Shown here: one piece after another, positions 1 through 64,000 of the stretch
Position numbering within the stretch: the first letter of the stretch is position 1
How the letters are laid out: each line of letters starts with the position of its first letter
Source of the DNA: an uncultured Acidobacteriaceae bacterium
Lineage (GTDB): Bacteria; Acidobacteriota; Terriglobia; Terriglobales; Acidobacteriaceae
Direction of reading: 5' to 3'
DNA: 64,000 bases
Assembly (NCBI GenBank): GCA_963782175.1
Contig: CAWAIX010000010.1
Coordinates: 154,399 to 218,398, forward strand
Notes under the pieces: model-generated
Database searches by the model: none
Seen by the model: only the letters and a program-made list of their open reading frames with translations
What the model was told of the DNA's origin: nothing
Position numbers and translations under genes: made by a program

Positions 1-167
1 GCTAGCCCAACGCCTTTGGAAAAACGCCGTGAGACGCCAACAGGGAAGCCATGGCCGCAGCGGTTCCCAGACGCAACTTGTCTCAAAACCGGTCTTTTGA
101 CGTCCGCCCGGGAAAACGTATACTTGGCCTGTCGAAACTTCTGTGCTCGGAGTAAACCAGCCAAATC

Positions 168-2064
168 ATGCGGAAAGCCATCTCTTCTCTCGCACTCGCG
201 AGCCTTCTCGTCACTGCCGCCGCACACTGTCAGTCGCCCGCCACGCTCAAAATCGACACCAGCAAGCCAGTCTCGAAGGTCAGCCCTGAGCTCTACGGCC
301 TCATGACCGAGGAGATCAACTACTCCTACGACGGCGGCCTCTACGCCGAGCTGGTCCGCAACCGCACCTTCCATGCCGATTGGAGCGGAATCCACCGCTG
401 GTACCTCGTCGAGCAGGGAAACTCCAGCGCCTCAATCTCCGCCGACAAGACAACCGGCCCCAGCACCGCGCTGCCCAACAGCGTCAAGCTCACGTGTCAC
501 CCAGGCCGACGCCTCCGACCGCGCCGGCCTTGAGAACGAAGGCTACTGGGGAATCCTCGTCACGCCCAACACCGAGTACAAAGGCTCCTTCTACGCCAAG
601 TCCGACGGCAGCCCAGCCGTCACCGTCCGCCTGGTCGACGACTTCACCGGCAAAGCCGCCGCCGAGGCCGTCGTACCCGCGCTCACCGGCGACTGGAAGA
701 AATACGACTTCACGCTGAAGACCGGCAACGTCACTCGCAGCACCTTCAACCACCTCGCCCTCACCGTCGACAAGCCCGGAACCGATTGGTTCAATCTCGT
801 CTCGCTCTTCCCACCCACCTACCACGACCGCCCCAACGGCTTCCGCATCGACCTGATGGAGAAGCTGGCCGCCATGCATCCCAATTTCCTGCGTCTCCCC
901 GGCGGCAACTACCTCGAAGGCGACCATATCTCCGAGCGCTTCGACTGGAAGAAGACCATCGGCCCCTATGTCGACCGCCCCACACACCGCAGCCCCTGGG
1001 GATACCAGTCCTCCGACGGCATGGGCCTGCTTGAATTTCTCGAGTGGTGCGAAGACCTGCACATGCAGCCCGTTCTCGCCGTCTACGCCGGATACTCGCT
1101 GATGCAGGAGCACGTGAACCCCGGCCCCGACCTCGAGCCCTACGTGCAGGACGCCCTCGACGAGATCGAATATGTAACCGGCGGACCCGATACGAAGTGG
1201 GGAGCCGAGCGCGTCAAGGACGGCCATCCCGCGCCCTTCCCTCTCAAGTACGTTGAGATCGGCAACGAAGATTTCTTCGACAAGTCGCACAGCTATGACG
1301 CCCGCTACGAGCAGTTCTACAAGGCCATCAAGGCGAAGTACCCCAACCTCCAGCTGATCGCCACGACGCCGGTGACGAGCATCCGCCCTGACGTCATCGA
1401 CGATCACTTCTACAAGCGCAAGGAAGAGTTCTTCGCCGACACCACCCACTACGACAAGACCGACCGCAGCGGCCCCAAAATCTTCGTCGGCGAATGGGCC
1501 ACGCGCGAAGGCGCGCCCACGCCCAACTTCGGAGCCGCACTCGGCGACGCCGCCTGGATGACCGGTATGGAACGCAACAGCGACATCGTCATCATGGCCA
1601 GCTACGCGCCGCTGCTCGTCAACGTCAATCCCGGCGGCATGCAGTGGGAAAGCGACCTCATCGGCTACAACGCCGCATCGAGCTACGGCTCGCCAAGCTA
1701 CTACGCGCAGGTGATGTTCGCGAGCTACATCGGAAACGAAACCGTCGCCTCCACCCTCACCGGAGCCGGCCCGCGCTTCTTCTACTCCGCAACCCGCGAC
1801 GCGAAGAAGGGCAAGCTCTACCTCAAGCTCGTCAACGCCTCGTCACTCCCGCAGGACATTATCCTTCAACTTGCCGGAGCAGGGAAGATCGGCGGCACAG
1901 CCACTCTCGTGAGCCTGCACGCCCTCACCAACGAGGCGACCAACACCATCCTCGAGCCGACGAGGATAGTTCCTGTGAAGACCCAGCTGAAAAACGTATC
2001 AGCCGACTTCCACCACACCATCCCCGGCTATTCCATCGAGGTGCTGGATATCGACGTGCGATAG
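168..2064 (+). pseudogene. abfA: Secreted GH51 alpha-L-arabinofuranosidase; reading frame broken by one extra nucleotide near 495
   Basis: Signal peptide MRKAISSLALASLLVTAAAHC. YGLMTEEINYSYDGGLYAELVRNRTF and YVEIGNEDF motifs are typical of GH51. ORFs 168-533 and 373-2064 are in different frames and rejoin as ...SVKLT/VTQADASDRAGLENEGYWG... if t495 is removed. Confidence 0.8.
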
Positions 2065-2081
2065 AAGAAGCGGACGGAAGT

Positions 2082-2462
2082 TCAGACTGCCAGAATCTTC
2101 ACATCGTAGTTGGACAACTGCCGGTCCGAAGTGACCAGTACCAATCCTTCCATGATTGCCTGAGTCACTAGCATGCGATCGAAAGGGTCGCGATGATGCA
2201 GGGATAGCTTCGCGGCAGCTTCTGCGTACCGCGTCGTGACTGGCAGTTCCAGCAAGTTGCTTTGTTTGGCAAAGAACGAGACGGGTGCTGCTAGTTGGAT
2301 TTGCCCCAGGCTCTGCTTGATGGAAAGTTCCCAGGCCGATGACGCACTGTAATAAACCTGTTCCGCTTCATCCAGCGCTGCAATGATAGTTTTGGGAATT
2401 CGTCGCAGCTCTGAATTCAGCCAGAGCAGAACATGTGTGTCGAGAAGGTAACGCGATTTCAC
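2082..2462 (-). CDS. vapC: PIN-domain toxin of a type II toxin-antitoxin pair (VapC-like)
   Basis: 126 aa. N-terminal LLDTHVLLW (PIN acidic residue) and C-terminal LVTSDRQL. GTGA start/stop overlap with the upstream antitoxin ORF. Confidence 0.8.
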   Translation of the reverse strand: MKSRYLLDTHVLLWLNSELRRIPKTIIAALDEAEQVYYSASSAWELSIKQSLGQIQLAAPVSFFAKQSNLLELPVTTRYAEAAAKLSLHHRDPFDRMLVTQAIMEGLVLVTSDRQLSNYDVKILAV

Positions 2463-2713
2463 TTCGAGCTTGTCGCTTCTTCGCCGAGCAGAAATTCAAG
2501 CGGCAAATCTTCGTAGAAATCGGGAGCAATATAGGTCACGCCCATCAGATTCTTACCGAAAGCGCTGGAACGTTTCTTGTTTTTCGCCAACGGGACAAGC
2601 CGAGCCATCGGCTTTCCCGCCTTGGCGATAATGATCTCCTCGCCGCTCGCGGCCCGCTCCACCAGCTCCGACAAGTGTGATTTGGCTTCGTACAGATTGA
2701 GGGTCTCGCTCAT
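2459..2713 (-). CDS. Phd/YefM-type antitoxin
   Basis: 84 aa. MSETLNLYEAKSHLSELVERAASGEEIIIAKAGKPMARLVPL matches the Phd/YefM N-terminal fold signature. Translationally coupled to the PIN toxin. Confidence 0.75.
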   Translation of the reverse strand: MSETLNLYEAKSHLSELVERAASGEEIIIAKAGKPMARLVPLAKNKKRSSAFGKNLMGVTYIAPDFYEDLPLEFLLGEEATSSK

Positions 2714-2836
2714 GACTTAAGTTTCTTCCAGGTTGGCGAGTTGGTCAAGTTGGTCAAGTAAAATCCTCACCGACTGCTGGCCATTACTTCTCCGGTTCGA
2801 ATCCTGTAGCATCAAAACTTGATCCCACACATAGAA

Positions 2837-4291
2837 ATGTCTTCTGCAAGCACTCCCCGCGTCCGTTTTGCGCCTTCTCCAACCGGCTACCTCCACGTAG
2901 GAGGAGCCCGCACCGCCCTCTTCAACTGGCTCTTCGCGCGCCACTTCGGCGGAACCCTCATCCTGCGCATCGAAGACACCGACTTCGAGCGCTCCTCCGA
3001 AGAAATGGTCGAAGGCATTCTCGTCGGCATGCGCTGGCTTGGTATTGACTGGGACGAAGGCCCGTTCTACCAATCGCAGCGCCTCGACCTCTACCGTGAG
3101 GCCGCCGAAAAGCTCCTCGCCTCCGGCCACGCCTACCGCTGCTTCTGCACCAAACAGGAACTCGAGCAGCGCCGCGCCCAAGCCGTTGCCGCTGGACGCC
3201 CGCCGATGTACGACCGCCGCTGCCGTCTGATTGATCCGGCAGTAGCCCTTCAGCGCAGTGCCGCTGGCGAAGCCGCCGCCATCCGCTTCGCCGTCCCCGA
3301 AGGGGGAAGCACCAGCTTCGACGATGCCGTCTTCGATCGCGTCGAGTTCTCGAACGCCGAAATCGAGGACTTCGTCCTCCTCCGCTCCGACGGCAGCCCA
3401 ACGTATCACCTCAGCGTTGTCGCCGACGACATCGACATGCGCCTCACCCACATCATCCGCGGGGCCGACCACATCTCGAATACCCCGAAACAGGTCCTGC
3501 AATACCAGGCGCTCGGAGCCCCGCTGCCCGTCTTCGCGCACGTCCCGCTCATTCTCGGCCCCGACAAGACGCGTCTCTCCAAGCGCCACGGAGCTACCTC
3601 CGTCATCTCCTACAAAGAGATGGGCATCGTGCCCGAAGCCTTCCGCAACTTCCTCGGGCTTCTCGGCTGGTCGCCCGGTCCCACCTACAAAGATCGGGAA
3701 ATCTTCAGCTCCGACGAGCTCATCCAGCTCTTCTCGCTCGACGGCATTTCGAAATCCAACGCCGTCTTCGACAACGACAAGCTCGCCTGGTTCAACACCG
3801 AATACATCCGCGCCTACAGCGCCGAAAAGCTGCTGCCGCTGATCGAAGAAGAGTGGGCCAGGGCCGGATTCACGCCCACGCGCTCCCGCGAAGAGATCCT
3901 TGCCACCATCGATCTGCTCAAGCCTCGCGCCCGCAACCTGAAAGATTTCGCCACTGTCTTCCGTGCCTATTTCAGTGACGATTTCGAATATGATCCCGCC
4001 GCAGTTACAAAATTCCTGAGCGACGGATCCGTCCGCGAGTTTCTCGTACAGCTTTCGCAGCGGTACGCCGCCGAGACCGACTGCACCGAAGCATCCGCTG
4101 AAGCCATTCTCCGCTCCTTTGCGGAAGAAAAGGGAATCAAGGCCGAGGCCCTCATCAACGGCTCCCGCGTCGCCCTCACCGGACAGGCCGTCGCCCCGAG
4201 CCTTTTCGCCGTCATGGCGAATTTAGGCAAGGACCGCGTCGTACAGCGTCTCGCCGCCGCGAACAAAACGGCCCAGATCGGCGACGTATGA
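2837..4291 (+). CDS. gltX: Glutamyl-tRNA synthetase
   Basis: RVRFAPSPTGYLHVGGARTALFNWLFAR (HIGH region), ILRIEDTD and a KMSKS-type RLSKRHG. The ATG at 2837 is preferred over the TTG at 2819 that opens the ORF. Confidence 0.92.
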   Translation: MSSASTPRVRFAPSPTGYLHVGGARTALFNWLFARHFGGTLILRIEDTDFERSSEEMVEGILVGMRWLGIDWDEGPFYQSQRLDLYREAAEKLLASGHAYRCFCTKQELEQRRAQAVAAGRPPMYDRRCRLIDPAVALQRSAAGEAAAIRFAVPEGGSTSFDDAVFDRVEFSNAEIEDFVLLRSDGSPTYHLSVVADDIDMRLTHIIRGADHISNTPKQVLQYQALGAPLPVFAHVPLILGPDKTRLSKRHGATSVISYKEMGIVPEAFRNFLGLLGWSPGPTYKDREIFSSDELIQLFSLDGISKSNAVFDNDKLAWFNTEYIRAYSAEKLLPLIEEEWARAGFTPTRSREEILATIDLLKPRARNLKDFATVFRAYFSDDFEYDPAAVTKFLSDGSVREFLVQLSQRYAAETDCTEASAEAILRSFAEEKGIKAEALINGSRVALTGQAVAPSLFAVMANLGKDRVVQRLAAANKTAQIGDV

Positions 4292-4373
4292 GGCACAACT
4301 ATACAGGCCACTGGCCGGCCCATCTCAGAGCACCCAATCCGTTACGAACTGCTCGAGATCGCCAGCTAGCGTC

Positions 4374-4874
4374 CTACTTCGCGATCACATCCACCGCCAC
4401 CGGAGCCTTCCGCGGCGGATAGCAGGCCATCGCATCGCAGGCCTGATAGCGGAGCTGCGCCTGAATCAGGTGCTCGCCGGGCTTCGCCGTCACATGTGCG
4501 CGAAGAACGAATTCCCCTGTGTAAACGCTGAGCTTCTGATCCGGAAACGACGCCAGTGAAAAGTCCGTTCCCGGCGGAAAATCCACGGATGCAACCCTCA
4601 CTCCCACCGGCTCGACCACGATCAGCTGCGTAGGGATGAAGCTCTTCTCATGCGGCGTGTGCGAATTAATGTGAAACCCCGGATTCACCGCGAAATGTAG
4701 CTCGACCACGCTATCCGTGTTCGCCCCGATCGACACCTGTTCCGGGAAGAGATACTTCACGAACTGCTTGGCGCCCTGCGCGTCGCCATTCTCCCAGGGA
4801 AGCTTCTGCGCGCCTCCCAGGCTCGCGGCCAGCAGCGCCAGAAGCGCGATTGCTTTCACACCGGCTTGCCCCAC
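4374..4874 (-). CDS. Secreted DsbD N-terminal-domain-like thiol:disulfide protein
   Basis: Signal peptide. C-terminal YQACDAMACYPP motif is characteristic of the DsbD-N/DsbC-corrector domain. GTG start overlaps the stop of the upstream thioredoxin-like gene by 1 nt. Confidence 0.6.
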   Translation of the reverse strand: MGQAGVKAIALLALLAASLGGAQKLPWENGDAQGAKQFVKYLFPEQVSIGANTDSVVELHFAVNPGFHINSHTPHEKSFIPTQLIVVEPVGVRVASVDFPPGTDFSLASFPDQKLSVYTGEFVLRAHVTAKPGEHLIQAQLRYQACDAMACYPPRKAPVAVDVIAK

Positions 4875-5581
4875 TACGATTGGCCTTTTTGGGCCTGCTC
4901 GCCGCTGCCCAGAGCCTTCTTGATGTTTGCTTCGATCTCATCGCGATCCACCAGCCCGATCGTCGCCGCCACCACTTTGCCACTCCGGTCCACGTAGAAC
5001 GTCGTGGGCAGCGCATCGACCCCGCCGTACGGATCGGCCACCTTGGCATCGTCGATCAGCACCGGATAGTTAATCCCCAGTTTAGTCGCCGATTCGGCAA
5101 TCTCCCGCTTCTGCTTGAACAGTGCTGCCTTGTCGTCAAGGTCGAGATCGTCTTCCGAGATGCCCAGCACCACCAGCCCCTGGCTGGCGTACTGGTCGTG
5201 CAGTTTGGTGAGCCACGGAATCTCCACCTTGCAGGGCGCGCACCACGTCGCCCAGAAATCGACCACCACCGCCTTGCCCTTGTAATCCGCCAGCGACACC
5301 TTCTTCCCGTCCGTGTCCTTGAGCGTAAACGCCGGCGCCTGTTTGTTCTGCAGCGGGTTCTTGAACGGAGGCGGCTCGTCTGCTTCCGCCGCAGCCGAAC
5401 CCGATGCCGGATCGGACCCCGGCTTCGTCAGCATGATCACGGGCTGCTTCGCCCTGGCCTCGTCCGCCTTCCGCTTCCGATAATTGGCCACGCCAGCCCA
5501 CGCGATCAGCCCCAGAGCCACGAGAACCGCCAGCACCACCACAACGTTCCGCTTCACGCCTGCCACCCCTGTCTTTCTCAT
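4874..5581 (-). CDS. TlpA/ResA-like membrane-anchored thioredoxin-fold oxidoreductase
   Basis: FWATWCAPCKVEIPWL active site, with an N-terminal anchor MRKTGVAGVKRNVVVVLAVLVALGLIAW. Start placed at ATG 5581, because the longer ORF (to 5782) would overlap kdsD on the other strand. Confidence 0.8.
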   Translation of the reverse strand: MRKTGVAGVKRNVVVVLAVLVALGLIAWAGVANYRKRKADEARAKQPVIMLTKPGSDPASGSAAAEADEPPPFKNPLQNKQAPAFTLKDTDGKKVSLADYKGKAVVVDFWATWCAPCKVEIPWLTKLHDQYASQGLVVLGISEDDLDLDDKAALFKQKREIAESATKLGINYPVLIDDAKVADPYGGVDALPTTFYVDRSGKVVAATIGLVDRDEIEANIKKALGSGEQAQKGQS

Positions 5582-5650
5582 TCTAGTGGATGCCGCATCC
5601 GCCAAACACGCTTCTGAATCGGTAGCTATCCTTCTGGTAGCATCGACTGT

Positions 5651-6628
5651 TTGACACGGCACACACCATCTGAGCTCGTCCGCATCGAAGCCCGGGCTCT
5701 CCTCGCGCTGGCCGACCGCCTGGAAGGCCCCATGTCCGCCGCCTTCGACCGCGCCGTAGACTGCATTCTCCAGTGCGGACAAGCCCGCGGACGTGTCGTC
5801 GTTACCGGAATGGGCAAAAGCGGTATCGTCGCTCAGAAGATTGCCGCCACTCTCAGCTCCACCGGCAGCCCGGCGCTCTTCCTACACCCGGCCGAAGCCG
5901 TGCACGGCGACCTCGGCATGCTCGCCCGCGGAGACGTCGTCATCGCCCTCTCTGCCAGCGGCGAAACCGAGGAGATCCTCCGCCTGCTCGCCACCATCAA
6001 GCGCATCGGCGACGCGCTCATCAGTTTCTGTTGCAACGCGCAGTCCACGCTAGCGCAGGCCAGTGACATCTGCCTCGATGTCAGCGTCCCCGAGGAAGCC
6101 TGCAGCCTGAATCTCGCGCCCACAGCCTCAACCACCGCCATGCTCGCTCTGGGAGACGCCCTCGCCATCGCCGTCTCGCTCAAAAAGGGCTTCCGCGCAG
6201 AAGACTTCGCTGACCTTCATCCCGGCGGCAAGCTGGGCAAGCGCCTGGCGCGTGTTCGCCACCTCATGCATGCCGGCGACGCCATCCCGCGCGTCGCGCG
6301 CAACACGCCGATGAAGGACGTCATCTACGAAATGTCCCGCAAGAAGCTCGGTGTCACCACCGTCGAGGACGGCGGCCGCCTTGTCGGCATCATCAGCGAT
6401 GGAGATCTCCGCCGGCTCCTCGAGCGTGACGGAGCTGACGTGCTCAACAAAACCGCCGGCGATGCGATGAATCCAAACCCGCGCACCATCTCCGCCGACG
6501 AGCTGGCCGTGCGAGCCCTCAGCATGATGGAAGAGAAAAAGATCACGTCACTGGTTGCCATCGATCCCGCAGGCGCAATCGAGGGCGTCATCCACCTGCA
6601 TGATCTGTGGGAGACCGAGCTGATCTGA
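5651..6628 (+). CDS. kdsD: Arabinose-5-phosphate isomerase (KpsF/GutQ/KdsD family)
   Basis: SIS domain VVVTGMGKSGIVAQKIAATLSSTGSPALFLHPAEAVHGDLGM followed by tandem CBS domains. TTG start. Confidence 0.88.
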   Translation: MTRHTPSELVRIEARALLALADRLEGPMSAAFDRAVDCILQCGQARGRVVVTGMGKSGIVAQKIAATLSSTGSPALFLHPAEAVHGDLGMLARGDVVIALSASGETEEILRLLATIKRIGDALISFCCNAQSTLAQASDICLDVSVPEEACSLNLAPTASTTAMLALGDALAIAVSLKKGFRAEDFADLHPGGKLGKRLARVRHLMHAGDAIPRVARNTPMKDVIYEMSRKKLGVTTVEDGGRLVGIISDGDLRRLLERDGADVLNKTAGDAMNPNPRTISADELAVRALSMMEEKKITSLVAIDPAGAIEGVIHLHDLWETELI

Positions 6629-6660
6629 ACGCAGGAATGCGGATCCGCGGAAGCGTCGCC

Positions 6661-7002
6661 TTACAGCTTCTCCGCTTCTTCCACCGTGGCCGTTATCGGA
6701 ATCAGTGAATCCACATGGGTGAGCTTGAAAAGCTCTATCACTCGATCATTCACTCCGGCTGCGATCAGCTTGTGTCCGCGCCTCTGCGACGAGACGTAGA
6801 AGTTGATGATCGCTCCCATTCCGGCCGAATCCATGTACTCGACCCCGGTCAGGTCAAGGATTGTTACCGGCGACTGATTCTGTTCCAGCTCACCCTTAAG
6901 CGCGAAGAAATTGCTTAGCAGAACTGGCCCGGTTACGCGTACGATCCGAGTTCCCTCTGACTTTCCGGCGAACGATTCAACATCGAGAGTCTCTTGTTGC
7001 AT
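6661..7002 (-). CDS. STAS-domain anti-sigma-factor antagonist (SpoIIAA-like)
   Basis: 113 aa. LDLTGVEYMDSAGMGAIINF (conserved phosphorylatable Ser context) and GVNDRVIELFKLTHVD. Confidence 0.75.
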   Translation of the reverse strand: MQQETLDVESFAGKSEGTRIVRVTGPVLLSNFFALKGELEQNQSPVTILDLTGVEYMDSAGMGAIINFYVSSQRRGHKLIAAGVNDRVIELFKLTHVDSLIPITATVEEAEKL

Positions 7003-7121
7003 AACGATTTACAGTGTATGTACCTCAGCTGCCCATCAATATTACAGCATCGTGAATACATGCATTTCCGCCGCCCTGTTGCCTTATCATTGGTCATCGA
7101 ACCAGCTCTGCGGGAGGATTT

Positions 7122-8255
7122 TTGCTTTACTGGCTCCTTTATCAGAAGCTCTTTCCCTACTTCAGACCATTCCGAATCTTCCGGTATCTGACGTTCCGCA
7201 CCGCATTTGCGACTCTCACGGCCCTTCTTATCGCGCTCCTCGTTGGCCCCTACGTCATTCAGAAGCTGCGTGAGTTCCAGATCGGCCAGTACATCCGCGA
7301 AGAGGGTCCCAAGGACCATCAGAAAAAAGCCGGAACCCCCACCATGGGCGGCGTCCTCATCTGCATCGCTATCCTTCTGCCTACGCTGCTCTGGTCCGAC
7401 CTGTCCAACCCCTTCGTATGGCTCGTCATGGGCTCGCTGGTCGCCTTCGGAGCCATCGGCTTCGCCGACGACTACATAAAAGTCATCCACCGCCGCAACC
7501 TGGGTCTCACCGCCCGCGCCAAGCTCGGCTACCAGGGTCTCGTTGCTTTCGGAATCGCAGTGGCCCTCGTCGCCATGCAAAGTCAGGGACTCTACTCGAC
7601 TCAGCTTTCCGTGCCCTTTATCAAGCGCTTCCATCCCCATCTCTCGCTGGGTCCGCTGACCCACATTCCACACATCGCCCTGCTGGCCTTTCTGCCGTTT
7701 GTGATCTTCGTCGTCCTGGTGATCGTCTTTTCGAGCAATGCCGTCAACCTCACCGACGGCCTCGACGGACTCGCCATCGGCTGCACCATCATTGCGGCGG
7801 GAGCGCTGACGGTCTTGACCTACGTGAGTGGCAACATCGTGCTCTCGGATTATCTGGAACTGCAGCGGATGTCGATGGTAGGTGAAGCGACCATCTTCTG
7901 CGGATCCATGGTCGGCGCCAGCATCGGATTCCTCTGGTACAACGCCCATCCCGCCGAGGTCTTCATGGGAGACGTCGGCTCGCTCGCCCTCGGCGGCGCC
8001 ATCGGCACCGTCGCCGTCGTCATCCGGCAGCAGCTGCTTTTGCCCTTCATCGGAGGCATCTTCGTCATCGAAGCCTTCTCCGTCATCCTGCAGGTCGGCA
8101 GCTACAAGCTGCGCAAGAAGCGCATCTTCAAAATGGCCCCGCTGCACCACCACTTCGAGCTGATGGGCTGGTCTGAATCGAAGGTCATCGTTCGCTTCTG
8201 GATCGCAGCCCTGGTGTTTGCGCTCTTGGCGCTCACCACCCTCAAGCTGCGCTAA
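7122..8255 (+). CDS. mraY: Phospho-N-acetylmuramoyl-pentapeptide transferase
   Basis: MLYWLLYQKLF...FRYLTFRTAF N-terminus, NAVNLTDGLDGLA, FMGDVGSLALGG, MAPLHHHFEL, and a C-terminal ...LTTLKLR like E. coli ...ATLKVR. TTG start after GGGAGGA. Confidence 0.93.
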   Translation: MLYWLLYQKLFPYFRPFRIFRYLTFRTAFATLTALLIALLVGPYVIQKLREFQIGQYIREEGPKDHQKKAGTPTMGGVLICIAILLPTLLWSDLSNPFVWLVMGSLVAFGAIGFADDYIKVIHRRNLGLTARAKLGYQGLVAFGIAVALVAMQSQGLYSTQLSVPFIKRFHPHLSLGPLTHIPHIALLAFLPFVIFVVLVIVFSSNAVNLTDGLDGLAIGCTIIAAGALTVLTYVSGNIVLSDYLELQRMSMVGEATIFCGSMVGASIGFLWYNAHPAEVFMGDVGSLALGGAIGTVAVVIRQQLLLPFIGGIFVIEAFSVILQVGSYKLRKKRIFKMAPLHHHFELMGWSESKVIVRFWIAALVFALLALTTLKLR

Positions 8256-8293
8256 ACACAATCCCCACCGCGCAACAATGACCCAGTCCGGCC
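8197..8293 (+). repeat. Copy A of the repeated mraY 3' end plus about 38 nt of downstream sequence (the copy currently in use)
   Basis: tggatcgcagccctggtgtttgcgctcttggcgctcaccaccctcaagctgcgctaa recurs at 9047-9105 and 10299-10354. The downstream acacaatccccaccgcgcaacaatgacc resembles 10355-10392. Confidence 0.85.
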
Positions 8294-8615
8294 TTGGAAT
8301 TGTGAGCCATATCATAAATGTGATATAGCTACGCACGAATGGGGTGGAGGACCCGCCGGGTGCCTCGTGCCTTGAGCGTGTCATAGGGTGGACAGCTCCT
8401 CTCGCACCAGCGAGACCCGGTGGAAGATTGGACCTCAGCCCCTGCGTCAGGAAGACAGGAGCTTCGGTTCTGGCAACGAATTGCCAGTTGAGTTGCATTA
8501 ACCCGATCCTCTCCAATTGTTTCGGGAGTTGCGAAAACCACTTCTCCCACAAAGCGTGGCCGGCGAATTCCCGGAACTGGCCGCTTCTCCTTACTAGACG
8601 ACAGGAGCAAACACG

Positions 8616-8801
8616 ATGCCAAACGAACCCGAAAGTCCCAAAACACCAGGGCCGGATGAGTCCAAAACTACGGATGCTGCAGAGAATGAGGAAATCGACC
8701 GCATCGCCGACGAAGCCGCGGGGAAAGCCTTGAGGACGGAAGACCGCTACGACCGGAACCGCACTACGTTCCCGAGGGGCGGACCTTCCGGAGTGGCATA
8801 A
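8616..8801 (+). CDS. Small acidic hypothetical protein (61 aa)
   Basis: ATG preceded by gacAGGAGcaaacacg at good spacing. No recognisable domain. Confidence 0.4.
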   Translation: MPNEPESPKTPGPDESKTTDAAENEEIDRIADEAAGKALRTEDRYDRNRTTFPRGGPSGVA

Positions 8802-8955
8802 GTCTCGCTTTTCCCTCGGCTCTCAGAGGCGCAGCCGGGCAAGATCTTGTGGGGTCCTTGGCGCGACGCCAAATGCGCTCGGATCTCCTTCCGTATTTCG
8901 GACGGGCGTAGATGACCGTGTTGAGTAATCCTCCCGCGCTGGGCGGCTGGGTGTA

Positions 8956-9025
8956 GTGTGCTATCCCAGCTCATATTGTCATCGTGATAAGTGTGCTATC
9001 CCAGCTCATATTGTCATCGTGATAA
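8956..9025. repeat. Perfect tandem duplication of a 35-bp unit
   Basis: gtgtgctatcccagctcatattgtcatcgtgataa occurs at 8956-8990 and again, identical, at 8991-9025. It lies about 20 nt upstream of mraY-end copy B. Confidence 0.95.
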
Positions 9026-9046
9026 ATGACGACGAGTCGCTTGGAT

Positions 9047-9105
9047 TATGGGTCGCAGCCCTGGTGTTTGCACTCTTAGCACTCACCACCCTCAAGCTGC
9101 GCTAG
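9047..9105 (+). repeat. Copy B of the mraY 3' end (orphan)
   Basis: Differs from copy A over the last 17 codons only at three synonymous third positions (gcg>gca, ttg>tta, gcg>gca) and in the stop codon (taa>tag). It still encodes AALVFALLALTTLKLR. Confidence 0.9.
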
Positions 9106-9421
9106 CGGTTGTCGCCCATTCGCGAAAGCATCCCAGTCTGTGTGTGAAGCAGAGCCGTCACCTTCGCGGTTTTTTCTCCGTGCTCGTGGCCTGCCTGTGC
9201 TTCTGCCCTTTAAACAGTTGATGTATTAGGCAAAATCTGAGATTCTGCACTTGAAGGAATGGTGCGGTTGTTTAGGACTCTACCCGAGCGCCACATTCAT
9301 CCTCCCGTGATCGTCCTCGTGGGCGCGATCTCTCCTACGCAGTGGGGCGCGGTACTCTCATCGCTGCGGTGTGCGCAAAATGCAATACGTAAGTAAGTAG
9401 AGGTAAGCAAAACTCTCCAAA

Positions 9422-9445
9422 GGCTGGCACGAAGCCAGCTTTTTC
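9422..9445 (+). terminator. Intrinsic terminator-like hairpin 1
   Basis: gctggc-acgaa-gccagc stem-loop followed by ttttt. Confidence 0.5.
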
Positions 9446-9453
9446 CGTTATCT

Positions 9454-9476
9454 GAGCCGCGTCATGCGGCTCTTTT
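9454..9476 (+). terminator. Intrinsic terminator-like hairpin 2
   Basis: gagccgc-gtcat-gcggctc stem-loop followed by tttt. Confidence 0.5.
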
Positions 9477-9878
9477 CATTTGAACCCAGAAAAATCTCTA
9501 AGATGGAACATTTCCTTTTGGAAATATTCAGAATCGTGGCGGAGTACATCCTTGGCCCCTTGGCCACTGTATGGCTGACCACGAAGCTGAATAACAAGCC
9601 CAAAGCTTAGAAGCTCAGCCAGCCAATTCCCGGACAAACTCCCTAAAAATTGCGTCGGATTGAACTGGGGATTCCGGCCCCAGGGGAGAGCTGCGCCTTT
9701 TTGCCGATTCCGCACGGTGCGGGATTTTCGCCTTTGCCTTTCGCCTTTGCGCTGTGCGCAGGCCCGGATCTCCGAGCGCGTCCGCAGCCCTCGACCTGGC
9801 TCCGTCCTCCCATTCGCCAGCCACCTGAATCGCTCACCAGGCCCCTGGGGCAGTACACTTGCGAGTGAGGGTTTAGCC

Positions 9879-10253
9879 ATGAGCGGCGAAGACGTATTGC
9901 TTCGATGCAGCGAGTGCGGGCAGGAATTTCCGTTTACCGCGACGGAACAGCAGTTCTTTCGGGAGCGTGGTTATACTCCGCCCAAGCGCTGCAAGTCATG
10001 CCGCCAGGCCAAGCAGGCCGCGGGTTCGTATGGTCAGCAGGATAGTGGACGCCCGGCAGGCTACAGCTCTGGTGGGGGTGTCGAAACAACGGTCGTTTGT
10101 GCTAGCTGCGGACAAACCACCACTGTTCCTTTTGAGCCGCGCGGAGATCGGCCGGTTTACTGTAAGAACTGCTACAAGCCGAAGCAGGGCGGACGAGGTC
10201 GTGGCGGTAGCAGCGGAGGAGGAAATCGTGGCCAGGATCGCCGCCGCTACTGA
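9879..10253 (+). CDS. Double zinc-ribbon protein (zf-trcl-like plus CxxC-x17-CxxC domain) with a Gly/Arg-rich tail
   Basis: CSECGQEFPFTATEQQFFRERGYTPPKRCKSC, then CASCGQTTTVPFEPRGDRPVYCKNC (exact CxxC-x17-CxxC spacing). ATG 9879 follows gtGAGGGtttagcc. The upstream part of ORF 9660-10253 looks non-coding. Confidence 0.7.
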   Translation: MSGEDVLLRCSECGQEFPFTATEQQFFRERGYTPPKRCKSCRQAKQAAGSYGQQDSGRPAGYSSGGGVETTVVCASCGQTTTVPFEPRGDRPVYCKNCYKPKQGGRGRGGSSGGGNRGQDRRRY

Positions 10254-10298
10254 TCTTCTTTGACAAGCCGGTTTTCCGAAGCCGAATGCTCAAATGCT

Positions 10299-10392
10299 TG
10301 GATCGCCCCCTGGTGTTTGCACTCTTTGCACTCACCACCCTCAAGCGGCGATAAACGCAAGCCTCAGCGTGCAACAATGACCTGTTCGGCAG
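10299..10392 (+). repeat. Copy C of the mraY 3' end plus downstream spacer (diverged, carries a 1-nt deletion)
   Basis: ttggatcgccccctggtgtttgcactctttgcactcaccaccctcaagcggcgataa followed by acgcaagcctcagcgtgcaacaatgacc. Both align with 8197-8293. Confidence 0.8.
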
Positions 10393-10454
10393 CCGGCCGG
10401 GGACAGCAGAAGTGTGCCCGAATTCCCACGATGCGCGGTCAGCCTCTAAACTCG

Positions 10455-10469
10455 TGAGCATGGAACTCA
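10455..10469 (+). repeat. Left copy of the 15-nt direct repeat bounding the island (attL-like core); a duplicate of the murD start region
   Basis: tgagcATGGAACTCA here versus tgaacATGGAACTCA at 18699-18713 (14/15 identical). An abrupt AT-rich stretch follows immediately. Confidence 0.7.
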
Positions 10470-10507
10470 TCATAACTTTCTTATTATCAGTTATTTAATT
10501 AATATTA

Positions 10508-10530
10508 AACTGTCAGCAAGATGTCAGCAA
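10508..10530 (+). repeat. Candidate integrase arm-type site, left end
   Basis: aactgtcagcaagatgtcagcaa lies about 40 nt inside the left core. It resembles aactgtcaacaagctgtcaaac, which lies about 35 nt inside the right core. Confidence 0.4.
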
Positions 10531-10836
10531 TGCCGCTTTCAAAATTTTGTGGCTAGAGAAGTTTTTCTAGATCGCGGTCCCCAGCGGGGCGTTCGATCTG
10601 GTTTTTGAACCACCCCTCGGGTTGCCTATGGATCGGTCGGCTTCCTGCATCCGGTTAGCAGGTCGGCATTAGGGCCTAGGTCTCAAGAGAGGGCATCAAG
10701 GAATCCATACTGGAAGTGCTGGAAAGTCTGGCATGCGCATTGGGCTGATCTAAAATGCTGACGGGGTACAACGGTTTTGGACTTTTGGGTGATTTGCACA
10801 CCTCTCATCCCTGTGAGCGCGTCTGGCGTGAGCTAC

Positions 10837-11052
10837 ATGATCAACATCTTTCCTAGGGAGTATCACGGACCTATCCCGGTACGGCGCTATCTTCACCCGA
10901 GCGAATTCAAGGTCGCCTTGGCAACCTTGGGATTCAACGCGCATTCCGTTGAGGTGATCTTTGACGAGATGCAACTTGGAAAGAGCCACGCTGAAGGCCC
11001 CGTTCCGCTGTCGGAGGAGGTCGCAGATAAATTCGGTTGGCCGAACGGCTGA
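10837..11052 (+). CDS. Hypothetical small protein (island cargo)
   Basis: ORF 10777-11052. The ATG at 10837 gives MINIFPREYHGPIPVRRYLHPSEFKVALATLGF.... Composition looks protein-like, but there is no recognisable domain. Confidence 0.3.
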   Translation: MINIFPREYHGPIPVRRYLHPSEFKVALATLGFNAHSVEVIFDEMQLGKSHAEGPVPLSEEVADKFGWPNG

Positions 11053-11148
11053 CCATAAGCGACGCCTTCGGAAACTCGCACCACTTGCGCGTGAAGAGCA
11101 GCGAAGATGCGGAAAGCGATATGCTTACTGTCACTCAATTTCAGCAAC

Positions 11149-12265
11149 TAGTGACCTGTCGCAGAGTAAACATTACTAGTCCTGCTTACATCTAAGCAGG
11201 TATGTCCATCGATTCGGTGGTGCTCAGCGAAGACCAGCAACTGGAACTCAGCCGTAGTGCCCAGTCCCGCTCTCTGCCCGCCGGATATGTCTTCCGCGCC
11301 AGGCTGATTCTGATGCTGGCCGAGGGAGCGTCGTTCAATACGATCAAGCAGAGGTTGCGGACCACAGCGCCGACGATCAGCCGGTGGAAGCGGCGCTTCC
11401 TTGCTTCGGGTATGGATGGCCTGGATACGAGTCATCCCGGACAGTCCGCTTCCGTGCTGACTCCTAAGCTGCGAGCCCGGATTCTCTCGACTACCCGCAA
11501 GAAGCCGAGGGACGGTTCCACTCACTGGAGTTGTCGCAAGCTTGCCGCAGCGCTGGGCGTCAGCAAGGACGCAGTGCATCGGGTGTGGAAAGAGGCCGGC
11601 CTGAAGCCGCACCGCCTGGAGCGCTACATGGCCAGCGACGATCCGGATTTCGAAGCCAAAGCCGCTGACATTATCGGGCTGTACCTGAACCCTCCGCAGC
11701 ATGCTGCCGTGTTCTGTGTTGATGAGAAGACTGCCATTCAGGCACTGGATCGGCTCGATCCGGTGCTGCCGCTTTCGCCGGGCCGCGCCGAGCGCCACGG
11801 ATTTGAATACTACCGGCACGGAACCCTCTCGCTGTATGCGGCGCTGGACACCGCGACCGGCCGCGTTCACGGCAAGACCGCCGCTCGCCACACCAGTCGG
11901 GACTTTGTCGGTTTCCTGAAGGAGGTTGTCTCCCTGTGCCCGCCCAATCAGCAGATCCACATCATCCTCGACAATCTCTCGGCTCACAAAACCGCGCTGG
12001 TGCGGGAGTTCCTGGAGCAACATCCCCGCGTCCGGTTCCACTTCACACCCACCTACTCCTCATGGCTCAATCAGGTCGAACTCTGGTTCGCGAAAATCGA
12101 GCGGGAGGTCATCGCCCGCGGCGTCTTTACCTCCGTGCCCGATCTGGCCCGCAAACTGCGCCGCTACATCAACGCTTACTCAGCCAATGCTCAGCCTATC
12201 AACTGGAAGTACTCCGACCCTTCTCACCGCATCCGCAGTAACGATCTCTCTGCGACAGGCCACTA
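11149..12265 (+). mobile_element. IS630-family insertion sequence with flanking TA duplication
   Basis: Terminal inverted repeats: gtgacctgtcgcagag (11151-11166) versus the reverse complement of 12248-12263, gtggcctgtcgcagag (15/16). TA on both sides (11149-11150, 12264-12265). Single DDE transposase ORF. Confidence 0.88.
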
Positions 12266-12266
12266 G
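11202..12266 (+). CDS. IS630-family DDE transposase
   Basis: 354 aa. N-terminal HTH (LMLAEGASFNTIKQRLRTTAPTISRWKRRF), then CVDEKTAIQAL, HIILDNLSAHKT and TPTYSSWLNQVELWFAKIERE. Confidence 0.9.
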   Translation: MSIDSVVLSEDQQLELSRSAQSRSLPAGYVFRARLILMLAEGASFNTIKQRLRTTAPTISRWKRRFLASGMDGLDTSHPGQSASVLTPKLRARILSTTRKKPRDGSTHWSCRKLAAALGVSKDAVHRVWKEAGLKPHRLERYMASDDPDFEAKAADIIGLYLNPPQHAAVFCVDEKTAIQALDRLDPVLPLSPGRAERHGFEYYRHGTLSLYAALDTATGRVHGKTAARHTSRDFVGFLKEVVSLCPPNQQIHIILDNLSAHKTALVREFLEQHPRVRFHFTPTYSSWLNQVELWFAKIEREVIARGVFTSVPDLARKLRRYINAYSANAQPINWKYSDPSHRIRSNDLSATGH

Positions 12267-12509
12267 TCTTCTGTACGGCATGGATGTGGCCCCTTGGCAC
12301 TCTGCTCAGTCATCAAGAGTCGCAACCAAAGAGCGTCGAAGGCGCATTGCTTTTCGGTGGTGCTTGGATATTTTGCGGTATCAGGCTTTATGTCAAAAAG
12401 AAGTGGCCGTTCAACAGGCCGCAATAGGGGCCATGGCTGGGCTTCGCGATGGGGTCCGGGTGTCGTGGTCCAAGGGTTGTTACCGACGTGGATACAGGGC
12501 AGAGAGGAT

Positions 12510-12538
12510 TTGACATGTCCAAGCATCGGGAGTATAAT
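12510..12538 (+). promoter_or_regulatory. Consensus sigma-70-type promoter (TTGACA-17 nt-TATAAT)
   Basis: ttgaca at 12510-12515, a 17-nt spacer, tataat at 12533-12538. It points into the 3' end of the minus-strand Rep-like gene (antisense). Confidence 0.4.
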
Positions 12539-12731
12539 GCCTCTCTCCCAGAGTGCCACGTTGCACCAGAATGCCCGTAGATCGCGTCAGGATGCCCTAC
12601 AAGCAATTTTTTCGACTCAGGTGAGGGGAATGCGTCACCCGAGATGCATCGACGCCTTAAATCGGGTCGCCACCGCACAGTATGCGGTTGATCCAATAGC
12701 GAAGGCTGGATCGGTGCCCGTGGGGAGGTGT

Positions 12732-13492
12732 TCAGGCCCGGAGGTGGAGAGGGCCGAAGAATCGCGTCACGCCTTTGAGTGAATCAATGCGGCGGATGAA
12801 CTCGTCAGGATCGGCAAGGAGAGCGCGGTAGTTTCTAGTGATGTTGCTCGGAGTCGCCCACTTCGTGCAGTACCGGACCAGTCCAGCAAGATCATCTTCA
12901 GTGACGCCAGCTTGGACGGCTACGATGCTGGCGTGCTTCTTTGGCTTGGTAGGTTGCCTTCTCTTAAGCGGCACCGTCATGTCACGCCTTCGAGCCAGCG
13001 GACAGGCGGCCTCCCACATGAGAATCCAGTCAGGTTCCGAGATGCGGTAGCGTCCCTTGTCTAAGGGCTTCGTGATTACGAGGCTGTGAACATGGGCGCA
13101 CGGCTTAACTCGTCCATGCTTCAGGGCCACTTCGAGCACAGAGAAGTGAGCGACCACGCGAGAACGAAGTCGCTCATGCTTGAGCAGGTTCCGCATTCCC
13201 CTCACAGCAGCCTTAGCGTGAGTGTTTACCTCGTCGCTGTCTTCAGCAGCGCCAGTGAGAAACCACAACTGGTAGCTGGGATGGCTTCGGAGGAGAGCAG
13301 GGAGAACTTGTTCAAGGTGTTCCGCTGCTTGTAGACCTTACGGCTCGTGCACTTTATGCAGTACGCATTGTGGCAATGTTTGTGACCGTAGCAGTCCCTG
13401 ATACGGATACTGTCGCGGATCAGCTTACGCTTCGAAAGGTGACGAACAATGTCAGCGGAGAGACGATCAATCGAGGTGAGGGCTACGGACAC
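12732..13492 (-). pseudogene. Rolling-circle replication initiator-like gene (Rep_1/pUB110-type architecture), split into two frames
   Basis: ORF 13226-13492 carries a Cys-rich CHNAYCIKCTSRKVYKQR. ORF 12732-13268 carries WFLTG, SVLEVAL, an HUH-like PCAHVHSLVI, ISEPDWILMWEAA and VRYCTKW (Tyr motif). The order matches RCR Rep motifs, but the two ORFs are in different frames. Confidence 0.5.
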
Positions 13493-13738
13493 GCTACTGA
13501 GAGGACCCCTTCAAGAGAACCAGAAAGAAGACAAACGAATTTACAAGGATAAAAGAGCACGCGGGGTGTGAACAGCCCCGTAAACACGGGGTTGTTAACA
13601 AAGACGGGTGGACTTCAGGCTTGGTAAGCAAGTCTTATGTCTTAACAAGGTGACACACCGACCCCCTCCCCAAGTTAATGGGTGTAAGGGCAGGATAGCA
13701 CGGCACAGGGAAATGTCAAGAGGCTCGGGCCAAAAAGG

Positions 13739-14812
13739 CTAAGGTCCGGGACGAACCGACGTTGGCGGGCGGTCGTCCTGCTTGAGACTGCTGAGCACCC
13801 GGTCGAAGGCTTTCTGGTACTGGCCATGATCTTTCCAGTTGCTGAAATCGGGAATGAAATACTCCCGGATTTCTCGAGCCGAATCCTTCCCAGTATCCGC
13901 ATCGGGCAACTTCCATTGCTGTATCAGTGAAAAGGCCACCAGACTGATCGGGAAGAGCACTTGGCGGTGTTCATTGACCTCCTTCTGACGTGCGTGGGCG
14001 ATTTCCGTCTCAACCCAGGCACTCTTCATGCTTGCTTCAGAGAGAATCAGCAGAAGCCGGTCGTAGACTCGTATTGCCTCGTCAAGCTGATCATGAATCT
14101 TTCTTCCTGCTTGGATATGGTGTGGGGCAAACCAGCAGCGCACGCCGTTATGTTGCAGATCAGCATAAAGGCGGTCAGCAAAATCCTGATCTACTGTCGA
14201 ATAGCTGATGAAGCACGAATAGAACTGGATCGGCTGATTCGAAAGTGACGGCAAGTAAGTAATGAGCGTCTCGGGGACGCCGCAGCCCCGCAGAAAGTTC
14301 AGCGGCAGTTGGCCAAAGCGAGTTAGTGTGCGGTAGTCGAGCGGGCTTGGCCCCTTATGAGTGCAAGCGTCTAAACCCAATGTCTCTGTCAGGTCTACAT
14401 TGGCAAAGACAGTTTCATCAAGGATCGCCCCACTGAGGTTTGCCCCACTGAGGTCCGCCGCATTCAAGTTCGCCCCACTGAGGTCCGCCCCACTGAGGTC
14501 CGCCGCAAGAAGAACTGCGACACTGAGGTCCGCCCCTTGGAGGTCCGCCCGGCTGAAGTTCACCCTACTGAGGCTCGCCGCGACTAGGTTTGCCCCACGG
14601 AGGTCCGCCCCACGGAGGTCCGCCCCTTGGAGGTCCGCCCCACTGAGGTCCGCCCCTTGGAGGTCCGCCCCACGGAGGTCCTTCGCACCGAGGTCCGCTC
14701 GACTGAGGTCCGCTTCACGGAGGTCCAGTGCAGTTGTCGAATCGCTTGCCCGCCATTGGTTCCACGCCATCACCCCTTGCCGGATGCGCTCCAAGTGTTC
14801 CGAGTTCGACAT
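13739..14812 (-). CDS. Pentapeptide-repeat / TIR-domain fusion protein
   Basis: About 20 consecutive A(D/N)LxG pentapeptide repeats, then a TIR domain: YSCFISYSTVDQDFADRLYADLQHNGVRCWF...RLLLILSEASMKSAWVETEIAHA (SxWxxxE glutamate present). Start taken at MSNSEHLERI (14812); the ORF extends to 14977. Confidence 0.85.
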   Translation of the reverse strand: MSNSEHLERIRQGVMAWNQWRASDSTTALDLREADLSRADLGAKDLRGADLQGADLSGADLQGADLRGADLRGANLVAASLSRVNFSRADLQGADLSVAVLLAADLSGADLSGANLNAADLSGANLSGAILDETVFANVDLTETLGLDACTHKGPSPLDYRTLTRFGQLPLNFLRGCGVPETLITYLPSLSNQPIQFYSCFISYSTVDQDFADRLYADLQHNGVRCWFAPHHIQAGRKIHDQLDEAIRVYDRLLLILSEASMKSAWVETEIAHARQKEVNEHRQVLFPISLVAFSLIQQWKLPDADTGKDSAREIREYFIPDFSNWKDHGQYQKAFDRVLSSLKQDDRPPTSVRPGP

Positions 14813-15007
14813 GCAAGCCAAGATACGCGGCGGAAGACATAGCGGAAAAGAATTAAGAGAACGAATCGACTTCAACTTGTCGCTTTCGGTTTGGTAGCTT
14901 TCCCTCTGTATCAAAAAAGGGTGCCCGTCGCGACACGAATTGGCGTGGATTTGAGACTCACATTTCGGGTGTTGCAAATAACGACCGTTTTATGATACTT
15001 TCTACAC

Positions 15008-15601
15008 ATGAGAACAGCGATCTACGCCAGAGTATCCACGAAGGACGGTCGGCAGGACACCGAAAACCAATTGCGGCAACTTCGGGACTTCGCAGCTACT
15101 CAAGGCTGGACCGTGGTTCACGAGTACGTAGATCGCGCCAGCGGAAAGCGTGGTGACCGTGAGCAATTCCAGAGGATGTTCGGAGCGGCATCCCGGCGGG
15201 AGTTCGATGTGCTGCTCTTCTGGAGCCTTGACCGCCTCAGCCGTGAGGGCACCGTAGAGACGCTTAACCACCTGCAACGGCTCACGGGCTACGGCGTGAA
15301 CTACAGATCGTTCACTGAGCAATATCTCGACAGCACGGGGATGTTTAAGGAGGCAGTCATCGGCATCCTCGCGGCGGTGGCAAAGCAAGAGCGCGTGCGG
15401 CTGAGTGAGCGTACGATCGCAGGTCTACAGCGTGCTAAGGCTCAAGGTAGAGTTGGCGGTCGCCCGAAAACCGAAGACAACTCGACGGTCGTAAAGGCTC
15501 TTCGGCAGTTGCGGCGAGAGGGTAGGAGCATCCGCGCAATCGCGGCTCAGTTGAAGCTGAGCACCGGCACGGTGCAAAAGCTAGTAAAACAGGCAGTCTG
15601 A
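15008..15601 (+). CDS. Serine recombinase (resolvase/invertase family)
   Basis: MRTAIYARVSTKDGRQDTENQ (catalytic Ser context), LLFWSLDRLSREG, and C-terminal GRVGGRPK plus an HTH. Confidence 0.9.
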   Translation: MRTAIYARVSTKDGRQDTENQLRQLRDFAATQGWTVVHEYVDRASGKRGDREQFQRMFGAASRREFDVLLFWSLDRLSREGTVETLNHLQRLTGYGVNYRSFTEQYLDSTGMFKEAVIGILAAVAKQERVRLSERTIAGLQRAKAQGRVGGRPKTEDNSTVVKALRQLRREGRSIRAIAAQLKLSTGTVQKLVKQAV

Positions 15602-15618
15602 GGGACGGATTCGGACAG

Positions 15619-16500
15619 ATGCCCCAAATCTCCCAACGCACCGTCGCTCTGATGATCCCTCTTTACGGGGCGCTTGGCTGTTTTGATCCCACATATCGAA
15701 ACTTGAGGAGCGGAATGGTCCCGCTCGTGACGGCCAGCCAACTGAAGAATCGACTGTATGCGCAAGGTTTCGACACTGCGATTTTGGGCTTCTTTCAGCA
15801 GCAGTCGTGGAAGTTTGACAGGATTCTGCCTTCGCTCCTCGACGGGTCATTCATCACTTCCGCCGATTGGTCAACCTCTTGGGAACGCACGGGACCTCAG
15901 TACGTACTTGGTCTGGCGGAGGCACTCTTGGGGATTTCCCGGCAACCTGAGATACCTCACTCTCCCCTTTTCGATGATCTGTTGAGGGAGTTTGAACGTG
16001 ATGGTTATGTTCTCAGCGGTGGGAGACTGGTTGAAGCCGACACATCGATAGTGGATGTTCCTGCCGAGGTCTCATTGCTTCGCGCCTCCATCGATAGAAG
16101 TCGCCATGACAATAAGTCGGTGCTCACGCATCACTTCGATACGGCGGCCCAACAGCTGGAGGATGAGCACTGGGGTCCAACTATGGGTGAATGGCGGAAG
16201 TTCTTCGAGGAAGTTCTGCGCGGCGTCTGGCGGTTCACCCGTCAGAAGAATCGTGACGCAGCAGCGAAGATTGAGAGACCTGGAATGGCTGATCTCTTCA
16301 AATGGTTGCAGGAGGTCGGATTTTTTACGGCGGATGAAGCCACGGCATATGGCGCGGTCTATGGATTTTTATCTGGGGGTAATCACCCAGGTATCAGGGA
16401 TAGAGATTCAGCACGATTTTGTATGATACTCGCGATGACGTTCGGGCACTCTTGCCTTCTGAAACTGGAGTCCTGGACAGGAACGGACTACTCAATATGA
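15619..16500 (+). CDS. Hypothetical protein (293 aa), co-oriented with and 17 nt after the resolvase gene
   Basis: Long ORF with protein-like composition. I recognise no domain. Start codon uncertain. Confidence 0.5.
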   Translation: MPQISQRTVALMIPLYGALGCFDPTYRNLRSGMVPLVTASQLKNRLYAQGFDTAILGFFQQQSWKFDRILPSLLDGSFITSADWSTSWERTGPQYVLGLAEALLGISRQPEIPHSPLFDDLLREFERDGYVLSGGRLVEADTSIVDVPAEVSLLRASIDRSRHDNKSVLTHHFDTAAQQLEDEHWGPTMGEWRKFFEEVLRGVWRFTRQKNRDAAAKIERPGMADLFKWLQEVGFFTADEATAYGAVYGFLSGGNHPGIRDRDSARFCMILAMTFGHSCLLKLESWTGTDYSI

Positions 16501-16763
16501 CCACTGCCAAGGAACTCATTGATGCCTGCGAAATACGAAATAAGGGATGGAGGTACCGCGAACAGTTTTGGCTGGCTGAGATCGGACTCCTTCGGGATGT
16601 AGTTGGGTAGCCGCAATTCCTCCGCAGTAAAGGTGCAAGCGGTCCCGGGGGTCAGACGAACAATACTTCCGGCCCACTCGTCGCTGCATGTACCTGCTGT
16701 CGCCGCTGGAAACCGCAGGGTCTCCGAAGGGTCAGCAAAACTGACCACGGGGAAGCCTCCGAT

Positions 16764-17420
16764 TCAATGCAATTGCGGCACTCGAATGGACTCCCAAACC
16801 GCAAAAGAAACAAAGGATTTCGGAGCGTCAGCGGCGGAAAAGTGTGTCTCCGTTCGTTGCAGTGTTATCCGTCGCGATCCACAAGTGTTGCTCAACTCAA
16901 GTTTGCTCCTACCAGTCCCTCGCTGTTCAGTATTTCCCGAATCACGAGTGATGTTGAAGGCGGGATGGCTGCAACCGCATAGAAACGTCACTGCCGTCAC
17001 AGACGATGTGCTCGGGGCGTGAGGTCTGTACTCCGAACTAGTAGCGAGCACGCAAAGGGTATGGCTCTCCGCTTCCAGTGCTTTTGCCCTCGCGTAGAAG
17101 GCGTCAAAGACCGCGGTGGATGAGTTGCTATCGCCCTCAACCCATTGTCGATCTATTTGGCTCACAACGTGACCTCTCGTCGAGATCGAGCCGAGCCAGA
17201 CTGGAGGATTCTTCTGCCAAACGTCCCAGTCCACCTGATCACTCGCGGCGGTATCCGCGTCCTTGCTTACGTCGAAATCCCGGCTCAGTGCGGCCAGCAG
17301 AGCATCCGAGGGCATACCGAGGGTCACCGTGTGGTCCCCGAAGGTGGTGGAAGCGGTTTGCGAGGAACATTTCACGCCACAGGTAGCAAGACAAAGAATG
17401 GTGATGACGAGAACTTTCAA
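16764..17420 (-). CDS. Putative secreted protein or lipoprotein, hypothetical
   Basis: N-terminal KVLVITILCLATCGVKCSS signal/lipobox-like sequence. TTG start overlaps the integrase stop (TTGA). The C-terminal third looks low in information and could be frame-damaged. Confidence 0.45.
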   Translation of the reverse strand: MKVLVITILCLATCGVKCSSQTASTTFGDHTVTLGMPSDALLAALSRDFDVSKDADTAASDQVDWDVWQKNPPVWLGSISTRGHVVSQIDRQWVEGDSNSSTAVFDAFYARAKALEAESHTLCVLATSSEYRPHAPSTSSVTAVTFLCGCSHPAFNITRDSGNTEQRGTGRSKLELSNTCGSRRITLQRTETHFSAADAPKSFVSFAVWESIRVPQLH

Positions 17421-18613
17421 GGTCTCTCCTGCCAGCCGCTGGTGAAGACCCGATTGACGAGGGCCCGCTGAGCGTCACCGTGGATGGCTTCGGCGTACAA
17501 CTGGGTAACGCTGATCGATGAGTGTCCGGCCATGACGGACGCGGTTTTGATGTCCACTCTAGCCCTGAGCAACGTAGTCACGAACTTTTTGCGCAGCATG
17601 TGGAGACCGAATTCCTTGGGGTCGAGTCCCGCCTTGGTCGCCTCGGCTTTGATTCGCTTGAGTAGACTATGGTGCGGCTTCCCAGTGCGTGTTTCGAGGA
17701 TTAGTCGGCTGTGTGGATGGTAGGCTCGCCACTGGTGGAGGTGATTGAGTAGGCCGTCATTTATGGCGATGTGACGCTCGGTGCGTGTTTTGATTGTGAA
17801 ATCCAAGTCTGGCTTCTCGGTGACGGTGAACTGCCCGGCTGTCCAGTCGATATCTGACCACGCTGCGTACATGAGTTCCCTTTTGCGGAGTCCCAATTCG
17901 GCGAGCATGCGGACGGCTGTGTATAGGATCGGGCTGCACGTGGTGAGTAGTTTGTCGAGTTGCTCGTCGCTGCATACCCGGGGCTTCAAACGCGGGATGG
18001 TAGGTGCGTCCGGCAGGTTGGGAATGGTGACTCCGGCCCACTTGAGGAATGTTTTCAGAATCACGTAGCGATTGCGGATGGTGCGGTCTTTGAGACCACT
18101 GGATCGCAGGTGAGTAAACCAGTCAAGAATGTCCTGCCGGGTGATTGTTGGCCACGCTGCCCACGATTTGAAGAGATACTGCGCTTGTCTCTCCATCTCG
18201 AACTTGTGTTGTTGGCGGAGGTCCATCAAGAAGGCCGTAGACGCCTCTCTGAGCGTCCGGTAGGTCGGAGAGGATGCCTGAGTCGCCTGAAGGTCCGCGA
18301 GGCGCTTGGCGAGGCGTTTCTGTGCGGCGTGGACGGTGTTGGTTATCATGTCCTGCATGATGTTGGGCGCGACGATGACGCCAGACGGCGGAGTGAGGTT
18401 CAAGGGTTCGAATCGGCGCTTGCCGTGGTGCCAGTATTTGAGGAAGTATCTGCCGCCCGGGTAGTGACACTCTTGACCCTTATCGCGAACGTAGGCGCGG
18501 CCTTCGCGTATTCTGGGTGACATGAACTCACGCCAGCCGCGAGGGGTCTTGACACGGTACACGAGCGGGAGCGTTTGCTTGCCGGGTGGTTTGGGCTGCG
18601 TCGATGTGGTCAT
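17417..18613 (-). CDS. Tyrosine recombinase / phage-type integrase
   Basis: 398 aa. C-terminal catalytic region LGLRKRELMY..., HMLRKKFVTTLL and AGHSSISVTQLYAE (R...HxxR...GH...Y). Confidence 0.9.
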   Translation of the reverse strand: MTTSTQPKPPGKQTLPLVYRVKTPRGWREFMSPRIREGRAYVRDKGQECHYPGGRYFLKYWHHGKRRFEPLNLTPPSGVIVAPNIMQDMITNTVHAAQKRLAKRLADLQATQASSPTYRTLREASTAFLMDLRQQHKFEMERQAQYLFKSWAAWPTITRQDILDWFTHLRSSGLKDRTIRNRYVILKTFLKWAGVTIPNLPDAPTIPRLKPRVCSDEQLDKLLTTCSPILYTAVRMLAELGLRKRELMYAAWSDIDWTAGQFTVTEKPDLDFTIKTRTERHIAINDGLLNHLHQWRAYHPHSRLILETRTGKPHHSLLKRIKAEATKAGLDPKEFGLHMLRKKFVTTLLRARVDIKTASVMAGHSSISVTQLYAEAIHGDAQRALVNRVFTSGWQERP

Positions 18614-18642
18614 TGGCGGGGATGGTAGGACGGGCGTCGAGC

Positions 18643-18664
18643 AACTGTCAACAAGCTGTCAAAC
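18643..18664 (+). repeat. Candidate integrase arm-type site, right end
   Basis: aactgtcaacaagctgtcaaac lies between the integrase start and the right core repeat. Same orientation as 10508-10530. Confidence 0.4.
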
Positions 18665-18698
18665 GGAGCTGTAAGCGACAGAAAACAAGTGGACGTTT

Positions 18699-18713
18699 TG
18701 AACATGGAACTCA
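18699..18713 (+). repeat. Right copy of the 15-nt direct repeat (attR-like core), containing the functional murD ATG
   Basis: tgaacATGGAACTCA. The ATG at 18704 opens MELKGKKVLVVGLGKSG. Confidence 0.7.
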
Positions 18714-20083
18714 AAGGGAAAAAGGTTCTCGTCGTCGGACTCGGCAAGTCCGGCCTTGCCGCCGCGCTCTTTCTGCGCCGCAAGGGCGCGCAGGTCACCG
18801 TCTCGGACGTGCGCAGCGCCGCCGCCCTCGACAAGGCCATCCCCGCGCTGCTCGACGAGGGCATCATGGTCGAGGCCGGAGGCCACGGCCTGCTCACCTT
18901 CCGCCGACAGGACCTCATCGTCGTCAGCCCCGGCGTTCCGCTCGACACTCCAGAGCTCGTGCAGGTGCGCAACTTCGGACTCCTCGTCATCGGCGAGCTC
19001 GAACTCGCCGCGCACTTCCTCGCCGGCAAGACTCTCGCCATCACCGGCTCCAACGGCAAAACCACGACGACTAGCCTTTGCGGCGAAATCCTCACTGCTG
19101 CCTTTCCGCACGTCCAGGTCGGAGGCAATATCGGCGTGCCCGTCATCGCCCTGGTCGACCAGTCCCGCGAGGACGGCTGGTCGGTCCTCGAAGTCTCCAG
19201 CTTCCAACTGGAAACCACTTTCGATTTCCGTCCCGACATCGCCGTCATCCTCAACATCACGCCCGACCACCTCGACCGCCACGGCAGCTTTGACAACTAC
19301 ATAGCCGCCAAGGAGCGCATCTTCGCCAATCAGCGCCCAGAAGATGTCCTCGTCCTGAACGCCGACGACGAGGTGGCATCGCGCGCCGCCATCCGCGCCA
19401 AATCAAGGATCTTCTGGTTCAGCCGCACTCGCATCATCCGCCAGGGAGCCTTCGTTCACGACGGCGGCGTCTGGTTCCGCGCCACCGAGCAATCCGCGCC
19501 CGAATTTATCCTCAAGGCTAACGCGATCCCCCTCAAGGGCCTGCACAACGTCGAGAACGTGCTTGCCGCCGTCTGCTCCGCCCGCCTCGCCGGAGTCGCC
19601 CCCGAAATCATCCGCGACGCCATCCAGAAATTCCGCGCCGTCGAGCACCGCCTCGAATTTGTCGCCACCGTCAACGGAGTCGACTACTACAACGACTCCA
19701 AGGCCACCAACGTTGACGCCGCCCTCAAAGCCATCGAAGCCTTTCCGTCCGGCATTCACCTCATCCTCGGAGGCAAGGACAAAGGCTCCGACTACCGCGT
19801 CCTGCGCCCGCTCATCCAGGAGCGCGTCAAGGCCATCTACACCATCGGAGCCGCCTCCGAAAAAATCATCACCCACCTTGAAGGCGCTGCACCCATCGTC
19901 GACTCCGGCACGCTCGACGTCGCCGTGACGAAAGCCGCCGACGCTGCCCGGCCAGGCGACATCATCCTGCTCGCGCCCGCCTGCTCCAGCTTCGACCAGT
20001 TTGAAAACTACGAACAGCGCGGGCAAATCTTCAAAGACCTCGTCTTCGCCCGCCGCGGACTTCCCGAATGGCAGAACGCATAG
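18704..20083 (+). CDS. murD: UDP-N-acetylmuramoylalanine--D-glutamate ligase
   Basis: KKVLVVGLGKSGLAAALFL (Rossmann-like N-domain), ITGSNGKTTTT (P-loop), NVENVLAA and DSKATN. Confidence 0.93.
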   Translation: MELKGKKVLVVGLGKSGLAAALFLRRKGAQVTVSDVRSAAALDKAIPALLDEGIMVEAGGHGLLTFRRQDLIVVSPGVPLDTPELVQVRNFGLLVIGELELAAHFLAGKTLAITGSNGKTTTTSLCGEILTAAFPHVQVGGNIGVPVIALVDQSREDGWSVLEVSSFQLETTFDFRPDIAVILNITPDHLDRHGSFDNYIAAKERIFANQRPEDVLVLNADDEVASRAAIRAKSRIFWFSRTRIIRQGAFVHDGGVWFRATEQSAPEFILKANAIPLKGLHNVENVLAAVCSARLAGVAPEIIRDAIQKFRAVEHRLEFVATVNGVDYYNDSKATNVDAALKAIEAFPSGIHLILGGKDKGSDYRVLRPLIQERVKAIYTIGAASEKIITHLEGAAPIVDSGTLDVAVTKAADAARPGDIILLAPACSSFDQFENYEQRGQIFKDLVFARRGLPEWQNA

Positions 20084-20090
20084 GAGCGGA

Positions 20091-21182
20091 ATGGCAAAAC
20101 GCGTAGGCGTAGACAAGTGGCTCTTCGGCGCAACTCTCGTCCTCACCGTCATCGGACTGCTGATGGTCTTCAGCGCCTCCGCCGTCATGGCCAAGGAGCG
20201 CTTCGGCTCGCCCTACGCTTTCGTCATCCGCCAATCCCTCTGGGCTGCCTTCGGACTCACCGCGATGGTCCTGCTCATGAAGATCGACTATCGCCGCTAC
20301 AACAACTCCAACGTCGTCTTTCCTGCCGTTGCCGTCTCTGTTCTGCTGCTGCTGGTCGCGTTCCTGATGCACGACTCACACGCCACCCATCGCTGGATCC
20401 GCTTCGGCGCGCTCTCCTTTCAGCCATCTGAGATAGCGAAGCCCGCGCTCGTGCTCTTTCTTGCCTGGTTCCTGCAGAACCGCATGCAGACCATCGAAGA
20501 TTTCCGCGGAACCATCCTTCCCGCCGCTCTGCCCAGCCTCATCTTCATCGCGCTCATTTTGAAAGAGCCCGACCTTGGCACCGCGCTGGTCTGCGCAGGA
20601 GTCACCGCGCTCATGCTCTATCTCGCCGGCATGAACATGAAATATCTCGGGCTCGCCGCGCTCGCCTCCGCGCCCGTGCTCTACTTCATGCTCTTCCGGG
20701 TCAAGTGGCGGCGTGACCGCATTCTCGCCTTCCTCAACCCTGAGTCCGACCCGCTCGGCAAGGGCTTCCACATCATCCAATCGCTCATCGCCGTCGGCAC
20801 CGGAGGCCTCTCCGGCACGGGATTCATGGACGGCCGCCAGAAGCTCTTCTATCTGCCCGAGCCCCACACCGACTACATCTTCGCCAACATTGCCGAAGAA
20901 CTCGGCCTCATCGGAGCCATCGCCGTCGTCGGCCTCTTCATCGTGCTCGGCTACCGCGGAATGCGCGCCGCCATTCTCTCCAAGGACCCCTTCGCCCGCT
21001 TCCTCGCCTTCGGCATCACGGCGACGCTCCTCATCCAGGCCTTCTTCAACATCAGCGTGGTCCTCGCCCTCGTTCCCACCAAAGGCATCACCCTCCCCTT
21101 CATCTCCTACGGAGGAACCTCGCTGTTCATCATGCTTGCGTCCATCGGCGTGCTCCTGAATATCACGCGGGAAGTGGATTAG
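20091..21182 (+). CDS. ftsW: SEDS-family peptidoglycan glycosyltransferase / cell-division protein FtsW
   Basis: ATG 20091 follows tAGGAGcgga. Motifs: LFGATLVLTVIGLLMVFSAS, SFQPSEIAKPAL, EPDLGTA, LPEPHTDYIFA, GITLPFISYGGTS. Confidence 0.92.
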   Translation: MAKRVGVDKWLFGATLVLTVIGLLMVFSASAVMAKERFGSPYAFVIRQSLWAAFGLTAMVLLMKIDYRRYNNSNVVFPAVAVSVLLLLVAFLMHDSHATHRWIRFGALSFQPSEIAKPALVLFLAWFLQNRMQTIEDFRGTILPAALPSLIFIALILKEPDLGTALVCAGVTALMLYLAGMNMKYLGLAALASAPVLYFMLFRVKWRRDRILAFLNPESDPLGKGFHIIQSLIAVGTGGLSGTGFMDGRQKLFYLPEPHTDYIFANIAEELGLIGAIAVVGLFIVLGYRGMRAAILSKDPFARFLAFGITATLLIQAFFNISVVLALVPTKGITLPFISYGGTSLFIMLASIGVLLNITREVD

Positions 21183-21233
21183 AGATCGAAACCTGGCGGT
21201 CCGCGCCCGGCCTCTTTGCTATCCTTTCCCACA

Positions 21234-22572
21234 ATGCGAAAGCCAATCCTGCTTCTGCTGGCTGGGGCGGTTGTTGTCCCCGGCGTCCTGGCCCAGTCTG
21301 TGTCTCCCCAGCAAAAGGCCATCGTTGCTTACGTCGATGCCAACGAGCAGGCCTCGAATGCGCTGCTTCAAAAACTGGTGAACATCAACAGCGGAACGCA
21401 CAACCTCGAGGGCGTGCGGGCTGTCGGCAAAATAATGATGGCGCAACTCGATCAGCTTGGCTTCAAGGTTCGGTGGGTACCGATGGACGAGGTGCATCGC
21501 GCGGGAACGCTGGTAGCCGAACATCCGTGCCCTGACCCTGGCAAATGCGGCAAGCGCATGCTGCTGATCGGCCACATGGACACGGTCTTCGAGAAGAGCA
21601 GCCCGTTTCAGGCCTACTCAGTCAACGGGCACATCGCGACCGGCCCGGGCGTGAACGACATGAAGGGCGGCCTGGTCGACATGCTGTACGCGCTCAAAGC
21701 GCTCGCTGCCGCTGGCGTGCTGAAGCAGATGGATATCACCGTCGTCCTGAGCGGCGACGAGGAGGCGCACGGCGAGCCCGCCGAGATCGCCAGGCGCGAC
21801 ATGCTGGAAGCCGCCAAGCACAGCGACGTGGCGCTGGAGTTCGAGGCGACTCCACGGCTGGACGGTGTTTACTATGGCAGCGTAAGCCGGCGCAGCTCAA
21901 TCTCCTGGAAGATCGAAACCACAGGGGAATCAGGGCACTCTTCGGCAATCTTTTCCGAAGGCAAGGGCTACGGCGCAATTTATGAGCTGACCCGGATTCT
22001 CGACGCCTTTCGTACCCAGCTCCCGGAACAATATCTGACATTCAATGTGGGGACTGGTGCTGGGCGGCACCAGCATCAGCGTCGACAAGGACGGCATCAG
22101 CGGCACTGCGGCCGGCAAGGGCAACGTCATTCCTCCGACGGCTTACGCGTCTGGAGATATCCGCACCATCTCGAACGACCAGACCGAGCGAGTGGAGAAG
22201 AAGATGCAGGCGATCGTCGCCCAGCACCTGCCCAAGACAAACGCGACGATCAGTTTCGGTGAGGGATATCCCGCGATGGCGCCAACGGCTGAGAGCCGCG
22301 CTCTCCTGGGCCTTCTGAACCAGGTGAATCAGAGCCTGGGCTTCTCGCCAATGCCCGAACTCGACCCCATGAAGCGCGGTGCGGGCGACATCGCGTTTGT
22401 CTCCCCGCCCCTGCCGGGACTGGCCGGCATCGGGGCGACCGGCGAGGGAGCACACGAGCCCGGCGAAACCATCGACCTCGCCGCGCAGCCCATCAACACC
22501 AAGCGGGCTGCCCTGCTCATGTATCGCCTGAGCAGGACGGACGGCGACGCCAGCCTCACTGCCCCACAATGA
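21234..22572 (+). pseudogene. Secreted M20-family metallopeptidase (carboxypeptidase G2-like); frame broken by one extra nucleotide near 22053
   Basis: Signal peptide MRKPILLLLAGAVVVPGVLA. LLIGHMDTVF, GPGVNDMKGG and SGDEEAHG metal/catalytic motifs. ORFs 21216-22262 and 22045-22572 rejoin as ...LTFNVG/LVLGGTSISVD.... Confidence 0.8.
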
Positions 22573-22606
22573 GCAGCAATCAGCAGCAGTGAGCGCCCCG
22601 GCCCCG

Positions 22607-22897
22607 TCAGGCCGACTGTAGAAACGCCACCGACTGCAGGCCCACAACCTCAAAGCGCTTTCGGCAGCGGACATTCTTGCAGGCAGTCATGTCATCCCTG
22701 CGCACCATATAGGACTGCGCTTTGGCGAAGCGGGCGCGATCGCGCTCGTCGGCGTGGCGCGGCAGTGAATTCTTCTTATGCCGAACCAGCCATGAAATCT
22801 GATACTCGTCTGCCTTGCCACAATGCGGACACGTCAAGGTGTGGGTCCGTTGCTCGGATCTTTCCTCGAAGAAGTCGCGTTCTTCCATGAAGGCCAC
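22607..22897 (-). CDS. Small zinc-ribbon-type hypothetical protein
   Basis: 96 aa with CPHCG...CKNVRC cysteine pairs. Protein-like composition. Confidence 0.5.
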   Translation of the reverse strand: MAFMEERDFFEERSEQRTHTLTCPHCGKADEYQISWLVRHKKNSLPRHADERDRARFAKAQSYMVRRDDMTACKNVRCRKRFEVVGLQSVAFLQSA

Positions 22898-22976
22898 CTG
22901 CCACTGTTACGACTTCATTGTAAGGATGGCGGGGCATCAAAAGGAAGTGCTACGTTGGGGCTGGACGCAAGGTTAA

Positions 22977-23156
22977 ATGGCGAAAAAACGCGCGAAAAAG
23001 AAAACCTTCTCGGCGGTTAAGGCCGTCAAGTCGAACGCACGCGACCGCGTGGGCCAGCCGAAACCGGAGCGGGTCATCGAAGACACGTCCCGCGAGCTGA
23101 AGCGCCGGGAAAAGCACAAGCCCACGTTGAGCGATCTTCTGAATACTGGGGAGTGA
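22977..23156 (+). CDS. Small Lys/Arg-rich hypothetical protein (59 aa; below the cut-off of the ORF track)
   Basis: My own translation: MAKKRAKKKTFSAVKAVKSNARDRVGQPKPERVIEDTSRELKRREKHKPTLSDLLNTGE*. No domain recognised. Confidence 0.3.
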   Translation: MAKKRAKKKTFSAVKAVKSNARDRVGQPKPERVIEDTSRELKRREKHKPTLSDLLNTGE

Positions 23157-23188
23157 GCCGCTACGCCCGCCCGCACTATACTCGCAGC

Positions 23189-23836
23189 ATGAGCCAGCAA
23201 TTCCTAAATCTCGTTCGCAGCGGAGATACGGCGAAGATCGCCTCGGAAGTTGAGGCGAATCCCACGCTGGCCTGCTGCCGGGATGCGCAAGGTGTCTCTG
23301 CGCTGATGTGGTCTGTTTATGCCGGCCAGCCCCTGGTTCGCGACTTCCTCCGGCTGCACGCTGGCGAGCTGAACGTCTCTGAAGCGGCTTGTCTTGGCGA
23401 CATCGATTGCCTGCGCAGGCTTATCGCAGCCGACGCCATGATGGCGCGCGAAGTCTCGGGCGATGGCTGGCCGCCGCTGCATCTTTCAGCGGCTTTCGCG
23501 ACCCCTGAAGCGGTTACGCTGCTGCTCGAGCACGGGGCACATATCCACCAGATCTCGCACAATCCTGTGCGGAACCACGCGCTGCACGCCTGCATCGCTC
23601 TGGGAAATTCAGTCGACGTTGCGCGGCTTCTCATCGATGCCGGCGCTCAGGTGAACGCGACTGCCGCGGGTGGCTATACGCCTCTGCACATTGCCGCGTC
23701 CAACGGCAATCGAGATATGGTCGTCCTGCTACTCGAAAATGGCGCCGACCCGGCCGCCCGTTGCGACCAGGACAAGACTCCCGCCGACTATGCGCGCGAG
23801 CGCGGACATGCGGAAGTTCTCGCTCTACTGGTCTGA
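23189..23836 (+). CDS. Ankyrin-repeat protein
   Basis: Repeats such as GWPPLHLSAAFATPEAVTLLLEHGAHI and GYTPLHIAASNGNRDMVVLLLENGADP. Confidence 0.85.
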   Translation: MSQQFLNLVRSGDTAKIASEVEANPTLACCRDAQGVSALMWSVYAGQPLVRDFLRLHAGELNVSEAACLGDIDCLRRLIAADAMMAREVSGDGWPPLHLSAAFATPEAVTLLLEHGAHIHQISHNPVRNHALHACIALGNSVDVARLLIDAGAQVNATAAGGYTPLHIAASNGNRDMVVLLLENGADPAARCDQDKTPADYARERGHAEVLALLV

Positions 23837-23972
23837 AGCAGATCCCAACAATTTCGCGGTTTTTTGTCCGAACAGGCAACCAATCCCGAACACCCTCTTC
23901 AGGCCGGCTTCACAAGCGGCGCAACTCTTCACACCTGCGATGCCTTCCAAACAAGTGAGGAGAAAAGCCGAC

Positions 23973-24363
23973 ATGCGTTCATTCAAGCTGCTTGCGTTAC
24001 CAGTGCTGGCTGCCGCTGCGATGTGGATGGCAACGCCCACTTCTCCGGCCCAGGTTTCTGTCAACATCGGCCCGGAGCCAGTGTGCCCCTATGGCTATTA
24101 CAACTACGCACCCTATCAGTGCGCCCCATATCGGATATTACGGGCCTGACTGGTTCTCGAACGGGGTTTTCATCGGGGTCGGACCGTGGTATCACGGGCA
24201 CGAACAATTCTGGGGACACGTCGATAACCACTACGATCCGCAACATGGCTATCACGGACCGTATCCGGCGCGGGGAGAGCATCCCAACCCGGAGAATTTC
24301 GCCCACCACGCAGAAAACTTCCACGGAAACGAGATGCGTGACGGTCGCGGGCACGTGAAATAG
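23973..24363 (+). pseudogene. Small secreted Gly/Tyr/His/Pro-rich protein; frame broken by one extra nucleotide near 24132
   Basis: GAGGAG RBS, then signal peptide MRSFKLLALPVLAAAAMWMATPTSPAQ. Frame A ends ...YQCAPYRILRA*. Removing c24132 gives ...YQCAPY/GYYGPDWFSNGVFIGVGPWYHGHEQFWGHVDNHYDPQHGYHGP... through to 24363. Confidence 0.55.
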
Positions 24364-24425
24364 CCCCTACGGGCAGTGGCAGTAAATCAAGGCGGCGGAC
24401 ACGCGCCGATGGCGCCGGCGACTCA

Positions 24426-25157
24426 TTACGCGCCTATGGCGCGAAGGATGAGCCCGGCGATGATCCCTCCGACCGCGGGGCCGACGATCGGGATTCCCGC
24501 ATAACCCCAGTCCGAGCCGCCCTTTCCGGCGATGGGCAAAACGGCGTGAGCGAGCCGCGGGCCGAAGTCGCGCGCCGGGTTGATCGCGTATCCGGTCGTG
24601 CCTCCCAGGGACAGCCCGATCCCCCAAACAACGCAGCTCACCAAGTAGGGGCTCATGCCGGCGGCGGCTCCCGTGGAGAGCACAAGCTTTGAAGTCATCG
24701 CTCCGATAACAACGATGAGCGTTGCCGTCGCCACCACTTCGCAAAAGAAGCTGGTCGCGAGGTTGCGGATGGCCGGAGATGTGCAGAAGACGCCGAGCTT
24801 GAGCGCGGGATCTTCGGTGATCGCCCAGTGAGGAAAGTAGAACAGCCAGACCAGCGCAGCTCCGCAGAAGGCTCCGGCGATCTGCGCACACGCAAATGGC
24901 GCGAGATTCTGGAAGCTGCCGGTCTTCAGGGCGAACGCCAGCGTAATAGCCGGGTTGAGGTGCGCGTCGGGGCTGCCGAAGAGGTTCGCGGTGAACACCC
25001 CGCAGAGCACGGCAAAAGCCCACGCGCTGGTGATGGCGAGCCATCCGGCGTTCTCGGCCTTGCTGCGCTTCAGCAGTACTCCGGCAACGACACCATCGCC
25101 GAGCAGGATCAGAACCATCGTTCCTGCGAACTCGCCTAAAAAAGGTGAACGGATCAA
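24426..25157 (-). CDS. glpF: Aquaglyceroporin (MIP family glycerol facilitator)
   Basis: Two NPA boxes (HLNPAITLAFAL and INPARDFGPRLAH), six-TM composition, and a position downstream of glpK-glpD. Confidence 0.9.
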   Translation of the reverse strand: MIRSPFLGEFAGTMVLILLGDGVVAGVLLKRSKAENAGWLAITSAWAFAVLCGVFTANLFGSPDAHLNPAITLAFALKTGSFQNLAPFACAQIAGAFCGAALVWLFYFPHWAITEDPALKLGVFCTSPAIRNLATSFFCEVVATATLIVVIGAMTSKLVLSTGAAAGMSPYLVSCVVWGIGLSLGGTTGYAINPARDFGPRLAHAVLPIAGKGGSDWGYAGIPIVGPAVGGIIAGLILRAIGA

Positions 25158-25179
25158 AGAGTGTTTCCCTTTCGATGAA

Positions 25180-26787
25180 TCATGCCTGCATCACCGCGGA
25201 CTCAGGTAGGTAACCCGCGCCCATTCCGCGGAACTCGACGAGTTGCGTGCTGATCCAGGCATCGTCGCGGCCCAGCTCGCGGGCCATGATAGCCGCGACC
25301 GCAGGAGCCATTTCGAGCGTGGCGCGGGAGTTGAGAAAGAGCGCACGGGTGCGTCGCGCCAGCACGTCGTCCAGGGTGCGGGCCATCTCGTGGCGCACGG
25401 CCCAAACCACCTCGGCGGCAATATAGGGCAGAGCCGGATGCAAGGGTTTGGCAAGCTCTGGATCTTCCTCGGCGAGGCGCGCGATGAGGGCTGCGTCCGA
25501 CCCATAGACGCCCATGTTGCTGAGCCCATCGATCTCGTCGTCGTAGCCGTGAATCTTGAGGTGCTGAGTGCGGCATTCGGAGTCAGGCAGGCTGCCAAGT
25601 GTGATCGCGTGATCGACGCAGTCCTCGGCCATGTGCCGATAGGTGGTCCACTTGCCTCCGACAATGGTCAGCAGGCCGGAGTGGTCGACGTGGATGGTGT
25701 GGTCGCGTGAAAGAGCCGAGGTCTTGCTGGCTGCAGATCCGGCTTTGACCAGCGGGCGGATTCCCGTGTAAACGCTGAGAATGTCGCTGCGCGTGGGCGG
25801 CCGGCTCAGATAGCGTGATGCGGTGTCCAGAATGAACTCGATCTCCTGCTCGAATGGCAGTGGGTCGTAAGAAGGGCCGTCGATCGGCGTGTCGGTCGTG
25901 CCGACGACTGTGTGCTCGTGCCAGGGAATGGCGAACATCACGCGGCCGTCGCTGGTGTGCGGCACCATGATGGCGGTGTCGCCGCGCAGGAACGAGCGCT
26001 CGAAGACGAGATGGATACCCTGGCTGGGGGCCACCATGCCTTCCACGCCGGGATCGCAAAGGCGGCGCACCTCGTCAGTGAAGATGCCGGTGGCATTGAC
26101 GATGACCTTGCCTGGCACGGTGAAGCGCTCGCCCGACTCGCGGTCAGTGATGCTGACGCGGTCGACGAACCCGTCATCGCCCTTGAGGATCGCGGTCACC
26201 TCGGCGTAGTTGGCAACGGTAGCGCCGTACTCGGCTGCGGTCATGATCAGGTGAATGAGCAGACGCGAGTCGTCAAACTGGCCGTCGTAATACATCACCC
26301 CGCCGCGCAGGCCATCGGTCTGGATGTTGGGCAGGCGCTCCAGCGTTTCTTCGCGCGAAAGGATGCGCGACTTGCCGAAGCCGTACTTGCCGGCGAGCAG
26401 GTCGTAGACCTTCATGCCGATTCCGTAGAAGGGCGCTTCCCACCAGGAATAATTCGGCACAACGAAGGAGAGGTCGTGGACGAGATGCGGGGCGTTCTGT
26501 CGCAGTAGACCGCGCTCCTTGAGGGCGTCCATTACCAGCGAGACGTTGCCTTGCTCGAGGTAGCGAACCCCTCCGTGGACGAGCTTGGTGCTGCGGCTGG
26601 ATGTAGCTTTACCGAAGTCCTCGCGTTCGATGAGAAGCACATCGAAGTCGCGGGTTGCGGCGTCCACGGCAATGCCGGCTCCGGTGGCGCCGCCGCCAAT
26701 GACGATGATGTCCCAGGGCTCGGTGCGGGCGCGGATGCGGTCGATCATCGACTCGCGATTCATGTCCAAAGCATTCAAGGCATTCAT
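25180..26787 (-). CDS. glpD: FAD-dependent glycerol-3-phosphate dehydrogenase
   Basis: [54 protein letters not shown]. Start chosen at the ATG forming an ATGA overlap with the glpK stop; the ORF extends to 26832. Confidence 0.9.
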
Positions 26788-28277
26788 GCGGGCTTGCTCC
26801 AGTTTCTCGATCTTTCCACGGCATTCTTCCACCGTTCGCGGAATTGGTTTGCTTCGGTTCGCGACATCTTAGGCTCGAAGCGGGCGTCGTCGTCGCGCAG
26901 CTTCTTGATTTCCTCCGGACTCTCCCAGAATCCGGTGGCTAGTCCAGCCAGATAGGCCGCTCCCAGCGCCGTCGTCTCGATCACTTGGGGACGAACGACT
27001 GGCGCGCCGAGCAGGTCGGACTGGAACTGCATCAGCAGGTTGTTGGCCGAGGCGCCGCCGTCCACGCGCAGCTCGCCGCAGAGCGTTTCGGTGTCTTGGT
27101 TCATCGCTTCCAGCGAATCGGCGACCTGAAAAGCAATGCTTTCAAGAGCGGCGCGCGCGATGTGTCCGGGCTGCGTACTGCGTCGCAGGCCAATGAGGAG
27201 GCCGCTGGCGTACGGGTCCCAGTAAGGGGCTCCGAGGCCGACGAACGCCGGGACGAATACTACGCCGTCGCTATCTTCGACCGAGGCGGCCAGGGCTTCG
27301 ACATCTGAAGACTTCTGGATCAGCTGAAGGTTGTCGCGCAGCCACTGCACGACCGCGCCGCCGATGAAGACGCTGGCCTCTAGCGCGTATTCGAGCTTTC
27401 TGTCCAGGCTGCAGATCAGGGTAGTAATCAGGCGCTTATGCGACAGAACGAATTTGTCGCCGATATTCTGGAGCAGGAAGCAACCAGTCCCATAGGTGTT
27501 CTTGGCGTCGCAGGGGTTCAGGCAAAGCTGGCCGAAGAGAGCCGCCTGTTGATCCCCGGCGATTCCTGCGATCTGGACCGATTCCAGGCCAAGTGTCGTC
27601 GTGACGGTTGCAATTTTATCCCTCGACCAGACGACCTCGGGCATCATGCTCTCGGGAATGCGCAGGAGTCTGAGCAGGTCGGCGTCCCATTTGCCCTCGA
27701 CGATGTTATAGAGCATCGTGCGGGAGGCGTTCGTGGGATCGGTGACGTGACTTCGGCCGCTGGTCAGGTTCCATATCAGCCATGAATCGACCGTGCCGAA
27801 GGCCAGTTTGCCGGCTTCGGCCCGCTGGCGCGCGCCCGTGACATTGTCCAGTATCCATGCGATCTTTGTGCCGGAGAAATAGGGATCGACGATCAGGCCA
27901 GTCTTGTCCCGGATCGTCGCTTCAGCGCCGTCCTGCCGGAGCTTTTCGCATGCCTCCGCCGTGCGGCGATCCTGCCAGACGATTGCGTTATAGACCGGCT
28001 TGCCGGTTTCACGATCCCAAACGATGGTTGTTTCCCGTTGGTTGGTAATACCCACAGCCGCCAGATCGCGGGGCCTTGCCTGCGACCTTCCCAGAACCTC
28101 GACGACCGCGCCAAGCTGGGACGTAAGGATATCGTACGGGTCATGTTCCACCCATCCCGGCTGGGGATACATCTGCCTGAATTCCTGGTGAGCCTCGGCG
28201 TGGACTTTGCCGTCCCTTGTAAAGAGGATCGCCCGTGAACTGGTGGTTCCCTGATCGAGCGCGAGAATAAATGTCAT
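26784..28277 (-). CDS. glpK: Glycerol kinase
   Basis: [45 protein letters not shown] and [19 protein letters not shown]. Confidence 0.95.
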
Positions 28278-28683
28278 GGGCCGAGCCGTATTTCTCCCCG
28301 AATTGGTGTTTCACAGATCATCACGAAATGCAAGCCCGCTGCCGCAATCTCAATACACGCCAGGGCGGGGAACATCCATTCGTCACCGGAAAAGCCGGTC
28401 CCGTAACAGAACGAATTTTCACGCCGAATGATAATCTTAGCTTTTGATCGGGCTGCAACCATCTAGACCAGTCAATCGTCCATAAGGAATTGTCGAGTAC
28501 GGCACAGTACAGTTCTGCGCTCTCTCCTACTGTGTCTTTTTTGCCGGTGGCAAACGTTTCCTCCGGCTAAATCATCAAATTCGCTTTCCGCAGTGGGACC
28601 CTCTCTTGAGCGGCTCGCGATGGAAACCTTAACGCAGCCTGGCTGCGCCGGCCCTGGTAAGCAAGAAAGCCAAAAAAGCCAAG

Positions 28684-29934
28684 ATGGAACAAAAACCACC
28701 TGACTCTCCGATTCCACCAGAACATCAAACCCCTGCGCCCGAGCCGGATGCGCCTCGACGACCGAAGAAGCGGCACATCTGGGTCTGGGTTGTCGTTTTG
28801 CTCGGTTTCGCTCTCGTCTTTTTTCTTGTACTGCGCCACAAGGACACCACCGCTCAGCAAGGAGGGCCCGGCGGACGCCGTGGCCTGGGCGGACCCGTGA
28901 CCCTGACCACCGCCACTGCAAACAAAGGCGATATCGGTGTCTACCTCGAAGCCATAGGCACGGTCACTCCCGTCTATACGACGACCGTTTACAACCAGGT
29001 AACCGGAGTCGTGACCAACGTGTTCTACCGTGAGGGTCAGATGGTCCGGAAGGGCGACCCTCTGGTGGAAATCGACCCGCGCCAGTACGAGGCTCAGGTG
29101 GCAACCGCCACCGGCAATCTGGAGCGGGACACAAACGTACTCGCCCAGGCGCGGATGGACCTCGAGCGGTACCAGACGGCATGGTCGAAGAACGCGATCG
29201 CCAAACAGCAGCTCGACGACCAGGAAAAGATCGTTCTGCAGAATGAGGGGCTGGTCAAGTCCGACCAGGGCACGCTGGACTTTGACAAGGTCCAGCTCAG
29301 CTATTGCCACATCACATCGCCCATTACCGGACGCGTCGGCCTTCGCCTGATCGATCCCGGCAACCTGGTGCAGTCGAGCGGCAGCACCGCTCTGGCCGTT
29401 GTCACGCAGATCGAACCCATCACGGTGATCTTTACCATCGCACAGGACCACCTGGACGAGGTGCTGGCGCAAACCCGTCACGGGGCGAAGCTGACCGTCG
29501 ATGCCTATGACCGCAATCAGCAGAACAAGCTCGCGAGCGGAAAACTGGAGGCCCTGGATAACCAGATCGACACCACGACCGGGACCATAAAAATGCGTGC
29601 CCTCTTCGATAACAAGAAGGACGTTCTTTTCCCTAACCAGTTCGTGAATACGCGCCTGCTGGTGACCGTGCAGCACAACATGACCCTTATCCCCAGCTAT
29701 GCCATCCAGCACAATGGGGAAGTCGCCTTCGTTTACGTGATCCAGAACGGCGTTGCCCATGTGAAGAATGTCAAGACCGGAACGACCGACGCCGGAATGA
29801 CGGCCGTCGAAGGAATCAACCCTGGCGATGAAGTGGCGACGAGCAGCTATGAAAAGCTGCAGGACGGAGCCAAGGTCAACATCTCGAAGAAGCCTCTGCC
29901 CCAGAACCCGAACGCCGAGAGCAACGCCCCTTGA
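28684..29934 (+). CDS. mdtA: RND efflux membrane-fusion (periplasmic adaptor) protein
   Basis: N-terminal TM, then a lipoyl/hairpin/beta-barrel pattern ([37 protein letters not shown]). Stop overlaps the TTG start of the first RND pump gene. Confidence 0.85.
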
Positions 29935-32900
29935 GTCCCTCACGCCCATTTATTCTGCGGCCGGTGGCGACGTCGCTGCTGATGGCAGCGATTCTGCTCG
30001 TCGGCCTGGTCGCATTTACCCAGTTACCCATCTCCGCTCTGCCGCAGGTTGACTATCCGACAATTCAGGTCCTGACCTTCTATCCGGGTGCAAGCCCGGA
30101 TGTGATGGCGACCACGGTGACGGCCCCGCTTGAGCGCCAGTTCGGCCAGGTGCAGGGCCTGAGCCAGATGACCTCGACCAGTTCGGGCGGCGTCTCGGTG
30201 ATCGTGCTGCAGTTCAGCCTGCAACTCGATATCGACGTCGCCGAGCAGGAGGTCCAGGCAGCCATTAATGCCGCGCAGAGTTATCTGCCGTCGGTGCTTC
30301 CGACGCCGCCGGTGTACAGCAAGACCAACCCGCCGATGCGCCAGTGCTCACTCTGGCCATCACGTCGAACTCAATCCCGCTGCCCTCGGTCGAAGATCTG
30401 ATCGACACGCGGCTTGCCCCGAAGATCTCGCAACTCAACGGCGTTGGCCTGGTCAGTATCAGCGGTGGACAGAAGCCCGCGGTTCGCATCCAGGTGAATC
30501 CCGCCTCGCTTTCCTCCTATGGAATCAACATGGAGGATGTGCGCACGGCCCTTGCGCAGACCAGCGTCAACGCCGCCAAAGGCAACTTTGACGGCCCGCG
30601 GCAGGACTACCAGATCGACGCCAACGATCAGATCGAGACGAGCGACGAATACAAAAACGTTGTGATCGCCTATCGCGACGGCTCTCCCGTGTTCGTGAGG
30701 GATGTGGCCCAGGTCATCAACGGTGTCGAGAACAGCAAGCAGGCTGCGTGGATGGGCCAGGCGAACAGCGGCCTCAGCCCGGCTGTGATTCTCAATGTGC
30801 AGCGGCAACCAGGCGCGAACACCATCAGCGTGGTGAAGAGCATCAAGAAAATCCTGCCGCAGTTGCAGGCGAACCTGCCGGCGGGAATCGAAATCACCAT
30901 GCTGACCGACCTCACGACGGCCATTCAGGCTTCCGTCGACGACGTCGAGTTCGAGCTGATGCTGACCATCGGCCTGGTGGTGATGGTCATCTTTCTTTTC
31001 CTGCGCAACCTCTACGCGACCATCATTCCTAGCATAGCGGTGCCGCTCTCGCTGATCGGCACTTTCGGCGTCATGTACATGCTGGGCTACAGCCTCGACA
31101 ACCTGTCGCTGATGGCCCTCACGATCTCCACCGGCTTCGTTGTAGACGATGCGATCGTCATGATCGAGAACATCTCGCGCTATCTGGAAGAAGGCGATGC
31201 GCCGATGGAAGCGGCGCTCAAGGGCGCAGGTCAGATCGGCTTCACCATCGTCTCGCTTACCGTATCGCTCATTGCCGTGTTGATTCCGCTGCTGTTTATG
31301 GGCGATGTCGTCGGCCGCCTCTTTCGCGAATTCGCCGTGACGCTTGCCACAACCATCATCATCTCGGCAGTCGTATCGCTGACCCTCACGCCCATGATGT
31401 GCTCGCGGATTCTGCGCCATAATCCCGAGGCTGAGCAGGGCCGCTTCTACCGCGCATCGGAGAATGTCTTCAACCGCCTTATTGCTTTTTATGGGCGCAC
31501 GCTGAGCTTCGTGCTCCGCTACCAGACCATCACCCTGCTGGTGGCTCTCGGTACGCTGGCGCTGACGATTATCCTTTACATCTTGATCCCGAAGGGCTTT
31601 TTCCCCGTGCAGGACACGGGTGTGATCCAGGGCATATCGCAGGCGCGGCAAAACATCTCGTTCGATGCGATGGCGGAAAAGCAGCAGGAATTGGCCAAGC
31701 TAATCCTGGAGGATCCGGCCGTCCAGAGCCTGTCTTCTTTTATTGGCGCGGACGGCACGAACACCACCCTCAACAGCGGCCGCTTCTCCATCAATCTGAA
31801 GCCACTCGACCAGCGCGACCGGAGCGCTTCGGATGTGATCCGCCGGCTGCAAAAGAACCTGACCAAAGTGCAGGGGATCGATCTGTACATGCAGCCCGTG
31901 CAGAACATCACGGTGGACGACCGGGTGAGCCGCACGCAGTATCAGTACACGCTCGAGGATCCCGATCCCAACGAGCTGAATGCCTGGACGAATCGCTTCG
32001 TGGCCGCGCTGAAGCAGATTCCCGACTTGGCCGACGTTGCTACCGATCAGCAGACGGGTGCCAGCGCCATATCGCTGATGATCGACCGCGTGACGGCTTC
32101 TCGACTGGGCATCGCACCGGGCACCGTAGACAACACGCTTTACGACGCCTACGGCCAGCGCCAGATCAGTACGCTGTACACGCAGCTCAACCAGTACCAC
32201 GTGATCCTCGAGGCGCTGCCGACCTTCCAGCAGGATCCGAACCAGCTCAACAAGCTGTACATCCAGTCGGGGGCTTCAAACGGAGCGAGCGGCCCGGGCG
32301 CTTCAACGTCGTACGCCGCTTCCGGATCATCGTCTGCGGGATCGAACGCCACGACGGGCTCCGCCCTTTACACCCCTGTGGCGAATACGCTGGCCCCACC
32401 GTCCAGCGTAGTGACTACATCGAACAATGCCCCGGGCACGAACGTCCAGACATCCACCCAGGCCGCCAGCGCTGTGCCGCTCGGCGCCTTCGCTTCCTAT
32501 CAGCAGACCACCGAACCACTCTCGATTACCCACCAGGGACAGTTTCCCGCTGTGACGGTGTCCTTCAATCTTGCGCCCCGGAGCTTCGCTTGGAAACGCC
32601 ATCACCGAGATCGACAAAGTGGCCGCACAGATGAATTTTCCACCGAGTCTGCAGGCGGATTTCCAGGGCACGGCGGCCTCGTTCCGCAACTCGCTGTCGA
32701 ACGAGGCCCTGCTGATTCTCGCCGCCCTGGTAACCGTCTACATCGTGCTCGGAGTGCTTTACGAGAGCTACATTCACCCGATCACGATTCTTTCCACCCT
32801 GCCGTCGGCGGGCGTAGGCGCACTCCTCGCCCTGATGCTTTTCCATGAGGACCTGAGCGTTGTCGCCATCATCGGCATCATCCTGCTCATAGGCATTGTG

Positions 32901-33275
32901 AAGAAGAACGGCATCATGATTGTCGACTTCGCGCTTGAAGCGGAGCGCGAACACGGCAAGAACTCGACCGAAGCGATCTATGAGGCCAGCCTCCTGCGCT
33001 TCCGCCCCATCATGATGACCACGATGGCAGCGCTGCTTGGCGGCATTCCGCTGGCGGTCGGGCAAGGTATCGGATCGGAGTTGCGCCGGCCGCTGGGCAT
33101 CTGCATGGTCGGCGGCCTGCTCCTCAGTCAGTTGCTAACGCTGTACACAACGCCGGTCATCTATATCTTCTTCGACAACATCGGCCAGAAGTTCTCGGGC
33201 AAGCGCCACCACCAGGACACGGCTCATACCACCCACGGAAGACCGGTGGAAGAGCAGGAGAGCGCGCAGTCATGA
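29931..33275 (+). pseudogene. mdtB: RND permease, first of a tandem pair (MdtB-like); two frame disruptions (about 30332 and about 32576-32579)
   Basis: ORFs 29931-30401, 30344-32848 and 32571-33275 are consecutive pieces of one AcrB/MdtB-type pump. Junction 1 should read [16 protein letters not shown] (one g missing in ccggcc). Junction 2 should read [18 protein letters not shown] (extra c in a c-run). Confidence 0.85.
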
Positions 33276-36200
33276 ATATCTCGGCGCCGTTCATCCGCCG
33301 GCCCGTGGCGACGACGCTGCTTACGGCTGCGATCGCCATCGCGGGCGGCATTGCATTTACGGTGCTTCCGGTGTCTCCGCTACCGCAGGTCGATTTCCCG
33401 ACGATCAATGTGAATGCCGGGCTGCCGGGCGCTAGTGCGCAGATCATGGCCTCGTCCGTCGCCACGCCGCTGGAGCGCCAGTTTGGGCACATAGCGGCAG
33501 TAACGGAGATGACCTCATCGAGCCAACTCGGCAGCACGTCCATTACGCTGCAGTTCGACCTGAACCGCAACATCGATTCCGCGGCGAGAGACGTCGAGGC
33601 CGCGATCAATGCCGCCCGGACTTATTTGCCGGCCAATCTGCCGGGCAATCCCACGTATCGCAAGGTCAATCCGGCTGACGCGCCGATCATGATTATCGGT
33701 CTCACGTCCGACATTTACAGCCTGGCGCAGATGTACGACTCGGCATCGACGGTAATCCAGCAGAAGCTCTCTCAGATTCAGGGAGTCGGGCAGGTGGTTG
33801 TCGGCGGTGGCGCGCTGCCTTCGGTGCGCGTCGAGGTCAATCCTACGCAGCTCAACAGCTATGGACTGACACTGTCGAATGTGCAGTCCATTCTGAGCGT
33901 CCAGAACTCGGATTTCGCGCGCGGCCAGATCACAAACGCCAGGAACACGGCCGACATCCTCACCAACGGGCAGATATCCCATGCCGCCGACTACGCGCCG
34001 CTGATCATCGGGTATCACAATGGCGCCGCCGTGCGCCTCTCCGATGTCGCGCAGGTCATCGACTCCACGGCAAATGTGCGTAACGCGGGCTACCTCAACG
34101 GCAAGCCATCAGTTGTGCTGATCATCTTCCGCCAGCCGGGCGCAAATATCATCGATACGGTCGATCGCATTTACAGCCAGATTGGTTTCCTGAAGGCGTC
34201 GATTCCGCAAGGCATGGAGATGACTACGGTGATGGACCGAACCACCACCATCCGCGCCTCGGTCCACGACGTCGAGCGATCGCTGACCATCTCGGTCATC
34301 CTGGTCATCATCGTCGTCTTCGTTTTCCTGCGCAGCCCGCGCGCGACGCTGATCCCCAGCGTCGCCGTTCCGGTGTCCCTCATCGGGACCTTTGCGGTGA
34401 TGTATCTCTTCGGATACAGCCTCGACAATCTGTCGCTCATGGCGCTGACCATCTCCACTGGATTCGTCGTCGACGACGCCATCGTGGTGATGGAAAACAT
34501 CACGCGCCATCTCGAAGCCGGCATGAAACCCTTCGCGGCCGCGATGAAGGGTGCGAAGGAGATCGGGTTCACCGTCTTCTCGATCAGCGTATCGCTGGTC
34601 GCCGTATTCATTCCGATCCTGTTGATGGGAGGCATCGTCGGTCGGCTCTTTCGCGAGTTTGCCGTGACGCTTTCAACGGCAATCATCGTGTCGATGATCA
34701 TCTCGGTCACAACTACCCCGATGATGTGCGCTCATCTGCTCAAGGCCGGCGAGGAAAAGCATGGCCGGCTTTACCGCTTCAGCGAAAAGGCCTTCGATAG
34801 CATACTTGCCGGCTATAGACATAGCCTGGAATGGGTTCTCGACAATCCTGGCCTCGTCCTCGTAGTGCTCATCTTGATCGTGGCCCTCAACGTGATCTTG
34901 GTCATCAGGATCCCCAAGGGATTCTTCCCCCAGCAGGACACCGGCGCGCTCGTGGGCGGCATACAAGGGCCGCAGGACGCCTCGTTTCCGGTGATGAACG
35001 ATTCCGTCAAGCAGCTGGTCGGAGTAATCAAGGCCGATCCGGCCGTGAAAAATGTCGTGGGTTATGTGGGGCAGGGAAATGGCGGATTCATCTACACGGC
35101 GTTGCAGCCCCTCGATCAGCGGAAGATCGGCGCGCCGCAAATCATGAATCGGCTGAGGCCAAAGCTCAACAGACTGGTAGCCGCCGCCGCGTTTCTCCAG
35201 GCTGCGCAGGATCTCCGCATCGGCGGCAGAGGCAGCAATGCGCTTTACCAGTACACGATTCAGGCCGACAATGTGCAGGACCTCTCGCACTGGGGGCCGA
35301 TTCTTCTGGCACAGATGAAGAAGCTGCCGGGTCTGCAGGACGTCAACTCCGACCAGCAGAATGGCGGATTATCGGAGCTTCTGACCTACGACCGCGTTAC
35401 CGCCGCGCGCTATGGAGTGACCGCACAGGGCCTCGACTCCGCCCTGTACTCCGCCTTCGGCCAGTCGGAGGTATCGCTCATCTACACCCAGCTGAATCAG
35501 TACTACGTTGTGCTTGAGGTGGCCCCGCAATACTGGCAATCGCCCGATGGGCTGAACTACATTTACCTGCACACGACCAGCAATGGGCCGATTCCGTTGG
35601 CAACCATGACGACGGCACAAGCGACCACCACGCCCCTGCAGGTCAATCACACCGGGCTGTTTCCCTCGGTCACCGTCTCTTTCAATCTTGCCCCGGGTGT
35701 GTCGCTCAGCGACGCTACGCGCCTGATCACACAGTTGCAGGACCGCCTCGGGACGCCCTCGACTATCCATGGCTTTTTTGCGGGCACGCTGCAGGCGTAT
35801 CAGCAGTCGCTCAGCACCGAGCCCATCCTTGTAACCACCGCGCTCCTCGCCGTCTTCATCGTCCTCGGCATCCTCTATGAGAGCCTCGTGCATCCGCTGA
35901 CAATTCTCTCCACCCTGCCATCGGCCAGCGTGGGAGCGGTGCTTGCCCTCATGGTCTTCAAGGTCGACCTCAACGTCATTTCGATCATCGGCATTGTGCT
36001 GCTCATCGGCATCGTGAAGAAGAACGCCATCATGATGATCGACTTCGCCCTGATGGCCGAGCGAGAGCAGGGCATGACTACGACCGAGGCCATCTTCGAA
36101 GCCTGTATGCTTCGCTTCCGCCCCATTCTGATGACCACCATGGCTGCCCTCTTCGGAGCGTTGCCCCTGGCCTTCGGCACCGGCACCGGCTCGGAACTGC

Positions 36201-36361
36201 GGCGTCCGCTCGGCATCACCATCGTCGGCGGCCTCATTTTCAGCCAGATGCTTACCCTCTACACTACCCCCGTCGTCTACCTGTTTATGGATCGCTGGCG
36301 GCTGCGCGTAATGGGCAAGACCCACGATACCTTCAACCCTGAAGCGGGCGAGATCGCGTGA
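33272..36361 (+). CDS. mdtC: RND permease, second of the tandem pair (MdtC-like)
   Basis: 1029 aa, intact. [17 protein letters not shown], two 6-TM bundles, [16 protein letters not shown] and [14 protein letters not shown]. Confidence 0.9.
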
Positions 36362-36405
36362 TGGAGATGACCGCAATGCGTCTCGTTCCCAATGAGAACC
36401 GTAGT

Positions 36406-37929
36406 ATGAAGAAGATGTCAGGAAATTCGATCCGGCCGGCGCTCGCCGCTCTTGTACTCTGCGGGGCATTGTGCGGTTGCCTGCCCGGACCCAAGTACCA
36501 GAAGCCCTCCGCGCCCGCGGCCACCACAGCGCCCGCCTACAAGGAGTCGCCCGCGAACTTCAAGGACGCACAGGGCTGGAAGGTGGCACAGCCGCAGGAA
36601 GGCATGCTACGCGGCAAGTGGTGGGAAGTCTTTCAGGATCCGGAATTGAACGCCCTCGAAGACCAGCTGGAAATCAACAACCAGAACATCAAGGTCTACT
36701 TTGATAACCTCATAGCTGCACGCGCCATCATTCGCGAGGACAAGGCGCAGCTCTGGCCGACCGTTACAACCGGGCCGTCATGGAACCGATCTCGATCGTC
36801 AAGTAACCTCACTAACTCGAGCCAGGCCAACACCGGACACGAAACCCAGGTCTGGTCTCTGCCGCTGGATGTTTCGTGGACTCCGGACTTTTTTGGCAAG
36901 ATCCGCAGCCAGATTCACCAGGCGCAATATTCGGCCCAGGTTAGCGCGGCAGACCTTGAAGTCGAGCGGCTGCTCGAAGAGGCCACCCTGGCCGAAACCT
37001 ATTTCGAGATTCGCGGGCAGGATGAGCTTCAGCGGGTCTTGAACGCCACCGTCGACGCCGACAGGAAGGCGCTGGAACTGACTCAAACCCAGTACGACAC
37101 CGGAATAGGGGACTATATCTCCGTTGTCCAGGCCCGGACGACGCTCCAGACTGTCCAGTCCGAGGCCCTGAATGTCGGAGTCTCACGCGCGCAGTACGAG
37201 CACGCGATTGCCACACTGCTGGGCAAGCCGGCGACGGATTTCTCGATTCCGGTAAAGCCTCTGCTGATTACGCCGCCTTCTGTCCCAATTGGCTTGCCTT
37301 CCCAACTGCTGGAGCGCAGGCCCGACGTTGCCAGCTCCGAGCGCAAGCTGGCCGCGGACAATGCCACCATCGGCATCGGCTACGGGGCATTCTTTCCCAC
37401 CGTTACACTTTCCGCTACGGGAGGCTATGAGGCATCCCAGATCCAGCACTGGGTCGACTGGCCCAGCCGCTTCTGGTCCATCGGGCCTCAGCTGGCGCAG
37501 ACGCTCTACAACGGCGGCTTATATCGTGCCGCACTCCAGCAGTACACCGCCGAATACAATGCCGACGTTGCCACCTACAGGCAGACGGTACTGACAGCGT
37601 TCCAGCAGGTGGAGGACTACCTTGCCGCCACGCGGATACTGTCCGAGCAGCGCATAAAGCAAACCCAAGCCGTGCAATCATCGCAGGAATATCTGGACCT
37701 GGAGATGAACCGTTACCAGTCCGGCATCGATCCTTATATCGATGTAACCATCGCCCAGACGACTTTGCTCTCAAACCAGCAGACGCTCACCACCTTGAGC
37801 GTCCAGGAAACCGTTGCTTCCGTCGAGTTGGTACAAGCCCTCGGCGGGGGTTGGGATCTTTCGCAACTGCCGACGCCGAACCAGGTTTCCGAAAAGCTGA
37901 GCAAAGCTGATACGACGAGGCAGAAATAA
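36406..37929 (+). CDS. Efflux outer-membrane factor lipoprotein (NodT/OprM family)
   Basis: Lipobox LVLCGALCGC after MKKMSGNSIRPALAA. Motifs: WWEVFQDPELNALE, ERRPDV, and a C-terminal LVQALGGGW. Confidence 0.88.
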   Translation: MKKMSGNSIRPALAALVLCGALCGCLPGPKYQKPSAPAATTAPAYKESPANFKDAQGWKVAQPQEGMLRGKWWEVFQDPELNALEDQLEINNQNIKVYFDNLIAARAIIREDKAQLWPTVTTGPSWNRSRSSSNLTNSSQANTGHETQVWSLPLDVSWTPDFFGKIRSQIHQAQYSAQVSAADLEVERLLEEATLAETYFEIRGQDELQRVLNATVDADRKALELTQTQYDTGIGDYISVVQARTTLQTVQSEALNVGVSRAQYEHAIATLLGKPATDFSIPVKPLLITPPSVPIGLPSQLLERRPDVASSERKLAADNATIGIGYGAFFPTVTLSATGGYEASQIQHWVDWPSRFWSIGPQLAQTLYNGGLYRAALQQYTAEYNADVATYRQTVLTAFQQVEDYLAATRILSEQRIKQTQAVQSSQEYLDLEMNRYQSGIDPYIDVTIAQTTLLSNQQTLTTLSVQETVASVELVQALGGGWDLSQLPTPNQVSEKLSKADTTRQK

Positions 37930-38035
37930 GACCGCTGCTCAGCCTGATAGCTCCTGGGCGTGGCAGGACGAGGCTTCGCAACTTGACCCCTTCGGGTACT
38001 AAAATGTTCTGGCTTATGAAAACGAGGGAGGGCCT

Positions 38036-38578
38036 ATGATACTGCAGCAAACGCCTGTGGCCCGCACAACCCATCTGGAAGCCATCCAGGGCGACATCAC
38101 CCGTCTGGCAGTCGACGCCATCGTAAATGCAGCCAATCAAACCCTGCTCGGCGGCGGAGGCGTAGATGGCGCGATCCACCGGGCCGCCGGCTTGGAACTG
38201 CTGGCCGCCTGCTCGAAACTCAGGGGATGCCCGACGGGAGACGCAAAACCAACTCCGGGCTTCCGGCTCGCCGCGAAGTGGGTTTTTCACGCCGTGGGAC
38301 CGGTCTGGCGCGGCGGAGAACACGGCGAAGACGACTTGCTGGCCGGCTGCTACCGGCGCTGTCTCGAATTAGCCCGGGAACACAACGTCAAGTCGATCGC
38401 GTTCCCAGCAATCAGCACCGGAATCTATGGCTTTCCCTCGGAGCGGGCCGCCCGCATCGCCGTGCGGACTGTGAGAGAACACGCCCCATCCACCGAAATA
38501 GAGTCCGTGAAGTTTGTCTGTTTCGACAGCAATACTTATTCCATCTACGAGCGGCTTCTGCAACGGCTTGGTTCTTAA
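38036..38578 (+). CDS. ymdB: Macro-domain protein (O-acetyl-ADP-ribose deacetylase, YmdB-like)
   Basis: [36 protein letters not shown] and [15 protein letters not shown]. Confidence 0.88.
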
Positions 38579-38628
38579 GCCCCCATTTATAGGGTGAGGC
38601 GTGTTCTACTTGGTGGCGGATCCTGCTC

Positions 38629-39435
38629 ATGACTCAGGAAAACGCACCAGCTACGGCGCGGGTTTCGTTTCGGCTGCCTGTGGGAGGCGCATTCCTTAAC
38701 GCCAACGCCAACCTGCCCGTCGGCCGGACCACGCTGACCGAGCTTCTGCCAGTCATTCAGAATCTTGAGAATGCCATCGTTGCCCGTGTATCCGAAGAGG
38801 CCCAACAGGCCGCGACGCCCATCTCCTGCGGTCCTGCCTGCGGAGCCTGTTGCCGCCAGATGGTTCCGGTGAGCTTCTTCGAAGCGGAGGCGCTCGCACA
38901 GTGGTTCGACACGCTCCCCGCGGAGCGCCGTGCCGAACTCGAAGGCAGGTTCCACCGGGCGCTGCTTGCTTTGCGGGACGCCGGAGTGATCGACAAAATC
39001 ATCGGTGAGAGCTGGACGCTGGACGAAGACGCCGCCACGAAGATGGCCATCGATTACTTCCACGCTGGCGTCCCATGTCCATTTCTCGAAAATGAAAGCT
39101 GCAGCATTCACTCCATCCGCCCGCTCAGTTGCCGCGAGTACCTCGTCACTTCTGACCCTGCACTATGTCAGGACCCATCTGTGAATCACGTTGCAGGAGT
39201 TCAGCTTCCCCTCAAGATGTCGCGGGTGCTTTTTGCCTTCGGGCAGAGGCTCTCACAAGATCGCAGAGGCTGGGTTCCGCTGGTCTTTCTCATGTCCTGG
39301 CGCAAGGGCCGCCAGAAGCCCGGAGAGTTCGTCTCCGGCACCGCCGAAGAGGTTCTACGGCAATTTCTGAAGCTGGTAGCGGAAATGTCCCCTGACGAAA
39401 ATGGCCAGCCGGTTGAAAAGCCGGCCGGCCAGTAG
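38629..39435 (+). CDS. YkgJ-family cysteine-cluster (CxxCxxCC) protein
   Basis: CGPACGACCRQMVPV plus CPFLENESCSIHSIRPLSCREY. Confidence 0.7.
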   Translation: MTQENAPATARVSFRLPVGGAFLNANANLPVGRTTLTELLPVIQNLENAIVARVSEEAQQAATPISCGPACGACCRQMVPVSFFEAEALAQWFDTLPAERRAELEGRFHRALLALRDAGVIDKIIGESWTLDEDAATKMAIDYFHAGVPCPFLENESCSIHSIRPLSCREYLVTSDPALCQDPSVNHVAGVQLPLKMSRVLFAFGQRLSQDRRGWVPLVFLMSWRKGRQKPGEFVSGTAEEVLRQFLKLVAEMSPDENGQPVEKPAGQ

Positions 39436-39452
39436 TCATCTGGATTTCGAGG

Positions 39453-40442
39453 TCAGGGAGTCTTCACCGAATCTCCGGTCTTCGGTGATCCCGTACCGCT
39501 GAAAGTTCCGACCGCCGAACTTGCATCGACGCTCGTGATGGTGAGCGTCCCTACGGGATTTTCGATGGAGCGCAGCACCTTGCCGGTGGCAGGATCCTTG
39601 ACGTCGCGGACCTTGCGCGATACGGCGAGTTTGTCTCCCACCTTCACGCCGGCGCCGCTGCCGACGTTGATGATGACGCTGTCGGGCGCCGAGGCATCAG
39701 CAACCAGGCCGGACACCGCGACCTTCGGCGGAGGCGGAGCATCGGGAATCTTCGAAGCATCAGCACTGAGTCCTGTGGCCACCTGGGCTACCGCCGCAGT
39801 CGTCGCCTCGCCGATGATTGTTTGGGCGAAATTGCTGCTGCTCATGTCGTAGCCCCCGGCTGCTCCAGAGCCATTGCCATATCCTCCGCCCAGCAGGCTC
39901 GTCCCGCTCCTCGACGACTCGCCCTTTCCGGTGACTGAGGCCAGGATCTCGCCGGAGGTCGCGTCTACCATGCGAACCGTAATCGCCACCACGGCCTTCG
40001 ACTCGTGTTTGCCGACACCGCCAAAAGCGCCGTGCGTCCAGGCGCCCACTGCCGCGCCGCCGTAATTTTTGTTCTGGTCGTCACGCCCGAACTGCGTGAT
40101 ATCGCCGGTGATCACCGCGTCAACTCCGAGGATGTGTCCTATTTTCGCGGCGGTATTGGGATCGGCGCGGTTGCTGTTTGAAAAGTCCTGCTCGTGGAGA
40201 ATCTTGTCGATGGCATTGCGCTCGATCACGCGGTAGCTGCCATCGGCAAGCAGTTTATCGATCAGCATGTCCGATATGCCCTTGCCGATATCGACATTGG
40301 TCCCGAAGACAGCCTGCGAAGACGTCATCACCGTCGCGTATCCGAAATCAAGCACCGCCACGCGGTGCCGCACCGGAGCCTGCGCGACAAGCGGGGAAGC
40401 GATCAGGATAAGGGTAGCGATTTTAGGAAACAGGTTGCGCAT
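39453..40442 (-). CDS. CsgG/HfaB-family periplasmic lipoprotein-like protein with an extra C-terminal beta domain
   Basis: Signal peptide. VAVLDFGYATV...GKGISDMLIDKLLADGSYRVIERNAIDKILHEQDFS...LGVDAVITGDITQFGRDD is the CsgG-type signature. The gene starts 14 nt after the kinase gene ends. Confidence 0.65.
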   Translation of the reverse strand: MRNLFPKIATLILIASPLVAQAPVRHRVAVLDFGYATVMTSSQAVFGTNVDIGKGISDMLIDKLLADGSYRVIERNAIDKILHEQDFSNSNRADPNTAAKIGHILGVDAVITGDITQFGRDDQNKNYGGAAVGAWTHGAFGGVGKHESKAVVAITVRMVDATSGEILASVTGKGESSRSGTSLLGGGYGNGSGAAGGYDMSSSNFAQTIIGEATTAAVAQVATGLSADASKIPDAPPPPKVAVSGLVADASAPDSVIINVGSGAGVKVGDKLAVSRKVRDVKDPATGKVLRSIENPVGTLTITSVDASSAVGTFSGTGSPKTGDSVKTP

Positions 40443-40456
40443 TGCTGATATCTCTC

Positions 40457-42025
40457 CTATCGGCCTAGAAATGTCTTTAACGTTCCAATCTCTTTCTCAG
40501 CCCGCTCCATCTCGTCCTGGGCTTGCTGAATGTCGTTCTGGCTGAGCGCGCGGTCGGCTTCGCTCAGGTACGAATTCATGCGGTTGAGCGACGCCAGCAC
40601 GTCGCCCCTCATGTCGAGGCCCTGCGCCTGCTGCTGGCCGCGTACCTGCTGGATTCCCGACCGGATGCTGTCGGCTTCCGCGCTCAGCTGAATCATGCGC
40701 TCGCGCGCCTGGGCAATCTCCTGCCGCGATGGCCCCGGCGGCGAAGCCTCCAACTGCGGTCCGGAGGTCGTTTCCGGAGCCCGTGGAGGCCGTGGGTGCC
40801 CGGCCGGAGCGTTCGCCGGCTGAGTCGCGGGCGGCTGGTCGTTCGGGATCACTCCCGACGCGCCGCTAGCCGGGGTGGCGCTGCTCAGCGGATTCGGAGC
40901 CGTGGCTGCGGTTGTAACCGCCGGTTGGGTCGCCGTTCCGCTGGCGCCTCCGGTGGATGGTGCTGCGGAACTCGAGTCCGTTACAGGCGCTTTCTGGTCC
41001 GCATGCGTCGAAAACATGCGCGGCAGCACGGTCGCCGCTGCTATCAGCGCGACGATTGCCGTAGCGGCACCGAGACCCAGCCACAGGCTGCGGTGTCCTT
41101 TGCTGGCCGCTGGCACGAAAGGCGTGACCGGCGGGGGCATGACTGAAACTGGAGCGGACGCGGGCACGGCAACAGGGGCAAACCGCGATGCGGTAGGATC
41201 GCTCTTCGCCGGCTGCAGGCTGCGCAGCGCGCCACGGAACTCGTCGGCCGTCTGGAAACGCCCCTCGGGGGACTTCACCATCGCCCGCAACACAATGTTG
41301 TTGAGCTCCTGCGGCAACGCCCGGTTCACCTGCATGGGCGGCTCTGGCGCTTGGGTCAATTGCGCATTCAGCACCCCGTACGCCGTGTCGCCCTGGAACG
41401 GACGGCGTCCGGTCAGCATTTCGTACATCGTCACGCCAAAGGAGTAGATATCCGACCGCGCATCCACCGTGCCGCCGCGCACCTGCTCGGGCGACATGTA
41501 GTAGACCGAGCCCATCGTCGTTCCTGGCCGCGTGAGTTGCAGGTCATTGGTGGACTTCGCGATGCCGAAATCCATCAGCTTCACCAGTCCGTGCGACGTG
41601 ATCATGATGTTGGCCGGTTTGATGTCCCGATGGGTCACGCCTTTGCTGTGCGCATAACTCAGCGCCGCCAGCACCTGCATCGAATAATTCACGACCTCAT
41701 CAACCGGAATCGGCGCGGCGTTGGCCCGTTTCTCGAGCGTCACGCCCTCCACGAATTCCATGATCATGATCAGCCGGTTTTCGAACTGAAAAGCTGTGCG
41801 CAGCTGCGCGATATTTGGGTGGTCGAGCGCAGCCAGGGTGCGGATCTCCGCCGTAAATCGCGCCGCAAGCTCCGGCTCGCTCGCAAAATCCGGCAGCAGC
41901 ACCTTCATCGCCTCGGTGCGCCCCGAGATGATGTTGCGGGCGCTGTAGACCTGGCCCATGCCTCCGGCGCCGAGGAGCGCCAGAATCTCGTAATCGCCAA
42001 CGCGTGTGCCGGGTTCCAAAGCCAT
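40457..42025 (-). CDS. Hanks-type Ser/Thr protein kinase, single-pass membrane protein (PpkA-like position next to the T6SS)
   Basis: LGAGGMGQVYSA, AMKVL, HRDIKPANIMI, DFGIAK and SPEQ. TM segment LWLGLGAATAIVALIAAATVL. Low-complexity plus helical extracytoplasmic tail. Confidence 0.9.
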   Translation of the reverse strand: MALEPGTRVGDYEILALLGAGGMGQVYSARNIISGRTEAMKVLLPDFASEPELAARFTAEIRTLAALDHPNIAQLRTAFQFENRLIMIMEFVEGVTLEKRANAAPIPVDEVVNYSMQVLAALSYAHSKGVTHRDIKPANIMITSHGLVKLMDFGIAKSTNDLQLTRPGTTMGSVYYMSPEQVRGGTVDARSDIYSFGVTMYEMLTGRRPFQGDTAYGVLNAQLTQAPEPPMQVNRALPQELNNIVLRAMVKSPEGRFQTADEFRGALRSLQPAKSDPTASRFAPVAVPASAPVSVMPPPVTPFVPAASKGHRSLWLGLGAATAIVALIAAATVLPRMFSTHADQKAPVTDSSSAAPSTGGASGTATQPAVTTAATAPNPLSSATPASGASGVIPNDQPPATQPANAPAGHPRPPRAPETTSGPQLEASPPGPSRQEIAQARERMIQLSAEADSIRSGIQQVRGQQQAQGLDMRGDVLASLNRMNSYLSEADRALSQNDIQQAQDEMERAEKEIGTLKTFLGR

Positions 42026-42432
42026 GCGAATGACCTCTCCACAACGATCGATAAGCGGGGGGAAAACGGGGCCGGAACATCACTGCATTTCGGATGGACT
42101 GCGTGATCTGCGACGAGCAGCTAAGCCCGGTGCAGCTTCCAATCGCGCCGGCAACGCATGTGCCGTTGGATACGCGTTTTCCGAGAATGCTTCAGCGCCA
42201 AAGAGTGTACCCCAAAATAAGCACTCCAGGCCCGTGAAATCCTCCACCTCGAAATCCCACTTCCGGGGTATCGAGTACTGTCCTTGATAGTGGCGCCGAA
42301 AGACCGCCTGTTACAGGTCTTTACACGCTGGCCGTAGTTCTGGCAGTCTAATCGGGCACCCCCGGAACTGGTGAGTCTCTACCGGAAATCATCCCGTAAA
42401 GCTGTTAGCTCGCCTAAACAAGAGATTCTTCA

Positions 42433-43218
42433 ATGGAAGCCCAGAGCGTACTCAAGCTGGAAGTCGCCGCCCTAACCGACGTGGGTTGCAAGAGATCCAA
42501 TAACGAGGACAGCTTTGGTTACGACCTCAACACCCAGATTTTCGCCGTCTGCGACGGGATGGGTGGCATGGCCGCGGGCGAGGTTGCGAGCAGCACCGCG
42601 GTCGCCGAACTGGTGCGATGTTTCAACCAGCAACCCGCGCAAATGCAGGCCGAGCCGCGGCTGTACCAGGCAATTCTTTACGCGAACACCCAGGTATGCA
42701 TGCTGTCCCGGGAAAGTGACGACCTCCGCGGCATGGGAACCACAATGGTCTCGGCCTGCGTGGACGGCCGGAAGATCGTCATCGGCAACGTTGGCGACAG
42801 CCGCGCCTATTTTCTCCGCAAAGGCAGGTGCGCGCAGGTGACGCTGGACCACTCCTACGTGGCCGAGCAGGTGCGGAACGGCATCATGAGCCCGGACGAC
42901 GCCGGCGCTTCACCCCTGCAGTCGTTGATCACCCGCGCCATCGGTACCGCGGAGTCCGTCGAGCCCGACCTTTTTACCGCGGAGTTGGAGCCGGGCGACA
43001 TCGTGCTGCTAACCACCGACGGGCTCACCCGCTATGCCGATTCCGACGTGATCGCGAGGCTCGTGCTGGGTAAGCCGGATCTGCAGCAGGCATGTCAGTC
43101 GTTAATCGATATCGCGAAGCAGCATGGCGCGGTCGACAACGTGACCTGCCTTCTGCTCCGATTCAGCGAAGCCGACGAAGCCACGCCGGCGGCAGTCGCT
43201 CGATCTGTAACCTACTGA
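42433..43218 (+). CDS. PP2C-family Ser/Thr phosphatase (PppA/Stp-like)
   Basis: TDVGCKRSNNEDSF, AVCDGMGGMAAGEVAS, GTTMV, GDSRAY, LLTTDGL and DNVTCLL. Divergent from the kinase gene; its 3' end overlaps the tssM 3' end by 7 nt. Confidence 0.9.
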   Translation: MEAQSVLKLEVAALTDVGCKRSNNEDSFGYDLNTQIFAVCDGMGGMAAGEVASSTAVAELVRCFNQQPAQMQAEPRLYQAILYANTQVCMLSRESDDLRGMGTTMVSACVDGRKIVIGNVGDSRAYFLRKGRCAQVTLDHSYVAEQVRNGIMSPDDAGASPLQSLITRAIGTAESVEPDLFTAELEPGDIVLLTTDGLTRYADSDVIARLVLGKPDLQQACQSLIDIAKQHGAVDNVTCLLLRFSEADEATPAAVARSVTY

Positions 43219-46200
43219 GTTACCTTTTGCACGCAATGCAATCCGCTCAGTCCTCCCGGCATCAGCAGGCTCGCCCCAGGTCCAGTCAACTCAAGCCGCA
43301 CAATCGGAGTGTTGCCCGTAACCGTCGTGGAGGTATTGGTTAGCCCCACCGGATACGCCAGCGTTGGCGGGTTCCCGTGCTCAACCTGGCCTTTGGCGAT
43401 AAGGTGAAACAACGCCCACGGTCCGGAGAACTGGGCAAGCGGAAGCGGCGCGTTGCCGTAAGTCACAATCAGCTGCGCCTGCGAGCTCTGCCCTGACCAT
43501 GTGAATTGTTTCGAGACATCCGCTCCGGACAACTGCTGCGAATCGAGAATCAGCGTCGCTGACGGGATGTTCTGCGAGCGCAGGATGTGGATCGTAAAGG
43601 TCAGCGTGGGGCTCGTTGTTCCGCTGGGGTATAGCGCGGTGGAAATACCCGCTGCTTTATTGAAGAACTGCAAAAACGCCGGGTTCACTTTCTGCGCAGC
43701 ATTGAATGCGGGAGCATACGTTGTGCCCTGCTGTATCAGAAGTTGCTTCAGCTTGGCGTCATAGAACTGCCACAGGGCTCCTGAACCAGGCTGGAAGACT
43801 GCGGAAATTTCGGCGGGGCTTGCCTCGGCGGCGGCATTCGCCGAGAAGGGGAACTTTGTCAGTACAGGGCTCAGCGCGGCGCAGAGTTCGCCGCCTCCAA
43901 CCGGGCCAGGTTTGGCCAGGCCGTCCACGCTGGTGATCGGGTCCTGAAGCAGTTTGAGTGAAGTCTGGTCCACGTGCGCCTGCGGATCAAGATCGAATGC
44001 CTGCGCGGTCTGACTGGCGGCGCCGTGCGCGCTCACCGCGGCTGAGGCTATGGGCTGTAACTGGTCCGGAGTCGGCGGGGTGGGATTCGAGGCAACAAGG
44101 GAGACGGCGCCTTGCAGGGCCATCAGGCCGTTAATGTATGTTGCGTTCTTGTCGTTTACCAGCTTCACCGTGCAGCTATCCGGTACGGCGAGAACTTGTG
44201 CCGGCTGGAACTCCTTGGAGATTTCCGGATTGGCCACTGCGGTGTTCTGCGAAATGGTACAGAAGAGCGCAAGCAGCGGTGTGTTTGGGTTCGAAAGTGT
44301 CTGCAGTTTTGCGCCTGCGTCTCTGAGGCTCTGATAGCGGACCACCTGCGCCGACTTCAAGAACGTGCGCCACTCCGACTGGTAATCGGCCAGATAGCGG
44401 CCGGCCAGTTGCGCGGTGAGTGCCCTCGGATCGAGCGACGGCGGCGCCTGATCTCCCAGCACCCACGCTTCGCCGCTGAAATACTTCTCCGGATGCAGGA
44501 TCGCGTCCTGCATAAACGCGAAGCCGCCCTTTGTGAAAGCTCCCTGCACGATATGCGGTTCGATCACCACGGCTGACGATCCCGGATACAGCCGGTTGAA
44601 GTCGATCGGCGGAGCCGCCTTGTTCGCCGCGTTGATCATCTGTTGATAAATACGGGCGATGCCGCCGAAGCTCGCCAGATACGCGCGCGCATGCGTTACC
44701 GTCGGCGTCACCGGCGCGATCGAGTACGGATTCCCCACGCGCAGTTCATTCGCATAAAAGTCGAATTGTAACTGTGCAAGTTGCCTTTGTTCTTGGGTCT
44801 CTGGGGCGCGGCCGTTCTGCCAATACTGCATCAATACCGGAGTGAGAAAATCCGCCGTGCTCTTTTCCGGATTCGTAGTCGTAATCAGGTAAGCCTTCAG
44901 CGGATTGTAGCCGGCACTGTAGTCCGAATCCGGCTGCGCAGAAGCGGGAAGGGCGTTCAGCGCAGTCACAAGATTATTCTGCGTATTCGTCAACAGCAGC
45001 TTCTGGAAGCGATCGAAGTAAATGCGGCGTGCCGCTTCGAGCATCTGGTCGCCGTGGTATAGCCCCCAGCGGTACATCAGCGGGGGACCCTGCTGACGAT
45101 AATTCTCTAGCTGCACGAGCGCGGTCCGAACCTGATTCAGTGCTCCCAGGTCTTTCGTCGAAGCAAGCATCGTCGGGGGCACTGTCGTTGTGGGCAGTGC
45201 GCTGGCTGCCGATGCGATTTCGTGCTCCAGCTTTGAGTTGTTGCCATAGGAAATCACGAGGCAGATCAGATAAAAGAACAGCAGCAGCGACACCGTCCCG
45301 AAGACAAAGCGGCGAAACACATGCGTTCTGCCGCTGTCACTGGTCCTCGCCAATGCGCTGCGGTCTCCCAGGACAACCACAGGAAACAGCTTCGGCAGGA
45401 AGCACCATTGCGCCACTTTCTGGGTGACAACTTGCGGATGGGGAGGCGCGCTGGCTGCCTGCGCCTGTTGCACGCTGAACATTCGCGTGGCCCCGGCGTC
45501 GGCAGGCGCGGCCTTCGGCGCCTGCGCCGGAGCGCTGACCATTTGCTCGACCATGTGCGCGCGCACACCCGTGAAGTAGAAGCCGCGCAGGTAAGGATTC
45601 GCATTCAGATGGCTTGGGCGCGCCAGCTCCACGAGGTACGATGCCAGGTTGTTCCGCAGTTTTTTCAACTCGCGCGGAAATTCGTACACCGGATCCACGT
45701 TCCTCTGATCGTTCTCTCGCGCCAGCACCTCAAGCCGATATTCGCCAAGCGAGAAGATCAGCTGGTCGAGAGAATTCGTAACCTCGGCTGTGGCTCTTTC
45801 CGCATACACGCCGCTCGAAGCATCGTTGCGCGCGAAGGCCATGCCAAGCGCCTGCGATGCATCTTCCGTCGTCAGATTGCGAACGTACTCCGCGAAGTCG
45901 GGCACGCGATCGAGCTTGGTGAAGACCACATAGACCGGAACCTCGGTGCCAAGTTGTTGCGCCAGGTCCCTCAGCATCTGGTTCGTCGCGCGGGCCGACG
46001 CCAGGACTGTCTCCGTCGCCGTCGTGCCGAGAAACTGCTCGCAGCTGATGCAGACCACCGCTGCGCGAACCGGGGCCTGTGTACCCATCGCCGAGCGATA
46101 TGCTTTCGGCCGTGTCTTGCGGATCAGCTTCTGCCACAACCCCGGGCTCTTGCGGACCGCGTCGCCGGCCTCGACGATGACGGCCTGCTGCGTGTACCAG

Positions 46201-46628
46201 AGATTCACGACCGGCGTAGGCATCACGTCCTGGTCGCGATAGATCTGCCCGGCCAGCAGCTCGGGATCGAGCCCTGACTTGAGCACTACCGTGGTCTTCG
46301 CCGAGTTTGATTCGCCCATCAGATAAAGCAGTGGCAGCCCATCGAGCGACTTCGCGCCCGTCCGCTGCGCTGAGGCCAGCCTCTTTTCGGCATCGTGCAG
46401 CAGTGTGTCCATCTCCGTGCCGCCGGTCACGTTTCGGGTGGCTGCGTCGCGCCGTTTTTCGCGGAAATGGAGAACCAGAATGATCGTTGCCGCCGCCGCT
46501 CCGAGCACGACGAGAAGAATGCGCAGAATCAGAAGGGAAGTCCCTTCGATGTGCAGCAGCAGGCCGGCCAGCCACGCGAGCACAACCGAGAAAAGAAAGA
46601 TCAGGACAGAAATCAGAATCGAGACCAC
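43212..46628 (-). CDS. tssM: T6SS membrane-complex protein TssM (IcmF)
   Basis: 1138 aa. Two or three N-terminal TM helices, a P-loop-like LYLMGESNSAKTTVV (Ala where the canonical Gly sits), IcmF-related central and C-terminal regions. Downstream of tssL. Confidence 0.88.
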   Translation of the reverse strand: MVSILISVLIFLFSVVLAWLAGLLLHIEGTSLLILRILLVVLGAAAATIILVLHFREKRRDAATRNVTGGTEMDTLLHDAEKRLASAQRTGAKSLDGLPLLYLMGESNSAKTTVVLKSGLDPELLAGQIYRDQDVMPTPVVNLWYTQQAVIVEAGDAVRKSPGLWQKLIRKTRPKAYRSAMGTQAPVRAAVVCISCEQFLGTTATETVLASARATNQMLRDLAQQLGTEVPVYVVFTKLDRVPDFAEYVRNLTTEDASQALGMAFARNDASSGVYAERATAEVTNSLDQLIFSLGEYRLEVLARENDQRNVDPVYEFPRELKKLRNNLASYLVELARPSHLNANPYLRGFYFTGVRAHMVEQMVSAPAQAPKAAPADAGATRMFSVQQAQAASAPPHPQVVTQKVAQWCFLPKLFPVVVLGDRSALARTSDSGRTHVFRRFVFGTVSLLLFFYLICLVISYGNNSKLEHEIASAASALPTTTVPPTMLASTKDLGALNQVRTALVQLENYRQQGPPLMYRWGLYHGDQMLEAARRIYFDRFQKLLLTNTQNNLVTALNALPASAQPDSDYSAGYNPLKAYLITTTNPEKSTADFLTPVLMQYWQNGRAPETQEQRQLAQLQFDFYANELRVGNPYSIAPVTPTVTHARAYLASFGGIARIYQQMINAANKAAPPIDFNRLYPGSSAVVIEPHIVQGAFTKGGFAFMQDAILHPEKYFSGEAWVLGDQAPPSLDPRALTAQLAGRYLADYQSEWRTFLKSAQVVRYQSLRDAGAKLQTLSNPNTPLLALFCTISQNTAVANPEISKEFQPAQVLAVPDSCTVKLVNDKNATYINGLMALQGAVSLVASNPTPPTPDQLQPIASAAVSAHGAASQTAQAFDLDPQAHVDQTSLKLLQDPITSVDGLAKPGPVGGGELCAALSPVLTKFPFSANAAAEASPAEISAVFQPGSGALWQFYDAKLKQLLIQQGTTYAPAFNAAQKVNPAFLQFFNKAAGISTALYPSGTTSPTLTFTIHILRSQNIPSATLILDSQQLSGADVSKQFTWSGQSSQAQLIVTYGNAPLPLAQFSGPWALFHLIAKGQVEHGNPPTLAYPVGLTNTSTTVTGNTPIVRLELTGPGASLLMPGGLSGLHCVQKVTQ

Positions 46629-46637
46629 CGCCGGCTC

Positions 46638-47327
46638 CTATCTCGCGTTCATGCTGGCATTCTGTATACCGGATACCCCAGAACCAAGGGCAAGCTCGAA
46701 GCCACCGAATGCGATCACCGTCAGTCCGGCGAGCACGCAGGCAGTGATCAGCAGGGCGCGACTCCATCGATCGGTTGCCCGCGTAGCCCGCACTTCCGGA
46801 GCAGCCGTTGGCGGCACGAGATAAGCCGCGCCGCGGATGCGGTGAATCTTGTCCCGCGCCTGTCGCAGCATCTGGTGCAGTTCGCCGGAGTCGCCCAGCG
46901 CATACCGGCCGCGGTAGCCCGCCTGCAGGCACAGGCAGTAGACCTCCAGCGTGTCGGCAACCTCGGGAGAATCCTGCTGCGTAAGCAGCGCCTGCAACTT
47001 GCGGAAATAGGTCTCGCCGGCGTTGTGATCGCCGAACAGCTCTTCCTGCAGAGACTGCCGCGCCCAGTCCGTAAATGCCGGACTCCGCAGGTTCAGCACG
47101 CTCTCATCCATGAAAGCGACCACCGCAAAGACCGCCATCTGCACCGATTCGCTCGAGTAGCCGAGCGAGCGTGCCTCCTGCATTGCCGCTTGCAGCGAAC
47201 CCCGCATCTGCGAGCGGAAACTGGCTGAGTCCATTACCTGTTGCCGCTGAAAGCGCACCCGCAGAATGGCAGTCATCACTTCCTGGAAACAATATGCGAG
47301 GCTGTTGACGCGGACCGTGCTCATCAC
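46638..47327 (-). CDS. tssL: T6SS membrane-complex protein TssL (DotU family, no OmpA extension)
   Basis: LAYCFQEVMTAILRV, VFAVVAFMDESVL, LEVYCLCLQAGYRGRY, and a single C-terminal TM. ATGA overlap with tssK. Confidence 0.88.
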   Translation of the reverse strand: MMSTVRVNSLAYCFQEVMTAILRVRFQRQQVMDSASFRSQMRGSLQAAMQEARSLGYSSESVQMAVFAVVAFMDESVLNLRSPAFTDWARQSLQEELFGDHNAGETYFRKLQALLTQQDSPEVADTLEVYCLCLQAGYRGRYALGDSGELHQMLRQARDKIHRIRGAAYLVPPTAAPEVRATRATDRWSRALLITACVLAGLTVIAFGGFELALGSGVSGIQNASMNAR

Positions 47328-48676
47328 GATGCCTCCACAATGATGGTGAGGTCGAAGTCCGGCTTCGAAATTTCACCCGGGATGTAAACGCCCACCTTGC
47401 GGGTCTGCAGAATGTGCTCCCAGCAGGGCCCCGTCGTCTCAATGGCGAAGTATTGCATATCGGCCTCGGCCCGGATAGCTGTGGGCGGCACCTGCAAATG
47501 TCTTAGTGTCATTCCCGGCAGGGCGCGTTTCACCAGTTCAGGTACAAAGCGCGCCGAGCAAACCTTGATCAGCTTCGGCACCAGGTTCAGAAGCTCCGAT
47601 TCGCCGAGCCCAGACCGCACTCCGAACACCCAGCGCGCCCGCCGCAGGCACCGCTCGTCCACTACATCCGCCGCGTAGATATATGGCTCCGCCGGATGAA
47701 ACTCAGGCTTCACTGTGTTCGACGGAACCACAATTTCCAGGTGCTTCCTGATGTGCGCGTCGAGCACGCGAAACGCCGGCCCTGGAGCGCGATGATCGTA
47801 GGACGGGAGCTGGCGCGGGTCGGAATCGACAGCGAAGGTGCATAACGCTCCAGCCAGCCGCGACAGCTCGACGAACACCTCCTCAGGATGCGCATGCCGC
47901 GTACTGCTCAGGTGCTCGAGAGGGGGAATCGCGCTGTGCAGCGCATGAAGAAACCAGTAATTCGCCACATCGAGAGCGGAGGTCCCCGCCTCGAACCGTC
48001 CGTGGCGTCTTGCGCTTCGGGCAATCGTGCTGCTCTTTTCGCCGATGGTCTCGATGAGGCGCTTCACCAGCAACATCAGTGGCTCGCTCGCGCTGAGCCG
48101 CAGGCAGGTGGGTATGAATTCCTCGTCATAGATCAGGTGCCCGCGCCCGTCGCGCAGAACCTGGGCGATAGGGATCGAGAGCATCTCCGGCGTCAGCTCT
48201 GCCTCCGTCACCAGGCCGATATTTTTTTGCCCAAGATCCACCTCACGCTCGTCGATCCCGTTGGTCTCGTCGCGCAAGGTGCGCGGCATACGCGAAAACC
48301 GCGTGCCGTTGGTGCCATTCTCAAGATTGCAATCGAAGCCGCTGTCGCGGCGTCCCGGAACCGCCAGATACAACGGCAGCACCGAATCGGTTGTCGGAAA
48401 AACCTCGGCGAGGTTGCGCGGCGGCGGCGGCGGATCGGAATTGGGCAGCTCGAAGGCTAGTCCATCGGGAAAAATACCCGATGCGTGCAGCAGAACTGCG
48501 TTGCCGTTTCGGATCGCCTTCTGGTCGAGATCGGCGTGTAATAACCCCCACGGTTCATGCCACAGGCTCGCTGCCAGGAATGCGATGGAGTCTTCAAAAT
48601 AGCGGGACTGCGTCTGAAAATGGTGAGGGCCCAGGTACATCCCTTCTGACCACACAACCCGCGACAGGAATTTCAT
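47324..48676 (-). CDS. tssK: T6SS baseplate protein TssK, paralogue 2 (operonic with tssL-tssM)
   Basis: MKFLSRVVWSEGMYLGPHHFQTQSRYFE..., ASGIFPDGLAFELP. 450 aa. Confidence 0.88.
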   Translation of the reverse strand: MKFLSRVVWSEGMYLGPHHFQTQSRYFEDSIAFLAASLWHEPWGLLHADLDQKAIRNGNAVLLHASGIFPDGLAFELPNSDPPPPPRNLAEVFPTTDSVLPLYLAVPGRRDSGFDCNLENGTNGTRFSRMPRTLRDETNGIDEREVDLGQKNIGLVTEAELTPEMLSIPIAQVLRDGRGHLIYDEEFIPTCLRLSASEPLMLLVKRLIETIGEKSSTIARSARRHGRFEAGTSALDVANYWFLHALHSAIPPLEHLSSTRHAHPEEVFVELSRLAGALCTFAVDSDPRQLPSYDHRAPGPAFRVLDAHIRKHLEIVVPSNTVKPEFHPAEPYIYAADVVDERCLRRARWVFGVRSGLGESELLNLVPKLIKVCSARFVPELVKRALPGMTLRHLQVPPTAIRAEADMQYFAIETTGPCWEHILQTRKVGVYIPGEISKPDFDLTIIVEAS

Positions 48677-48764
48677 AGTGACCGAACCATGGGGTGAACC
48701 CGATCATTCAAGCGGCTCGCGCACATCTGCGATCGCGAGGGCCGATCGGAGCGCTTCCTCAACT

Positions 48765-48784
48765 AGGGCCTGTTAGCAGGCCCT
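48765..48784. promoter_or_regulatory. Perfect 8-4-8 palindrome in the divergent tssK2 / FTQ-repeat-gene control region (candidate operator)
   Basis: agggcctg-ttag-caggccct. No flanking T-run on either strand, so it does not look like a terminator. Confidence 0.35.
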
Positions 48785-48918
48785 GCTTTAAAGCCTGATT
48801 TTGCTGCCGCCAGGACGTGTGTGCATCGTAGGTTGCCGCCCCTTTACTGTCAAGTAATTGCGATGTAGTCTGGGTCTCCAGAACCAGGCGATAAATTCGC
48901 AAGCTGTGGTGGCCCGCT

Positions 48919-50613
48919 ATGGACTCGTCCAAGTCTCCTTTCGATGATCCCGATCTTCACCGCAAGAGCGAATCCGCCGCCAGCGACCCCTCCAGTGCAA
49001 CCGCAATCTTCGGAACAGTCTCGCCGAAGCCGGCGCAGCCCGAAGACGACATCCTGAAGTCGCTCCTCGCAAATCAAAGCGCTCCATCGGCGACTCCGTC
49101 CGAGCCGCCTTGGAGCCCGGTAACGACGCCTTCTACTGCCCAAGCGCCCGCTCCACCCCAATTGTCTGCCTCTCCTAATCCGACCAGTCCTGGCGGCTTC
49201 ACTCAGATGTTCCAGGCCCTCCAGAATCCTGCCGAACCCGCGTCGCCTTCTGCGCCTTCATCTGCGCCCGCGCCCCTCAACCCCCCGCCCAACCCTCCGA
49301 CTGACCTGTCAGCTGTCTTCACGCAGGTTGTGGTCGAGAAGACGGCCTTTTCGCCGCCGCCCGCTCCCGTTGCGGCCGGGGCTGGCGAGTTCACGCAGCT
49401 TTTGCAGACGCTCAACACTTCGCCCCAGACTCCCGGGACGCAGCCCGCTCCGCCTCAAACGGCGACACCAGCCTCGCCGCCTGCATCCGCGCCCGGCGCA
49501 TTCACGCAGTTATTCAGCTCGGTTTCAGCACCGGCGCCACCCTCTCCCGCCCCACCCCCTCCGGCTCCGGCCTCTGCGGTCGTAGACTCGCAGCCGACGG
49601 CCGCGGTTCCGATGCCTAAGTCCCCCGCCTTTGCGCCGCCCCCAGCCACCAGGCCAGAGCAGGGGCCGCCTGGCGACTTCACCCGCGTGTTTCAGTCGCT
49701 CACATCGGCAAAGGAAGCGCCTCCGCCTGCACCCGCACCTGCGTTTTCGCCGCCGCAACCGGCGTCAGCGCCGGCATCGGGCCCGGGAGCCTTCACGCAG
49801 ATGTTCGCCGCGAAGCCGCTGGAGAGCACCCCGGCAGAAGATTCTCTGAAGTCGCTTCGGCCTGAGCCGCCTGCGCCGCCCTCGTCGGGCACCTTTTCGT
49901 TCCATACTCCTCCATCGCGTCCGCCCGAACCCCGCCCGATTGCCCAGGGCGGCTTCACGCAGCTTCTCCAGGCGCTGAACGAGAAGGAAAACCAGGAGGA
50001 GACGCTGGCGCAATCTCCGGAGCCCTTCATGCCTCCGCCTTCCCCATCGCCCGCCGCCCCTAATGCGGGTATGGCCGCGGGCATGGGAGGCTTCACGCAG
50101 CTCTTGCAGACCCTCTCCGCCGACCCTGCCGCGCGCCCCGCAGCCCAGCCGTCTCCGATGCCGCCCGCAGCCTCGCCGCCGGCAACTTCCTCGCCTGCAA
50201 CTTACCCGACGTCCGGCGCTCCCGGCGAGTTCACCCGCGTCATACAGGGCGATCAGTTTCGCGCACTGCATGGCCAAAACGCCGCAGCCGGACAGGTTGC
50301 GCCGGGACCTCCCGTTCTTCCTCCGCAACAGGCCGCGGCGCCGCGGCAGCCCCTGCAATTTCCGTCAGCTCCCGCGTTTTCTCCCGCGCCCGCAATGCCA
50401 CAGATCCCTGTCGCTCATCCTCCAGCGGCCGCTCCGCCGCCTGCGATGCCGCATTACCAACCGCCTGCGTTCCAGTTCCCGCCTGCGCCCGCGCCGCCCG
50501 CACCGCCTCCATCCAGCAAGCTGCAGCAATATCTGCCGCTCATTCTGGTGCTGAACATCTTCGTGCTGCTGGTAATTGTGGTGATCCTCATCTTTGTCTT
50601 AAGGCACCACTAA
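48919..50613 (+). CDS. Tail-anchored proline-rich protein with 9-11 G-x-F-T-[QR]-h-h-Q repeats (unknown function, T6SS-embedded)
   Basis: 564 aa, no signal peptide. Clear motif copies: GGFTQMFQAL, AVFTQVVV, GEFTQLLQTL, GAFTQLFSS, GDFTRVFQSL, GAFTQMFAA, GGFTQLLQAL, GGFTQLLQTL, GEFTRVIQG. Two degenerate copies: TAIFGTV, GTFSFHT. Pro/Ala/Ser linkers between them. C-terminal TM LPLILVLNIFVLLVIVVILIFVL followed only by RHH. Confidence 0.8.
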   Translation: MDSSKSPFDDPDLHRKSESAASDPSSATAIFGTVSPKPAQPEDDILKSLLANQSAPSATPSEPPWSPVTTPSTAQAPAPPQLSASPNPTSPGGFTQMFQALQNPAEPASPSAPSSAPAPLNPPPNPPTDLSAVFTQVVVEKTAFSPPPAPVAAGAGEFTQLLQTLNTSPQTPGTQPAPPQTATPASPPASAPGAFTQLFSSVSAPAPPSPAPPPPAPASAVVDSQPTAAVPMPKSPAFAPPPATRPEQGPPGDFTRVFQSLTSAKEAPPPAPAPAFSPPQPASAPASGPGAFTQMFAAKPLESTPAEDSLKSLRPEPPAPPSSGTFSFHTPPSRPPEPRPIAQGGFTQLLQALNEKENQEETLAQSPEPFMPPPSPSPAAPNAGMAAGMGGFTQLLQTLSADPAARPAAQPSPMPPAASPPATSSPATYPTSGAPGEFTRVIQGDQFRALHGQNAAAGQVAPGPPVLPPQQAAAPRQPLQFPSAPAFSPAPAMPQIPVAHPPAAAPPPAMPHYQPPAFQFPPAPAPPAPPPSSKLQQYLPLILVLNIFVLLVIVVILIFVLRHH

Positions 50614-50620
50614 GGCGCGG

Positions 50621-51976
50621 TTATTCCGGGTTTGCGAACAGAATGATCAGCTCCATCTCGGGATTTGGGATCTCTCCCGGCACATAGACTCCGAAGTTGC
50701 GCGAGCGCAGAATGGACTCCCACACCGGACCCGAGTGCTCCAGGCTGAAGTACTGGTAGCGCAGCTTCACCGGGATGGCCCGCGGGGGCACCGGAACGTG
50801 CAGCATCTTCAGCCCGGGCAATGCTCTCGTTATCAATTGCTCGATATGCGTCGCCGAGCAGGCCTTGGTGAGGACCGGAGTCTTGCTGATCAGATCGGCT
50901 TCACGCAGATCCGACGAGATCGCCAAGTAGAAGCGTGAGTTCTCGAAGTACTTATCCTTCTCGATCGCAGTCGCGTAAATATTCTCCCGCAGTAGCTTGA
51001 GCGGCAGCGCGACAAAGTTGCTCGGCACAACTGTCTCGAGCAGCTCGGCAATAATTGCGTCGAGCGCGAGAAAGCACGGGCCGAGCTTTTCGTGTTCGTA
51101 CTCAGGCAGGTCGCGCGGCTCGATCTTTGGAGAAAACGTCGTCAACGCGCCGGCCAGCCTGAGCATTTCCAGGAAAAGCGCCTCCGGATGAACCCGGCTG
51201 CTCTGCAGCATGTGCCGCAGCACCGGCAGGTGCGAGTTGATCGTGTACAGGAGCCAGAAGTTCGCCACGTCCGATGCGCTGAAGTCGGCCAGCGATTGGT
51301 TGCGTTGCCGCCGCGTAGCGGCAAGCTGCCCGCTTCTGCCAACGAGAGTCTCGATCAGGCCGCGCAGGATGCCCGTCAGCAGCTCATTTCCCTTCAGGTT
51401 CAGCATCGGCGGCACATACTTCGTGTCCAGCCGATAGCCGCCGGCCTCCGTGCGCTCGATCTCCGCCAAAGGCAGCAGCACCGACCCCTCGAGGTTCTCG
51501 CCCTCGGCCAGAATCTGCAGGTTCTTGCGCGCCAGCGACACCGGCTTCTCGATGCCGGTGCTGTTTTCGTCGCGCAGCATCTGCAGCTCGGAATAAAAGC
51601 GGGTATTGATTCCCGTGCGCTGCAGTCCGATATTGATCCCGCCCGGCCGGTCCTGCGGAATCGCGAGGAAGAAGGCGCAGCGGTTACTCCCTGCTGGAAA
51701 GCACTCCTCCAGGGTCCGCGAGCGCGGTGGCGCGTCTGAGGCCGGCATGTCGAGCATCAGGCCGTCCGGAAACACGCCTGACGCCTGGCTCAGGTTCAGT
51801 TGGCCTTCGCTCAGCGCTGTCCCATCAATCTGTAATGACGAAAAGCCCCAGTTGCGGAAGGCAAGCGCATCGGCGAGAAAGCGCAGGCTCTCCTCGAAGA
51901 AGCGGTCCTGCGCCTGCAGGTGCTGCGGAGATAAAAAGACACCCTTCGACCAGACAACGGGTTGCAACTGTCGCAT
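50621..51976 (-). CDS. tssK: T6SS baseplate protein TssK, paralogue 1 (stand-alone, divergent from tssB)
   Basis: MRQLQPVVWSKGVFLSPQHLQAQDRFFE..., ASGVFPDGLMLDMP. 451 aa, colinear with paralogue 2 but strongly diverged. Confidence 0.88.
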   Translation of the reverse strand: MRQLQPVVWSKGVFLSPQHLQAQDRFFEESLRFLADALAFRNWGFSSLQIDGTALSEGQLNLSQASGVFPDGLMLDMPASDAPPRSRTLEECFPAGSNRCAFFLAIPQDRPGGINIGLQRTGINTRFYSELQMLRDENSTGIEKPVSLARKNLQILAEGENLEGSVLLPLAEIERTEAGGYRLDTKYVPPMLNLKGNELLTGILRGLIETLVGRSGQLAATRRQRNQSLADFSASDVANFWLLYTINSHLPVLRHMLQSSRVHPEALFLEMLRLAGALTTFSPKIEPRDLPEYEHEKLGPCFLALDAIIAELLETVVPSNFVALPLKLLRENIYATAIEKDKYFENSRFYLAISSDLREADLISKTPVLTKACSATHIEQLITRALPGLKMLHVPVPPRAIPVKLRYQYFSLEHSGPVWESILRSRNFGVYVPGEIPNPEMELIILFANPE

Positions 51977-52184
51977 TCGGCCGGTTACCTATCGGGTTTT
52001 GAGTATACCGTGGCGATTTGGCTCGCCGTCTTTCCTTGCGGCCGGACGGGCGGATCGGAAAGGCTGCGTCACCGCGGCCGCGTTCGGCTGCCCTTCCCGA
52101 ATTGGCTCCAAAATGACCTGGTGTGGGCCGCTGAATAGCTGCTGCGTTTAGGCCCGCTGAACATCCCGGTCGTAACGCGCGCGG

Positions 52185-52213
52185 CTTGACACGCACTATA
52201 GCTGAGTTAATAA
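52185..52213 (+). promoter_or_regulatory. Candidate sigma-70-type promoter for the tssB operon
   Basis: ttgaca (52185-52190), a 17-nt spacer, aataat (52208-52213). About 170 nt upstream of the tssB ATG. Confidence 0.35.
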
Positions 52214-52384
52214 TTGGGCCGCTCTCATTGCCCGGTTTTGAGCAGCCTCGTAATACACAGCGGTCAAATAACGCATTCATAAAGAAGGGCACAAAGAGGC
52301 TGGGAACCCACCCCCTTTAGATCGTGTCGTTGAATCGAACCCCACGCGGACGGATTTCCGCACCGCCATTCGAGGACAAACACT

Positions 52385-52909
52385 ATGGCTAGAGAAAGTA
52401 CGCAGCATAAACTGGATCGCGTCCGTTCGCCGCGCGTGCACATCACCTACGATGTTGAAATCGGCGACGCCATCGAACTCAAGGAACTGCCGTTCGTCAT
52501 GGGTGTCCTCGGAGACCTGACCGGCCAGCCCGAGCAGCCTCTGGCCGCCCTCAAGGACCGCAAATTCGTCGAGATCAATCCCGACAATTTCGACACTGTC
52601 CTCAAAGGCATGCAGCCTCACCTGGCTTTCTCTGTGCCGAACCGCCTGACCGACGACCCCAGTGCCGGTCAGATTGGCGTAAACCTCCGCTTCGAGAGCC
52701 TCGATGACTTTTCACCGGAGAACGTCGCCAAGCAGGTCGCCCCATTGAAAGAGCTCTTCGATCTGCGCACGCGCCTCTCGGATCTTCGCGGCAGCCTCCA
52801 GGGCAACGACAAGCTCGATGAGGCCCTGTTCGACGCGGTTTCCAACACCGAGTCGCGCGAGAAGCTTCGCTCCGAACTCGGGACCGGCAAAGACGGAGGT
52901 GGGCAATGA
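52385..52909 (+). CDS. tssB: T6SS contractile sheath small subunit TssB (VipA)
   Basis: STQHKLDRVRSPRVHITYDVEIGDAIELKELPFVMGVLGDLTG. Confidence 0.93.
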   Translation: MARESTQHKLDRVRSPRVHITYDVEIGDAIELKELPFVMGVLGDLTGQPEQPLAALKDRKFVEINPDNFDTVLKGMQPHLAFSVPNRLTDDPSAGQIGVNLRFESLDDFSPENVAKQVAPLKELFDLRTRLSDLRGSLQGNDKLDEALFDAVSNTESREKLRSELGTGKDGGGQ

Positions 52910-54399
52910 GCACGACCAAAGCACCGGCTGCGGCAGCGAGCGCATCCGTTGAACAGGTATCCGAGCAGAGTCTGCTGGATCAGATTGTCTCTCAGGGCCG
53001 CTTCAATCGCGACGCTGCAACTCTGGAGCGCGGCCGCGACATGGTCAAGGAGTTCGTCAACCAGGTCCTCGATGGCCAGATGACCCTGTCCCGCGACGCC
53101 GAAGCCACCATTCAGGCTCGCATCGCGCAGATCGATCGGCTCATCTCGCTCCAGTTGAACGAAATCCTGCACTATCCAGCCTTTCAGAAGCTCGAATCAA
53201 CCTGGCGCGGTATCAAGTACCTGATCGATCAGTCCGAAACCAGCGACATGCTCAAGATCAAGGTCCTGAACGTCTCGAAGCGCGAGTTGCTGAGAGATCT
53301 GCAGCGGGCTTCCGAATTCGATCAGAGCGCACTGTTCAAAAAGGTCTATGAAGAAGAGTTCGGCATCTTCGGCGGAGCGCCTTTTGCCGCGCTTGTCGGT
53401 GATTACGAATTCGGCCGCGGTCCCGAAGATGTAGAACTGCTGGAGCGGGTGTCTCAGGTTGCTGCGGCAGCCCACGCGCCCTTCCTGTCGGCGGCGTCAT
53501 CTGACCTGCTTAACCTCACCAGCTACACCCAGCTCGGCTCACCGCGCGACGTCGGTAAAATCTTCGACTCGACCGAATACGCCAAGTGGAAGTCCTTCCG
53601 CCAGTCGGAGGATTCTCGTTACGTCGCTCTTACGCTGCCACACATCCTCATGCGCCTGCCCTACGGCAAAGATACAAAGCAGGTCGACGCCTTCGACTAC
53701 GAAGAAGCTGTCGATGGCAGCGATCACTCGAAATACCTCTGGGGCAACGCCTCTTATGGTCTGGCCGCGCGCCTGACAAATTCGTTTGCAAGGTACGGCT
53801 GGTGTGCTGCCATCCGCGGAGTTGAGGGCGGCGGCCTTGTCGAAGGCCTGCCCGCTCACACCTTCCGCACCGACGAGGGCGACATCGCGCTCAAATGCCC
53901 GACCGAAGTCGCCATCACCGACCGCCGCGAAAAGGAGCTCGCCGACCAGGGCCTCGTGCCTCTGGTGCACTGCAAGGGAACCGACTACGCGGCCTTCTTC
54001 AGCGTTCAGACCGCCAACAAGCCCAAGCTCTATGACAAGGAAGCGGCTAACGCCAACGCCCGCCTTTCGGCTCAACTGCCTTACATCCTTGCCATGTCTC
54101 GCTTCGCCCATTACCTCAAGGCGATGATGCGCGATAAGATCGGCAGCTTCATGAGCCGCCAGGACTGCGAAAAGTTTCTTAACCAGTGGATCAGCAATTA
54201 CGTTTGTGCGGACGACAACGCCTCCCAGGCCGCCAAGGCGAAACTGCCTTTGCGGGAGGCTGCGATCCAGGTGTCCGAAGTACCCGGCAAGCCTGGCGCT
54301 TACCGCGCGGTCGCGTTTCTGAAGCCGCATTTCCAACTCGACGAGCTCTCTGTTTCGCTTCGTCTGGTGGCCGATTTGCCGGCGTCGGCGCGGAAGTAG
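52906..54399 (+). CDS. tssC: T6SS contractile sheath large subunit TssC (VipB)
   Basis: 497 aa. ILHYPAFQKLESTWRGIKYL, EEFGIFGGAPF, LTLPHILMRLPYG. ATGA overlap with tssB. Confidence 0.93.
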   Translation: MSTTKAPAAAASASVEQVSEQSLLDQIVSQGRFNRDAATLERGRDMVKEFVNQVLDGQMTLSRDAEATIQARIAQIDRLISLQLNEILHYPAFQKLESTWRGIKYLIDQSETSDMLKIKVLNVSKRELLRDLQRASEFDQSALFKKVYEEEFGIFGGAPFAALVGDYEFGRGPEDVELLERVSQVAAAAHAPFLSAASSDLLNLTSYTQLGSPRDVGKIFDSTEYAKWKSFRQSEDSRYVALTLPHILMRLPYGKDTKQVDAFDYEEAVDGSDHSKYLWGNASYGLAARLTNSFARYGWCAAIRGVEGGGLVEGLPAHTFRTDEGDIALKCPTEVAITDRREKELADQGLVPLVHCKGTDYAAFFSVQTANKPKLYDKEAANANARLSAQLPYILAMSRFAHYLKAMMRDKIGSFMSRQDCEKFLNQWISNYVCADDNASQAAKAKLPLREAAIQVSEVPGKPGAYRAVAFLKPHFQLDELSVSLRLVADLPASARK

Positions 54400-54479
54400 C
54401 ATCGCCAAAGCATCGCCGGACGTCCCTGACTACGGCATGAGATACCAGCAGTGCGCTAACCAGTAAGAGAGGAGCCGAC

Positions 54480-54956
54480 ATGGCGGTAGATTATTTCCTG
54501 AAGCTGGATGGAATTGATGGTGAATCTTCGGATGCGAACTTCAAGAATCAGATACAACTTATGAGCTGGAGTTGGGGTGCATCCCAGGTCTCCTCGGTCG
54601 CGGGAACAGGCGGATCCGGCGCGGGCAAGGCCGACCTGAGCGATTTCAGCTTGATGACCTACTTCGATAAGTCAACGCCGAAGTTCTTCAAGTCCATTGG
54701 TCTGGGCACACACATCGCTTCGGGCACACTGAGTGCAGTCAAATCCGGCGCGCAAGGCAAGCCCTACCTGAAGGTCGACTTTGCCGAGATCTTTGTCACC
54801 AGCCTACAGATGTCGGGATCGAGCGAAGTTCCCACCGTGAGCATTTCATTTACATACAACGAAATCAAGATCGACTACTCGGTGCAGGACGAGAAAGGCA
54901 ATCTCAAGAGTACGGGCCCGATCACTTACAACACGAAAGAAAACAAGCTCACGTAA
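54480..54956 (+). CDS. hcp: T6SS tube protein Hcp (TssD)
   Basis: MAVDYFLKLDGIDGESSDANFKNQIQLMSWSWGASQ. 158 aa. Confidence 0.93.
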   Translation: MAVDYFLKLDGIDGESSDANFKNQIQLMSWSWGASQVSSVAGTGGSGAGKADLSDFSLMTYFDKSTPKFFKSIGLGTHIASGTLSAVKSGAQGKPYLKVDFAEIFVTSLQMSGSSEVPTVSISFTYNEIKIDYSVQDEKGNLKSTGPITYNTKENKLT

Positions 54957-54967
54957 GGGCGACCCTC

Positions 54968-55696
54968 ATGGACGCGCTTTCGCTCTATCGTGCCGGCCAG
55001 CTCAAGCCGGCAATCGACGCGCTTGGTGACGAGTTGAAGAAGCAGCCACTCGACACCAGGCGCCGTACTTTTTTGTTCGAGCTGCTTTGTTTCGCCGGCG
55101 ACTACGATCGCGCTGCCAAGCAGCTTGACGTACTCTCCGACTCCAGCAAGGAAGCCGCTGCCGGGGCCATGCTCTATCGTGCCGCCCTGCATGCCGAGAG
55201 AACCCGGCAGGAAATGTTCGCCAGGGACGAACTTCCGCTGGGCACTGTCCATCCATCGCCTTCCGGCCAATGGAATGGCGCCGATTTCGCAGAGTTCTCC
55301 GATGCCGACCCGCGCATCGGCGCGCATCTCGAAGCATTCATCGCCGGAAGTTACACCTGGATTCCGTTCGCGTATGTGGAGTCCATCGAGGTTGAAGCCC
55401 CGAAGCGCCTGCGCGACCTTCTCTGGATGCCTGCCATCCTGCACACCACCTCCGATTTCCGCCTGCAGGATCTCGGCGAGGTTCTCCTGCCGATGATTTC
55501 ACCGCTTTCCTGGAAGCATTCCGACGATGCGGTCCGTCTTGGTCGCGCCACCGTCTGGGAAGACGATCCGAAATACGGACAGATACCGCTCGGACAGAAA
55601 ATCTTGCTGTGCGGCGACGAAGAGGAGCCATTTCTGCAGCTACGCCACCTGACTTTCCACCACGCCGGGGAGACGGCCGAAAGTGCCACTTCGTGA
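54968..55696 (+). CDS. tagJ: T6SS accessory protein TagJ (ImpE family)
   Basis: Position after hcp as in the H1-T6SS. N-terminal TPR-like LYRAGQLKPAIDALGDELKKQPLDTRRRTFLFELLCFAGDYDRA. ImpE-type C-terminal half. Confidence 0.75.
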   Translation: MDALSLYRAGQLKPAIDALGDELKKQPLDTRRRTFLFELLCFAGDYDRAAKQLDVLSDSSKEAAAGAMLYRAALHAERTRQEMFARDELPLGTVHPSPSGQWNGADFAEFSDADPRIGAHLEAFIAGSYTWIPFAYVESIEVEAPKRLRDLLWMPAILHTTSDFRLQDLGEVLLPMISPLSWKHSDDAVRLGRATVWEDDPKYGQIPLGQKILLCGDEEEPFLQLRHLTFHHAGETAESATS

Positions 55697-57528
55697 TGAC
55701 CTCCTGAATCCGGTATCTGGCGAAAATCCTTCGGGCGTGAGCCTGCGATACGAGCGCATCTGCGATCAGATCAAAGAGGCGCGGACCGAAGAAGACGAAA
55801 ACATCCCCAGCGGTGACTGGCAGCGCCAGGTCAAGCGCGCTGATTTTGCCCTCGTCATCAAGCTCGCTGGTGAAGCTCTCGCGACCAGGAGCAAAGATCT
55901 GCAGCTCGCCGCGTGGCTGACCGAAGCCCACGTCAAGCGCGAAGGAATTCCACTGATTGCGGCTTGCTTCAAGCTCATGCAGGACCTGCAGGAGCAGTTC
56001 TGGGACACGCTCTATCCCGAAATCGAAGACGGAGACGTCGGCATGCGGGCTGTCCCCATCGAATGGGCCGCAAACCGTGTCGCGAACATCCTCCGCGAAT
56101 CATCCGCCATAACTCGCGACGGCCTCAACTACTACCAATACAAGGAATCGCGTGCCGTCGGCTACGAAGCCGACATCGAGTACAACGACGCGAAGCGCGA
56201 AGCGCGCGAACAAGCCATCAAGGACGGCAAAGTCACCGGCGAGGATTTCGACAAGTCTTTCGCGTCCACGCCCAAGTCGTTTTACCTGGGCCTCGAGCAG
56301 GCCATTCAAGTAGCCTCGCAAACCATTGAGAACCTGCAGATCTACTGCGAAGGCAAGTACGGAGACGACGGCCCGGGATTCGGCAAACTGCGGACCTCAC
56401 TCGAAGAGGTCGGCCAGGTCATCACCAGCCTGCTCAACGAAAAGCGCAAGACCGAGCCCGACGAAGTCGCCGAGGCGCCGGTGGAAGAAGAGCCGGAGCC
56501 CGAACCGGAGCCCGTTGCAGAGGTCCAGCAAGAGCCAATCGCCAAAGCCGCTTCAGTGACCAAGCCGCAGAAAGCCGAAATCCGTCTCGGCCGAGCCCAC
56601 CGATTGGGATGACGCGATCGGCCGCATCCAGGCATGCGCGAAATTCCTCCAGAAAGATCGCTCATCCAGTCCCGTCGCCTATCTGCTGCAGGCATCGGTG
56701 CGGCTGGGAGAAATGCGCGAGCAGGGAAGCCCCGCCTCTTACGATTTTCTCGTCTCACCTTCAACCGAAACGCGCCAGAACCTCAAGAAGCTCGCATCCG
56801 AATCCAACTGGGAGGAATTGCTGACTGCCGCAGTCACAGCCGCCGGAGAGCCCTGTGGACGTGCCTGGCTCGATGTCCACCGCTATGTCTGGAGAGCCAG
56901 TTACGAAGCCGGCCACAGCACGGTCGCCGCCGCCGTCATCGCGACCGTTCAGTCTCTCCTGAAGGACATCCCCGAACTCCCCACCTGGACCCTCAACGAC
57001 GACACTCCGACCGCGAATCCCGAAACGCAGCGCTGGCTCGAAGAGATGGTCATCCCCAAACCGCCGGAGCCTGTAGTCATCGTTCAGGAAGCACCTCCGC
57101 CGCCCGAGCCCGTCTATGCTTCGGCTCGCGACAAATCTGAAGAGCCACACGAAGATGCTCCTCCGGACGTGCTCGACATCGCCAGGGACATGATCCGCCG
57201 CGGCCAGCTCTCTCAGGCCATCCAGCTTCTGGTGCGCGATGCCGCCCAGCAGCCCAGCGGACGCGCGCGCTTTCAGCGCCGCCTGCAGGTAGCGCAGCTC
57301 TGCGTAAGCGCCGGACAGAACAAAGTAGCGCACCCCGTCCTCGAAGAACTGGTTAAGGAGATCGATCAGCGCCGGCTCGAAGAGTGGGAGGCCAGCGAAA
57401 TGATTGCGCCGCCCATGGCCTTGCTGCTCAAATGCCTCGATCCGTCGACCAACAACGGAGTCAGGGATGAGCTGTTCGCAAAGCTGTGCCGCATCGATCC
57501 CACCGCGGCGATGGATATTTCTCAATAG
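55683..57528 (+). pseudogene. tssA: T6SS protein TssA (ImpA_N domain plus VasJ-like C-terminal region); frame broken near 56585-56592
   Basis: N-terminal PVSGENPSGVSLRYERICDQIKEAR...SKDLQLAAWLTEA...FWDTLYPE (ImpA_N). ORF 55683-56612 stops shortly after a Pro/Glu linker. The +1 frame is open from about 56575 and continues SAEPTDWDDAIGRIQACAKFLQKDRSSSPVAYLLQASVRLGEMRE... into ORF 56698-57528. Confidence 0.8.
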
Positions 57529-57550
57529 GTATGAAAAGGAGCCCGGAGGT

Positions 57551-58015
57551 TTGGCGCGTTCCACAACAGAAACGCTGGTGACACAATCCGTTCTCGACCG
57601 GTTGATGACCGTCGAGGAATGGCCGGCCACCCGCTCGCAGTCCCTGCGCTACTTCAAAGACGCCCTGAAGCGCGACCTCGAATGGCTGCTCAACACGCGC
57701 CAGCCGCCTATTCCCGAACTTGCCGAGTATCCGCTCGCGCGCAATTCCGTCATCAACTTCGGACTGCCCGACATCACCTCACTCGGCCTCTCCTCGGCCT
57801 CCGACCACGGACGCCTGCGCAAAGCCATCGAGCTCTGCCTGCGCAATTTCGAGCCGCGCCTCATGGATGTGCGCGTGACCCTCGAAGGCGCCGACACCGC
57901 CGACCGTCGCCTTCGCTTTCACATCGAGGGAAGCATGAAGCTCGATCCCGCGCCCGAAGAAATCGCCTTCGACACCGTGCTCGAGCTTTCGAGCGGCGAG
58001 TACAAGGTGAAATAG
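57551..58015 (+). CDS. tssE: T6SS baseplate protein TssE (gp25-like)
   Basis: SVLDRLM...FKDALKRDLEWLLNTRQ...NSVINFGLPD. TTG at 57551 lies 9 nt after AGGAG. Start is approximate. Confidence 0.8.
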   Translation: MARSTTETLVTQSVLDRLMTVEEWPATRSQSLRYFKDALKRDLEWLLNTRQPPIPELAEYPLARNSVINFGLPDITSLGLSSASDHGRLRKAIELCLRNFEPRLMDVRVTLEGADTADRRLRFHIEGSMKLDPAPEEIAFDTVLELSSGEYKVK

Positions 58016-58017
58016 CC

Positions 58018-59859
58018 ATGCGCGAAGAACTGCTCGAATATTACGAACGCGAGCTTGCGCACCTTCGCCAGCTCGGCGCCCAGTTTGCCGAAAAGTATCC
58101 GCGCGTGGCCAGCCGCCTTTTGCTCGAGCCCGACCGCTGCGACGATCCGCACGTCGAGCGCCTGCTCGAAGCCTTTGCTTTCATGGCCGCCCGCGTGCAC
58201 CTGCGCGTCGACGACGACTTTCCCGAAGTCACCTCGGCGCTGCTTGGCATCGTCTATCCCCACTATCTGCGGCCAATCCCCTCGATGACCATCGTCGAGT
58301 GCCAGCTTGATCCCGAGCAGGGCAAGCAGACCGCGGGCTTTCGTCTTCCGGCGAAAACGCAGCTCGCCACAAAGCGCACCTTCGACGGCCTGCCGTGCCG
58401 TTTTCACACGGCCTACCCGGTCGAGCTTTGGCCGTTTTCCGTCAGCGAGTGCGAGTGGCGTCAGCCCGAGCGTCTGGCCGATCCGGTGCGCGTGCCCGGA
58501 GCTGCCGGCGTCATCCGCATGCGGCTGCAATGCGCGCGCGACGTTTCCTTCAACAAATTCCGCGTGGCCAGATTGACGTTTCACCTTACCGGCGAACCCA
58601 ACGTGGTTCACACGCTCTACGAGCTGCTTTGCCGCAACTGCATTTCCGTCCTCGTCCGCAATCCCCAGCAGCGCGGCGGCAAGGTCGTGAGCATCTCGCC
58701 CACTCGTCTGCGCGCGATGGGCTTTGAAGAAGACGAGGCCCTGTTGCCGTTTCCCCGCCGATCGTTCGCCGGCTACCGACTCCTACAGGAATACTTCACC
58801 TTCTCGGAGAAATTCCTCTTCTTCGAACTCGATGGCCTCGAAGCTATCGCCGAAGCGGGCTGCACCGATCAGGCCGAAATTCTATTCTGCTTCTCGCGCT
58901 TTGATCGCGCCGAGCGGCACCAGGACCTTGAGATCGGCGTCTCACCACGCACGCTGCGCCTCGGCTGCACGCCGGTGATCAATCTGTTCTCACACGTCGC
59001 CGAGCCGATCCTCGTCACGCATACGAAGCACGAGTACCAGGTGATTCCCGACGTCCGCCACCAGGACACGACCGAAATTTTCTCCATCGACGAGGTGCTG
59101 GCCTCGAACACGACACGGCGCGAAAGCATCCCCATCGATCCGCTCTACTCATATCGTTTTCAGGCGCGAAGGGAGTCGGGCCGCGCCTATTGGCACGCCG
59201 TCCGCCGCATGAACGTGCTCGGAGAGCGCGAGCCTTCGACCATGCATCTCGCACTCGTCGATGTGGACGGCATCATGACCGAGCCCGACGCCGAAGTGCT
59301 AACCGTGCGCTGCTCCTGCTCGAACTTCGATCTGCCTTCACGCCTGCCCTTCGGTCTCGAAGAGGGAGACTTCACCGCCGAGGAGTATCCCGTAGTCAAA
59401 CAGATCACCGCGCTGCGCCGCCCCACGCCCACCTATGATCCGCCCACCGCCAGGGGACAGCTATGGCGTCTCGTCTCGCAGCTCTCGCTGAATTATCTCT
59501 CGCTCGTCGAAGAAGGACTGACCGCGCTGCAGGAGATCCTCCGCCTCCACAACTTCACCGATTCGTCCTATCTCGAAAACCAGATCGGCGGCATCGTCGG
59601 GCTCACCTCCAGACCCCACTTCGCCATCATGCAGTCGGTGTACGGCAACGTTCCCGCGCGCGGCACCCGCGTGGAGCTTCAGTTTGACGAGCGCCAGTTT
59701 GTCGGCGGCGGCGTATATCTGTTCGCCAACGTGCTCGATCGCTTTCTCGGCTCCTATACCTCCATCAACAGCTTCTGCCAGCTTGCTGCGCGCACAAACC
59801 AGCGAAAGGAGATGCTGGGCGAATGGCCACCAAAAGCCGGCAACAAGCCGCTGGTGTAA
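58018..59859 (+). CDS. tssF: T6SS baseplate protein TssF
   Basis: MREELLEYYERELAHLRQLGAQFAEKYPRVASRLLLEPDRCDDPHVERLLEAFAF. The ATG at 58018 comes immediately after the tssE stop. The upstream part of ORF 57619-59859 is Arg-rich non-coding-like read-through. Confidence 0.92.
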   Translation: MREELLEYYERELAHLRQLGAQFAEKYPRVASRLLLEPDRCDDPHVERLLEAFAFMAARVHLRVDDDFPEVTSALLGIVYPHYLRPIPSMTIVECQLDPEQGKQTAGFRLPAKTQLATKRTFDGLPCRFHTAYPVELWPFSVSECEWRQPERLADPVRVPGAAGVIRMRLQCARDVSFNKFRVARLTFHLTGEPNVVHTLYELLCRNCISVLVRNPQQRGGKVVSISPTRLRAMGFEEDEALLPFPRRSFAGYRLLQEYFTFSEKFLFFELDGLEAIAEAGCTDQAEILFCFSRFDRAERHQDLEIGVSPRTLRLGCTPVINLFSHVAEPILVTHTKHEYQVIPDVRHQDTTEIFSIDEVLASNTTRRESIPIDPLYSYRFQARRESGRAYWHAVRRMNVLGEREPSTMHLALVDVDGIMTEPDAEVLTVRCSCSNFDLPSRLPFGLEEGDFTAEEYPVVKQITALRRPTPTYDPPTARGQLWRLVSQLSLNYLSLVEEGLTALQEILRLHNFTDSSYLENQIGGIVGLTSRPHFAIMQSVYGNVPARGTRVELQFDERQFVGGGVYLFANVLDRFLGSYTSINSFCQLAARTNQRKEMLGEWPPKAGNKPLV

Positions 59860-60902
59860 GTGCTGATCCGGTCGCGGAAAATCAGACCGACCCGCGCTTC
59901 GACTCCATCCGCGCCCTGCTCGAGCGCGAGCCCTACACCGTGCAGTTCTTCCAGGCCGTACGCCTTCTCGAACGCCTTTATCCAGAGCGCAGCCCGGTCG
60001 GCCTCTTCGTTTCGCCGTCCTCCGAGGTCGTCCAGTTTTCGTCCGTGCCTACGCTTGCTTTTCCCGCCAGCGAAATCCAGGACCTGAAGCCCGGCCGCAA
60101 CGGCCAGCCGAAGCTCTTCGTCAACTTCATGGGATTATCCGCTGCGGTCGGCGCGCTGCCCCATACCTATACCGAATTTCTCCTCGAGCGTGTCCGCGCG
60201 AAAGACCACGGCCCCGGCGACTTCTTCGACATCTTCAACCACCGCATCATCGCGCTCTTCTATCGCGGATGGCAGAAGTACCGCTTCTACATCGCCTACG
60301 AACGCACCGGCGCGAGCGATGACGTCATCAGCGCCCGGCTTCTCGACCTCATCGGCCTCGGCACGAAAGGCCTCATTCATCGCATGGCCATCGAGGACGA
60401 GGCCTGCCTCTACTACGCAGGGCTCCTTTCCGCGCGGCGTCCAACCGCGCAGGGACTCAAGCAGTTGCTCGAGGACTACTTCAACGTGCCGGTCTCCGTC
60501 GGCCAGTTCACCGGCACCTGGAATCGCCTGCCGCCCGAAAATCTCACGTTCCTTCGCGATATGGGAGCCTTCTGCGAGCGCCTCGGCATGGGCACCATCG
60601 TCGGCGATGAAGTCTGGGACCAGCACGGCACCGTGACCATCCGCCTCGGCCCAATGAACTTCGAGCGCTATCAGCAGTTCCTGCCGGGCGCCAGCGGGTG
60701 CCGCGAATTGCAGGCGTGGCTGCGCATCTACGCCAGCCGCGAGTTCGATTTCATCATCCAGCTTGTGCTCGAAAGGGAAGAGACCCCGGGCGCGACACTC
60801 GGCGCGGAAGGAGCGTATGCGCCGCGGCTCGGCCTCGTGAGCTGGGTGAAGAATCGTCCCTTGCAGCGCGACCCGGACGAAGCCACATACCGTTTGTCTT
60901 AG
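59823..60902 (+). CDS. tssG: T6SS baseplate protein TssG
   Basis: EPYTVQFFQAVRLLERLYPERSPVG, FMGLSAAVGALP, FFDIFNHRIIALFYRGW. Confidence 0.9.
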   Translation: MATKSRQQAAGVSADPVAENQTDPRFDSIRALLEREPYTVQFFQAVRLLERLYPERSPVGLFVSPSSEVVQFSSVPTLAFPASEIQDLKPGRNGQPKLFVNFMGLSAAVGALPHTYTEFLLERVRAKDHGPGDFFDIFNHRIIALFYRGWQKYRFYIAYERTGASDDVISARLLDLIGLGTKGLIHRMAIEDEACLYYAGLLSARRPTAQGLKQLLEDYFNVPVSVGQFTGTWNRLPPENLTFLRDMGAFCERLGMGTIVGDEVWDQHGTVTIRLGPMNFERYQQFLPGASGCRELQAWLRIYASREFDFIIQLVLEREETPGATLGAEGAYAPRLGLVSWVKNRPLQRDPDEATYRLS

Positions 60903-60935
60903 CTCGAAGCAGTTCTACCCACGGGAGTAAGACCC

Positions 60936-63594
60936 ATGAGCCTCAACCTGAAATCGCTGATCGGCAAGCTGGATGACGCAACCCGCAGCGCCCTTGAAGC
61001 CGCGGCCGGCCTCTGCCTCTCGCGCACGCATTACGACATCGAGATCGAGCACTATCTTCTCAAGGCAATCGACAGCTCCGACAACGACATCGCCTTCATC
61101 CTCAAACAATATGGAGTCGACAAATCGCGCCTGACCACAGAGCTGCAACGCAGCCTCGACCGTCTGAAGACGGGCAACGCACGCAGCCCTGCCTTCAGCC
61201 CTTATCTCGTCAAGATGCTCACCGAAGCCTGGACCATCGCCACCATTGAATATGACGCACGGCAGATTCGGACCGGCTTCACGCTCCTGGCCCTCCTTTC
61301 GACCGACGAACTCTCGCGCCTCATGCGCGACGTGAGCAAGGAGCTGCAACTGATTCCTCCTGAAGCGCTGCGCACCGAATTCTTCAACGTGACGGCGAAA
61401 TCGAAGGAGGAGTCAGAGCCCTTTGCCCCTGCGACCTCCGCGCCGAGTTCAGGCGAACCACCCCGGCCCGCCGGCTCCGGCAAAACTCCGCATCTCGATC
61501 AATACACCGTGAATCTCACCGCCAGCGCGAAATCCGGGAAGATCGATCCCGTCCTCGGCCGCGATTCCGAGATCCGCCAGGTCGTCGACATCCTCATGCG
61601 TCGGCGTCAGAACAACCCCATCCTCACCGGCGAAGCCGGCGTCGGCAAGACCGCCGTCGTGGAAGGCTTCGCTCTTCGCCTCGCGAACGGCGACGTCCCA
61701 CCCTCGCTGCGCAACGTCCAGCTGCACAGCCTGGACCTCGCACTGTTGCAGGCCGGAGCAGGAGTCAAAGGCGAATTCGAAAACCGCCTCAAGGGACTCA
61801 TCAACGAGGTCAAGTCTTCGCCGCATCCCATCATTCTCTTCATCGATGAAGCCCACACCATGATCGGCGCCGGAGGACAGGCCGGCCAGAACGACGCTGC
61901 GAATCTCCTCAAGCCGGCTCTTGCGCGCGGAGAGCTTCGCACCATCGCCGCCACGACTTGGTCCGAATACAAGAAGTTCTTCGAGAAAGACGCAGCGCTC
62001 GCCCGGCGCTTCCAGGTCGTTAAGGTCGACGAGCCAAGCGAAGACCAGTGCACAACGATGCTGCGCGGCATCGTCTCCGCGCTTGAAAAGCACCACGATC
62101 TTCGCATCCTCGACGAAGCCCTCACCTCAACCGTAAAGCTCTCGCACCGCTATCTCGCCGGACGCCAGCTTCCCGACAAGGCCGTCAGCGTTCTCGATAC
62201 CGCCTGCGCCCGGCTTGCGCTCGGCCAGAACACCATCCCTCCGGCGGTCGAAGACGCGACCCGCACCATCGACGACCTCAAGGTCCAGAAGCAGATCCTC
62301 GAGCGCGAGACCACCGCCGGCGCGGATCACACCGAGCGGCTGGCCGCAATCGAAGAGAAGCTCGCGAAGACCGAAGCCGATCTCGCCAAACTCAATCAGC
62401 AGTGGGAGCAGGAGGTCGATCTGGTGAAGCGCATCCGCGCCATGCGTGCAGCGCTTGAATCCGGAGCCGAGACCGTCAAGGCCGAAGGCGACAGAAGCCG
62501 AAGAAATCAAACCTTCCGTAGAGGCTCTCGAGGCGCTCGAAGACGAACTCGCCAAGGTTCAGGGCGAGAACCCGCTCATGCACGTCTGCGTCGATGAGCG
62601 CATCGTCGGCGAAGTCATCTCCGCATGGACCGGCATTCCCCTCGGCAAGATGGTCAAGGATGAAATCGCCGCCGTGCTCGAGCTCGACAGCCACCTTCGC
62701 AAGCGCGTCATCGGCCAGGATCACGCACTCTCAGCCATCGCCCAACGCATCATCACTTCGCGCGCACGCCTCGATGATCCCGGCAAGCCGGTCGGCGTCT
62801 TCATGCTCGTCGGCCCGAGCGGCGTCGGCAAAACCGAAACCGCTCTCGCCCTCTCCGACCTGCTCTATGGAGGTGAGCGCAACCTCATCACCATCAACAT
62901 GTCGGAGTTCCAGGAGGCGCACACCGTCTCCACTCTGAAAGGCTCGCCGCCTGGATACGTCGGCTACGGCGAAGGCGGCGTCCTCACCGAAGCCGTTCGC
63001 CGCCGGCCCTATTCTGTCGTGCTCCTCGACGAGGTAGAAAAGGCCCACCCCGACGTGCTCGAGCTCTTCTATCAGGTCTTTGACAAGGGCAATCTCGAAG
63101 ACGGCGAGGGCCGCTCCATCGACTTCAAGAACACCATCATCATTCTCACCAGCAACGCCGGCACCGATACGCTGATGAAGCTGACGGCCGATAAGGAAAC
63201 AATGCCCGACGCCGATGGCCTGGCGCTCGCCATCAAGCCCGAGCTGAACAAGATCTTCAAGCCCGCTTTCCTCGGACGCATGATCATCGTCCCATATTTT
63301 CCGGTACGTGACGAAGCTCTGAAGCTGATCATCAGGCTGAAAATCGCCAAAATCCAGCGCCGCATCCAAGAAACCCACAGGATCGCCCTGACCTACGACG
63401 ACTCCGTTCTGGAAGAAGTCGCGAAGCGCTGCACTGAAGTCGAAAGCGGCGCCCGCAACGTCGATAACATCCTCTCGAACACCATGCTCCCCGAAATTTC
63501 CCGCCAGGTGCTGGCGCGTATGGCCGAGGAGACGCCAACCGAGCGCGTTCAGGTCGGCGTATCTTCCGAGGGCCGCTTCACCTATGATTGGTAG
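60936..63594 (+). pseudogene. clpV: T6SS AAA+ ATPase ClpV (TssH); frame broken near 62490-62495
   Basis: ClpV N-domain MSLNLKSLIGKLDDATRSALEAAAGLCLSR. Walker A GEAGVGKTAVVEG in D1 and GPSGVGKTETA in D2. ORFs 60936-62597 and 62446-63594 rejoin as ...VKAEGD/EAEEIKPSVEALEALEDEL... if a62493 is dropped. Confidence 0.88.
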
Positions 63595-63691
63595 TCCCGA
63601 TTTATATTTTTTCGGCTCACTGCTGCACAACGCGCGACACTGAAACCTTCACGGCCGCGCAATCACAACACGAAAGTTTCGGCAGGTCTGG

Positions 63692-64000
63692 ATGAGCGCA
63701 TTCAAGCAAGACGACAGACTCCTCACCTTTACCACTCCTCTCGGCAAGGACGTGCTTCTGCCCGAACATCTGACCGGCATCGAAGCCATCTCCGAGCTCT
63801 TCTTCTACCAGCTTGATGCGCTTGCCACGACCGACACCACCATCGACCCGAAGAAAATCGTCGGTCAGAAGGTCTGCCTCGCGATCCAAGCCACAGACAG
63901 CGGCACCAGGCGCTACATCAACGGCTTTGTATCCGGCTTCGAGATGAACGGCGGTGACGAGGAGTTCAACAACTACCGCGTCTACATCGTTCCCAGCATC
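63692..64000 (+). CDS. vgrG: T6SS spike protein VgrG, N-terminal 103 codons (runs off the window)
   Basis: My own translation: MSAFKQDDRLLTFTTPLGKDVLLPEHLTGIEAISELFFYQLDALATTD...RRYINGFVSGFEM...YRVYIVPSI, the typical VgrG gp27-like N-terminus. No stop codon before the window ends. Confidence 0.85.
   Translation, partial: MSAFKQDDRLLTFTTPLGKDVLLPEHLTGIEAISELFFYQLDALATTDTTIDPKKIVGQKVCLAIQATDSGTRRYINGFVSGFEMNGGDEEFNNYRVYIVPSI

What the first reader, a model, noticed from the sequence alone, without database searches (positions are those of the whole stretch)
10455..18713. Integrase island inserted precisely at the murD start codon, cutting murD-ftsW off from mraY
Seen in sequence:
- The 15-mer tgagcATGGAACTCA (10455-10469) recurs as tgaacATGGAACTCA (18699-18713), 14/15 identical.
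- The right copy contains the ATG of murD (MELKGKK...). The left copy is an orphan ATG-GAA-CTC that runs straight into an abrupt AT-rich stretch (catcataactttcttattatcagttatttaattaatattaa).
- The sequence just left of the orphan copy (10355-10454) follows a copy of the mraY 3' end. So 10299-10469 looks like the ancestral mraY-spacer-murD junction.
- A tyrosine integrase gene (17417-18613) abuts the right repeat.
- Similar 22-23-nt motifs (aactgtcaNcaagNtgtca...) sit 35-40 nt inside each end in the same orientation, as arm-type sites would flank an attP core.
- Cargo: IS630, a Rep-like remnant, a pentapeptide-TIR gene, a serine recombinase, a lipoprotein and unknown genes.

Inference: this is a site-specific integrative element whose attB is the 5' end of an essential cell-wall gene. 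After insertion, the promoter and RBS context of murD-ftsW is supplied by about 90 bp of element DNA next to int. That is unusual, since most integrative elements target 3' ends of tRNA or protein genes.
Basis: partly seen in the sequence, partly recalled or inferred. Interest (0 to 1): 0.65.

Follow-up and report, generated by a model that had tools for sequence, protein, structure and literature searches.

The report
Integrase island at the murD start codon
An 8.2-kb mobile island carrying its own integrase sits exactly at the first codons of the essential cell-wall gene murD in a soil acidobacterium, and at least four related elements, one of them a prophage, use the same spot; this is a new attachment site for an otherwise familiar kind of element.

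Summary

- **Repeat:** the 15-mer TGA(G/A)CATGGAACTCA occurs only at 10455-10469 and 18699-18713 in the 64-kb window.
- **Breakpoints:** both copies lie exactly where similarity to related Acidobacteriaceae genomes breaks. Window 10299-10469 is the ancestral mraY end, spacer and murD start. Similarity resumes at 18699.
- **Empty sites:** 72 of 77 related species have mraY and murD no more than 217 nt apart. None carries an island gene near murD.
- **Same site, other elements:** four other elements sit divergently 90-120 nt from the same core at the murD ATG (L085, L086, L104, L107). Their integrases are 36-50% identical to this one. L104 is a prophage. L086 has a same-species empty-site partner, L002.
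- **The island (10470-18698):** it has an intact tyrosine integrase and symmetric arm-type repeats. It has no conjugation or phage structural genes.

- mraY and murD are 10.4 kb apart, not 8.2 kb. Two further integrase-less modules, bounded by three copies of the mraY 3' end, lie at 8300-10293.
- Targeting a gene's 5' end has a precedent: SXT/R391 elements in prfC.

How murD-ftsW is transcribed after insertion is unresolved.

The parts
7122..8255 (+). mraY. Its last ~58 nt are copy 1 of the triplicated 3' end.
   Evidence: Pfam Glycos_transf_4 and MraY_sig1. 93% aa identity to L001 and L023.
8209..8299 (+). Copy 1 of the mraY 3' end plus ~44 nt of spacer-like sequence. This is the left boundary of the extra insert.
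   Evidence: Repeat family D2. Similarity to L023 runs to window 8299. Alignment A3.
8300..9036 (.). Module A: foreign DNA without an integrase (orf61 at 8616-8801). It ends with a perfect 35-bp tandem duplication at 8955-9024.
   Evidence: No counterpart near murD in 80 relatives. D5 repeat. GC3 0.61. No Pfam hit.
9037..9105 (+). Copy 2 of the mraY 3' end. Similarity ends at its TAG stop codon.
   Evidence: window 9046-9104 aligns to the mraY end of L001 at 91.5%.
9106..10293 (.). Module B: foreign DNA without an integrase. It carries a treble-clef zinc-finger gene at 9879-10253 (+).
   Evidence: Pfam zf_Tbcl and zf_Tbcl_2. TIGR04272. No counterpart near murD in relatives. GC3 0.59.
10294..10454 (+). 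Copy 3: the ancestral mraY 3' end plus the complete ancestral mraY-murD spacer.
   Evidence: Aligns over its whole length with the spacers of L023, L001 and L002.
10455..10469 (+). attL core TGAGCATGGAACTCA. Its left arm is bacterial, and it carries an orphan murD start.
   Evidence: Similarity to relatives stops at 10469.
10470..10526 (+). Left (P') arm of the island: a 38-nt AT-rich stretch, then the arm-type motif AACTGTCAGCAAGATGTCA (10508-10526).
10777..11052 (+). orf91, unknown function.
   Evidence: No hit in Pfam, PHROGs, PADLOC or NCBIfam.
11147..12267 (+). IS630-family insertion sequence (transposase 11202-12266). It is a secondary insertion with a TA duplication in an ACTAGT target.
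   Evidence: Pfam DDE_3 and HTH_32. 31-nt inverted repeats, I1. Flanks read.
12732..13492 (-). Rep-like gene, apparently frameshifted (ORFs 13226-13492 and 12732-13268).
   Evidence: Weak Rep_1 hit, E = 0.0023, below the cut-off. ORF layout.
13739..14977 (-). Pentapeptide-repeat plus TIR-domain protein, a defence-like cargo gene.
   Evidence: Pfam Pentapeptide and TIR_2. PADLOC SAVED-TIR and ThsB-like TIR. 15-nt periodicity, D1.
15008..15601 (+). Small serine recombinase (resolvase/invertase type).
   Evidence: Pfam Resolvase, E = 2.9e-35. 85% aa identical to the recombinase in element L086.
15619..16500 (+). orf293, unknown function.
   Evidence: No hit in four libraries.
16764..17420 (-). 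orf218, a putative lipoprotein. It overlaps the int stop codon by 4 nt.
   Evidence: N-terminus LKVLVITILCLATCG has a lipobox-like motif. No family hit.
17417..18613 (-). Tyrosine integrase, intact.
   Evidence: PF00589. phrog_1 integrase. Catalytic R243, K275, H338, R341, H364 and Y373 are invariant.
18622..18651 (-). Candidate int promoter: TTGACA, 18 nt, TACCAT. It overlaps the arm-type motif.
   Evidence: 10 of 12 consensus positions; a consensus match only.
18643..18661 (+). Right (P) arm motif AACTGTCAACAAGCTGTCA, 37 nt from the core.
   Evidence: Tandem 9-11-nt repeats lie at the same place in L082, L085, L086, L104 and L123.
18699..18713 (+). attR core TGAACATGGAACTCA. Its left arm comes from the element, and it holds the working murD start codon (18704).
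   Evidence: Similarity to relatives resumes at 18696-18703.
18704..20083 (+). murD, intact, 459 aa.
   Evidence: Pfam. 88% aa identity to L001.
20001..21182 (+). ftsW. The exact start codon was not determined.
   Evidence: Pfam FTSW_RODA_SPOVE, E = 1.8e-107.

Best explanation
Window 10470-18698 (8,229 bp) is a small genomic island. It entered the chromosome by site-specific recombination, catalysed by its own tyrosine integrase (17417-18613).

**The recombining sites.** The element core (attP) reads tGAaCATGGAACTCA. The chromosomal attB reads GTGAGCATGGAACTCA. attB consists of the 5-6 nt before the murD ATG plus the first 10 nt of murD.

**Where the strands crossed.** The single mismatch (G at attL, A at attR) places strand exchange inside CATGGAACTCA. 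This is inferred from the sequence.

**Consequences for the host.**
- attP carries ATGGAACTCA, so integration leaves the murD reading frame unchanged.
- Everything upstream of the murD ATG is replaced by the int-proximal end of the element.
- The native mraY end, spacer and an orphan start are displaced 8.2 kb upstream.

**Binding sites (inferred).** Two direct copies of AACTGTCANCAAGNTGTCA lie 37-38 nt on either side of the core. They are most likely arm-type integrase binding sites. The right copy also overlaps the -35 region of a likely int promoter.

**A property of an integrase clade.** Using this attB is shared by related integrases. At least four other elements in Acidobacteriaceae sit in the same orientation at the same core. 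Their integrases are 36-50% identical to this one. One of them is a prophage.

**Nature of the island.** It has no conjugation or phage structural genes and no recognisable excisionase. It carries an IS630 copy, a TIR-domain defence-like gene and a serine recombinase. It is therefore either a mobilisable island or a decaying one.

**Shown versus inferred.** Shown: the insertion, its exact boundaries, the empty sites and the recurrence of the target. Inferred: the crossover position, the role of the arm motifs, present-day mobility and how murD-ftsW is now transcribed.
For: **The repeat and the breakpoints**
- The core repeat is unique in the window and not expected by chance.
- Against L023, L001 and L002, similarity blocks end at window 10467-10469 and resume at 18696-18703. 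The two blocks overlap by the 15-nt core in the relatives' coordinates (alignment).

**Empty sites**
- 72 of 77 related species have an mraY-murD gap of 217 nt or less. None of the 80 loci has a tblastn hit to any island protein.
- A short contig in soil run X1 joins the ancestral spacer end CTCTAAACTCG directly to murD.

**Other elements at the same core, with int divergent from murD**

| Locus | Integrase identity | Context |
|---|---|---|
| L085 | 50% | Contig ends in murD |
| L086 | 39% | 99.2% identical to empty-site genome L002 up to 7 nt before the ATG |
| L104 | 39% | Carries capsid, S78 protease and portal genes |
| L107 | 36% | murG-ftsW-murD context |

**Integrase and arm sites**
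- Catalytic residues are intact.
- The arm motif is unique and symmetric about the core.
- Tandem repeats occupy the same position in relatives.

**Composition**
- GC and GC3 look foreign.
Against: - No excised circle or same-strain empty site could be observed. No public run covers the junctions at useful depth.
- No excisionase, relaxase or transfer genes were found.
- attL could be read only in this window. The other four elements are on contigs that do not reach their far end.
- Three copies of the mraY 3' end just to the left show the locus has a more complex history than one insertion.
- No rightward sigma-70-like promoter was detected for murD in the element end.
Confidence: 0.85

Rival explanations
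1. The island is now an immobile relic. It integrated as described but can no longer excise or transfer, so the split of mraY from murD-ftsW is permanent in this lineage.
For: - No excisionase, relaxase, conjugation or packaging genes.
- A secondary IS630 insertion and a frameshifted Rep-like gene.
- The same island with the same IS is found at 99.6% identity in an independent metagenome contig, L081.
- No joint indicating excision in the available runs.
Against: - The integrase ORF and its catalytic residues are intact.
- The core (14 of 15) and both arm motifs are intact.
- Contig L081 ends exactly at the core boundary. This could reflect mixed occupancy in that sample.
- The read data are too thin to show absence of excision.
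Confidence: 0.45
2. The island is what is left of a prophage or phage satellite that used this attB. It did not originate as a plasmid-like or mobilisable island.
For: - Two elements with related integrases are prophage-like. L104, at murD, has capsid, protease and portal genes. L106 has capsid, protease and small terminase genes.
- The integrase matches phrog_1.
Against: - No phage structural, lysis or repressor gene is detectable in the island.
- No similarity to 50,697 phage records.
- The only replication-like trace is a weak match to the Rep_1 family of plasmid replication proteins.
- L086 and L107 also lack phage genes in the parts seen.
Confidence: 0.3
3. The true mobile unit is larger (about 8300-18698). 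Alternatively, this integrase also uses the mraY 3' end repeats as attachment sites, so modules A and B belong to the same element.
For: - Three copies of the mraY 3' end bound modules A and B directly next to the island.
- Genes in A and B also have low GC3.
- L081 carries part of module B joined to the island.
Against: - The island ends show no similarity to the mraY 3' end.
- The ancestral spacer lies intact between module B and the island.
- The four other elements share only the murD core.
- The arm motifs flank the 15-mer symmetrically.
- L081 diverges from the window left of 9813.
Confidence: 0.1
4. The 15-mer is a chance repeat. The 8.2 kb is ancestral DNA that was deleted in the relatives.
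For: No genome of the same strain or species with an empty site was available for this window.
Against: - Chance expectation for the repeat is 0.01.
- The site is empty in 72 of 77 species across several genera.
- The repeats coincide with the breakpoints to the nucleotide.
- There are five independent occupancies at the same core and one same-species occupied/empty pair.
- Composition is foreign.
Confidence: 0.02

Closest known systems
[quoted passage not shown]
   Same: A tyrosine integrase recombines nearly identical attP and attB sequences at the 5' end of a conserved chromosomal gene (PMC2791158, citing Hochhut and Waldor 1999). The gene stays functional because the element supplies the replaced 5' part.
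   Different: - The target is murD, inside an essential mraY-murD-ftsW unit, and only the first 10 nt of coding sequence are involved.
- The island has no conjugation genes and is 8 kb rather than about 100 kb.
- Relatedness of the two integrases was not tested.
- That SXT supplies a new prfC promoter is my recollection, not something checked here.
Lambda-type integrases with core and arm-type binding sites in attP
   Same: int lies next to one attachment site. There is a short identical core. Repeated motifs lie tens of nucleotides from the core on both arms, and an AT-rich arm is present.
   Different: - Binding of Int to the motifs was not tested.
- Both motifs are direct repeats at equal distance from the core.
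- No excisionase gene was found.
- The N-terminal domain matches no known arm-binding domain in Pfam.
Integrative mobilisable elements and small integrase-bearing genomic or defence islands
   Same: Small size, own integrase, cargo with a defence-like TIR gene, an IS, no transfer machinery, and a weak trace of a plasmid-type Rep_1 replication gene.
   Different: No relaxase or oriT was identified, so mobilisability is not shown.
Tandem accretion of elements at one attachment site (CIME/ICE arrays in Streptococcus thermophilus; from memory)
   Same: Integrase-less modules bounded by repeated attachment-site copies lie next to an integrase-bearing element.
   Different: - The modules are bounded by a different repeat (the mraY 3' end) from the one bounding the island (the murD start).
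- No integrase that uses the mraY 3' end was found.
Elements that target the 3' end of protein genes and carry a replacement 3' end (for example e14 and phage 21 in icd; from memory)
   Same: Modules A and B are bounded by copies of the last ~58 nt of mraY. Copies 1 and 2 preserve the same C-terminal peptide, LVFALLALTTLKLR*.
   Different: This applies only to modules A and B, not to the integrase island. No integrase remains in A or B.

Membership tests
Tyrosine recombinase / phage integrase family (PF00589) | Catalytic domain with the R, K, HxxR, H/W and Y residues | tested here: met
   PF00589 E = 5.5e-21, above the cut-off. R243, K275, H338, R341, H364 and Y373 are invariant in alignments A2 and A4.
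Site-specific integrative element (island or prophage type) | Direct repeats at both ends that equal the chromosomal target sequence | tested here: met
   15-nt repeat, 14 of 15 identical, unique in the window. The left copy is identical to the attB of relatives.
Site-specific integrative element (island or prophage type) | Empty target site in related genomes, with breakpoints at the repeats | tested here: met
   72 of 77 species have an empty site. Breakpoints lie at 10469 and 18699. L086 and L002 form an occupied/empty pair for a sister element.
Site-specific integrative element (island or prophage type) | Same target used repeatedly by related integrases | tested here: met
   L085, L086, L104 and L107 all have int divergent from murD at the core GAGCATGGAACT.
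Site-specific integrative element (island or prophage type) | Excision to a circular form, with a recombination directionality factor | not testable with these tools
   No run covers the junctions. No excisionase-like domain was found among the ORFs scanned.
Integrative conjugative element | Conjugation module (relaxase, coupling protein, type IV secretion) | tested here: not met
   No such domains in any island ORF.
Integrative mobilisable element | Own relaxase and/or oriT | tested here: inconclusive
   Only a weak, sub-threshold Rep_1 hit on a frameshifted gene.
Prophage | Phage structural, packaging or lysis genes | tested here: not met
   PHROGs hits are limited to integrase, invertase and repeat proteins. 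Sister elements L104 and L106 do carry capsid and portal or terminase genes.
SXT/R391 family | Near-identical Int(SXT) and integration in prfC | tested here: not met
   The target here is murD. NCBIfam and Pfam give only generic Xer-like matches. The resemblance is in strategy only.
Thoeris-type or other TIR anti-phage system (cargo gene 13739-14977) | TIR protein together with the partner effector or sensor of a defined system | tested here: inconclusive
   The TIR domain matches SAVED-TIR and ThsB models. No partner gene was recognised, and all NCBIfam scores are below the cut-offs.

The most novel reading that the evidence does not exclude
Elements of this integrase clade may do more than tolerate their position. 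Their conserved int-proximal 90-120 bp may carry an outward promoter and 5' leader that takes over expression of murD-ftsW.

- A -10-like box (TAGAAT, TAAAAT or CAGAAT) lies about 25-45 nt before the core in most of the seven aligned flanks, including two flanks not at a confirmed murD site.
- If this is a promoter, two essential wall and division genes would be under element-borne control.
- Integration and excision would then switch the operon between host and element control.
- Together with the mraY 3' end relics, this would make the mraY-murD spacer a double hotspot that mobile elements use to tap an essential operon.
Probability: 0.3. Interest if true: 0.65.

Novelty: new member of a known kind. 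Interest (0 to 1): 0.5.

Why it matters
- **A new attachment site.** The work defines a previously undescribed attB, the murD start codon, and the integrase clade that uses it in Acidobacteriaceae. Mobile elements of this abundant soil family are poorly known. My literature search found no report of murD as an attachment site.
- **A natural experiment.** The site is unusual because it disconnects an essential, normally contiguous mraY-murD-ftsW unit. Occupied and empty genomes therefore show how much upstream context murD-ftsW needs.
- **Practical use.** The 16-nt core plus a divergent integrase is a simple signature. It can be used to find prophages and islands in acidobacterial genomes and metagenome-assembled genomes, and to explain contig breaks at this locus.
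- **A possible tool.** The integrase and attP could serve as a single-copy integration tool for a group that has few genetic tools.

Tried and rejected
- **Excision evidence from reads.** No run holds the attL region. Runs X1-X4 cover only murD of relatives; X1 gave one empty-site piece. Run X25 holds the island at depth about 2 with no junction information.
- **More family members by word-index protein search.** The search returned only four, even when a profile was used. The exhaustive search was needed.
- **Metagenome scan with the integrase profile.** It gave one useful locus, L086; the other hits were 24-31% identical.
- **Viral contig scans.** I scanned for the integrase, the mraY 3' end mimic, the 35-bp repeat and the 16-nt core. 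The only hits were chance matches without an integrase.
- **Phage and plasmid collections.** No similar DNA. The best phage integrase match is 28% identical.
- **Larger mraY-murD gaps in L061, L075, L050 and L026.** I checked these as possible further islands. They hold ordinary genes and no integrase.
- **RNA.** No Rfam family in 6.5-19.5 kb except a sub-threshold RsmY hit. No conserved fold in the mraY-murD spacer.
- **Far end of another element.** L108 (14.5 kb) has no second core or mraY.
- **Exact-sequence look-up of the zinc-finger protein.** Not on record.
- **The 26 nt at the end of L081 that do not match the window.** They match nothing else in the window either.
- **A sigma-70 promoter for murD in 18614-18703.** None found by the consensus scan.

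Full report
**Setting.** The window comes from an Acidobacteriaceae chromosome. All 80 loci recovered with its MurD protein are from that family. The local gene order is:
- SIS/CBS protein (5651-6628)
- STAS protein (6661-7002, minus strand)
- mraY (7122-8255)
- about 10.4 kb of other DNA
- murD (18704-20083)
- ftsW (to 21182)
- an M20 peptidase

The closest relatives (L001, L023, L002; MurD 85-88% identical) share the SIS-STAS-mraY-murD-ftsW order, with mraY and murD about 105 nt apart.

**Check of the observation.**
- The 15-mer occurs only at 10455-10469 and 18699-18713. Chance expectation is 0.01 per window.
- The right copy holds the murD ATG.
- The left copy is followed by an AT-rich stretch and opens an orphan 12-codon ORF.
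- The integrase, IS630 transposase, pentapeptide-TIR protein and serine recombinase are confirmed by Pfam.
- The TIR domain resembles those of anti-phage systems.
- The 'lipoprotein' has a lipobox-like N-terminus.
- The 'Rep-like remnant' is only a weak sub-threshold hit on an apparently frameshifted gene.
- The end motif AACTGTCANCAAGNTGTCA is unique to 10508-10526 and 18643-18661. Both copies have the same orientation and lie 38 and 37 nt from the core.

**Is it an insertion at that exact place?** Yes.
- Against L023, L001 and L002, the similarity blocks are window 5001-8299, 9046-9104, 10299-10469 and 18696/18703-21182.
- The last two blocks overlap by the 15-nt core in the relatives' coordinates. 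The duplicated core therefore coincides with both breakpoints.
- Window 10299-10469 aligns with the relatives over the whole spacer, including two conserved boxes, and ends with GTGAGCATGGAACTCA.
- Of the 77 related species in which both genes were found, 72 have a gap of 217 nt or less. None of the 80 loci has a hit to any island protein.
- The five larger gaps examined hold ordinary genes, not integrases.
- A short contig in a rhizosphere run joins the spacer end CTCTAAACTCG directly to murD.
- The island has GC 0.563 against 0.602 for the window. Its genes have GC3 of 0.58-0.72 against 0.79-0.83 for the host genes.

**Recurrence of the target.** This is the strongest new evidence.
- The integrase is rare. 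Only four relatives were found by the word-index search. The exhaustive search found 199 representatives at E ≤ 1e-30, few of them close.
- Wherever the 5' flank of a close relative could be read, the arrangement seen in the window recurred in four more cases: int divergent from murD, 90-120 nt of spacer, then the core at the murD ATG.

| Locus | Integrase identity | Junction and context |
|---|---|---|
| L085 | 50% | gGAGCATGGAACTCAAAGGC |
| L086 | 39% | tGTGAGCATGGAACTCAAAAGC; cargo UDG and GNAT, plus a serine recombinase 85% identical to the window's |
| L104 | 39% | cGTGAGCATGGAACTCAAAGGG; followed by HK97-type capsid, S78 protease and portal genes, so it is a prophage |
| L107 | 36% | taGAGCATGGAACTAAAAGGC; murG-ftsW-murD context, cargo Abi_C |

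- L086 is 99.2% identical to the empty-site genome L002 over murD and ftsW. That similarity stops 7 nt before the ATG. This is a same-species occupied/empty pair.
- L123 ends in GGAGCA in register with the others and may be a sixth case.
- Other relatives (L082, L105, L106, L124) sit elsewhere.
- All readable flanks carry a tandem 9-11-nt direct repeat between the int ATG and the core. Its sequence differs between elements. This is the pattern expected if integrase binding sites co-evolve with their integrase.

**Mechanism.**
- The core mismatch is bacterial G at attL and element A at attR. This places strand exchange within CATGGAACTCA (inference from the sequence).
- attP carries the first ten nucleotides of murD, so the reading frame is untouched and only the upstream region is exchanged.
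- The integrase has all catalytic residues.
- The right arm motif, read on the minus strand, contains two TTGACA hexamers. One of them forms a good -35/-10 pair for int. It may therefore serve both as a binding site and as a promoter element.
- No excisionase, relaxase, conjugation or phage structural gene is present.
- An IS630 copy with a TA duplication is a secondary insertion.
- The same island with the same IS occurs at 99.6% identity on an independent metagenome contig, L081. That contig stops exactly before ATGGAACTCA. This could reflect mixed occupancy, but it is not proof.

The mraY 3' end is present three times.
- The copies are at 8209-8299 (the working end of the ORF), 9037-9105 and 10294-10382.
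- Only the third copy continues into the full ancestral spacer.
- Copies 1 and 2 both encode LVFALLALTTLKLR and a stop codon. Copy 3 encodes LVFALFALTTLKRR (read from the sequence).
- Between the copies lie module A (with a perfect 35-bp tandem repeat just before copy 2) and module B (with a treble-clef zinc-finger gene). Both have low GC3 and no counterpart near murD in relatives.
- The simplest reading is two earlier insertions at the mraY 3' end. The elements would have carried a replacement 3' end, which is the classical strategy, and later lost their integrases. Alternatively the modules are integrase-less passengers.
- I could not find the responsible element family.
- mraY and murD are therefore 10.4 kb apart, and the junction has been hit at least three times at two different sites.

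**Consequence for murD-ftsW.**
- The genes between mraY and murD include three on the opposite strand, so co-transcription with mraY is implausible (inference).
- The 85-90 bp between int and murD is element DNA. It replaces the conserved box CTTCTAAACTCGTGAGC that precedes murD in relatives.
- No rightward sigma-70-like promoter was detected there.
- A -10-like box (TAGAAT, TAAAAT or CAGAAT) lies about 25-45 nt before the core in most of the aligned flanks; in the window it is only CAGAAA. This is a lead, not a result.
- In some relatives murD is naturally separated from mraY by other genes. murD-ftsW can therefore be expressed independently of mraY in this family.

**Comparison with what is known.**
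- The element works like other tyrosine-integrase islands and prophages.
- It is not an ICE, because the conjugation module was tested and not met.
- It is not a recognisable prophage, although sister elements are.
- I found no report of murD as an attachment site. The hits that I opened matched only words beginning with 'Murd', such as the author name Murdoch.

**Verdict.**
- It is a new member of a known kind: a new integrase clade with a new attB at the start codon of an essential gene, reused by islands and at least one prophage.
- Interest is moderate.
- The open question worth testing is who drives murD-ftsW once the site is occupied.

Noticed in passing
window 8209-8299, 9037-9105, 10294-10382: The last ~58 nt of mraY occur three times. 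They bound two integrase-less foreign modules (8300-9036 and 9106-10293). Copies 1 and 2 keep the same C-terminal peptide and a stop codon. This suggests serial insertions at the mraY 3' end, a second hotspot about 100 nt from the murD site.
   Followed up: partly
window 8955-9024: A perfect tandem duplication of a 35-nt unit (AGTGTGCTATCCCAGCTCATATTGTCATCGTGATA) lies immediately before copy 2 of the mraY 3' end. It may be a pair of arm-type binding sites of a lost element. No match in viral contigs.
   Followed up: partly
L081 (ENA ERZ25039496 contig_35340), positions 1 and 8887-8912: This independent metagenome contig carries the same island at 99.6% identity. It ends exactly at ...cgttttgaac, one base before the ATGGAACTCA core. 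Its other end diverges from the window left of 9813. L123, from a sister sample, also ends inside a core-like GGAGCA. Contig breaks at the attachment site may indicate mixed occupied and empty populations.
   Followed up: partly
window 14934-15601 and L086 7137-7796: The serine recombinase is 85% identical in protein (82% in DNA, including 74 nt upstream) between two elements whose integrases are only 39% identical. A recombinase module seems to be exchanged between elements that use the same site. L105 also carries a resolvase.
   Followed up: partly
window 10355-10459 and the mraY-murD spacers of L001-L014: Two sequence boxes are conserved across genera in an otherwise variable spacer. One is ACGTGCAACAATGACCTGTCCGG, just after the mraY stop. 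The other is CTTCTAAACTCGTGAGC, just before the murD ATG, and contains a -10-like TAAACT 7 nt from the ATG. No conserved RNA fold. Their function is unknown. The second box is what the island displaces.
   Followed up: partly
window 10460-10498: At attL the orphan murD start opens a 12-codon ORF (MELIITFLLSVI, then TAA) running into the AT-rich arm. Read-through from upstream could translate it.
   Followed up: no
window 13739-14977 (-): The cargo protein joins about 25 pentapeptide repeats (15-nt DNA periodicity at 14376-14750) to a C-terminal TIR domain that resembles ThsB and SAVED-TIR defence proteins. No partner gene of a known system lies nearby.
   Followed up: partly
window 11147-12267: An IS630-family element with an intact 354-aa transposase, 31-nt inverted repeats and a TA duplication in an ACTAGT target. 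A contig in run X27 diverges from the window at both 11147 and 11177, the two ends of the IS's left inverted repeat, so related copies probably sit elsewhere in soil genomes.
   Followed up: partly
window 6661-7002 (-): A STAS-domain (anti-sigma antagonist-like) gene sits divergently just upstream of mraY. It is conserved there in the closest relatives only. In this lineage mraY-murD-ftsW stands apart from the other wall-synthesis (mur) and division (fts) genes it is usually clustered with.
   Followed up: no
L082 9860-10003: A 43%-identical integrase at a non-murD site has the same flank layout. It also has a core-like AGATCGATTTACTCAATGG at the position where the others have GAGCATGGAACTCAAAGG. 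This may be an example of target switching within the clade.
   Followed up: no

Follow-up and report, generated by a model that had tools for sequence, protein, structure and literature searches.

What does a protein that joins pentapeptide repeats to a TIR domain do on a mobile island, and does it act alone? Bacterial TIR domains that carry the glutamate discussed below hydrolyse or cyclise NAD+, an activity switched on by self-association, as is the case of AbTir, ThsB, SPARTA and TIR-SAVED. The question is raised by a stretch of 64,000 nucleotides from an uncultured Acidobacteriaceae bacterium, here called the window, in which a gene encoding such a fusion (PRP-TIR) lies next to a divergent serine recombinase gene and an open reading frame of 293 aa (ORF293). 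A preliminary description of this DNA proposed that the fusion could be a stand-alone defence protein. In this work we analyzed the protein, the island, the neighbouring genes and the family to which the fusion belongs. With moderate confidence, we place PRP-TIR in a large, so far uncharacterised family of sensor-TIR enzymes that stand alone; carried here as cargo of an 8.2-kb integrative element, it may act in NADase-based abortive infection or exclusion.

Architecture of the PRP-TIR protein

Pentapeptide repeats, about 23 in number, occupy the N-terminal part of the protein; they are followed by a helical linker, which is conserved, and by a TIR domain (Table 1), a composition that agrees with the 357-aa protein and the approximately 20 repeats given in the preliminary description. 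Translation was assigned to the ATG at 14812, as the N-terminus MSNSEHLERIRQGVMAWNQWR matches the start MANPEHL..GVxxWNxWR of the family in the alignment of homologues; a longer frame that extends upstream to 14977 (412 aa) was ruled out, since the extension has no counterpart in the homologues. A beta-helix followed by a TIR fold, as had been anticipated, was obtained in an AF2 model of the protein (pLDDT 86.7), with which Foldseek matched pentapeptide solenoids and the TIR domain of SPARTA.

Table 1. Position and main characteristics of the features of the PRP-TIR locus in the window
Feature	Position	Strand	Characteristics
PRP-TIR gene	13739..14812	-	357 aa, intact, full length compared with the family; supported by ORF, Pfam, end-to-end alignment with 40 homologues and AF2
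Pentapeptide-repeat beta-helix	14363..14740	-	Residues 25-150; ~23 repeats; net charge ~-12, pI 4.05
Conserved helical linker or C-cap	14228..14362	-	Residues 151-195, GPSxLDxRTL..LPLxFLRGCGxPxxLIxYLPSL
TIR domain	13778..14227	-	Residues 196-345; includes the beta-E/alpha-E part, outside the Pfam model
Glu270 codon, putative catalytic Glu	14003..14005	-	GAA; S264-x-W266-x-x-x-E270
Left direct repeat (att-like)	10455..10469	.	TGAGCATGGAACTCA; repeat family D9
Right direct repeat	18699..18713	.	TGAACATGGAACTCA; includes murD ATG (18704)
Reconstructed empty site of the island			CTAAACTCGTGAGCATGGAACTCAAAGGG
Expected excised-circle junction			GGACGTTTTGARCATGGAACTCATCATAACTTTC
IS630-family insertion sequence	11147..12267	+	31-nt inverted ends, DDE_3 transposase; pair I1
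Rolling-circle Rep-like gene, frameshift-split	12732..13492	-	FLTGA, HVHSLVI and YCTK motifs (three-frame translation)
Small serine recombinase (resolvase/invertase type)	15008..15601	+	C-terminal HTH; Pfam Resolvase E 2.9e-35
ORF293	15619..16500	+	293 aa; 17 nt after the resolvase; all-helical, tiny but real family
ORF218	16764..17420	-	218 aa; hydrophobic N-terminus, no family in Pfam, PADLOC, NCBIfam; overlaps integrase stop by 4 nt
Tyrosine integrase	17417..18613	-	Pfam Phage_integrase E 5.5e-21

The repeats run without interruption and in register across residues 30-145, and the match to Pfam Pentapeptide (PF00805; E 2.9e-46, 155 bits against a cut-off of 20.2) places them in that family; over most of the helix the pLDDT is 96-99 per 10-residue block. 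Using Foldseek and phmmer, HetL and Np275/276 were strong matches of the repeats, and Qnr and MfpA weaker ones. The NCBIfam scores for the gyrase protectors Qnr (40.9 vs 240 bits) and MfpA (41 vs 360) set PRP-TIR outside these equivalogs, and the HetL score is also far under its cut-off. With the DNA-mimicking gyrase protectors Qnr, MfpA and AlbG, and with HetL and Np275/276, PRP-TIR shares a right-handed quadrilateral beta-helix and an acidic surface, a property found in many pentapeptide proteins; in contrast, it has a predicted enzymatic domain at the C-terminus in place of the dimerisation helix. We know of no link between PRP-TIR and gyrase, and mimicry of DNA by the repeat domain is purely inferred. 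In the linker, residues P170, F173, R175, G176 and G178 are invariant in an alignment of 41 sequences (A1), and the same five remain the majority residues (88-99%) among wider relatives; in the AF2 model the linker forms three short helices.

The C-terminal region belongs to the TIR superfamily, given that it is recognized by Pfam TIR_2 (PF13676; residues 201-292, E 6.1e-21, 75.6 bits against a cut-off of 28) and by Pfam TIR (PF01582; 36.5 bits against 21.3). The two motifs on which the earlier assignment was based are present, CFISYS at residues 200-205 and SAWVETEI at residues 264-271, and the glutamate that had been equated with the catalytic residue of other TIR domains, Glu270, does align with the glutamate of WTNYEL in the AbTir chains 7uwg and 8g83, deposited as 'NAD(+) hydrolase AbTIR'. 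A glutamate occupies this position in 271 of 272 aligned relatives, and the other TIR motifs are nearly invariant as well. From its conserved W-x-x-x-E glutamate, the domain is apparently NAD-cleaving. The closest solved TIR sequences are those of the AbTir/BtTir type (PDB 7uwg, 8g83, 7uxr; E ~2e-6), in which the FISxS of beta-A, the glycine of the BB-loop and the W-x-x-x-E align with PRP-TIR, although the identity is only ~30% over ~90 residues. Proteins of this type have a coiled-coil N-terminus, whereas PRP-TIR has the pentapeptide beta-helix, and their products are cADPR isomers. By Foldseek, the best structural match of the TIR domain is the TIR-APAZ protein of SPARTA (8oz6_A, rmsd 3.3 Å over 156 columns).

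The island and the genes next to PRP-TIR

The PRP-TIR gene is cargo of an island of 8,244 bp that separates two cell-wall genes and has its insertion point precisely at the start codon of murD. An imperfect direct repeat of 15 nt bounds the island on both sides, the tyrosine integrase adjoins the right copy, and the GC content of the island is 56.3% compared with 60.9% in the rest of the window. The reconstructed empty site is colinear with the uninterrupted mraY-murD junctions of relatives; no exact match to it was found in the JGI metagenomes, and the comparison was made with 24 loci retrieved using a degenerate murD-start pattern instead of an exact match. An integrase at one end and direct repeats, together with relatives in which the site is empty, identify an integrative element, and the horizontal acquisition previously suggested is thus upheld. 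Metagenome copies of the island are colinear with the window, and ORF218 is also called in them. The integrase matches an XerA-like NCBIfam model (E 6.9e-28) under its cut-off, and the Rep-like gene gives a weak match to Pfam Rep_1 (E 0.0023). No tRNA that could be the integration target was found within the window, and a scan for promoters and terminators gave counts at or below the shuffle expectation. The island represents a small integrative element within the conserved dcw cluster, placed exactly where the coding sequence of an essential cell-wall gene starts.

The preliminary description placed the resolvase 195 bp from the PRP-TIR gene on the opposite strand, with ORF293 17 nt further on, and the ORF coordinates agree with this arrangement. 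The resolvase is a small serine recombinase, as denoted by its match to PF00239 (121.9 bits), the HTH matches at residues 159-196, and the YARVST motif with the catalytic serine. An invertible promoter was considered for this gene and set aside: the inverted repeats around the gene pair are all weak (15-19 nt, 79-87%), and the metagenome copies are colinear. As stated before for ORF293, no domain was recognized in it with Pfam, NCBIfam or PADLOC, and a Pfam search extended to E 5 with all eight members gave nothing consistent. Eight homologues of ORF293 were found among 5.8 billion proteins, and their alignment backs the start of the ORF. The AF2 model of ORF293 (pLDDT 83.3) gave HEPN-like Foldseek matches that are non-significant (E 0.4-2), and no Rx4-6H motif was seen; for these reasons no function was assigned.

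It could be thought that the three genes form a module, in which PRP-TIR works with the divergent recombinase and with ORF293 as a partner or immunity factor, the role that the preliminary description had suggested for this ORF. The three genes are close together in the window and, of the PRP-TIR relatives examined, the two closest (L005 and L022) also have a resolvase nearby. Nevertheless, such a module is hardly credible: among 80 genomic PRP-TIR loci a relative of the window's resolvase was found in only two, and relatives of ORF293 in none, as was also the case for the integrase and ORF218. Moreover, the order and orientation of the resolvase and the PRP-TIR gene differ from case to case. 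The contigs with readable context that carry ORF293 homologues include genes for a HAD hydrolase, a glycosyltransferase, a tannase-like protein and a CCG Fe-S protein, and neither a TIR nor a resolvase gene was found on them. The nearest PRP-TIR relative (75% identity) is flanked by different genes, themselves without known family, and the genes beside PRP-TIR in L005 (335 and 363 aa) and L006 (312 aa) are unrelated to ORF293 and to one another. ORF293 was accordingly rejected as a partner, and, judged from these contexts, the resolvase is a gene of the island with no conserved partnership with PRP-TIR.

Distribution and genomic context of the family

The combination of linker and TIR domain is present in at least 519 species-level genomes, mostly of Acidobacteriota, and forms ~1,400 clusters at 50% identity; the architecture is not unusual and belongs to an abundant family. 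Its members are labelled in the databases only as 'TIR domain-containing protein' or 'YjbI with pentapeptide repeats', and no functional account, biochemical or phenotypic, of any pentapeptide-TIR protein was found in the searchable literature. The relatives span several phyla and their synteny is poor. The number of repeats can differ sharply even among close relatives; for instance, one relative (P0001) is 87% identical to the window protein over the linker and TIR domain, and its N-terminal repeat-containing part has 219 residues vs 133 (86 more). The same TIR subfamily (60-69% identity) is also fused to TPR, to a Ser/Thr kinase, to 2xGAF, or to N-termini of no known family; a LuxR-type HTH is another fusion partner. 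Tandem PRP-TIR pairs occur in 5 of the 80 loci. Copies are located on two integrase islands, on a plasmid, where the gene is split by IS256, and on IMG/VR contigs ~1.5-5 kb from terminase, major head, tape-measure, integrase or primase genes; TIR-carrying contigs are 6 of the 2.9 million of IMG/VR, and no TIR relative was found in the INPHARED phage genomes. Most homologues lie outside recognisable mobile elements.

The most recurrent neighbour family is present in no more than 9 of the 80 loci, and no confident match to a known defence partner was obtained with PADLOC among the seven island proteins scanned. On this evidence from gene contexts, the PRP-TIR gene is stand-alone and without a conserved partner, as proposed in the preliminary description. 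Within 4 kb of 39 sampled homologues, 290 ORFs were collected that are mostly housekeeping genes (i.e. TonB-dependent receptors, BamA-like, SmpB, purine synthesis, transporters); PADLOC identified among them scattered single cases (PDC-M71A/B, mads, DrmD, MTase, PDC-S35 and others) in addition to generic kinase and radical-SAM matches. Enrichment near defence genes is at best a weak signal in these 39 loci and 290 neighbours, taken without a matched background and with PADLOC models that may cover Acidobacteriota poorly. The neighbour ORFs are longest-ORF picks, some antisense ones of which may be spurious, an effect that would dilute family matches and should not create them.

The architecture had been placed outside the named TIR defence systems, and no such system with the PRP-TIR architecture was found, either in literature searches or with PADLOC and NCBIfam, whose matches cover the TIR part only. 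The best PADLOC match is the SAVED_TIR effector, restricted to profile positions 13-102, that is, to the TIR part. The TIR region also matches PDC-S66, a single-gene TIR system that is itself a candidate only (E 1.4e-12, profile positions 146-240 of 282); given that its N-terminal 145 profile positions are unmatched, the architecture differs from that of PRP-TIR and the likeness is not full-length. In the anti-phage system Thoeris, both sensing and catalysis reside in the TIR protein ThsB, and PRP-TIR shows weak matches to it (PF08937, 21.4 bits against a cut-off of 21.2; PADLOC ThsB, E 4.5e-6); in addition, some PRP-TIR loci hold several tandem TIR genes, as do some Thoeris loci. However, a ThsA-type effector (SIR2, Macro, SLOG) was absent from the seven island proteins scanned and there is no conserved neighbour in the 80 loci; therefore, PRP-TIR cannot be filed as Thoeris. 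In SPARTA, TIR-SAVED of CBASS and TIR-STING, assembly of the TIR domains and the depletion of NAD+ are governed by a sensor part, the principle that we propose for PRP-TIR; in contrast, the sensor would here be a pentapeptide beta-helix in the same chain, and Argonaute, SAVED and STING domains are absent, as is a partner cyclase. No cyclase of the kind that accompanies TIR-SAVED of CBASS or PycTIR of Pycsar was matched among the seven island proteins with Pfam and PADLOC.

Possible roles of PRP-TIR

In the role that we favour, the acidic pentapeptide beta-helix would be a ligand-binding sensor, and its ligand would most likely be a protein, perhaps one that binds DNA and is encoded by an invading element. 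Binding would allow the TIR domains, via the conserved linker, to associate and form a composite active site, in which Glu270 would cleave NAD+, so that the infected cell stops growing or dies; abortive infection or exclusion would thus proceed with no need for a separate effector. NADase activity, trigger, oligomerisation and anti-phage phenotype are what we infer for PRP-TIR. A bolder version, which we regard as unlikely, is that PRP-TIR proteins constitute an immune system that consists of a single protein, has yet to be named and is widespread in soil bacteria, particularly Acidobacteriota. Their DNA-like acidic beta-helix would serve as bait for phage or plasmid proteins that bind DNA, capture would lead to TIR assembly and NAD+ depletion, and gain and loss of repeats would tune specificity. 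If PRP-TIR proteins are immune sensors, their DNA-like beta-helix would be a new type of sensor within the sensor-TIR theme, and would offer a way into the poorly known defence repertoire of Acidobacteriota, which are among the most abundant soil phyla.

The evidence for a role in conflict or defence is mixed. The variation in repeat number, the re-use of the TIR domain with other sensor-type domains, the tandem paralogues, and the carriage by islands, a plasmid and phage-like contigs speak for it; on the other hand, the neighbours are mostly housekeeping genes, fusions to GAF, kinase and LuxR-type HTH domains are also typical of ordinary signal transduction, and the TIR is missing from the INPHARED phages and scarce on the IMG/VR contigs. 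PRP-TIR could also be a physiological enzyme whose repeats sense a cellular cue or a partner, and whose TIR domain produces a nucleotide signal or reduces the NAD+ level to regulate dormancy, a stress response or development in Acidobacteriota, a possibility that we consider less probable. Besides those fusions, to which TPR can be added, and the housekeeping neighbours of the chromosomal copies, it would fit with the very strong conservation of the TIR sequence across the family and with a response regulator or PAS histidine kinase directly downstream of PRP-TIR in 2 of 3 Pfam-annotated chromosomal loci. Nonetheless, no conserved downstream receiver gene was found in the 80 loci, and poor synteny, tandem paralogues, rapid change in repeat number, and copies on islands, a plasmid and phage-like contigs are not what such an enzyme would lead one to expect. 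If PRP-TIR proteins were physiological NAD-signalling enzymes, they would represent an unexplored regulatory layer in these bacteria.

It is improbable that PRP-TIR is a toxin for the selfish stabilisation of mobile elements or for competition, the TIR NADase harming cells from which the element has been lost or is absent, or being delivered into competitors or eukaryotic grazers, like the TIR and pentapeptide effectors of pathogens. Its carriage by small integrative elements, beside recombinases, and a similarity of the repeats to the type III effectors PipB/PipB2 would agree with this role; however, the latter is far under the NCBIfam cut-off (62.7 vs 274 bits), there is no antitoxin-like conserved neighbour, the homologues are mostly located outside recognisable mobile elements, and neither a signal peptide nor a secretion-system gene was noticed on the island in an inspection short of a formal screen. 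Finally, many animal TIR domains are adaptors and pentapeptide proteins often have no known activity, so that PRP-TIR might be conceived as a non-enzymatic scaffold, with a TIR domain devoted only to protein-protein assembly and repeats that are only a structural rod. We judge this very improbable: the relatives of solved structure that are nearest in sequence are NAD+ hydrolases, and the near-invariance of the catalytic glutamate and the SxW motif (271 of 272) is hard to account for without catalysis.

Architecture and putative catalytic residue of the pentapeptide-repeat TIR protein

The pentapeptide-repeat/TIR protein encoded in the island (PRP-TIR) belongs to both the TIR and the pentapeptide superfamilies. 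The fusion read in the preliminary description, with its FISYS and SAWVETEI motifs, is present, and both domains score far above the curated Pfam cut-offs (Pentapeptide, E 2.9e-46; TIR_2, E 6.1e-21). About 23 pentapeptides form an unbroken run at residues 30-145, this repeat domain has a pI of 4.05 and a net charge of about -12, and the TIR motifs are CFISYS at 200-205 and SAWVETEI at 264-271. In an alignment of 41 sequences the family N-terminus is MANPEHL..GVxxWNxWR and the family start corresponds to the Met at 14812, the in-frame extension upstream to 14977 being non-coding. An AlphaFold2 model was obtained from the family alignment (mean pLDDT 86.7; see the table); the apparent C-terminal tail past the Pfam match is the beta-E/alpha-E portion of the TIR fold. 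In Foldseek searches against the PDB, the model matched the pentapeptide solenoids synthetic beta1, HetL, Np275/276, Qnr and MfpA, and its TIR portion matched the SPARTA TIR-APAZ protein (8oz6_A, rmsd 3.3 A, 156 columns).

Among solved TIRs, AbTir and another bacterial TIR related to it (7uwg, 8g83, 7uxr; E about 2e-6) come nearest in sequence. Glu270 of PRP-TIR is aligned there with the Glu of the WTNYEL motif, which is the catalytic residue. A glutamate occupies this position in 271 of the 272 relatives aligned, among which S199, F201, S203, W227, G236, S264, W266 and the LFP motif show at least 96% conservation.

Distribution of the family and exchange of fused domains

A word-indexed search for PRP-TIR gave at least 7,999 matches among 8,000 candidates; the best 120 of the 7,999, mainly from soil metagenomes, are nearly all full-length PRP-TIR proteins (47-75% identity, 85-100% query cover). 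In GTDB contigs, with one genome per species, at least 519 loci carry a relative; the majority belong to MAGs of Terriglobia, Bryobacterales and Solibacteraceae, and Chloroflexota, Planctomycetaceae, Verrucomicrobiia, Nitrospirota, Methylobacter, and Beta- and Deltaproteobacteria appear as single cases. A full HMMER scan of 1.84 billion cluster representatives with the linker and TIR domain (residues 151-357) recovered 5,045 proteins at E <= 1e-10, of which 1,443 reach E <= 1e-30. PRP-TIR is no oddity, and databases already contain many members of its family under generic names; the family is large, clean and testable.

P0001, the nearest relative, shares 87% identity with the protein of the window across the linker and TIR domain, and before the common motif TVFANVDLT it has 219 residues versus 133; the variable part of the family is the repeat number. 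TIR domains of the same subfamily (60-69% identity) are also fused to TPR, TPR plus pentapeptide repeats, a Ser/Thr kinase, two GAF domains, pentapeptide repeats plus a C-terminal LuxR HTH, or unknown N-termini. In examples from the HMMER scan (P0131, P0159, P0191, P0243, P0247) the TIR is constant and the sensor or output domains are exchanged.

Gene neighbourhoods and proposed role

It had been proposed that PRP-TIR, the resolvase (the small serine recombinase) and ORF293 form a three-gene module. The distances reported between them are exact (195 bp from PRP-TIR to the resolvase and 17 nt from there to ORF293); the partnership was not upheld by the relatives. In 80 genomic loci, the 1,471 ORFs lying within 10 kb on either side were clustered all against all; no neighbour family was found in more than 9 of the 80 loci, and the few that recur represent local synteny. 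Among these ORFs, BLAST with the other island proteins detected relatives of the resolvase in two loci (57% and 34% identity) and of IS630 in a single locus; relatives of the integrase, ORF293 and ORF218 were detected in none of the 80. Contexts also differ: ORF293 has eight homologues among 5.8 billion proteins, and where their surroundings could be read these contain HAD hydrolase, glycosyltransferase, tannase-like and Fe-S genes; the nearest PRP-TIR relative lies in another integrase and resolvase island with unknown genes unrelated to those of the window. The repeated presence of a resolvase close to the nearest relatives is thus what one would expect of small mobile elements, and its order and orientation relative to PRP-TIR vary between loci. 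PRP-TIR has no partner gene and stands alone, and the three-gene module carries smaller weight.

The C-terminal half of the ORF293 model gave repeated non-significant Foldseek matches to HEPN toxins (7bxo, 6m6w, 8yuf, 2hsb; E 0.4-2, probability up to 0.95); a canonical Rx4-6H motif was not apparent in the protein.

PRP-TIR belongs neither to Thoeris nor to the CBASS/Pycsar effectors, Qnr/MfpA or PADLOC PDC-S66. The searchable literature yielded no pentapeptide-repeat and TIR fusion; there the two figure only individually, as components of conflict systems, and a pentapeptide-repeat ion-channel protein of a Hailong-like defence system and a pentapeptide-repeat anti-defence protein of phage are also described. 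PRP-TIR is therefore regarded as a sensor-TIR with an undescribed sensor, and is best read as a sensor-TIR enzyme complete in itself. The analysis shows its architecture, its fold, the conservation of the catalytic residue and its stand-alone status. Its activity, trigger and phenotype would follow the established AbTir, ThsB, SPARTA and TIR-SAVED: the beta-helix would bind a ligand, the conserved linker would couple binding to TIR self-association, NAD+ would then be cleaved in a Glu270-dependent manner, and NAD+ depletion would lead to growth arrest. For lack of any effector partner, the role of effector would fall to the TIR itself.

We see an even chance that such an enzyme would serve in immunity or conflict. 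Three kinds of loci were counted in favour of this role. Tandem PRP-TIR pairs occur in 5 of the 80 loci (L022, 730-3539; L031, L039, L048 and L061, around 8800-11250), with the genes 7-69 nt apart; of each pair, the upstream gene has diverged further (35-61% TIR identity). The L022 pair is immediately preceded, on its upstream side, by a resolvase that shares 57% identity with that of the window. On the Skermanella rosea plasmid pSR-5 (L101, NZ_CP086116.1, 31077-34833) the gene is split by two IS256 copies into pieces annotated as 'pentapeptide repeat' and 'TIR domain' CDS, near another pentapeptide protein and a recombinase. Relatives are also present on six IMG/VR contigs, five of which have a terminase, major head, tape-measure, integrase or primase gene about 1.5-5 kb away: in L095 (502-6611) genes for a major head protein and a large terminase are found at about 1.5-3 kb from the relative, and in L099 (1200-10466) the relative lies between an integrase and terminase-like plus primase genes, an arrangement reminiscent of a prophage or a phage satellite.

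What speaks instead for a physiological signalling enzyme, which we consider rather unlikely, is the fusion of the same TIR subfamily to GAF, kinase and HTH domains, together with the housekeeping neighbours of the loci. Among 290 ORFs within 4 kb of PRP-TIR in 39 loci, bulk Pfam assignments were heterogeneous and mainly housekeeping, and PADLOC gave scattered matches (PDC-M71A/B, mads, MTase_II, DrmD, PDC-S35, PDC-M41B, PDC-M30B, AriA), generic kinase and radical-SAM matches, and additional TIR or PRP-TIR paralogues. As raw counts, set against no matched control, these neighbours do not look like those of a gene resident in defence islands, though PADLOC may have poor coverage of Acidobacteriota. 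An element-stabilising or secreted toxin and a non-catalytic scaffold are also given smaller weight.

The island at the mraY-murD junction

In the conserved dcw cluster, 10.4 kb of inserted DNA separates the end of mraY (8255) from the start of murD (18704). Of 24 metagenomic relatives, 18 have the two genes adjacent; a few (L106, L107, L112, L119, L108) likewise contain inserts or a stray copy of the mraY 3' end, so that the junction looks like a recurrent integration site. An imperfect direct repeat of 15 nt, TGA(G/A)CATGGAACTCA, is located at 10455-10469 and 18699-18713, the right copy containing the murD ATG. Joining 10308-10469 to 18714 onward recreates an empty junction colinear with uninterrupted loci (e.g. 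L110, L102); therefore, the element comprises 8,244 bp (10470-18713). Its GC content is 56.3% versus 60.9% elsewhere in the window, and the same island was assembled from four metagenome samples, where it forms contigs of its own of about 8.9 kb, plus two shorter, partial ones. The Rep-like gene has an N-terminal ORF rich in Cys/His followed by FLTGA, HVHSLVI (HUH) and YCTK motifs, and suggests that the island derives from a small plasmid-like element or once replicated as one.

Features of the island, the older insert and the AlphaFold2 model of PRP-TIR
Feature	Position	Strand	Details
mraY 3'-end copy 1	8209-8283
Tandem duplication	8955-9024		perfect, 35-bp unit AGTGTGCTATCCCAGCTCATATTGTCATCGTGATA
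mraY 3'-end copy 2	9059-9133
Zinc-finger protein gene	9880-10253	+	two treble clefs (PF13451, PF23477), Gly/Arg-rich tail
mraY 3'-end copy 3	10308-10382
IS630-family element	11147-12267		complete; inserted in the island; 354-aa DDE_3 transposase; 31-nt inverted ends, 84% complementarity
Rolling-circle Rep-like gene	12732-13492	-	frameshift-split
PRP-TIR gene	13739-14812	-	357 aa
Small serine recombinase	island
ORF293	15619-16500	+	293 aa
ORF218	island		218 aa, no assigned function
Tyrosine integrase	adjoins right repeat
Model: N-cap	PRP-TIR N-terminus		short, helical
Model: beta-helix			per-block pLDDT 96-99 over most of length
Model: linker			3 short helices; conserved GPSxLD..LPLxFLRGCGxPxxLIxYLPSL
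Model: TIR domain	to about residue 345

To the left of the island, 8284-10307 is older inserted DNA, within which the tandem duplication and the zinc-finger protein gene are found. The final ~46 nt of mraY are present three times, at 72-87% identity to copy 1 over 75 nt, and these copies together bound about 2.1 kb of one or more older inserts; this triple 3' end is the pattern expected of elements integrating there, each bringing its own copy. Copies 1 and 3 also have in common ~29 nt past the stop codon.

What the first reader, a model, noticed from the sequence alone, without database searches (positions are those of the whole stretch)
47324..51976. Two full-length, strongly diverged TssK paralogues in one locus, in an odd divergent/convergent gene geometry
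Seen in sequence:
- ORFs 47324-48676 (450 aa) and 50621-51976 (451 aa) are both complete TssK proteins and are colinear over their whole length.
- They share blocks such as VVWS-G-L-P-H-Q-Q-R-FE, ASG-FPDGL, VANxWxL, RLAGAL-TF, VVPSN, RALPG and GVY-PGEI.
- By eye, well under half of the positions are identical, so this is not a recent duplication.
- One copy is translationally coupled to tssL-tssM. The other stands alone, divergent from tssB, and ends only 7 nt from the stop codon of the plus-strand FTQ-repeat gene (convergent, with no room for a terminator).

Established knowledge: canonical T6SS-i loci encode a single TssK, which forms trimers linking the TssFG baseplate wedge to TssL/TssM.

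Inference: two paralogues flanking a novel scaffold gene suggest a hetero-oligomeric or alternative baseplate connector, or specialisation (one TssK for the membrane complex and one for the new protein).
Basis: partly seen in the sequence, partly recalled or inferred. Interest (0 to 1): 0.7.

Follow-up and report, generated by a model that had tools for sequence, protein, structure and literature searches.

The report
Two conserved TssK baseplate paralogues
One type VI secretion gene cluster of a soil acidobacterium encodes two old, equally well-conserved versions of the baseplate protein TssK, and this pairing recurs across Acidobacteriota and Gemmatimonadota, so it marks a distinct, apparently undescribed variant of the machine rather than a chance duplication.

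Summary
ORFs 47324-48676 (K1, 450 aa) and 50621-51976 (K2, 451 aa) are both full-length TssK and share 39% identity with no gaps. Both models match solved TssK in shoulder, neck and head. The geometry is as described: K1 overlaps the tssL start, and K2 ends 7 nt from the stop of the repeat-protein gene.

This is not a local oddity.
- Both genes are present in 61 of 64 informative loci from Acidobacteriaceae-like species, in 24 of 38 more distant metagenome loci, and in Gemmatimonadota.
- Both are under strong purifying selection (dN/dS about 0.08-0.09) and diverge at the same rate.
- K1 belongs to a large divergent TssK clade that always precedes tssL-tssM. K2 always sits divergent from tssB.
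- The FTQ-repeat gene is a conserved tail-anchored partner of the K1-tssL-tssM module. It is not required between the two tssK genes.

Best reading: two non-redundant, subfunctionalised TssK subunits of a single T6SS. They most plausibly fill the two non-equivalent TssK trimer positions on TssG. That mechanism is inferred, not shown.

RefSeq already annotates both genes as tssK. I found no paper that discusses the pairing. I rate it a new variant of a known kind, of moderate interest.

The parts
47324..48676 (-). tssK1: the K1-type TssK paralogue (450 aa). Its stop codon overlaps the tssL start.
   Evidence: PF05936 E = 3.8e-127. TIGR03353 at 368 bits. AF2 pLDDT 83.8 with Foldseek top hits TssK 5Y0E/5M30/6GIY. 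Junction sequence read directly.
50621..51976 (-). tssK2: the K2-type TssK paralogue (451 aa). Stands alone, divergent from tssB.
   Evidence: PF05936 E = 5.5e-140. TIGR03353 at 425 bits. AF2 pLDDT 83.6 with Foldseek top hits TssK.
48919..50613 (+). Gene for a proline-rich, tail-anchored protein (564 aa) with about 9 P-G-x-F-T-[QR]-[ML]-[FL]-[QS] motifs and a C-terminal transmembrane helix. It is a conserved partner of the K1-tssL-tssM module.
   Evidence: Translation. No Pfam or NCBIfam hit. DNA repeat families. Present on the opposite strand upstream of K1 in related loci. Motif logo from 403 motifs.
46638..47327 (-). tssL (DotU family).
   Evidence: PF09850 E = 1.3e-44.
43212..46628 (-). 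tssM (IcmF family).
   Evidence: PF06761, PF14331, PF21070 and PF06744.
48677..48918 (.). Divergent intergenic region between tssK1 and the repeat-protein gene. It holds a sigma-70-like site for tssK1 at 48853-48825 (minus strand).
   Evidence: 10 of 12 matches. This is a consensus match only.
50614..50620 (.). 7-nt convergent junction (GGCGCGG) between the stop codons of the repeat-protein gene and tssK2.
   Evidence: A tight junction is typical of the family (median 14 nt).
51977..52384 (.). Divergent intergenic region between tssK2 and tssB. It holds a sigma-70-like site for tssB at 52186-52214 (plus strand).
   Evidence: 11 of 12 matches. No such site was found for tssK2.
52385..54399 (+). 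tssB (52385-52909) and tssC (52906-54399), the sheath genes.
   Evidence: PF05591, PF05943 and PF18945.
54480..55696 (+). hcp (54480-54956) and tagJ/impE (54968-55696).
   Evidence: PF05638 and PF07024.
55683..57528 (+). tssA, interrupted by an apparent frameshift between about 56462 and 56572.
   Evidence: ImpA_N and VasJ fall in two separate ORFs. tblastn of the intact 615-aa orthologue gives two frames.
57551..60902 (+). tssE (about 57551-58015), tssF (about 58018-59859) and tssG (59823-60902), the baseplate wedge genes.
   Evidence: TIGR03357. PF05947 and PF06996. TssG aligns to EAEC TssG across both TssK-binding loops.
60936..63594 (+). clpV/tssH, with an apparent frameshift near 62490.
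   Evidence: The two overlapping ORFs carry the N- and C-terminal ClpV domains. The frames were inspected directly.
39453..43218 (.). Regulatory genes: a CsgG-like lipoprotein gene (39453-40442, minus), the ppkA Hanks-type kinase (40457-42025, minus) and the pppA PP2C phosphatase (42433-43218, plus).
   Evidence: The same genes flank the locus in relatives.

Best explanation
The locus encodes one T6SS-i whose baseplate uses two obligate, non-redundant TssK paralogues. The pair arose before this T6SS lineage spread through Acidobacteriota and Gemmatimonadota, and it has been kept together since.

K1 is encoded with the membrane-complex genes tssL-tssM and with the tail-anchored repeat protein, and is probably translationally coupled to tssL. 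K2 is encoded beside the sheath and wedge operon.

Most likely mechanism (inferred): each paralogue forms its own trimer, and the two trimers take the two structurally non-equivalent TssK positions of each wedge. These are the sites on TssG loop 1 and TssG loop 2, which a single TssK fills in E. coli. K1 would then be the copy specialised for contact with TssL/TssM and the repeat protein.

Shown here: both are complete TssK proteins, both are under selection, they co-occur, and each has a fixed gene neighbourhood. Not shown: stoichiometry, position in the wedge, and binding partners.
For: Both copies are complete TssK proteins.
- Sequence and fold evidence.
- The secondary-structure elements of the two models match one for one.

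They co-occur widely.
- 61 of 64 informative loci from GTDB species representatives have both.
- 24 of 38 informative, more distant metagenome loci have both.
- Named examples: Paracidobacterium, Alloacidobacterium and Granulicella tundricola; Bryobacteraceae; Gemmatimonadales and Gemmatimonadaceae MAGs; Gemmatirosa.

Both are under selection.
- Median dN/dS is 0.076 for K1 and 0.093 for K2. dN values correlate at r = 0.97.
- Mean pairwise distances are equal, 0.263 against 0.269.
- Divergence between the two is uniform over shoulder, neck and head, at 36-38% identity.

Each has a fixed neighbourhood.
- K1-type is followed by tssL in every locus that extends far enough to show it, and by tssM where the locus reaches that far. 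K2-type is next to tssB in every locus that shows its upstream side.

Both look able to bind TssG.
- Both keep the N-terminal VVWS[E/K]G segment. In EAEC the first ~15 residues of the TssK trimer form the cavity that binds the TssG loops.
- 5 of the 14 positions fixed differently in the two families lie in residues 5-26. One is a charge swap, E11/K11.
- The window's TssG keeps both TssK-binding loops.
- Each wedge of a canonical T6SS carries two non-equivalent TssK trimers (PMC6300606).

Only one set of tssB/C/E/F/G/H/A/L/M is present in the locus.
Against: - There is no direct evidence on stoichiometry, on homo- versus hetero-trimers, or on where each copy sits.
- The excess of family-specific sites in the N-terminus is not significant once the general conservation of that segment is allowed for: 5 of 17 conserved columns there against 14 of 94 overall.
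- The mirror-tree signal is confounded by linkage and shared phylogeny. Partial r values were K1-TssL +0.49, K2-TssB +0.52 and also K2-TssM +0.46.
- 14 distant loci show K1-tssL-tssM modules with no K2 and no other T6SS gene within 10 kb. A K1-only machine, or another role for that module, is therefore not excluded.
- The NJ tree cannot say whether K1 and K2 are sisters or whether K1 was captured from another T6SS lineage.
- In this window tssA and clpV carry apparent frameshifts. This particular copy could be inactive if they are real.
Confidence: 0.5

Rival explanations
1. K1 and K2 co-assemble into mixed trimers (for example 2:1). Every TssK trimer in the baseplate would then be a hetero-oligomer. 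This would turn the symmetry mismatch between a three-fold trimer and an asymmetric TssG loop into a fixed, encoded asymmetry.
For: - Strict co-retention, equal evolutionary rates and a strong K1-K2 distance correlation: r = 0.97, partial r = +0.49.
- Gap-free colinearity and identical secondary-structure layout, including the neck helices that build the trimer.
- The neck is not more diverged than the other domains: 38% identity against 36-37%.
Against: - The genes sit in different transcription units, and in Gemmatirosa they are 31 kb apart. Subunits of an obligate hetero-oligomer are usually co-transcribed, so this counts weakly against.
- No complex prediction was possible with the tools available.
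- All solved TssK structures are homotrimers.
Confidence: 0.2
2. The two TssK proteins are used alternatively, not together. There would be two baseplate variants or two assembly states, for example K2 in the free cytoplasmic wedge and K1 pre-bound at the membrane complex. Alternatively, K1-tssL-tssM plus the repeat protein is a semi-autonomous membrane module that can also serve another machine.
For: - Separate promoter regions for the two genes.
- K1-tssL-tssM modules, mostly with the repeat-protein gene, occur without other T6SS genes within 10 kb in 14 loci.
- Some distant loci carry an extra fused TssB-TssC-like gene after tssM.
Against: - In Acidobacteriaceae the modules are almost always adjacent and co-diverge.
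- K1 keeps the highly conserved N-terminal segment that, in EAEC TssK, binds TssG. This suggests it still docks on the wedge.
- Whether the genomes with orphan modules hold K2 elsewhere could not be checked.
Confidence: 0.15
3. One copy is a redundant or decaying duplicate with no function of its own.
For: - Canonical T6SS-i work with a single TssK.
- Occasional broken copies exist: K2 is fragmented in L069. That MAG also has a fragmented tssB, so sequencing error is the more likely cause.
Against: - dN/dS is 0.076 and 0.093, and the rates are equal in every domain.
- Both copies are intact in 61 of 64 informative species loci and across two phyla.
- 80 columns are at least 90% conserved with the same residue in both families.
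Confidence: 0.03

Closest known systems
Canonical T6SS-i baseplate with a single TssK (EAEC Sci-1; PDB 5M30, 6N38, 6GIY)
   Same: - Same protein family and the same three-domain fold for both copies.
- Same surrounding core genes: tssB, C, E, F, G, H, A, L, M and hcp.
- TssG with two TssK-binding loops, and the tssK-tssL-tssM gene order for K1.

   Different: - There are two TssK genes at 39% identity in one locus instead of one.
- K1 belongs to a separate, divergent TssK clade.
- No tssJ or fha gene was seen in the locus, although ppkA and pppA are present.

The Acidobacteria/Gemmatimonadetes branch of T6SS subtype i4b (plasmid pACIX901 of Granulicella tundricola; Gemmatirosa kalamazoonensis plasmid 1)
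   Same: - These are relatives of the same locus type.
- G. tundricola has tssK, an inserted amidohydrolase gene, an 816-aa FTQ-repeat gene on the opposite strand, then tssK-tssL-tssM. RefSeq names both genes tssK.
- Gemmatirosa has a K2-type gene beside tssB and a K1-type gene with tssL-tssM.
- A published TssB tree places these two plasmid systems together in a branch of i4b (PMC9113992).
   Different: - The paper that classifies them does not mention the double tssK.
- I did not run a TssB subtype classification on the window itself.
Multiple T6SS clusters per genome, each with its own tssK (named tssK1, tssK2, tssK3 in Pseudomonas, Klebsiella and Vibrio)
   Same: More than one TssK paralogue in one genome.
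   Different: In those species each TssK belongs to a separate, complete T6SS cluster (the papers listed). Here both belong to a single set of core genes.
PpkA/PppA/Fha threonine-phosphorylation control of T6SS (P. aeruginosa H1-T6SS; Agrobacterium TssL). Recalled from general knowledge, not tested here.
   Same: - A Hanks-type kinase and a PP2C phosphatase flank the locus.
- The repeat protein carries many copies of an invariant Thr in F-T-[QR]-hydrophobic-hydrophobic. From memory, this resembles a Hanks-kinase acceptor site and an FHA-type ligand.
   Different: - No FHA-domain gene was found among the ORFs I scanned in the window's T6SS region or in the related locus L072. The window ends 406 bases after clpV.
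- Phosphorylation of the repeat protein is pure conjecture.

Membership tests
TssK (PF05936 / TIGR03353), K1 copy | Full-length match to the family profile above the curated cut-off | tested here: met
   PF05936 at 425 bits, profile positions 1-429 of 429. TIGR03353 equivalog at 368 bits against a cut-off of 100.
TssK (PF05936 / TIGR03353), K2 copy | Full-length match to the family profile above the curated cut-off | tested here: met
   PF05936 at 467 bits, profile positions 1-428 of 429. TIGR03353 at 425 bits.
TssK, both copies | Three-domain fold: beta-sandwich shoulder, helical neck, alpha/beta head | tested here: met
   - AF2 models have pLDDT 83.8 and 83.6.
- Foldseek top hits are TssK 5Y0E, 5M30 and 6GIY, at E = 1e-33 to 1e-39.
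- Shoulder plus neck against 5MWN/6N38: TM about 0.80.
- Head against 5M2Y: TM 0.80-0.84.

TssK, both copies | Conserved N-terminal segment that forms the TssG-loop-binding cavity (first ~15 residues in EAEC) | tested here: met
   - K1 family consensus: MkfLSrVVWSEGMYLgPHHFQ.
- K2 family consensus: MrqLQPVvWsKGvfLsPQHLQ.
- Most positions are at least 90% conserved within each family.
- The role of the segment is taken from PMC6300606. Binding itself was not tested.
TssK, both copies | Homotrimer formation, and binding to TssFG and to TssL/TssM | not testable with these tools
   Only single-chain structure prediction was available.
TssK, both copies | Encoded within a T6SS core gene cluster | tested here: met
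   tssM, tssL, tssB, tssC, hcp, tagJ, tssA, tssE, tssF, tssG and clpV are all in the same 21-kb stretch.
T6SS subtype i4b (Acidobacteria/Gemmatimonadetes branch) | TssB phylogenetic placement (SecReT6 scheme) | not tested
   Inferred only. The G. tundricola plasmid system has TssB 84% identical to the window's. It is presumably the single 475-kb Acidobacteriaceae plasmid that PMC9113992 reports as i4b, though that paper does not name the plasmid.
Hanks-type protein kinase (N-lobe), for the N-terminal domain of distant homologues of the repeat protein | Significant profile match to kinase domains | tested here: inconclusive
   - No Pfam hit.
- A profile of 16 N-terminal domains hits kinase N-lobes only weakly: MARK2 E = 0.0098 and StkP E = 0.06.
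- hhalign against the window's PpkA gives a probability of 12.7%.
- The window's own protein lacks this domain.

The most novel reading that the evidence does not exclude
Acidobacteriota and Gemmatimonadota share a distinct T6SS architecture in which the connector between baseplate and membrane complex is built from two dedicated TssK paralogues, one for each of the two non-equivalent positions on TssG.

In the same reading, the membrane side carries a tail-anchored, multivalent PGxFT[QR] repeat protein that takes over the scaffold or phospho-switch role played by Fha in proteobacterial systems, as a substrate of the adjacent PpkA/PppA pair.
Probability: 0.25. Interest if true: 0.75.

Novelty: new variant of a known kind. 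Interest (0 to 1): 0.55.

Why it matters
In the studied T6SS, one TssK has to fill two different positions on each wedge and also has to contact the membrane complex. Here evolution has split TssK into two long-lived paralogues. That offers a way to separate these roles genetically and structurally, and it is a clear case of a homo-oligomeric part becoming two specialised parts.

The pairing also marks the T6SS of two abundant soil phyla, Acidobacteriota and Gemmatimonadota. To my knowledge no T6SS from these phyla has been studied experimentally. The pairing comes with an uncharacterised, conserved accessory protein and a kinase/phosphatase pair but no Fha.

The practical value is modest. It refines an existing model and gives annotators and T6SS classifiers a diagnostic feature. 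It does not overturn anything.

Tried and rejected
**Recent local duplication: rejected.** K1 and K2 fall in different major TssK clades. Within Acidobacteriaceae the two subtrees are congruent.

**Decaying copy: rejected.** dN/dS and the domain-wise rates argue against it.

**Two T6SS clusters lying side by side: rejected for the window.** Only one set of core genes is present. The extra TssB/TssC-like hits in distant loci turned out to be a single fused ORF, not a second cluster.

**Domain-specific divergence (for example, only the head diverged): not found.** Identity is 36-38% in every domain.

**Repeat protein as a piece of a PpkA-like kinase.** The window's PpkA and a Gemmatimonadaceae kinase have no FT[QR] repeats. 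The kinase-N-lobe likeness of the distant homologues stays inconclusive.

**Exact look-up of the window's own contig: failed.**

**Literature: seven searches found no description of two tssK genes in one locus, or of the PGEFT motif.**
- Hits for "two TssK" refer to two trimers per wedge.
- Hits for "TssK2" refer to separate clusters or to testis kinases.
- An Acidobacteria comparative-genomics paper does not mention T6SS at all.

**Mirror-tree analysis: run, but too confounded to weigh.**

**A flaw in one of my layout scans.** The TssF query I cut for the tblastn layouts was one base out of frame. TssF rows are therefore unreliable. No conclusion rests on them.


Full report
**1. The observation**

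The window holds a T6SS-i locus from about 39.4 kb to at least 63.6 kb. The gene order is as follows.

| Gene | Coordinates | Strand |
|---|---|---|
| CsgG-like lipoprotein | 39453-40442 | - |
| ppkA | 40457-42025 | - |
| pppA | 42433-43218 | + |
| tssM | 43212-46628 | - |
| tssL | 46638-47327 | - |
| tssK1 | 47324-48676 | - |
| repeat-protein gene | 48919-50613 | + |
| tssK2 | 50621-51976 | - |
| tssB, tssC, hcp, tagJ, tssA, tssE, tssF, tssG, clpV | 52385-63594 | + |

- The two TssK ORFs share 39% identity over 446 residues with no gap, E = 5e-117.
- Each matches PF05936 over the whole profile and passes the TIGR03353 equivalog cut-off.
- Each aligns end to end with solved TssK structures.
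- AlphaFold2 models (pLDDT 83.8 and 83.6) have the same order of secondary-structure elements. They match TssK structures in shoulder, neck and head.
The K1 stop overlaps the tssL start. Seven bases separate the convergent stop codons.

**2. Organism and breadth**

The closest database proteins come from Silvibacterium, Terracidiphilus and other Acidobacteriaceae.

*Species representatives.* A scan of GTDB species representatives with K1 returned 80 loci.
- 64 of them show enough upstream sequence to judge. 61 of these have a K2-type gene upstream on the same strand, usually with tssB just beyond it.
- Of the three exceptions, L072 is a rearranged locus in which K2 would lie outside the fetched flank.
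- L069 carries a fragmented K2 next to a fragmented tssB, in a MAG that is probably from long reads.

*Cultured strains.* The same layout is present in Paracidobacterium acidisoli, Alloacidobacterium dinghuense and Granulicella tundricola. In the last, RefSeq already names both genes tssK.

*More distant relatives.* A metagenome scan with a profile of distant K1-type proteins gave 38 informative loci. 24 have both genes. Named relatives include:
- a Bryobacteraceae MAG with the same three-gene arrangement;
- a contig carrying a protein that NCBI assigns to a Gemmatimonadales MAG, with the same arrangement;
- a Gemmatimonadaceae MAG with tssK-tssK-tssL-tssM directly in tandem and no middle gene;
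- Gemmatirosa kalamazoonensis, where the K2-type gene sits beside tssB and the K1-type gene with tssL-tssM lies 31 kb away.

The double tssK is therefore the rule in this T6SS lineage. A published TssB tree places an Acidobacteria and a Gemmatimonadetes plasmid system together in a branch of subtype i4b (PMC9113992).

**3. The relation between the two copies**

An exhaustive search of 50%-identity cluster representatives was combined with a neighbour-joining tree.
- K1 falls in a large divergent clade of about 40 clusters.
- K2 falls on the other side, among canonical TssKs. K2 also scores better against the family profiles and against PDB entries.
- The tree is midpoint-rooted and has no support values. 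It cannot say whether the two clades are sisters.
- Within Acidobacteriaceae the K1 and K2 subtrees have the same shape.

Selection and rates:
- dN values against the window correlate at r = 0.97.
- Median dN/dS is 0.076 for K1 and 0.093 for K2. dS is close to saturation, so these values are approximate, but they are clearly far below 1.
- Mean pairwise distances are 0.263 and 0.269. This lies between the sheath genes (about 0.125) and TssL/TssM (0.31-0.39).
- Identity between the paralogues is even across domains: shoulder 37%, neck 38%, head 36%. Ortholog conservation is also the same in each domain.

Neither copy is decaying.

**4. Fixed neighbourhoods**

- K1-type tssK is followed by tssL in every locus that extends far enough to show it, and by tssM where the locus reaches that far.
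- It is nearly always preceded, divergently, by a gene for a proline-rich protein with a C-terminal transmembrane helix and repeated P-G-[EGS]-F-T-[QR]-[ML]-[FL]-[QS] motifs. I counted 403 motifs in 53 proteins, and 2-15 per protein across all the loci examined.
- That gene stays with K1-tssL-tssM in Gemmatirosa. It is also present in most of the 14 modules that have no other T6SS gene within 10 kb; a few show no such ORF.
- K2-type tssK is divergent from tssB.

The locus therefore consists of two modules that are usually adjacent. The arrangement with a tssK gene on each side of the repeat-protein gene is simply their junction. The tight convergent junction is typical: median 14 nt, range from -4 upwards.

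**5. Mechanism**

Established knowledge from PMC6300606:
- Each T6SS wedge carries two TssK trimers.
- They are bound to two different TssG loops and tilted about 60 degrees to each other.
- The N-terminal ~15 residues of the TssK trimer form the loop-binding cavity.

What the sequences show:
- Both paralogue families keep this N-terminal segment highly conserved.
- 5 of the 14 positions fixed differently in the two families lie in residues 5-26, including E11 in K1 against K11 in K2.
- The window's TssG retains both loops with hydrophobic residues at the aligned positions.

My preferred reading is that each paralogue has specialised for one of the two positions, with K1 oriented towards TssL/TssM and the repeat protein.

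This step is inference. The N-terminal excess is not significant against the background conservation of that segment. The mirror-tree hints are confounded by linkage. Mixed trimers, or alternative use of the two proteins, remain open.

**6. Known or new**

Seven literature searches found no description of two tssK genes within one T6SS cluster, or of the repeat motif. The searchable library holds open-access papers only, so this is absence of evidence. Public annotation already labels both genes as TssK. I rate the finding a new variant of a known kind.

**7. Caveats**

- tssA and clpV are each split by an apparent frameshift in the window. An RND transporter gene further upstream also looks split. 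This pattern suggests indel errors of a long-read assembly rather than a dead locus, but it is unverified.
- No vgrG or PAAR gene lies inside the window. In a relative they follow clpV, which would place them beyond base 64000.

Noticed in passing
window 48919-50613 (+); homologues in L001-L084, L085-L164, L165, L166, L169-L171: The middle gene encodes a conserved, unannotated accessory protein.
- It is a long proline-rich, probably disordered chain with a C-terminal transmembrane helix (the tail reads KLQQYLPLILVLNIFVLLV...RHH).
- It carries 2-15 copies of P-G-x-F-T-[QR]-[ML]-[FL]-[QS].
- It has no Pfam or NCBIfam family.
- The Thr is present in 95% of motifs, and ppkA/pppA lie in the same locus with no fha gene seen. 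It may therefore be a multi-site kinase substrate or a multivalent scaffold.
   Followed up: partly
L098 5099-6916 (-), L131 2043-3992 (-), L119, L166 11967-13841 (-), and others: Distant homologues of the repeat protein begin with a folded-looking domain of about 95 aa (consensus MxFxxKYELxExL...TFxARxxxTGRxVxVHLL...YVVT...WL). It resembles a kinase N-lobe without the glycine loop or the catalytic lysine. Profile hits to kinase N-lobes are weak, at E = 0.01-0.3. The window's own protein lacks this domain.
   Followed up: partly
window 55683-57528 (tssA), 60936-63594 (clpV), about 29931-32848 (RND transporter): Three long genes are each split into two overlapping or adjacent ORFs in different frames. 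Orthologues in related genomes are intact (for example, TssA is 615 aa in L001). This is probably indel error in a long-read assembly. Real pseudogenes are the alternative.
   Followed up: partly
L091 15204-16829 (+), L124 15595-16992 (+); tblastn hits also in L102 and L139: In one distant sub-lineage a single ORF directly after tssM fuses a VipA/TssB-like domain to part of a VipB/TssC N-terminal domain. It lacks the C-terminal gp25-like domain. This is an extra sheath-like protein encoded with the membrane module.
   Followed up: partly
L092, L100, L104, L113, L130, L148, L163, L170 and others: K1-type tssK-tssL-tssM modules, often followed by one or two Ser/Thr kinase genes, occur with no other T6SS gene within 10 kb on either side. 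Most, but not all, have the repeat-protein gene upstream. Whether the rest of the T6SS and a K2-type gene lie elsewhere in those genomes is unknown.
   Followed up: no
L070 (Edaphobacter MAG) 1936-3279, 3814-5181, 8130-8426, 10001-11350: This locus carries a K2-type gene, an extra full-length K1-like gene (about 60% identity to K1), a K2-like fragment, and the regular K1. It shows further duplication and rearrangement.
   Followed up: no
window 39453-40442 (-): A CsgG-family lipoprotein gene lies immediately downstream of ppkA. It recurs beside ppkA in relatives (L004, L072, L152, and weakly in Gemmatirosa L166). No tssJ was found, so this lipoprotein may belong to the envelope or sensing side of the system.
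   Followed up: no
L165 (Granulicella tundricola pACIX901) 9235-11253; L043 and L040 gaps of 2.7-4.8 kb; L169 4526-6067: Unrelated genes are inserted at the module boundaries in some genomes. An amidohydrolase lies between K2 and the repeat-protein gene in L165. A methyltransferase lies between tssB and K2 in L169. These boundaries appear to tolerate insertion.
   Followed up: no
window 52186-52214 (+) and 48853-48825 (-): Near-consensus sigma-70-like sites lie upstream of tssB (11 of 12 matches) and tssK1 (10 of 12). None was found for tssK2 or for the repeat-protein gene, so their promoters are unidentified.
   Followed up: no

Follow-up and report, generated by a model that had tools for sequence, protein, structure and literature searches.

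The window (the whole 64-kb stretch of DNA analysed) carries a gene for a real, previously undescribed, largely disordered and membrane-anchored protein (REP), which, judged from sequence comparisons, is a T6SS accessory protein specific to the Acidobacteriota lineage, found almost only inside T6SS clusters. REP is probably an assembly scaffold or a regulatory target of the T6SS. To our knowledge, what is understood of T6SSs comes almost entirely from Proteobacteria and Bacteroidota, and none of the acidobacterial systems has yet been studied in detail. An abundant soil phylum has a conserved extra T6SS component, without a fold or known relatives, placed at the meeting point of the membrane-complex and sheath operons, in clusters without an Fha gene and without a recognised TssJ or TagF.

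Table 1 Features of the REP gene and the surrounding T6SS cluster (positions in the window).
Feature	Position	Strand	Details
Hanks Ser/Thr kinase, PpkA-like, membrane-spanning	40457..42025	-	kinase domain aa 12-258, TM ~aa 314-336
PP2C phosphatase, PppA-like	42433..43218	+	
tssM (IcmF)	43212..46628	-	
tssL (DotU), itself C-terminally anchored	46638..47327	-	
tssK paralogue a, first gene of divergent tssK-tssL-tssM operon	47324..48676	-	
Complete ORF, tail-anchored disordered FT-motif protein (REP)	48919..50613	+	ATG start, 564 aa
N-terminal conserved element SSATAIFGTV, aa 25-34	48991..49020	+	
D-I-LKSLL element, aa 44-50	49048..49068	+	AF2 helix aa 45-51
FT motif 1, SPGGFTQMFQAL (F94)	49189..49221	+	AF2 helix aa 93-101
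FT motif 2, variant, LSAVFTQVVVEK (F134)	49309..49341	+	homologue consensus DLAxVFTxV
FT motif 3, AGEFTQLLQTL (F158)	49381..49413	+	AF2 helix aa 158-164
FT motif 4, PGAFTQLFSSV (F195)	49492..49524	+	
FT motif 5, PGDFTRVFQSL (F254)	49669..49701	+	AF2 helix aa 256-259
FT motif 6, PGAFTQMFAAK (F292)	49783..49815	+	
Second element D-S-LKSL, aa 308-313	49840..49857	+	homologue consensus DPLxSLKPEP
FT motif 7, QGGFTQLLQAL (F346)	49945..49977	+	AF2 helix aa 347-359
FT motif 8, MGGFTQLLQTL (F392)	50083..50115	+	AF2 helix aa 391-399
FT motif 9, extended, APGEFTRVIQGDQFRA, aa 434-449	50218..50265	+	consensus GPGEFTRVISGSALRE
Conserved Pro-rich AFQFPPAPAPP, aa 517-527, directly N-terminal of membrane anchor	50467..50499	+	
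Tail anchor: juxtamembrane SKLQQYLP, TM helix, basic tail RHH	50512..50610	+	TM helix aa 534-563, conserved N546
tssK paralogue b, convergent with REP gene, divergent from tssB	50621..51976	-	
tssB, tssC, hcp, tagJ, tssA (frameshifted), tssE, tssF, tssG, clpV (frameshifted)	52385..63594	+	

The REP ORF is present as described in an earlier note made from the sequence alone, and AlphaFold2 (AF2) agrees with the tail-anchor topology and disorder proposed there and also supports helix-forming motifs. Half of the residues (50%) are Pro, Ala or Ser (P 133, A 93, S 59 among 564). AF2 found no overall fold (mean pLDDT 50.5 and 52.8, pTM 0.20 and 0.23, with 12 and 67 sequences, respectively) and limited helices to five FT motifs, the DILKSLL element and the TM segment, the last at pLDDT >90 and followed by the tail RHH. 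The N-terminus of REP is not hydrophobic, there is no hydrophobic segment besides the C-terminal helix, and neither a signal peptide nor a lipobox was identified. Without a signal peptide, the N-terminal part is predicted to stay cytoplasmic. The predicted topology (single C-terminal TM, very short tail, no signal peptide) is that of a tail-anchored protein, and the combination of predicted disorder, conserved helix-prone motifs and variable linkers is that of an array of SLiMs or helical recognition elements. A periplasmic TonB-like spanning role was considered and rejected, the only hydrophobic segment being C-terminal and a signal peptide missing.

Nine exact matches to FT[QR][LMVI][FLVI] were identified in REP (F94, 134, 158, 195, 254, 292, 346, 392 and 438), at the same Phe positions as the nine clear copies claimed previously. 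They are regularly spaced (gaps 24-59 aa, CV 0.24, P=0.0008 versus random placement), and shuffling of the REP residues never gave nine motifs (0/20,000; maximum 2). No tandem repeat was found at the DNA level within the gene, so the repetition is maintained at the protein level. The motif is absent from all six frames of the window outside the REP ORF, and no other multi-motif ORF was found besides the REP gene in 1.07 Mb of related loci. Two further features pointed out in the earlier note, the degenerate copies (SSATAIFG, aa 25-32; GTFSF, aa 324-328) and the D-[IS]-LKSL repeat (aa 44-49 and 308-313), are present and kept in homologues; the N-terminal element has the family consensus SATGxFG, with F31 nearly invariant.

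Across the family, Thr occupies its motif position in 1230 of 1255 copies and is replaced by Ser in just 4; V, L, Y or I can stand in for Phe, and conservation around Thr includes G at -2, hydrophobic residues at +2 and +3 and L at +6. The longer form G-x-F-T-[QR]-h-h-Q, as first proposed, is right in that the trailing Q is the commonest residue at its position, but only 37% of family copies carry it. T393 of motif 8 is invariant across 67 homologues. Extended motif 9 has invariant T439 and R440 and is, of all cytoplasmic elements, the best conserved in the family. Each motif position keeps its own conserved flavour across orthologues, which argues for specific partners over generic stickers. 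A 54-column triple-motif profile gave no matches and likewise missed known family members. Other roles for the motif were considered and set aside: its helices are unlikely to be membrane-binding amphipathic helices (~8-10 residues, near-neutral, moderate hydrophobic moment of 0.09-0.69), TssB shows no likeness that would make the motif a mimic of its N-terminal helix (the TagJ ligand), and SLLDQIVSQ of TssC, with respect to mimicry of the TssC N-terminal helix (the ClpV ligand), is only vaguely similar.

REP belongs to a family of 583 clusters at 50% identity (E<=1e-10). All source names in the family are “hypothetical” and all named sources are Acidobacteriota, including cultured Granulicella tundricola (WP_013572716.1); several hundred sequence clusters are now defined as one family. 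No Pfam family matched REP at E<=0.1 or, likewise, any of 74 diverse members, toxin and immunity domains included, and searches of REP against NCBIfam, PADLOC and PDB-chain sequences gave no matches. No published account of REP was found in literature searches, whether by motif strings or by topic, and a 2026 review of T6SS accessory factors includes no disordered, tail-anchored or acidobacterial factor. The exact REP protein is absent from a collection of 15 billion proteins, and on a sister contig (97.75% identical) the gene caller had split the REP gene.

Hundreds of homologues at 30-67% identity keep the frame, motifs and anchor; full-length members have 340-1103 aa, and motif copy number was 3-13 among the first 102 homologues. 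Among family proteins of at least 300 aa, 271/277 have a TM within the last 45 aa, and in 269 of those 271 the final four positions include 2-3 basic residues; the mid-helix Asn of the anchor is missing in a more distant subgroup. Linkers drift freely in length and sequence, while conservation holds for the motifs, including the last extended one, and for the anchor, a pattern indicating that the gene is real and under selection.

Both genes flanking REP are full-length TssK (PF05936; E 4e-127 and 6e-140), 38-39% identical to each other (tblastn cross-matches). The placement between two tssK paralogues given in the earlier note was thus correct, and its tssK-tssL-tssM operon and Hanks kinase/PP2C pair were all found to the left of the REP gene. 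Distal to its TM, the window kinase has an extracytoplasmic P/A/S/T-rich region and a coiled coil. REP loci elsewhere were found by genome scan with an alignment of closer homologues, the diverse alignment lacking a sufficiently conserved stretch. In 66/67 loci examined the REP gene lies at the junction between tssK-tssL-tssM and tssBC, a slot shared by the most distant family members (E ~1e-17) and holding across TssK identities down to ~47%; in the window and most of the 67 loci it adjoins the tssK-tssL-tssM operon and is divergent from it. REP is thus encoded in T6SS clusters and matches no core family, as in a T6SS-associated accessory gene. The earlier note had held that homologues common outside T6SS loci would argue against a T6SS role: homologues are indeed common, but 66/67 loci are T6SS clusters, which supports a real, undescribed protein family specific to such loci. 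The link to T6SS loci therefore stands, but that to TssK duplication is not strict, as one clade (L054, L056 and L059) has REP with no second TssK and no recognisable TssK adjoining.

An FHA domain was found in none of the 42 window ORFs scanned, as had been stated previously, and none is recorded among genes downstream of ClpV on the sister contig. Fha, TssJ and TagF families were not recognised among the cluster genes of the window (scanned against Pfam) or of the sister contig and the Granulicella cluster (precomputed Pfam hits or deposited annotation, with small ORFs downstream of VgrG, unnamed or lacking a Pfam hit, outside the scan in these two). The cluster, previously likened to H1 in gene order, is H1-like only in part: it has TagJ and the kinase/phosphatase pair, but a published TssB tree places the orthologous Granulicella cluster in a branch of i4b (PMC9113992). 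This subtype generally does without Fha (bioRxiv 10.1101/2023.12.21.572528), so nothing need have been “replaced” by REP.

PP2C is encoded in 33/41 loci and a Hanks kinase in 23/41, with one or both in 34/41; in the remaining 7/41, neither was found in the 3-4 kb visible beside tssM, and neither was seen at loci L069 and L070. At locus L071 a 1647-aa kinase is encoded directly downstream of tssK_b. After the Thr, the motif has Q or R at +1, M or L at +2 and F or L at +3. A reported mycobacterial Hanks-kinase motif carries a large hydrophobic residue three positions after the Thr (PMC6888350), and the REP F/L at +3 matches this part of it, as a resemblance only. Fha itself is phosphorylated by PpkA (PMC12607579; PMC6082577). 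The near-invariant Thr, the frequent PP2C/kinase neighbours and the lack of an Fha gene are consistent with a putative phospho-acceptor role.

We tentatively favour, at a little short of an even chance, a reading of REP as a membrane-tethered multivalent scaffold on the cytoplasmic face of the membrane complex, analogous but not homologous to Fha, with its Thr residues plausible kinase targets. The single C-terminal helix and basic tail would anchor REP in the inner membrane, leaving the ~530-residue N-terminal part as a flexible Pro/Ala/Ser-rich cytoplasmic chain in which the short helix-forming motif P-G-x-F-T-[QR]-hydrophobic-hydrophobic-Q-x-L recurs about every 45 residues. The nine motifs may serve as multivalent docking sites, “stickers” between “spacers”, that hold and concentrate cytoplasmic-face T6SS parts beside TssL/TssM, candidate partners being TssK trimers, other baseplate subunits and the cytoplasmic domains of TssL or TssM. 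REP would thereby help the membrane complex to dock to the baseplate or stabilise this docking, a job comparable to that of Fha/TagH in other T6SSs, to which REP would be unrelated but act alike. Secondarily, the motif Thr may be phosphorylated by the PpkA-like kinase and dephosphorylated by the PppA-like phosphatase encoded nearby, so that binding or clustering could be switched on and off. The interpretation offered in the earlier note, a T6SS accessory scaffold with motif Thr residues as possible kinase targets, is partly supported overall.

In Fha (known as Fha1 in P. aeruginosa and as Fha in A. citrulli and V. cholerae), an FHA domain is joined to a long disordered stretch and to an amphipathic helix that associates with the membrane, and Fha condensates recruit TssL, TssM, TssE, TssF, TssG and TssK; the disordered region is indispensable, the FHA domain only partly needed (bioRxiv 10.1101/2023.12.21.572528). 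[quoted passage not shown] However, REP lacks the FHA domain and the TagH C-terminal helical domain (Pfam, AF2), has a TM tail anchor rather than a peripheral amphipathic helix, and is encoded on the strand opposite tssK. The disordered region of REP has nine conserved FT motifs in a neutral, P/A/S-rich chain, whereas those of TagH (two clusters) are acidic, Pro-rich and without FT motifs. No FT motifs were found in Fha/TagH of Rhizobium, Tistrella and Qingshengfaniella plasmids, and REP has no Pfam FHA/TagH match, so the likeness is one of analogy only. If REP nucleates or gates assembly, the recently proposed role of Fha as a disordered membrane-associated hub could be filled by an unrelated protein.

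A bolder form of the scaffold reading, which we consider improbable, has multi-site Thr phosphorylation of the nine motifs, carried out by the transmembrane kinase, controlling a two-dimensional inner-membrane condensate of a phospho-switchable, membrane-tethered sticker-and-spacer REP that would nucleate membrane-complex/baseplate assembly; if true, this would be an independent evolutionary solution to starting T6SS assembly without Fha, TssJ and TagF. With nine near-identical motifs, one invariant Thr apiece and a fixed membrane anchor, REP offers an unusually clean system in which to study how multivalency and multi-site phosphorylation act in the assembly of bacterial machines. Somewhat less improbable, yet still unlikely, is that REP is mainly a regulatory substrate, with an array of nine Thr sites on which the PpkA-like kinase and PppA-like phosphatase would act. 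Such an array would switch T6SS firing in a graded or threshold manner, or serve as a sink for kinase activity, and would stand in for the one Thr site that Fha or TssL offers in other T6SSs. The excess of Thr over Ser (1230 vs 4) fits this reading, since a simple helix cap would tolerate Ser, Asp or Asn, as do PP2C and/or kinase genes in 34/41 loci, the 1647-aa kinase next to tssK_b at L071, a cluster without Fha and a large hydrophobic +3 residue in keeping with a reported Hanks-kinase preference (PMC6888350). The window kinase, moreover, spans the membrane like PpkA, so its catalytic domain would be beside a membrane-tethered substrate. On the other hand, neither enzyme is visible in 7/41 loci or at L069 and L070, there is no FHA reader domain to interpret phospho-Thr, conservation of the residues flanking Thr exceeds what a kinase site by itself would require, and AF2 puts Thr at the helix start, where it would be a poor substrate unless unfolded.

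We regard as quite improbable that REP, in the manner of TsmK or TagL, is a structural accessory of the membrane complex that offsets missing TssJ or peptidoglycan anchoring, its TM packing on TssL/TssM helices, its chain forming a spacer or collar for the baseplate and its motifs self-associating. No TssJ was recognised in the cluster, the anchor is strongly conserved, including a mid-helix polar Asn and the LQQYLP juxtamembrane element, and known accessory factors offset absent membrane-complex parts (PMC13584744); however, TssJ works in the outer membrane/periplasm whereas nearly all of REP is predicted to lie in the cytoplasm, the more distant subgroup has lost the Asn, and the invariant Thr would be left unexplained. 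Less probable still is a general acidobacterial membrane-organising module of tail-anchored FT-motif architecture, with the T6SS copies a specialised branch or passenger gene. A distant member, P0287, has seven GEFTRMFQ-type motifs and a tail anchor among SET, spermine-synthase, PilZ-DnaJ, amine-oxidase and glycosyltransferase genes, with no T6SS genes visible on its 11-kb contig, but 66/67 contexts are T6SS loci with the same junction over TssK identities down to ~47%, and the position and orientation of a passenger gene would not persist over such divergence. Long ORFs on both strands of the GC-rich window, together with the absence of the exact protein from the 15-billion-protein collection and the split gene on the sister contig, could suggest a spurious ORF, but a frame, motifs and anchor kept in hundreds of homologues at 30-67% identity effectively refute this on grounds of family conservation. 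A secreted effector or immunity protein has equally negligible probability and is likewise effectively refuted by this conservation; the gene is fixed in the cluster core, away from VgrG/PAAR where effector/immunity pairs sit, and REP has no toxin or immunity domain.

Among other T6SS components, TssL (DotU) is also a cytoplasmic protein with a single C-terminal inner-membrane helix encoded in the same cluster, but has a folded DotU domain (PF09850), whereas REP has no fold and no DotU match. TagA/TsmA combine ImpA_N with a hydrophobic C-terminal anchor; REP has an anchor but no ImpA_N match. TssJ is an outer-membrane lipoprotein with a lipobox and SciN fold, and REP has no signal peptide, lipobox or Pfam match. 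TsmK (Acinetobacter), TagL and TagV are, like REP, non-core proteins conserved in T6SS loci of one lineage, and such accessory factors are thought to compensate for membrane-complex differences (PMC13584744). They are, however, folded (pseudo-ketoacyl synthase, OmpA-like peptidoglycan binder and SH3b lipoprotein, respectively), whereas REP is a disordered motif array.

FG-nucleoporins are multivalent scaffolds of short linear motifs, “stickers and spacers”. The REP motif differs from theirs in being longer, helix-forming and centred on an invariant Thr, but REP resembles them, at the level of sequence, in having short hydrophobic/aromatic motifs at regular intervals in a low-charge flexible chain anchored to a membrane-embedded machine, with motifs conserved while linkers drift.

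The FT-motif ORF is exactly as the earlier note had described it, and its product is rich in proline, alanine and serine (133, 93 and 59 of 564 residues). The regular expression FT[QR][LMVI][FLVI] matches nine times (F94, 134, 158, 195, 254, 292, 346, 392 and 438), against a maximum of two in 20,000 residue shuffles, none of which attained nine, bearing out the motif array first read from the sequence; the degenerate copies noticed in N-terminal and mid-protein positions and the two D-x-LKSL elements are also real and retained in homologues. Copies are evenly spaced (gaps 24–59 aa, CV 0.24, P=0.0008 vs random placement), and family-wide the median gap is 47 aa, with none below 21. Since Tandem Repeats Finder detects no DNA repeat in the gene, the repetition is maintained at the protein level. 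The motif is confined to this ORF in a six-frame scan of the 64-kb window, and in 1.07 Mb of related loci the only multi-copy motif ORF is the FT-motif gene.

Coordinates of features in the window and in related loci
Feature	Sequence	Position	Strand	Remarks
DDE transposase	window	11202-12266		within stretch 11202-18613
Pentapeptide-repeat + TIR-domain protein	window	13739-14977	-	within stretch 11202-18613
Phage-type integrase	window	17417-18613	-	within stretch 11202-18613
Two consecutive RND-pump ORFs	window	30344-36361	+	outer-membrane efflux protein after second
CsgG/LpoB-like protein + membrane-spanning Hanks kinase	window	39453-42025	-	former directly downstream of kinase
TssK, first paralogue	window	47324-48676	-	
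FT-motif ORF	window	48919-50613	+	564 aa, ATG start
TssK, second paralogue (b-type)	window	50621-51976	-	
TssA, two ORFs (55683-56612, 56698-57528)	window	55683-57528	+	frame change between 56462 and 56572
ClpV/TssH, two ORFs	window	60936-63594	+	frame change near 62455-62462, frame 3 to frame 1
449-aa protein, family unknown	L056	8393-9742	-	TssK position in related T6SS cluster
1647-aa Ser/Thr kinase, TPR + PEGA domains	L071	11513-16456	-	directly downstream of second tssK, same strand
P0287, sole family member found outside T6SS locus	L072	6555-8042	+	seven GEFTRMFQ-type motifs + tail anchor
P0289, extra N-terminal region (~120 aa, folded-looking)	L074	3891-6224	+	region precedes motif array

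In 289 proteins of the family the motif has the consensus P-G-[ESG]-F-T-[QR]-[ML]-[FL]-[QS]-[AT]-L; V, L, Y or I may replace the Phe, and the residue after it (? in G-x-F-?-[QRKE]-h-h) is Thr 1230 times, Ser four times and another residue 21 times. Only the motifs (the last of them in an extended form, GPGEFTRVISGSALRE), a short Pro-rich stretch and the anchor are conserved. Linker sequence and length both vary, and each motif position retains an individual flavour among orthologues (e.g. AQGGFTQLLQAL vs GPGEFTRVISGS). AlphaFold2 gave mean pLDDT 50.5 and pTM 0.20 with 12 aligned sequences, and 52.8 and 0.23 with 67. The sole helices are a TM helix (534–563, pLDDT above 90) and others assigned to motifs (45–51, 93–101, 158–164, 256–259, 347–359 and 391–399). 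The predictions describe a disordered, tail-anchored protein with nine regularly spaced helix-forming motifs, each centred on a near-invariant Thr. As a signal peptide is absent and only RHH follows the helix, the N-terminal chain of this tail-anchored protein is expected to be cytoplasmic; two or three basic residues stand among the last four in 269/271 family proteins having a C-terminal TM.

A search of 5.8 billion proteins returned 102 relatives, all ‘hypothetical’ by name; nearly all carry 3–13 copies of the motif and end in a conserved anchor (KLQQYLPLIL..N.F...RHH). Such conservation rules out a spurious ORF. Profile searching of 1.84 billion cluster representatives gave 1043 clusters at E≤1e-3 (583 at E≤1e-10, 218 at E≤1e-30), and all 121 representatives newly found this way have a C-terminal TM. 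The window's FT-motif protein has no match in Pfam, NCBIfam, PADLOC or a PDB sequence comparison, and none of 74 diverse family members matches Pfam, nor does the extra N-terminal region of family member P0289, the gene for which is flanked by two tssK genes as in other loci. Source names, wherever seen, are acidobacterial every time. Granulicella tundricola MP5ACTX9 is a cultured carrier (WP_013572716.1, plasmid pACIX901; 816 aa, about ten motifs), with further matches in Paracidobacterium acidisoli 4G-K13, Granulicella paludicola DSM 22464 and Acidobacteriaceae bacterium ZG23-2. No description of the protein was found in the published literature searched, and a 2026 review of T6SS accessory factors contains nothing acidobacterial, disordered or tail-anchored. 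This is a real, new, sizeable and wholly unannotated T6SS accessory family of unusual architecture, for whose members we infer an accessory or scaffold function, built in an unrelated way.

Linkage to T6SS is close. A GTDB scan (one genome per species) identified 55 loci, all in Acidobacteriota and mostly in Acidobacteriaceae, and T6SS genes surround the match in every one; wherever both flanks are visible, the FT-motif gene has the tssK-tssL-tssM operon on one side and, on the other, a second tssK adjoining tssB. Look-ups of progressively more distant members added 11 T6SS loci out of 12. The earlier note had regarded homologues unlinked to T6SS genes as evidence against a T6SS role; 66 of the 67 loci examined are T6SS loci. 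The note had also asked about an association with tssK duplicates, which fails in one clade (L054, L056, L059). There a 93-aa ORF and a methyltransferase (489 aa, MTS and PqqD-like domains) lie between the FT-motif gene and tssB, where a second tssK would be expected, and no TssK is recognisable beside the FT-motif gene or near tssL. The family is tied to the T6SS locus, not to TssK duplication.

Both flanking genes in the window encode full-length TssK (PF05936; E 4e-127 and 6e-140). To the left are genes for TssL, TssM, a PP2C phosphatase, a Hanks kinase (TM segment and extracytoplasmic coiled-coil tail) and a CsgG-like secreted protein, and to the right TssB, TssC, Hcp, TagJ, TssA, TssE, TssF, TssG and ClpV; on the sister contig (L060; 97.75% identical) VgrG and a PAAR-like gene continue the cluster. 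No scanned window ORF contains an FHA domain or is recognisable as TssJ or TagF, and none of the three is on record for the sister contig's downstream genes. The genomic context read earlier (two TssK neighbours, T6SS genes, kinase/PP2C, no FHA gene) holds, because the scans show the TssK flanks and T6SS genes and no FHA-domain gene. The TssK paralogues are 38–39% identical, and the pair is kept across most family loci; the b-type copy constantly adjoins tssB, and in Gemmatirosa kalamazoonensis the sole TssK beside tssBC is b-type. Among 41 loci with ≥3 kb visible beyond tssM, a short view that makes the counts lower bounds, PP2C is present in at least 33 and a Hanks kinase in at least 23, and neither was seen in seven. 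L071, which carries the 1647-aa kinase, is the T6SS cluster of a distant family member.

In two TagJ-type proteobacterial clusters (tagH-(tssJ)-tssK-tssL-tssM-tagF-PP2C-kinase) the slot next to tssK holds tagH, whereas here it holds the FT-motif gene, on the other strand. Recent work gives Fha three parts: its FHA domain, an extensive disordered region and, at the C-terminus, an amphipathic helix that associates with the membrane; its condensates recruit TssL, TssM, TssE, TssF, TssG and TssK, and the disordered region is indispensable while the FHA domain is only partly required (bioRxiv 10.1101/2023.12.21.572528). Fha is phosphorylated on Thr by PpkA (PMC12607579; PMC6082577). A disordered chain with membrane attachment and kinase/phosphatase company are common to both proteins, but the FT-motif protein lacks both Fha domain features (no Pfam match), and the TagH disordered regions examined are acidic and without FT motifs. 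By this analogy it may work like Fha; judged by sequence, it is not an Fha.

The earlier statement that the locus mirrors H1-T6SS is only partly right. In a published TssB tree, the single acidobacterial plasmid cluster (475 kb, i.e. pACIX901 of Granulicella) falls in a branch of subtype i4b (PMC9113992), a subtype from which Fha is reported to be generally absent (bioRxiv 10.1101/2023.12.21.572528), so ‘replacement’ of Fha is a functional hypothesis and not an evolutionary reconstruction. The closest match to the window's TssC outside Acidobacteriota and Gemmatimonadota is from Ralstonia (65%). The cluster (39400–64000 of the window, with L060 and related locus L061) encodes TagJ together with a PpkA/PppA-like pair. 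The genes covered by a scan or an annotation, a set without the small ORFs that follow VgrG (no name, or no recorded Pfam hit), include no recognisable TssJ, TagF or Fha family. With this mixed content the cluster matches none of the usual descriptions of subtypes.

Tentatively, and at somewhat below even chances, we favour a chain that would hang from the inner membrane beside TssL/TssM, its motifs serving as multivalent docking sites that gather baseplate or membrane-complex parts. The phospho-acceptor role also proposed in the earlier note, multi-site phosphorylation of the motif Thr, is unlikely as the primary function; it is a serious secondary or alternative role because the motif has a strict Thr, almost never Ser, together with a membrane-spanning kinase and PP2C encoded in its company. 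At +3 the motif has a large hydrophobic residue, in keeping with the reported preference of mycobacterial Hanks kinases (PMC6888350), a resemblance only. Two other readings carry less weight: that the protein structurally substitutes for membrane-complex parts that are missing, and that it belongs to a general membrane module of Acidobacteriota, with the T6SS copies as one branch; the single exception to T6SS linkage, P0287, has SET, spermine-synthase, PilZ-DnaJ, amine-oxidase and glycosyltransferase genes as neighbours.

Two T6SS genes of the window are split. The ClpV/TssH split is identical on the sister contig and the protein is intact (886 aa) in G. tundricola; the cause is an assembly indel common to both contigs or a genuine frameshift. 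TssA is an intact 614-aa gene on the sister contig, and intact in other loci too, and its split is likely an indel or assembly error of the window sequence. The CsgG/LpoB-like protein has a plain signal peptide, and its pairing with the kinase gene is found again in at least 12 related loci; by analogy with TagQRST, the pair may act as a module that senses the envelope and passes the signal to the kinase.

Elsewhere in the window, the stretch with transposase, TIR-domain and integrase genes resembles a mobile or defence islet. G+C content is lower over 8–18 kb (0.556–0.573, vs 0.58–0.63 elsewhere). The first RND-pump ORF (30344–32848) matches only positions 137–782 of the AcrB profile, so a truncation or frameshift is possible; the next one is full length.
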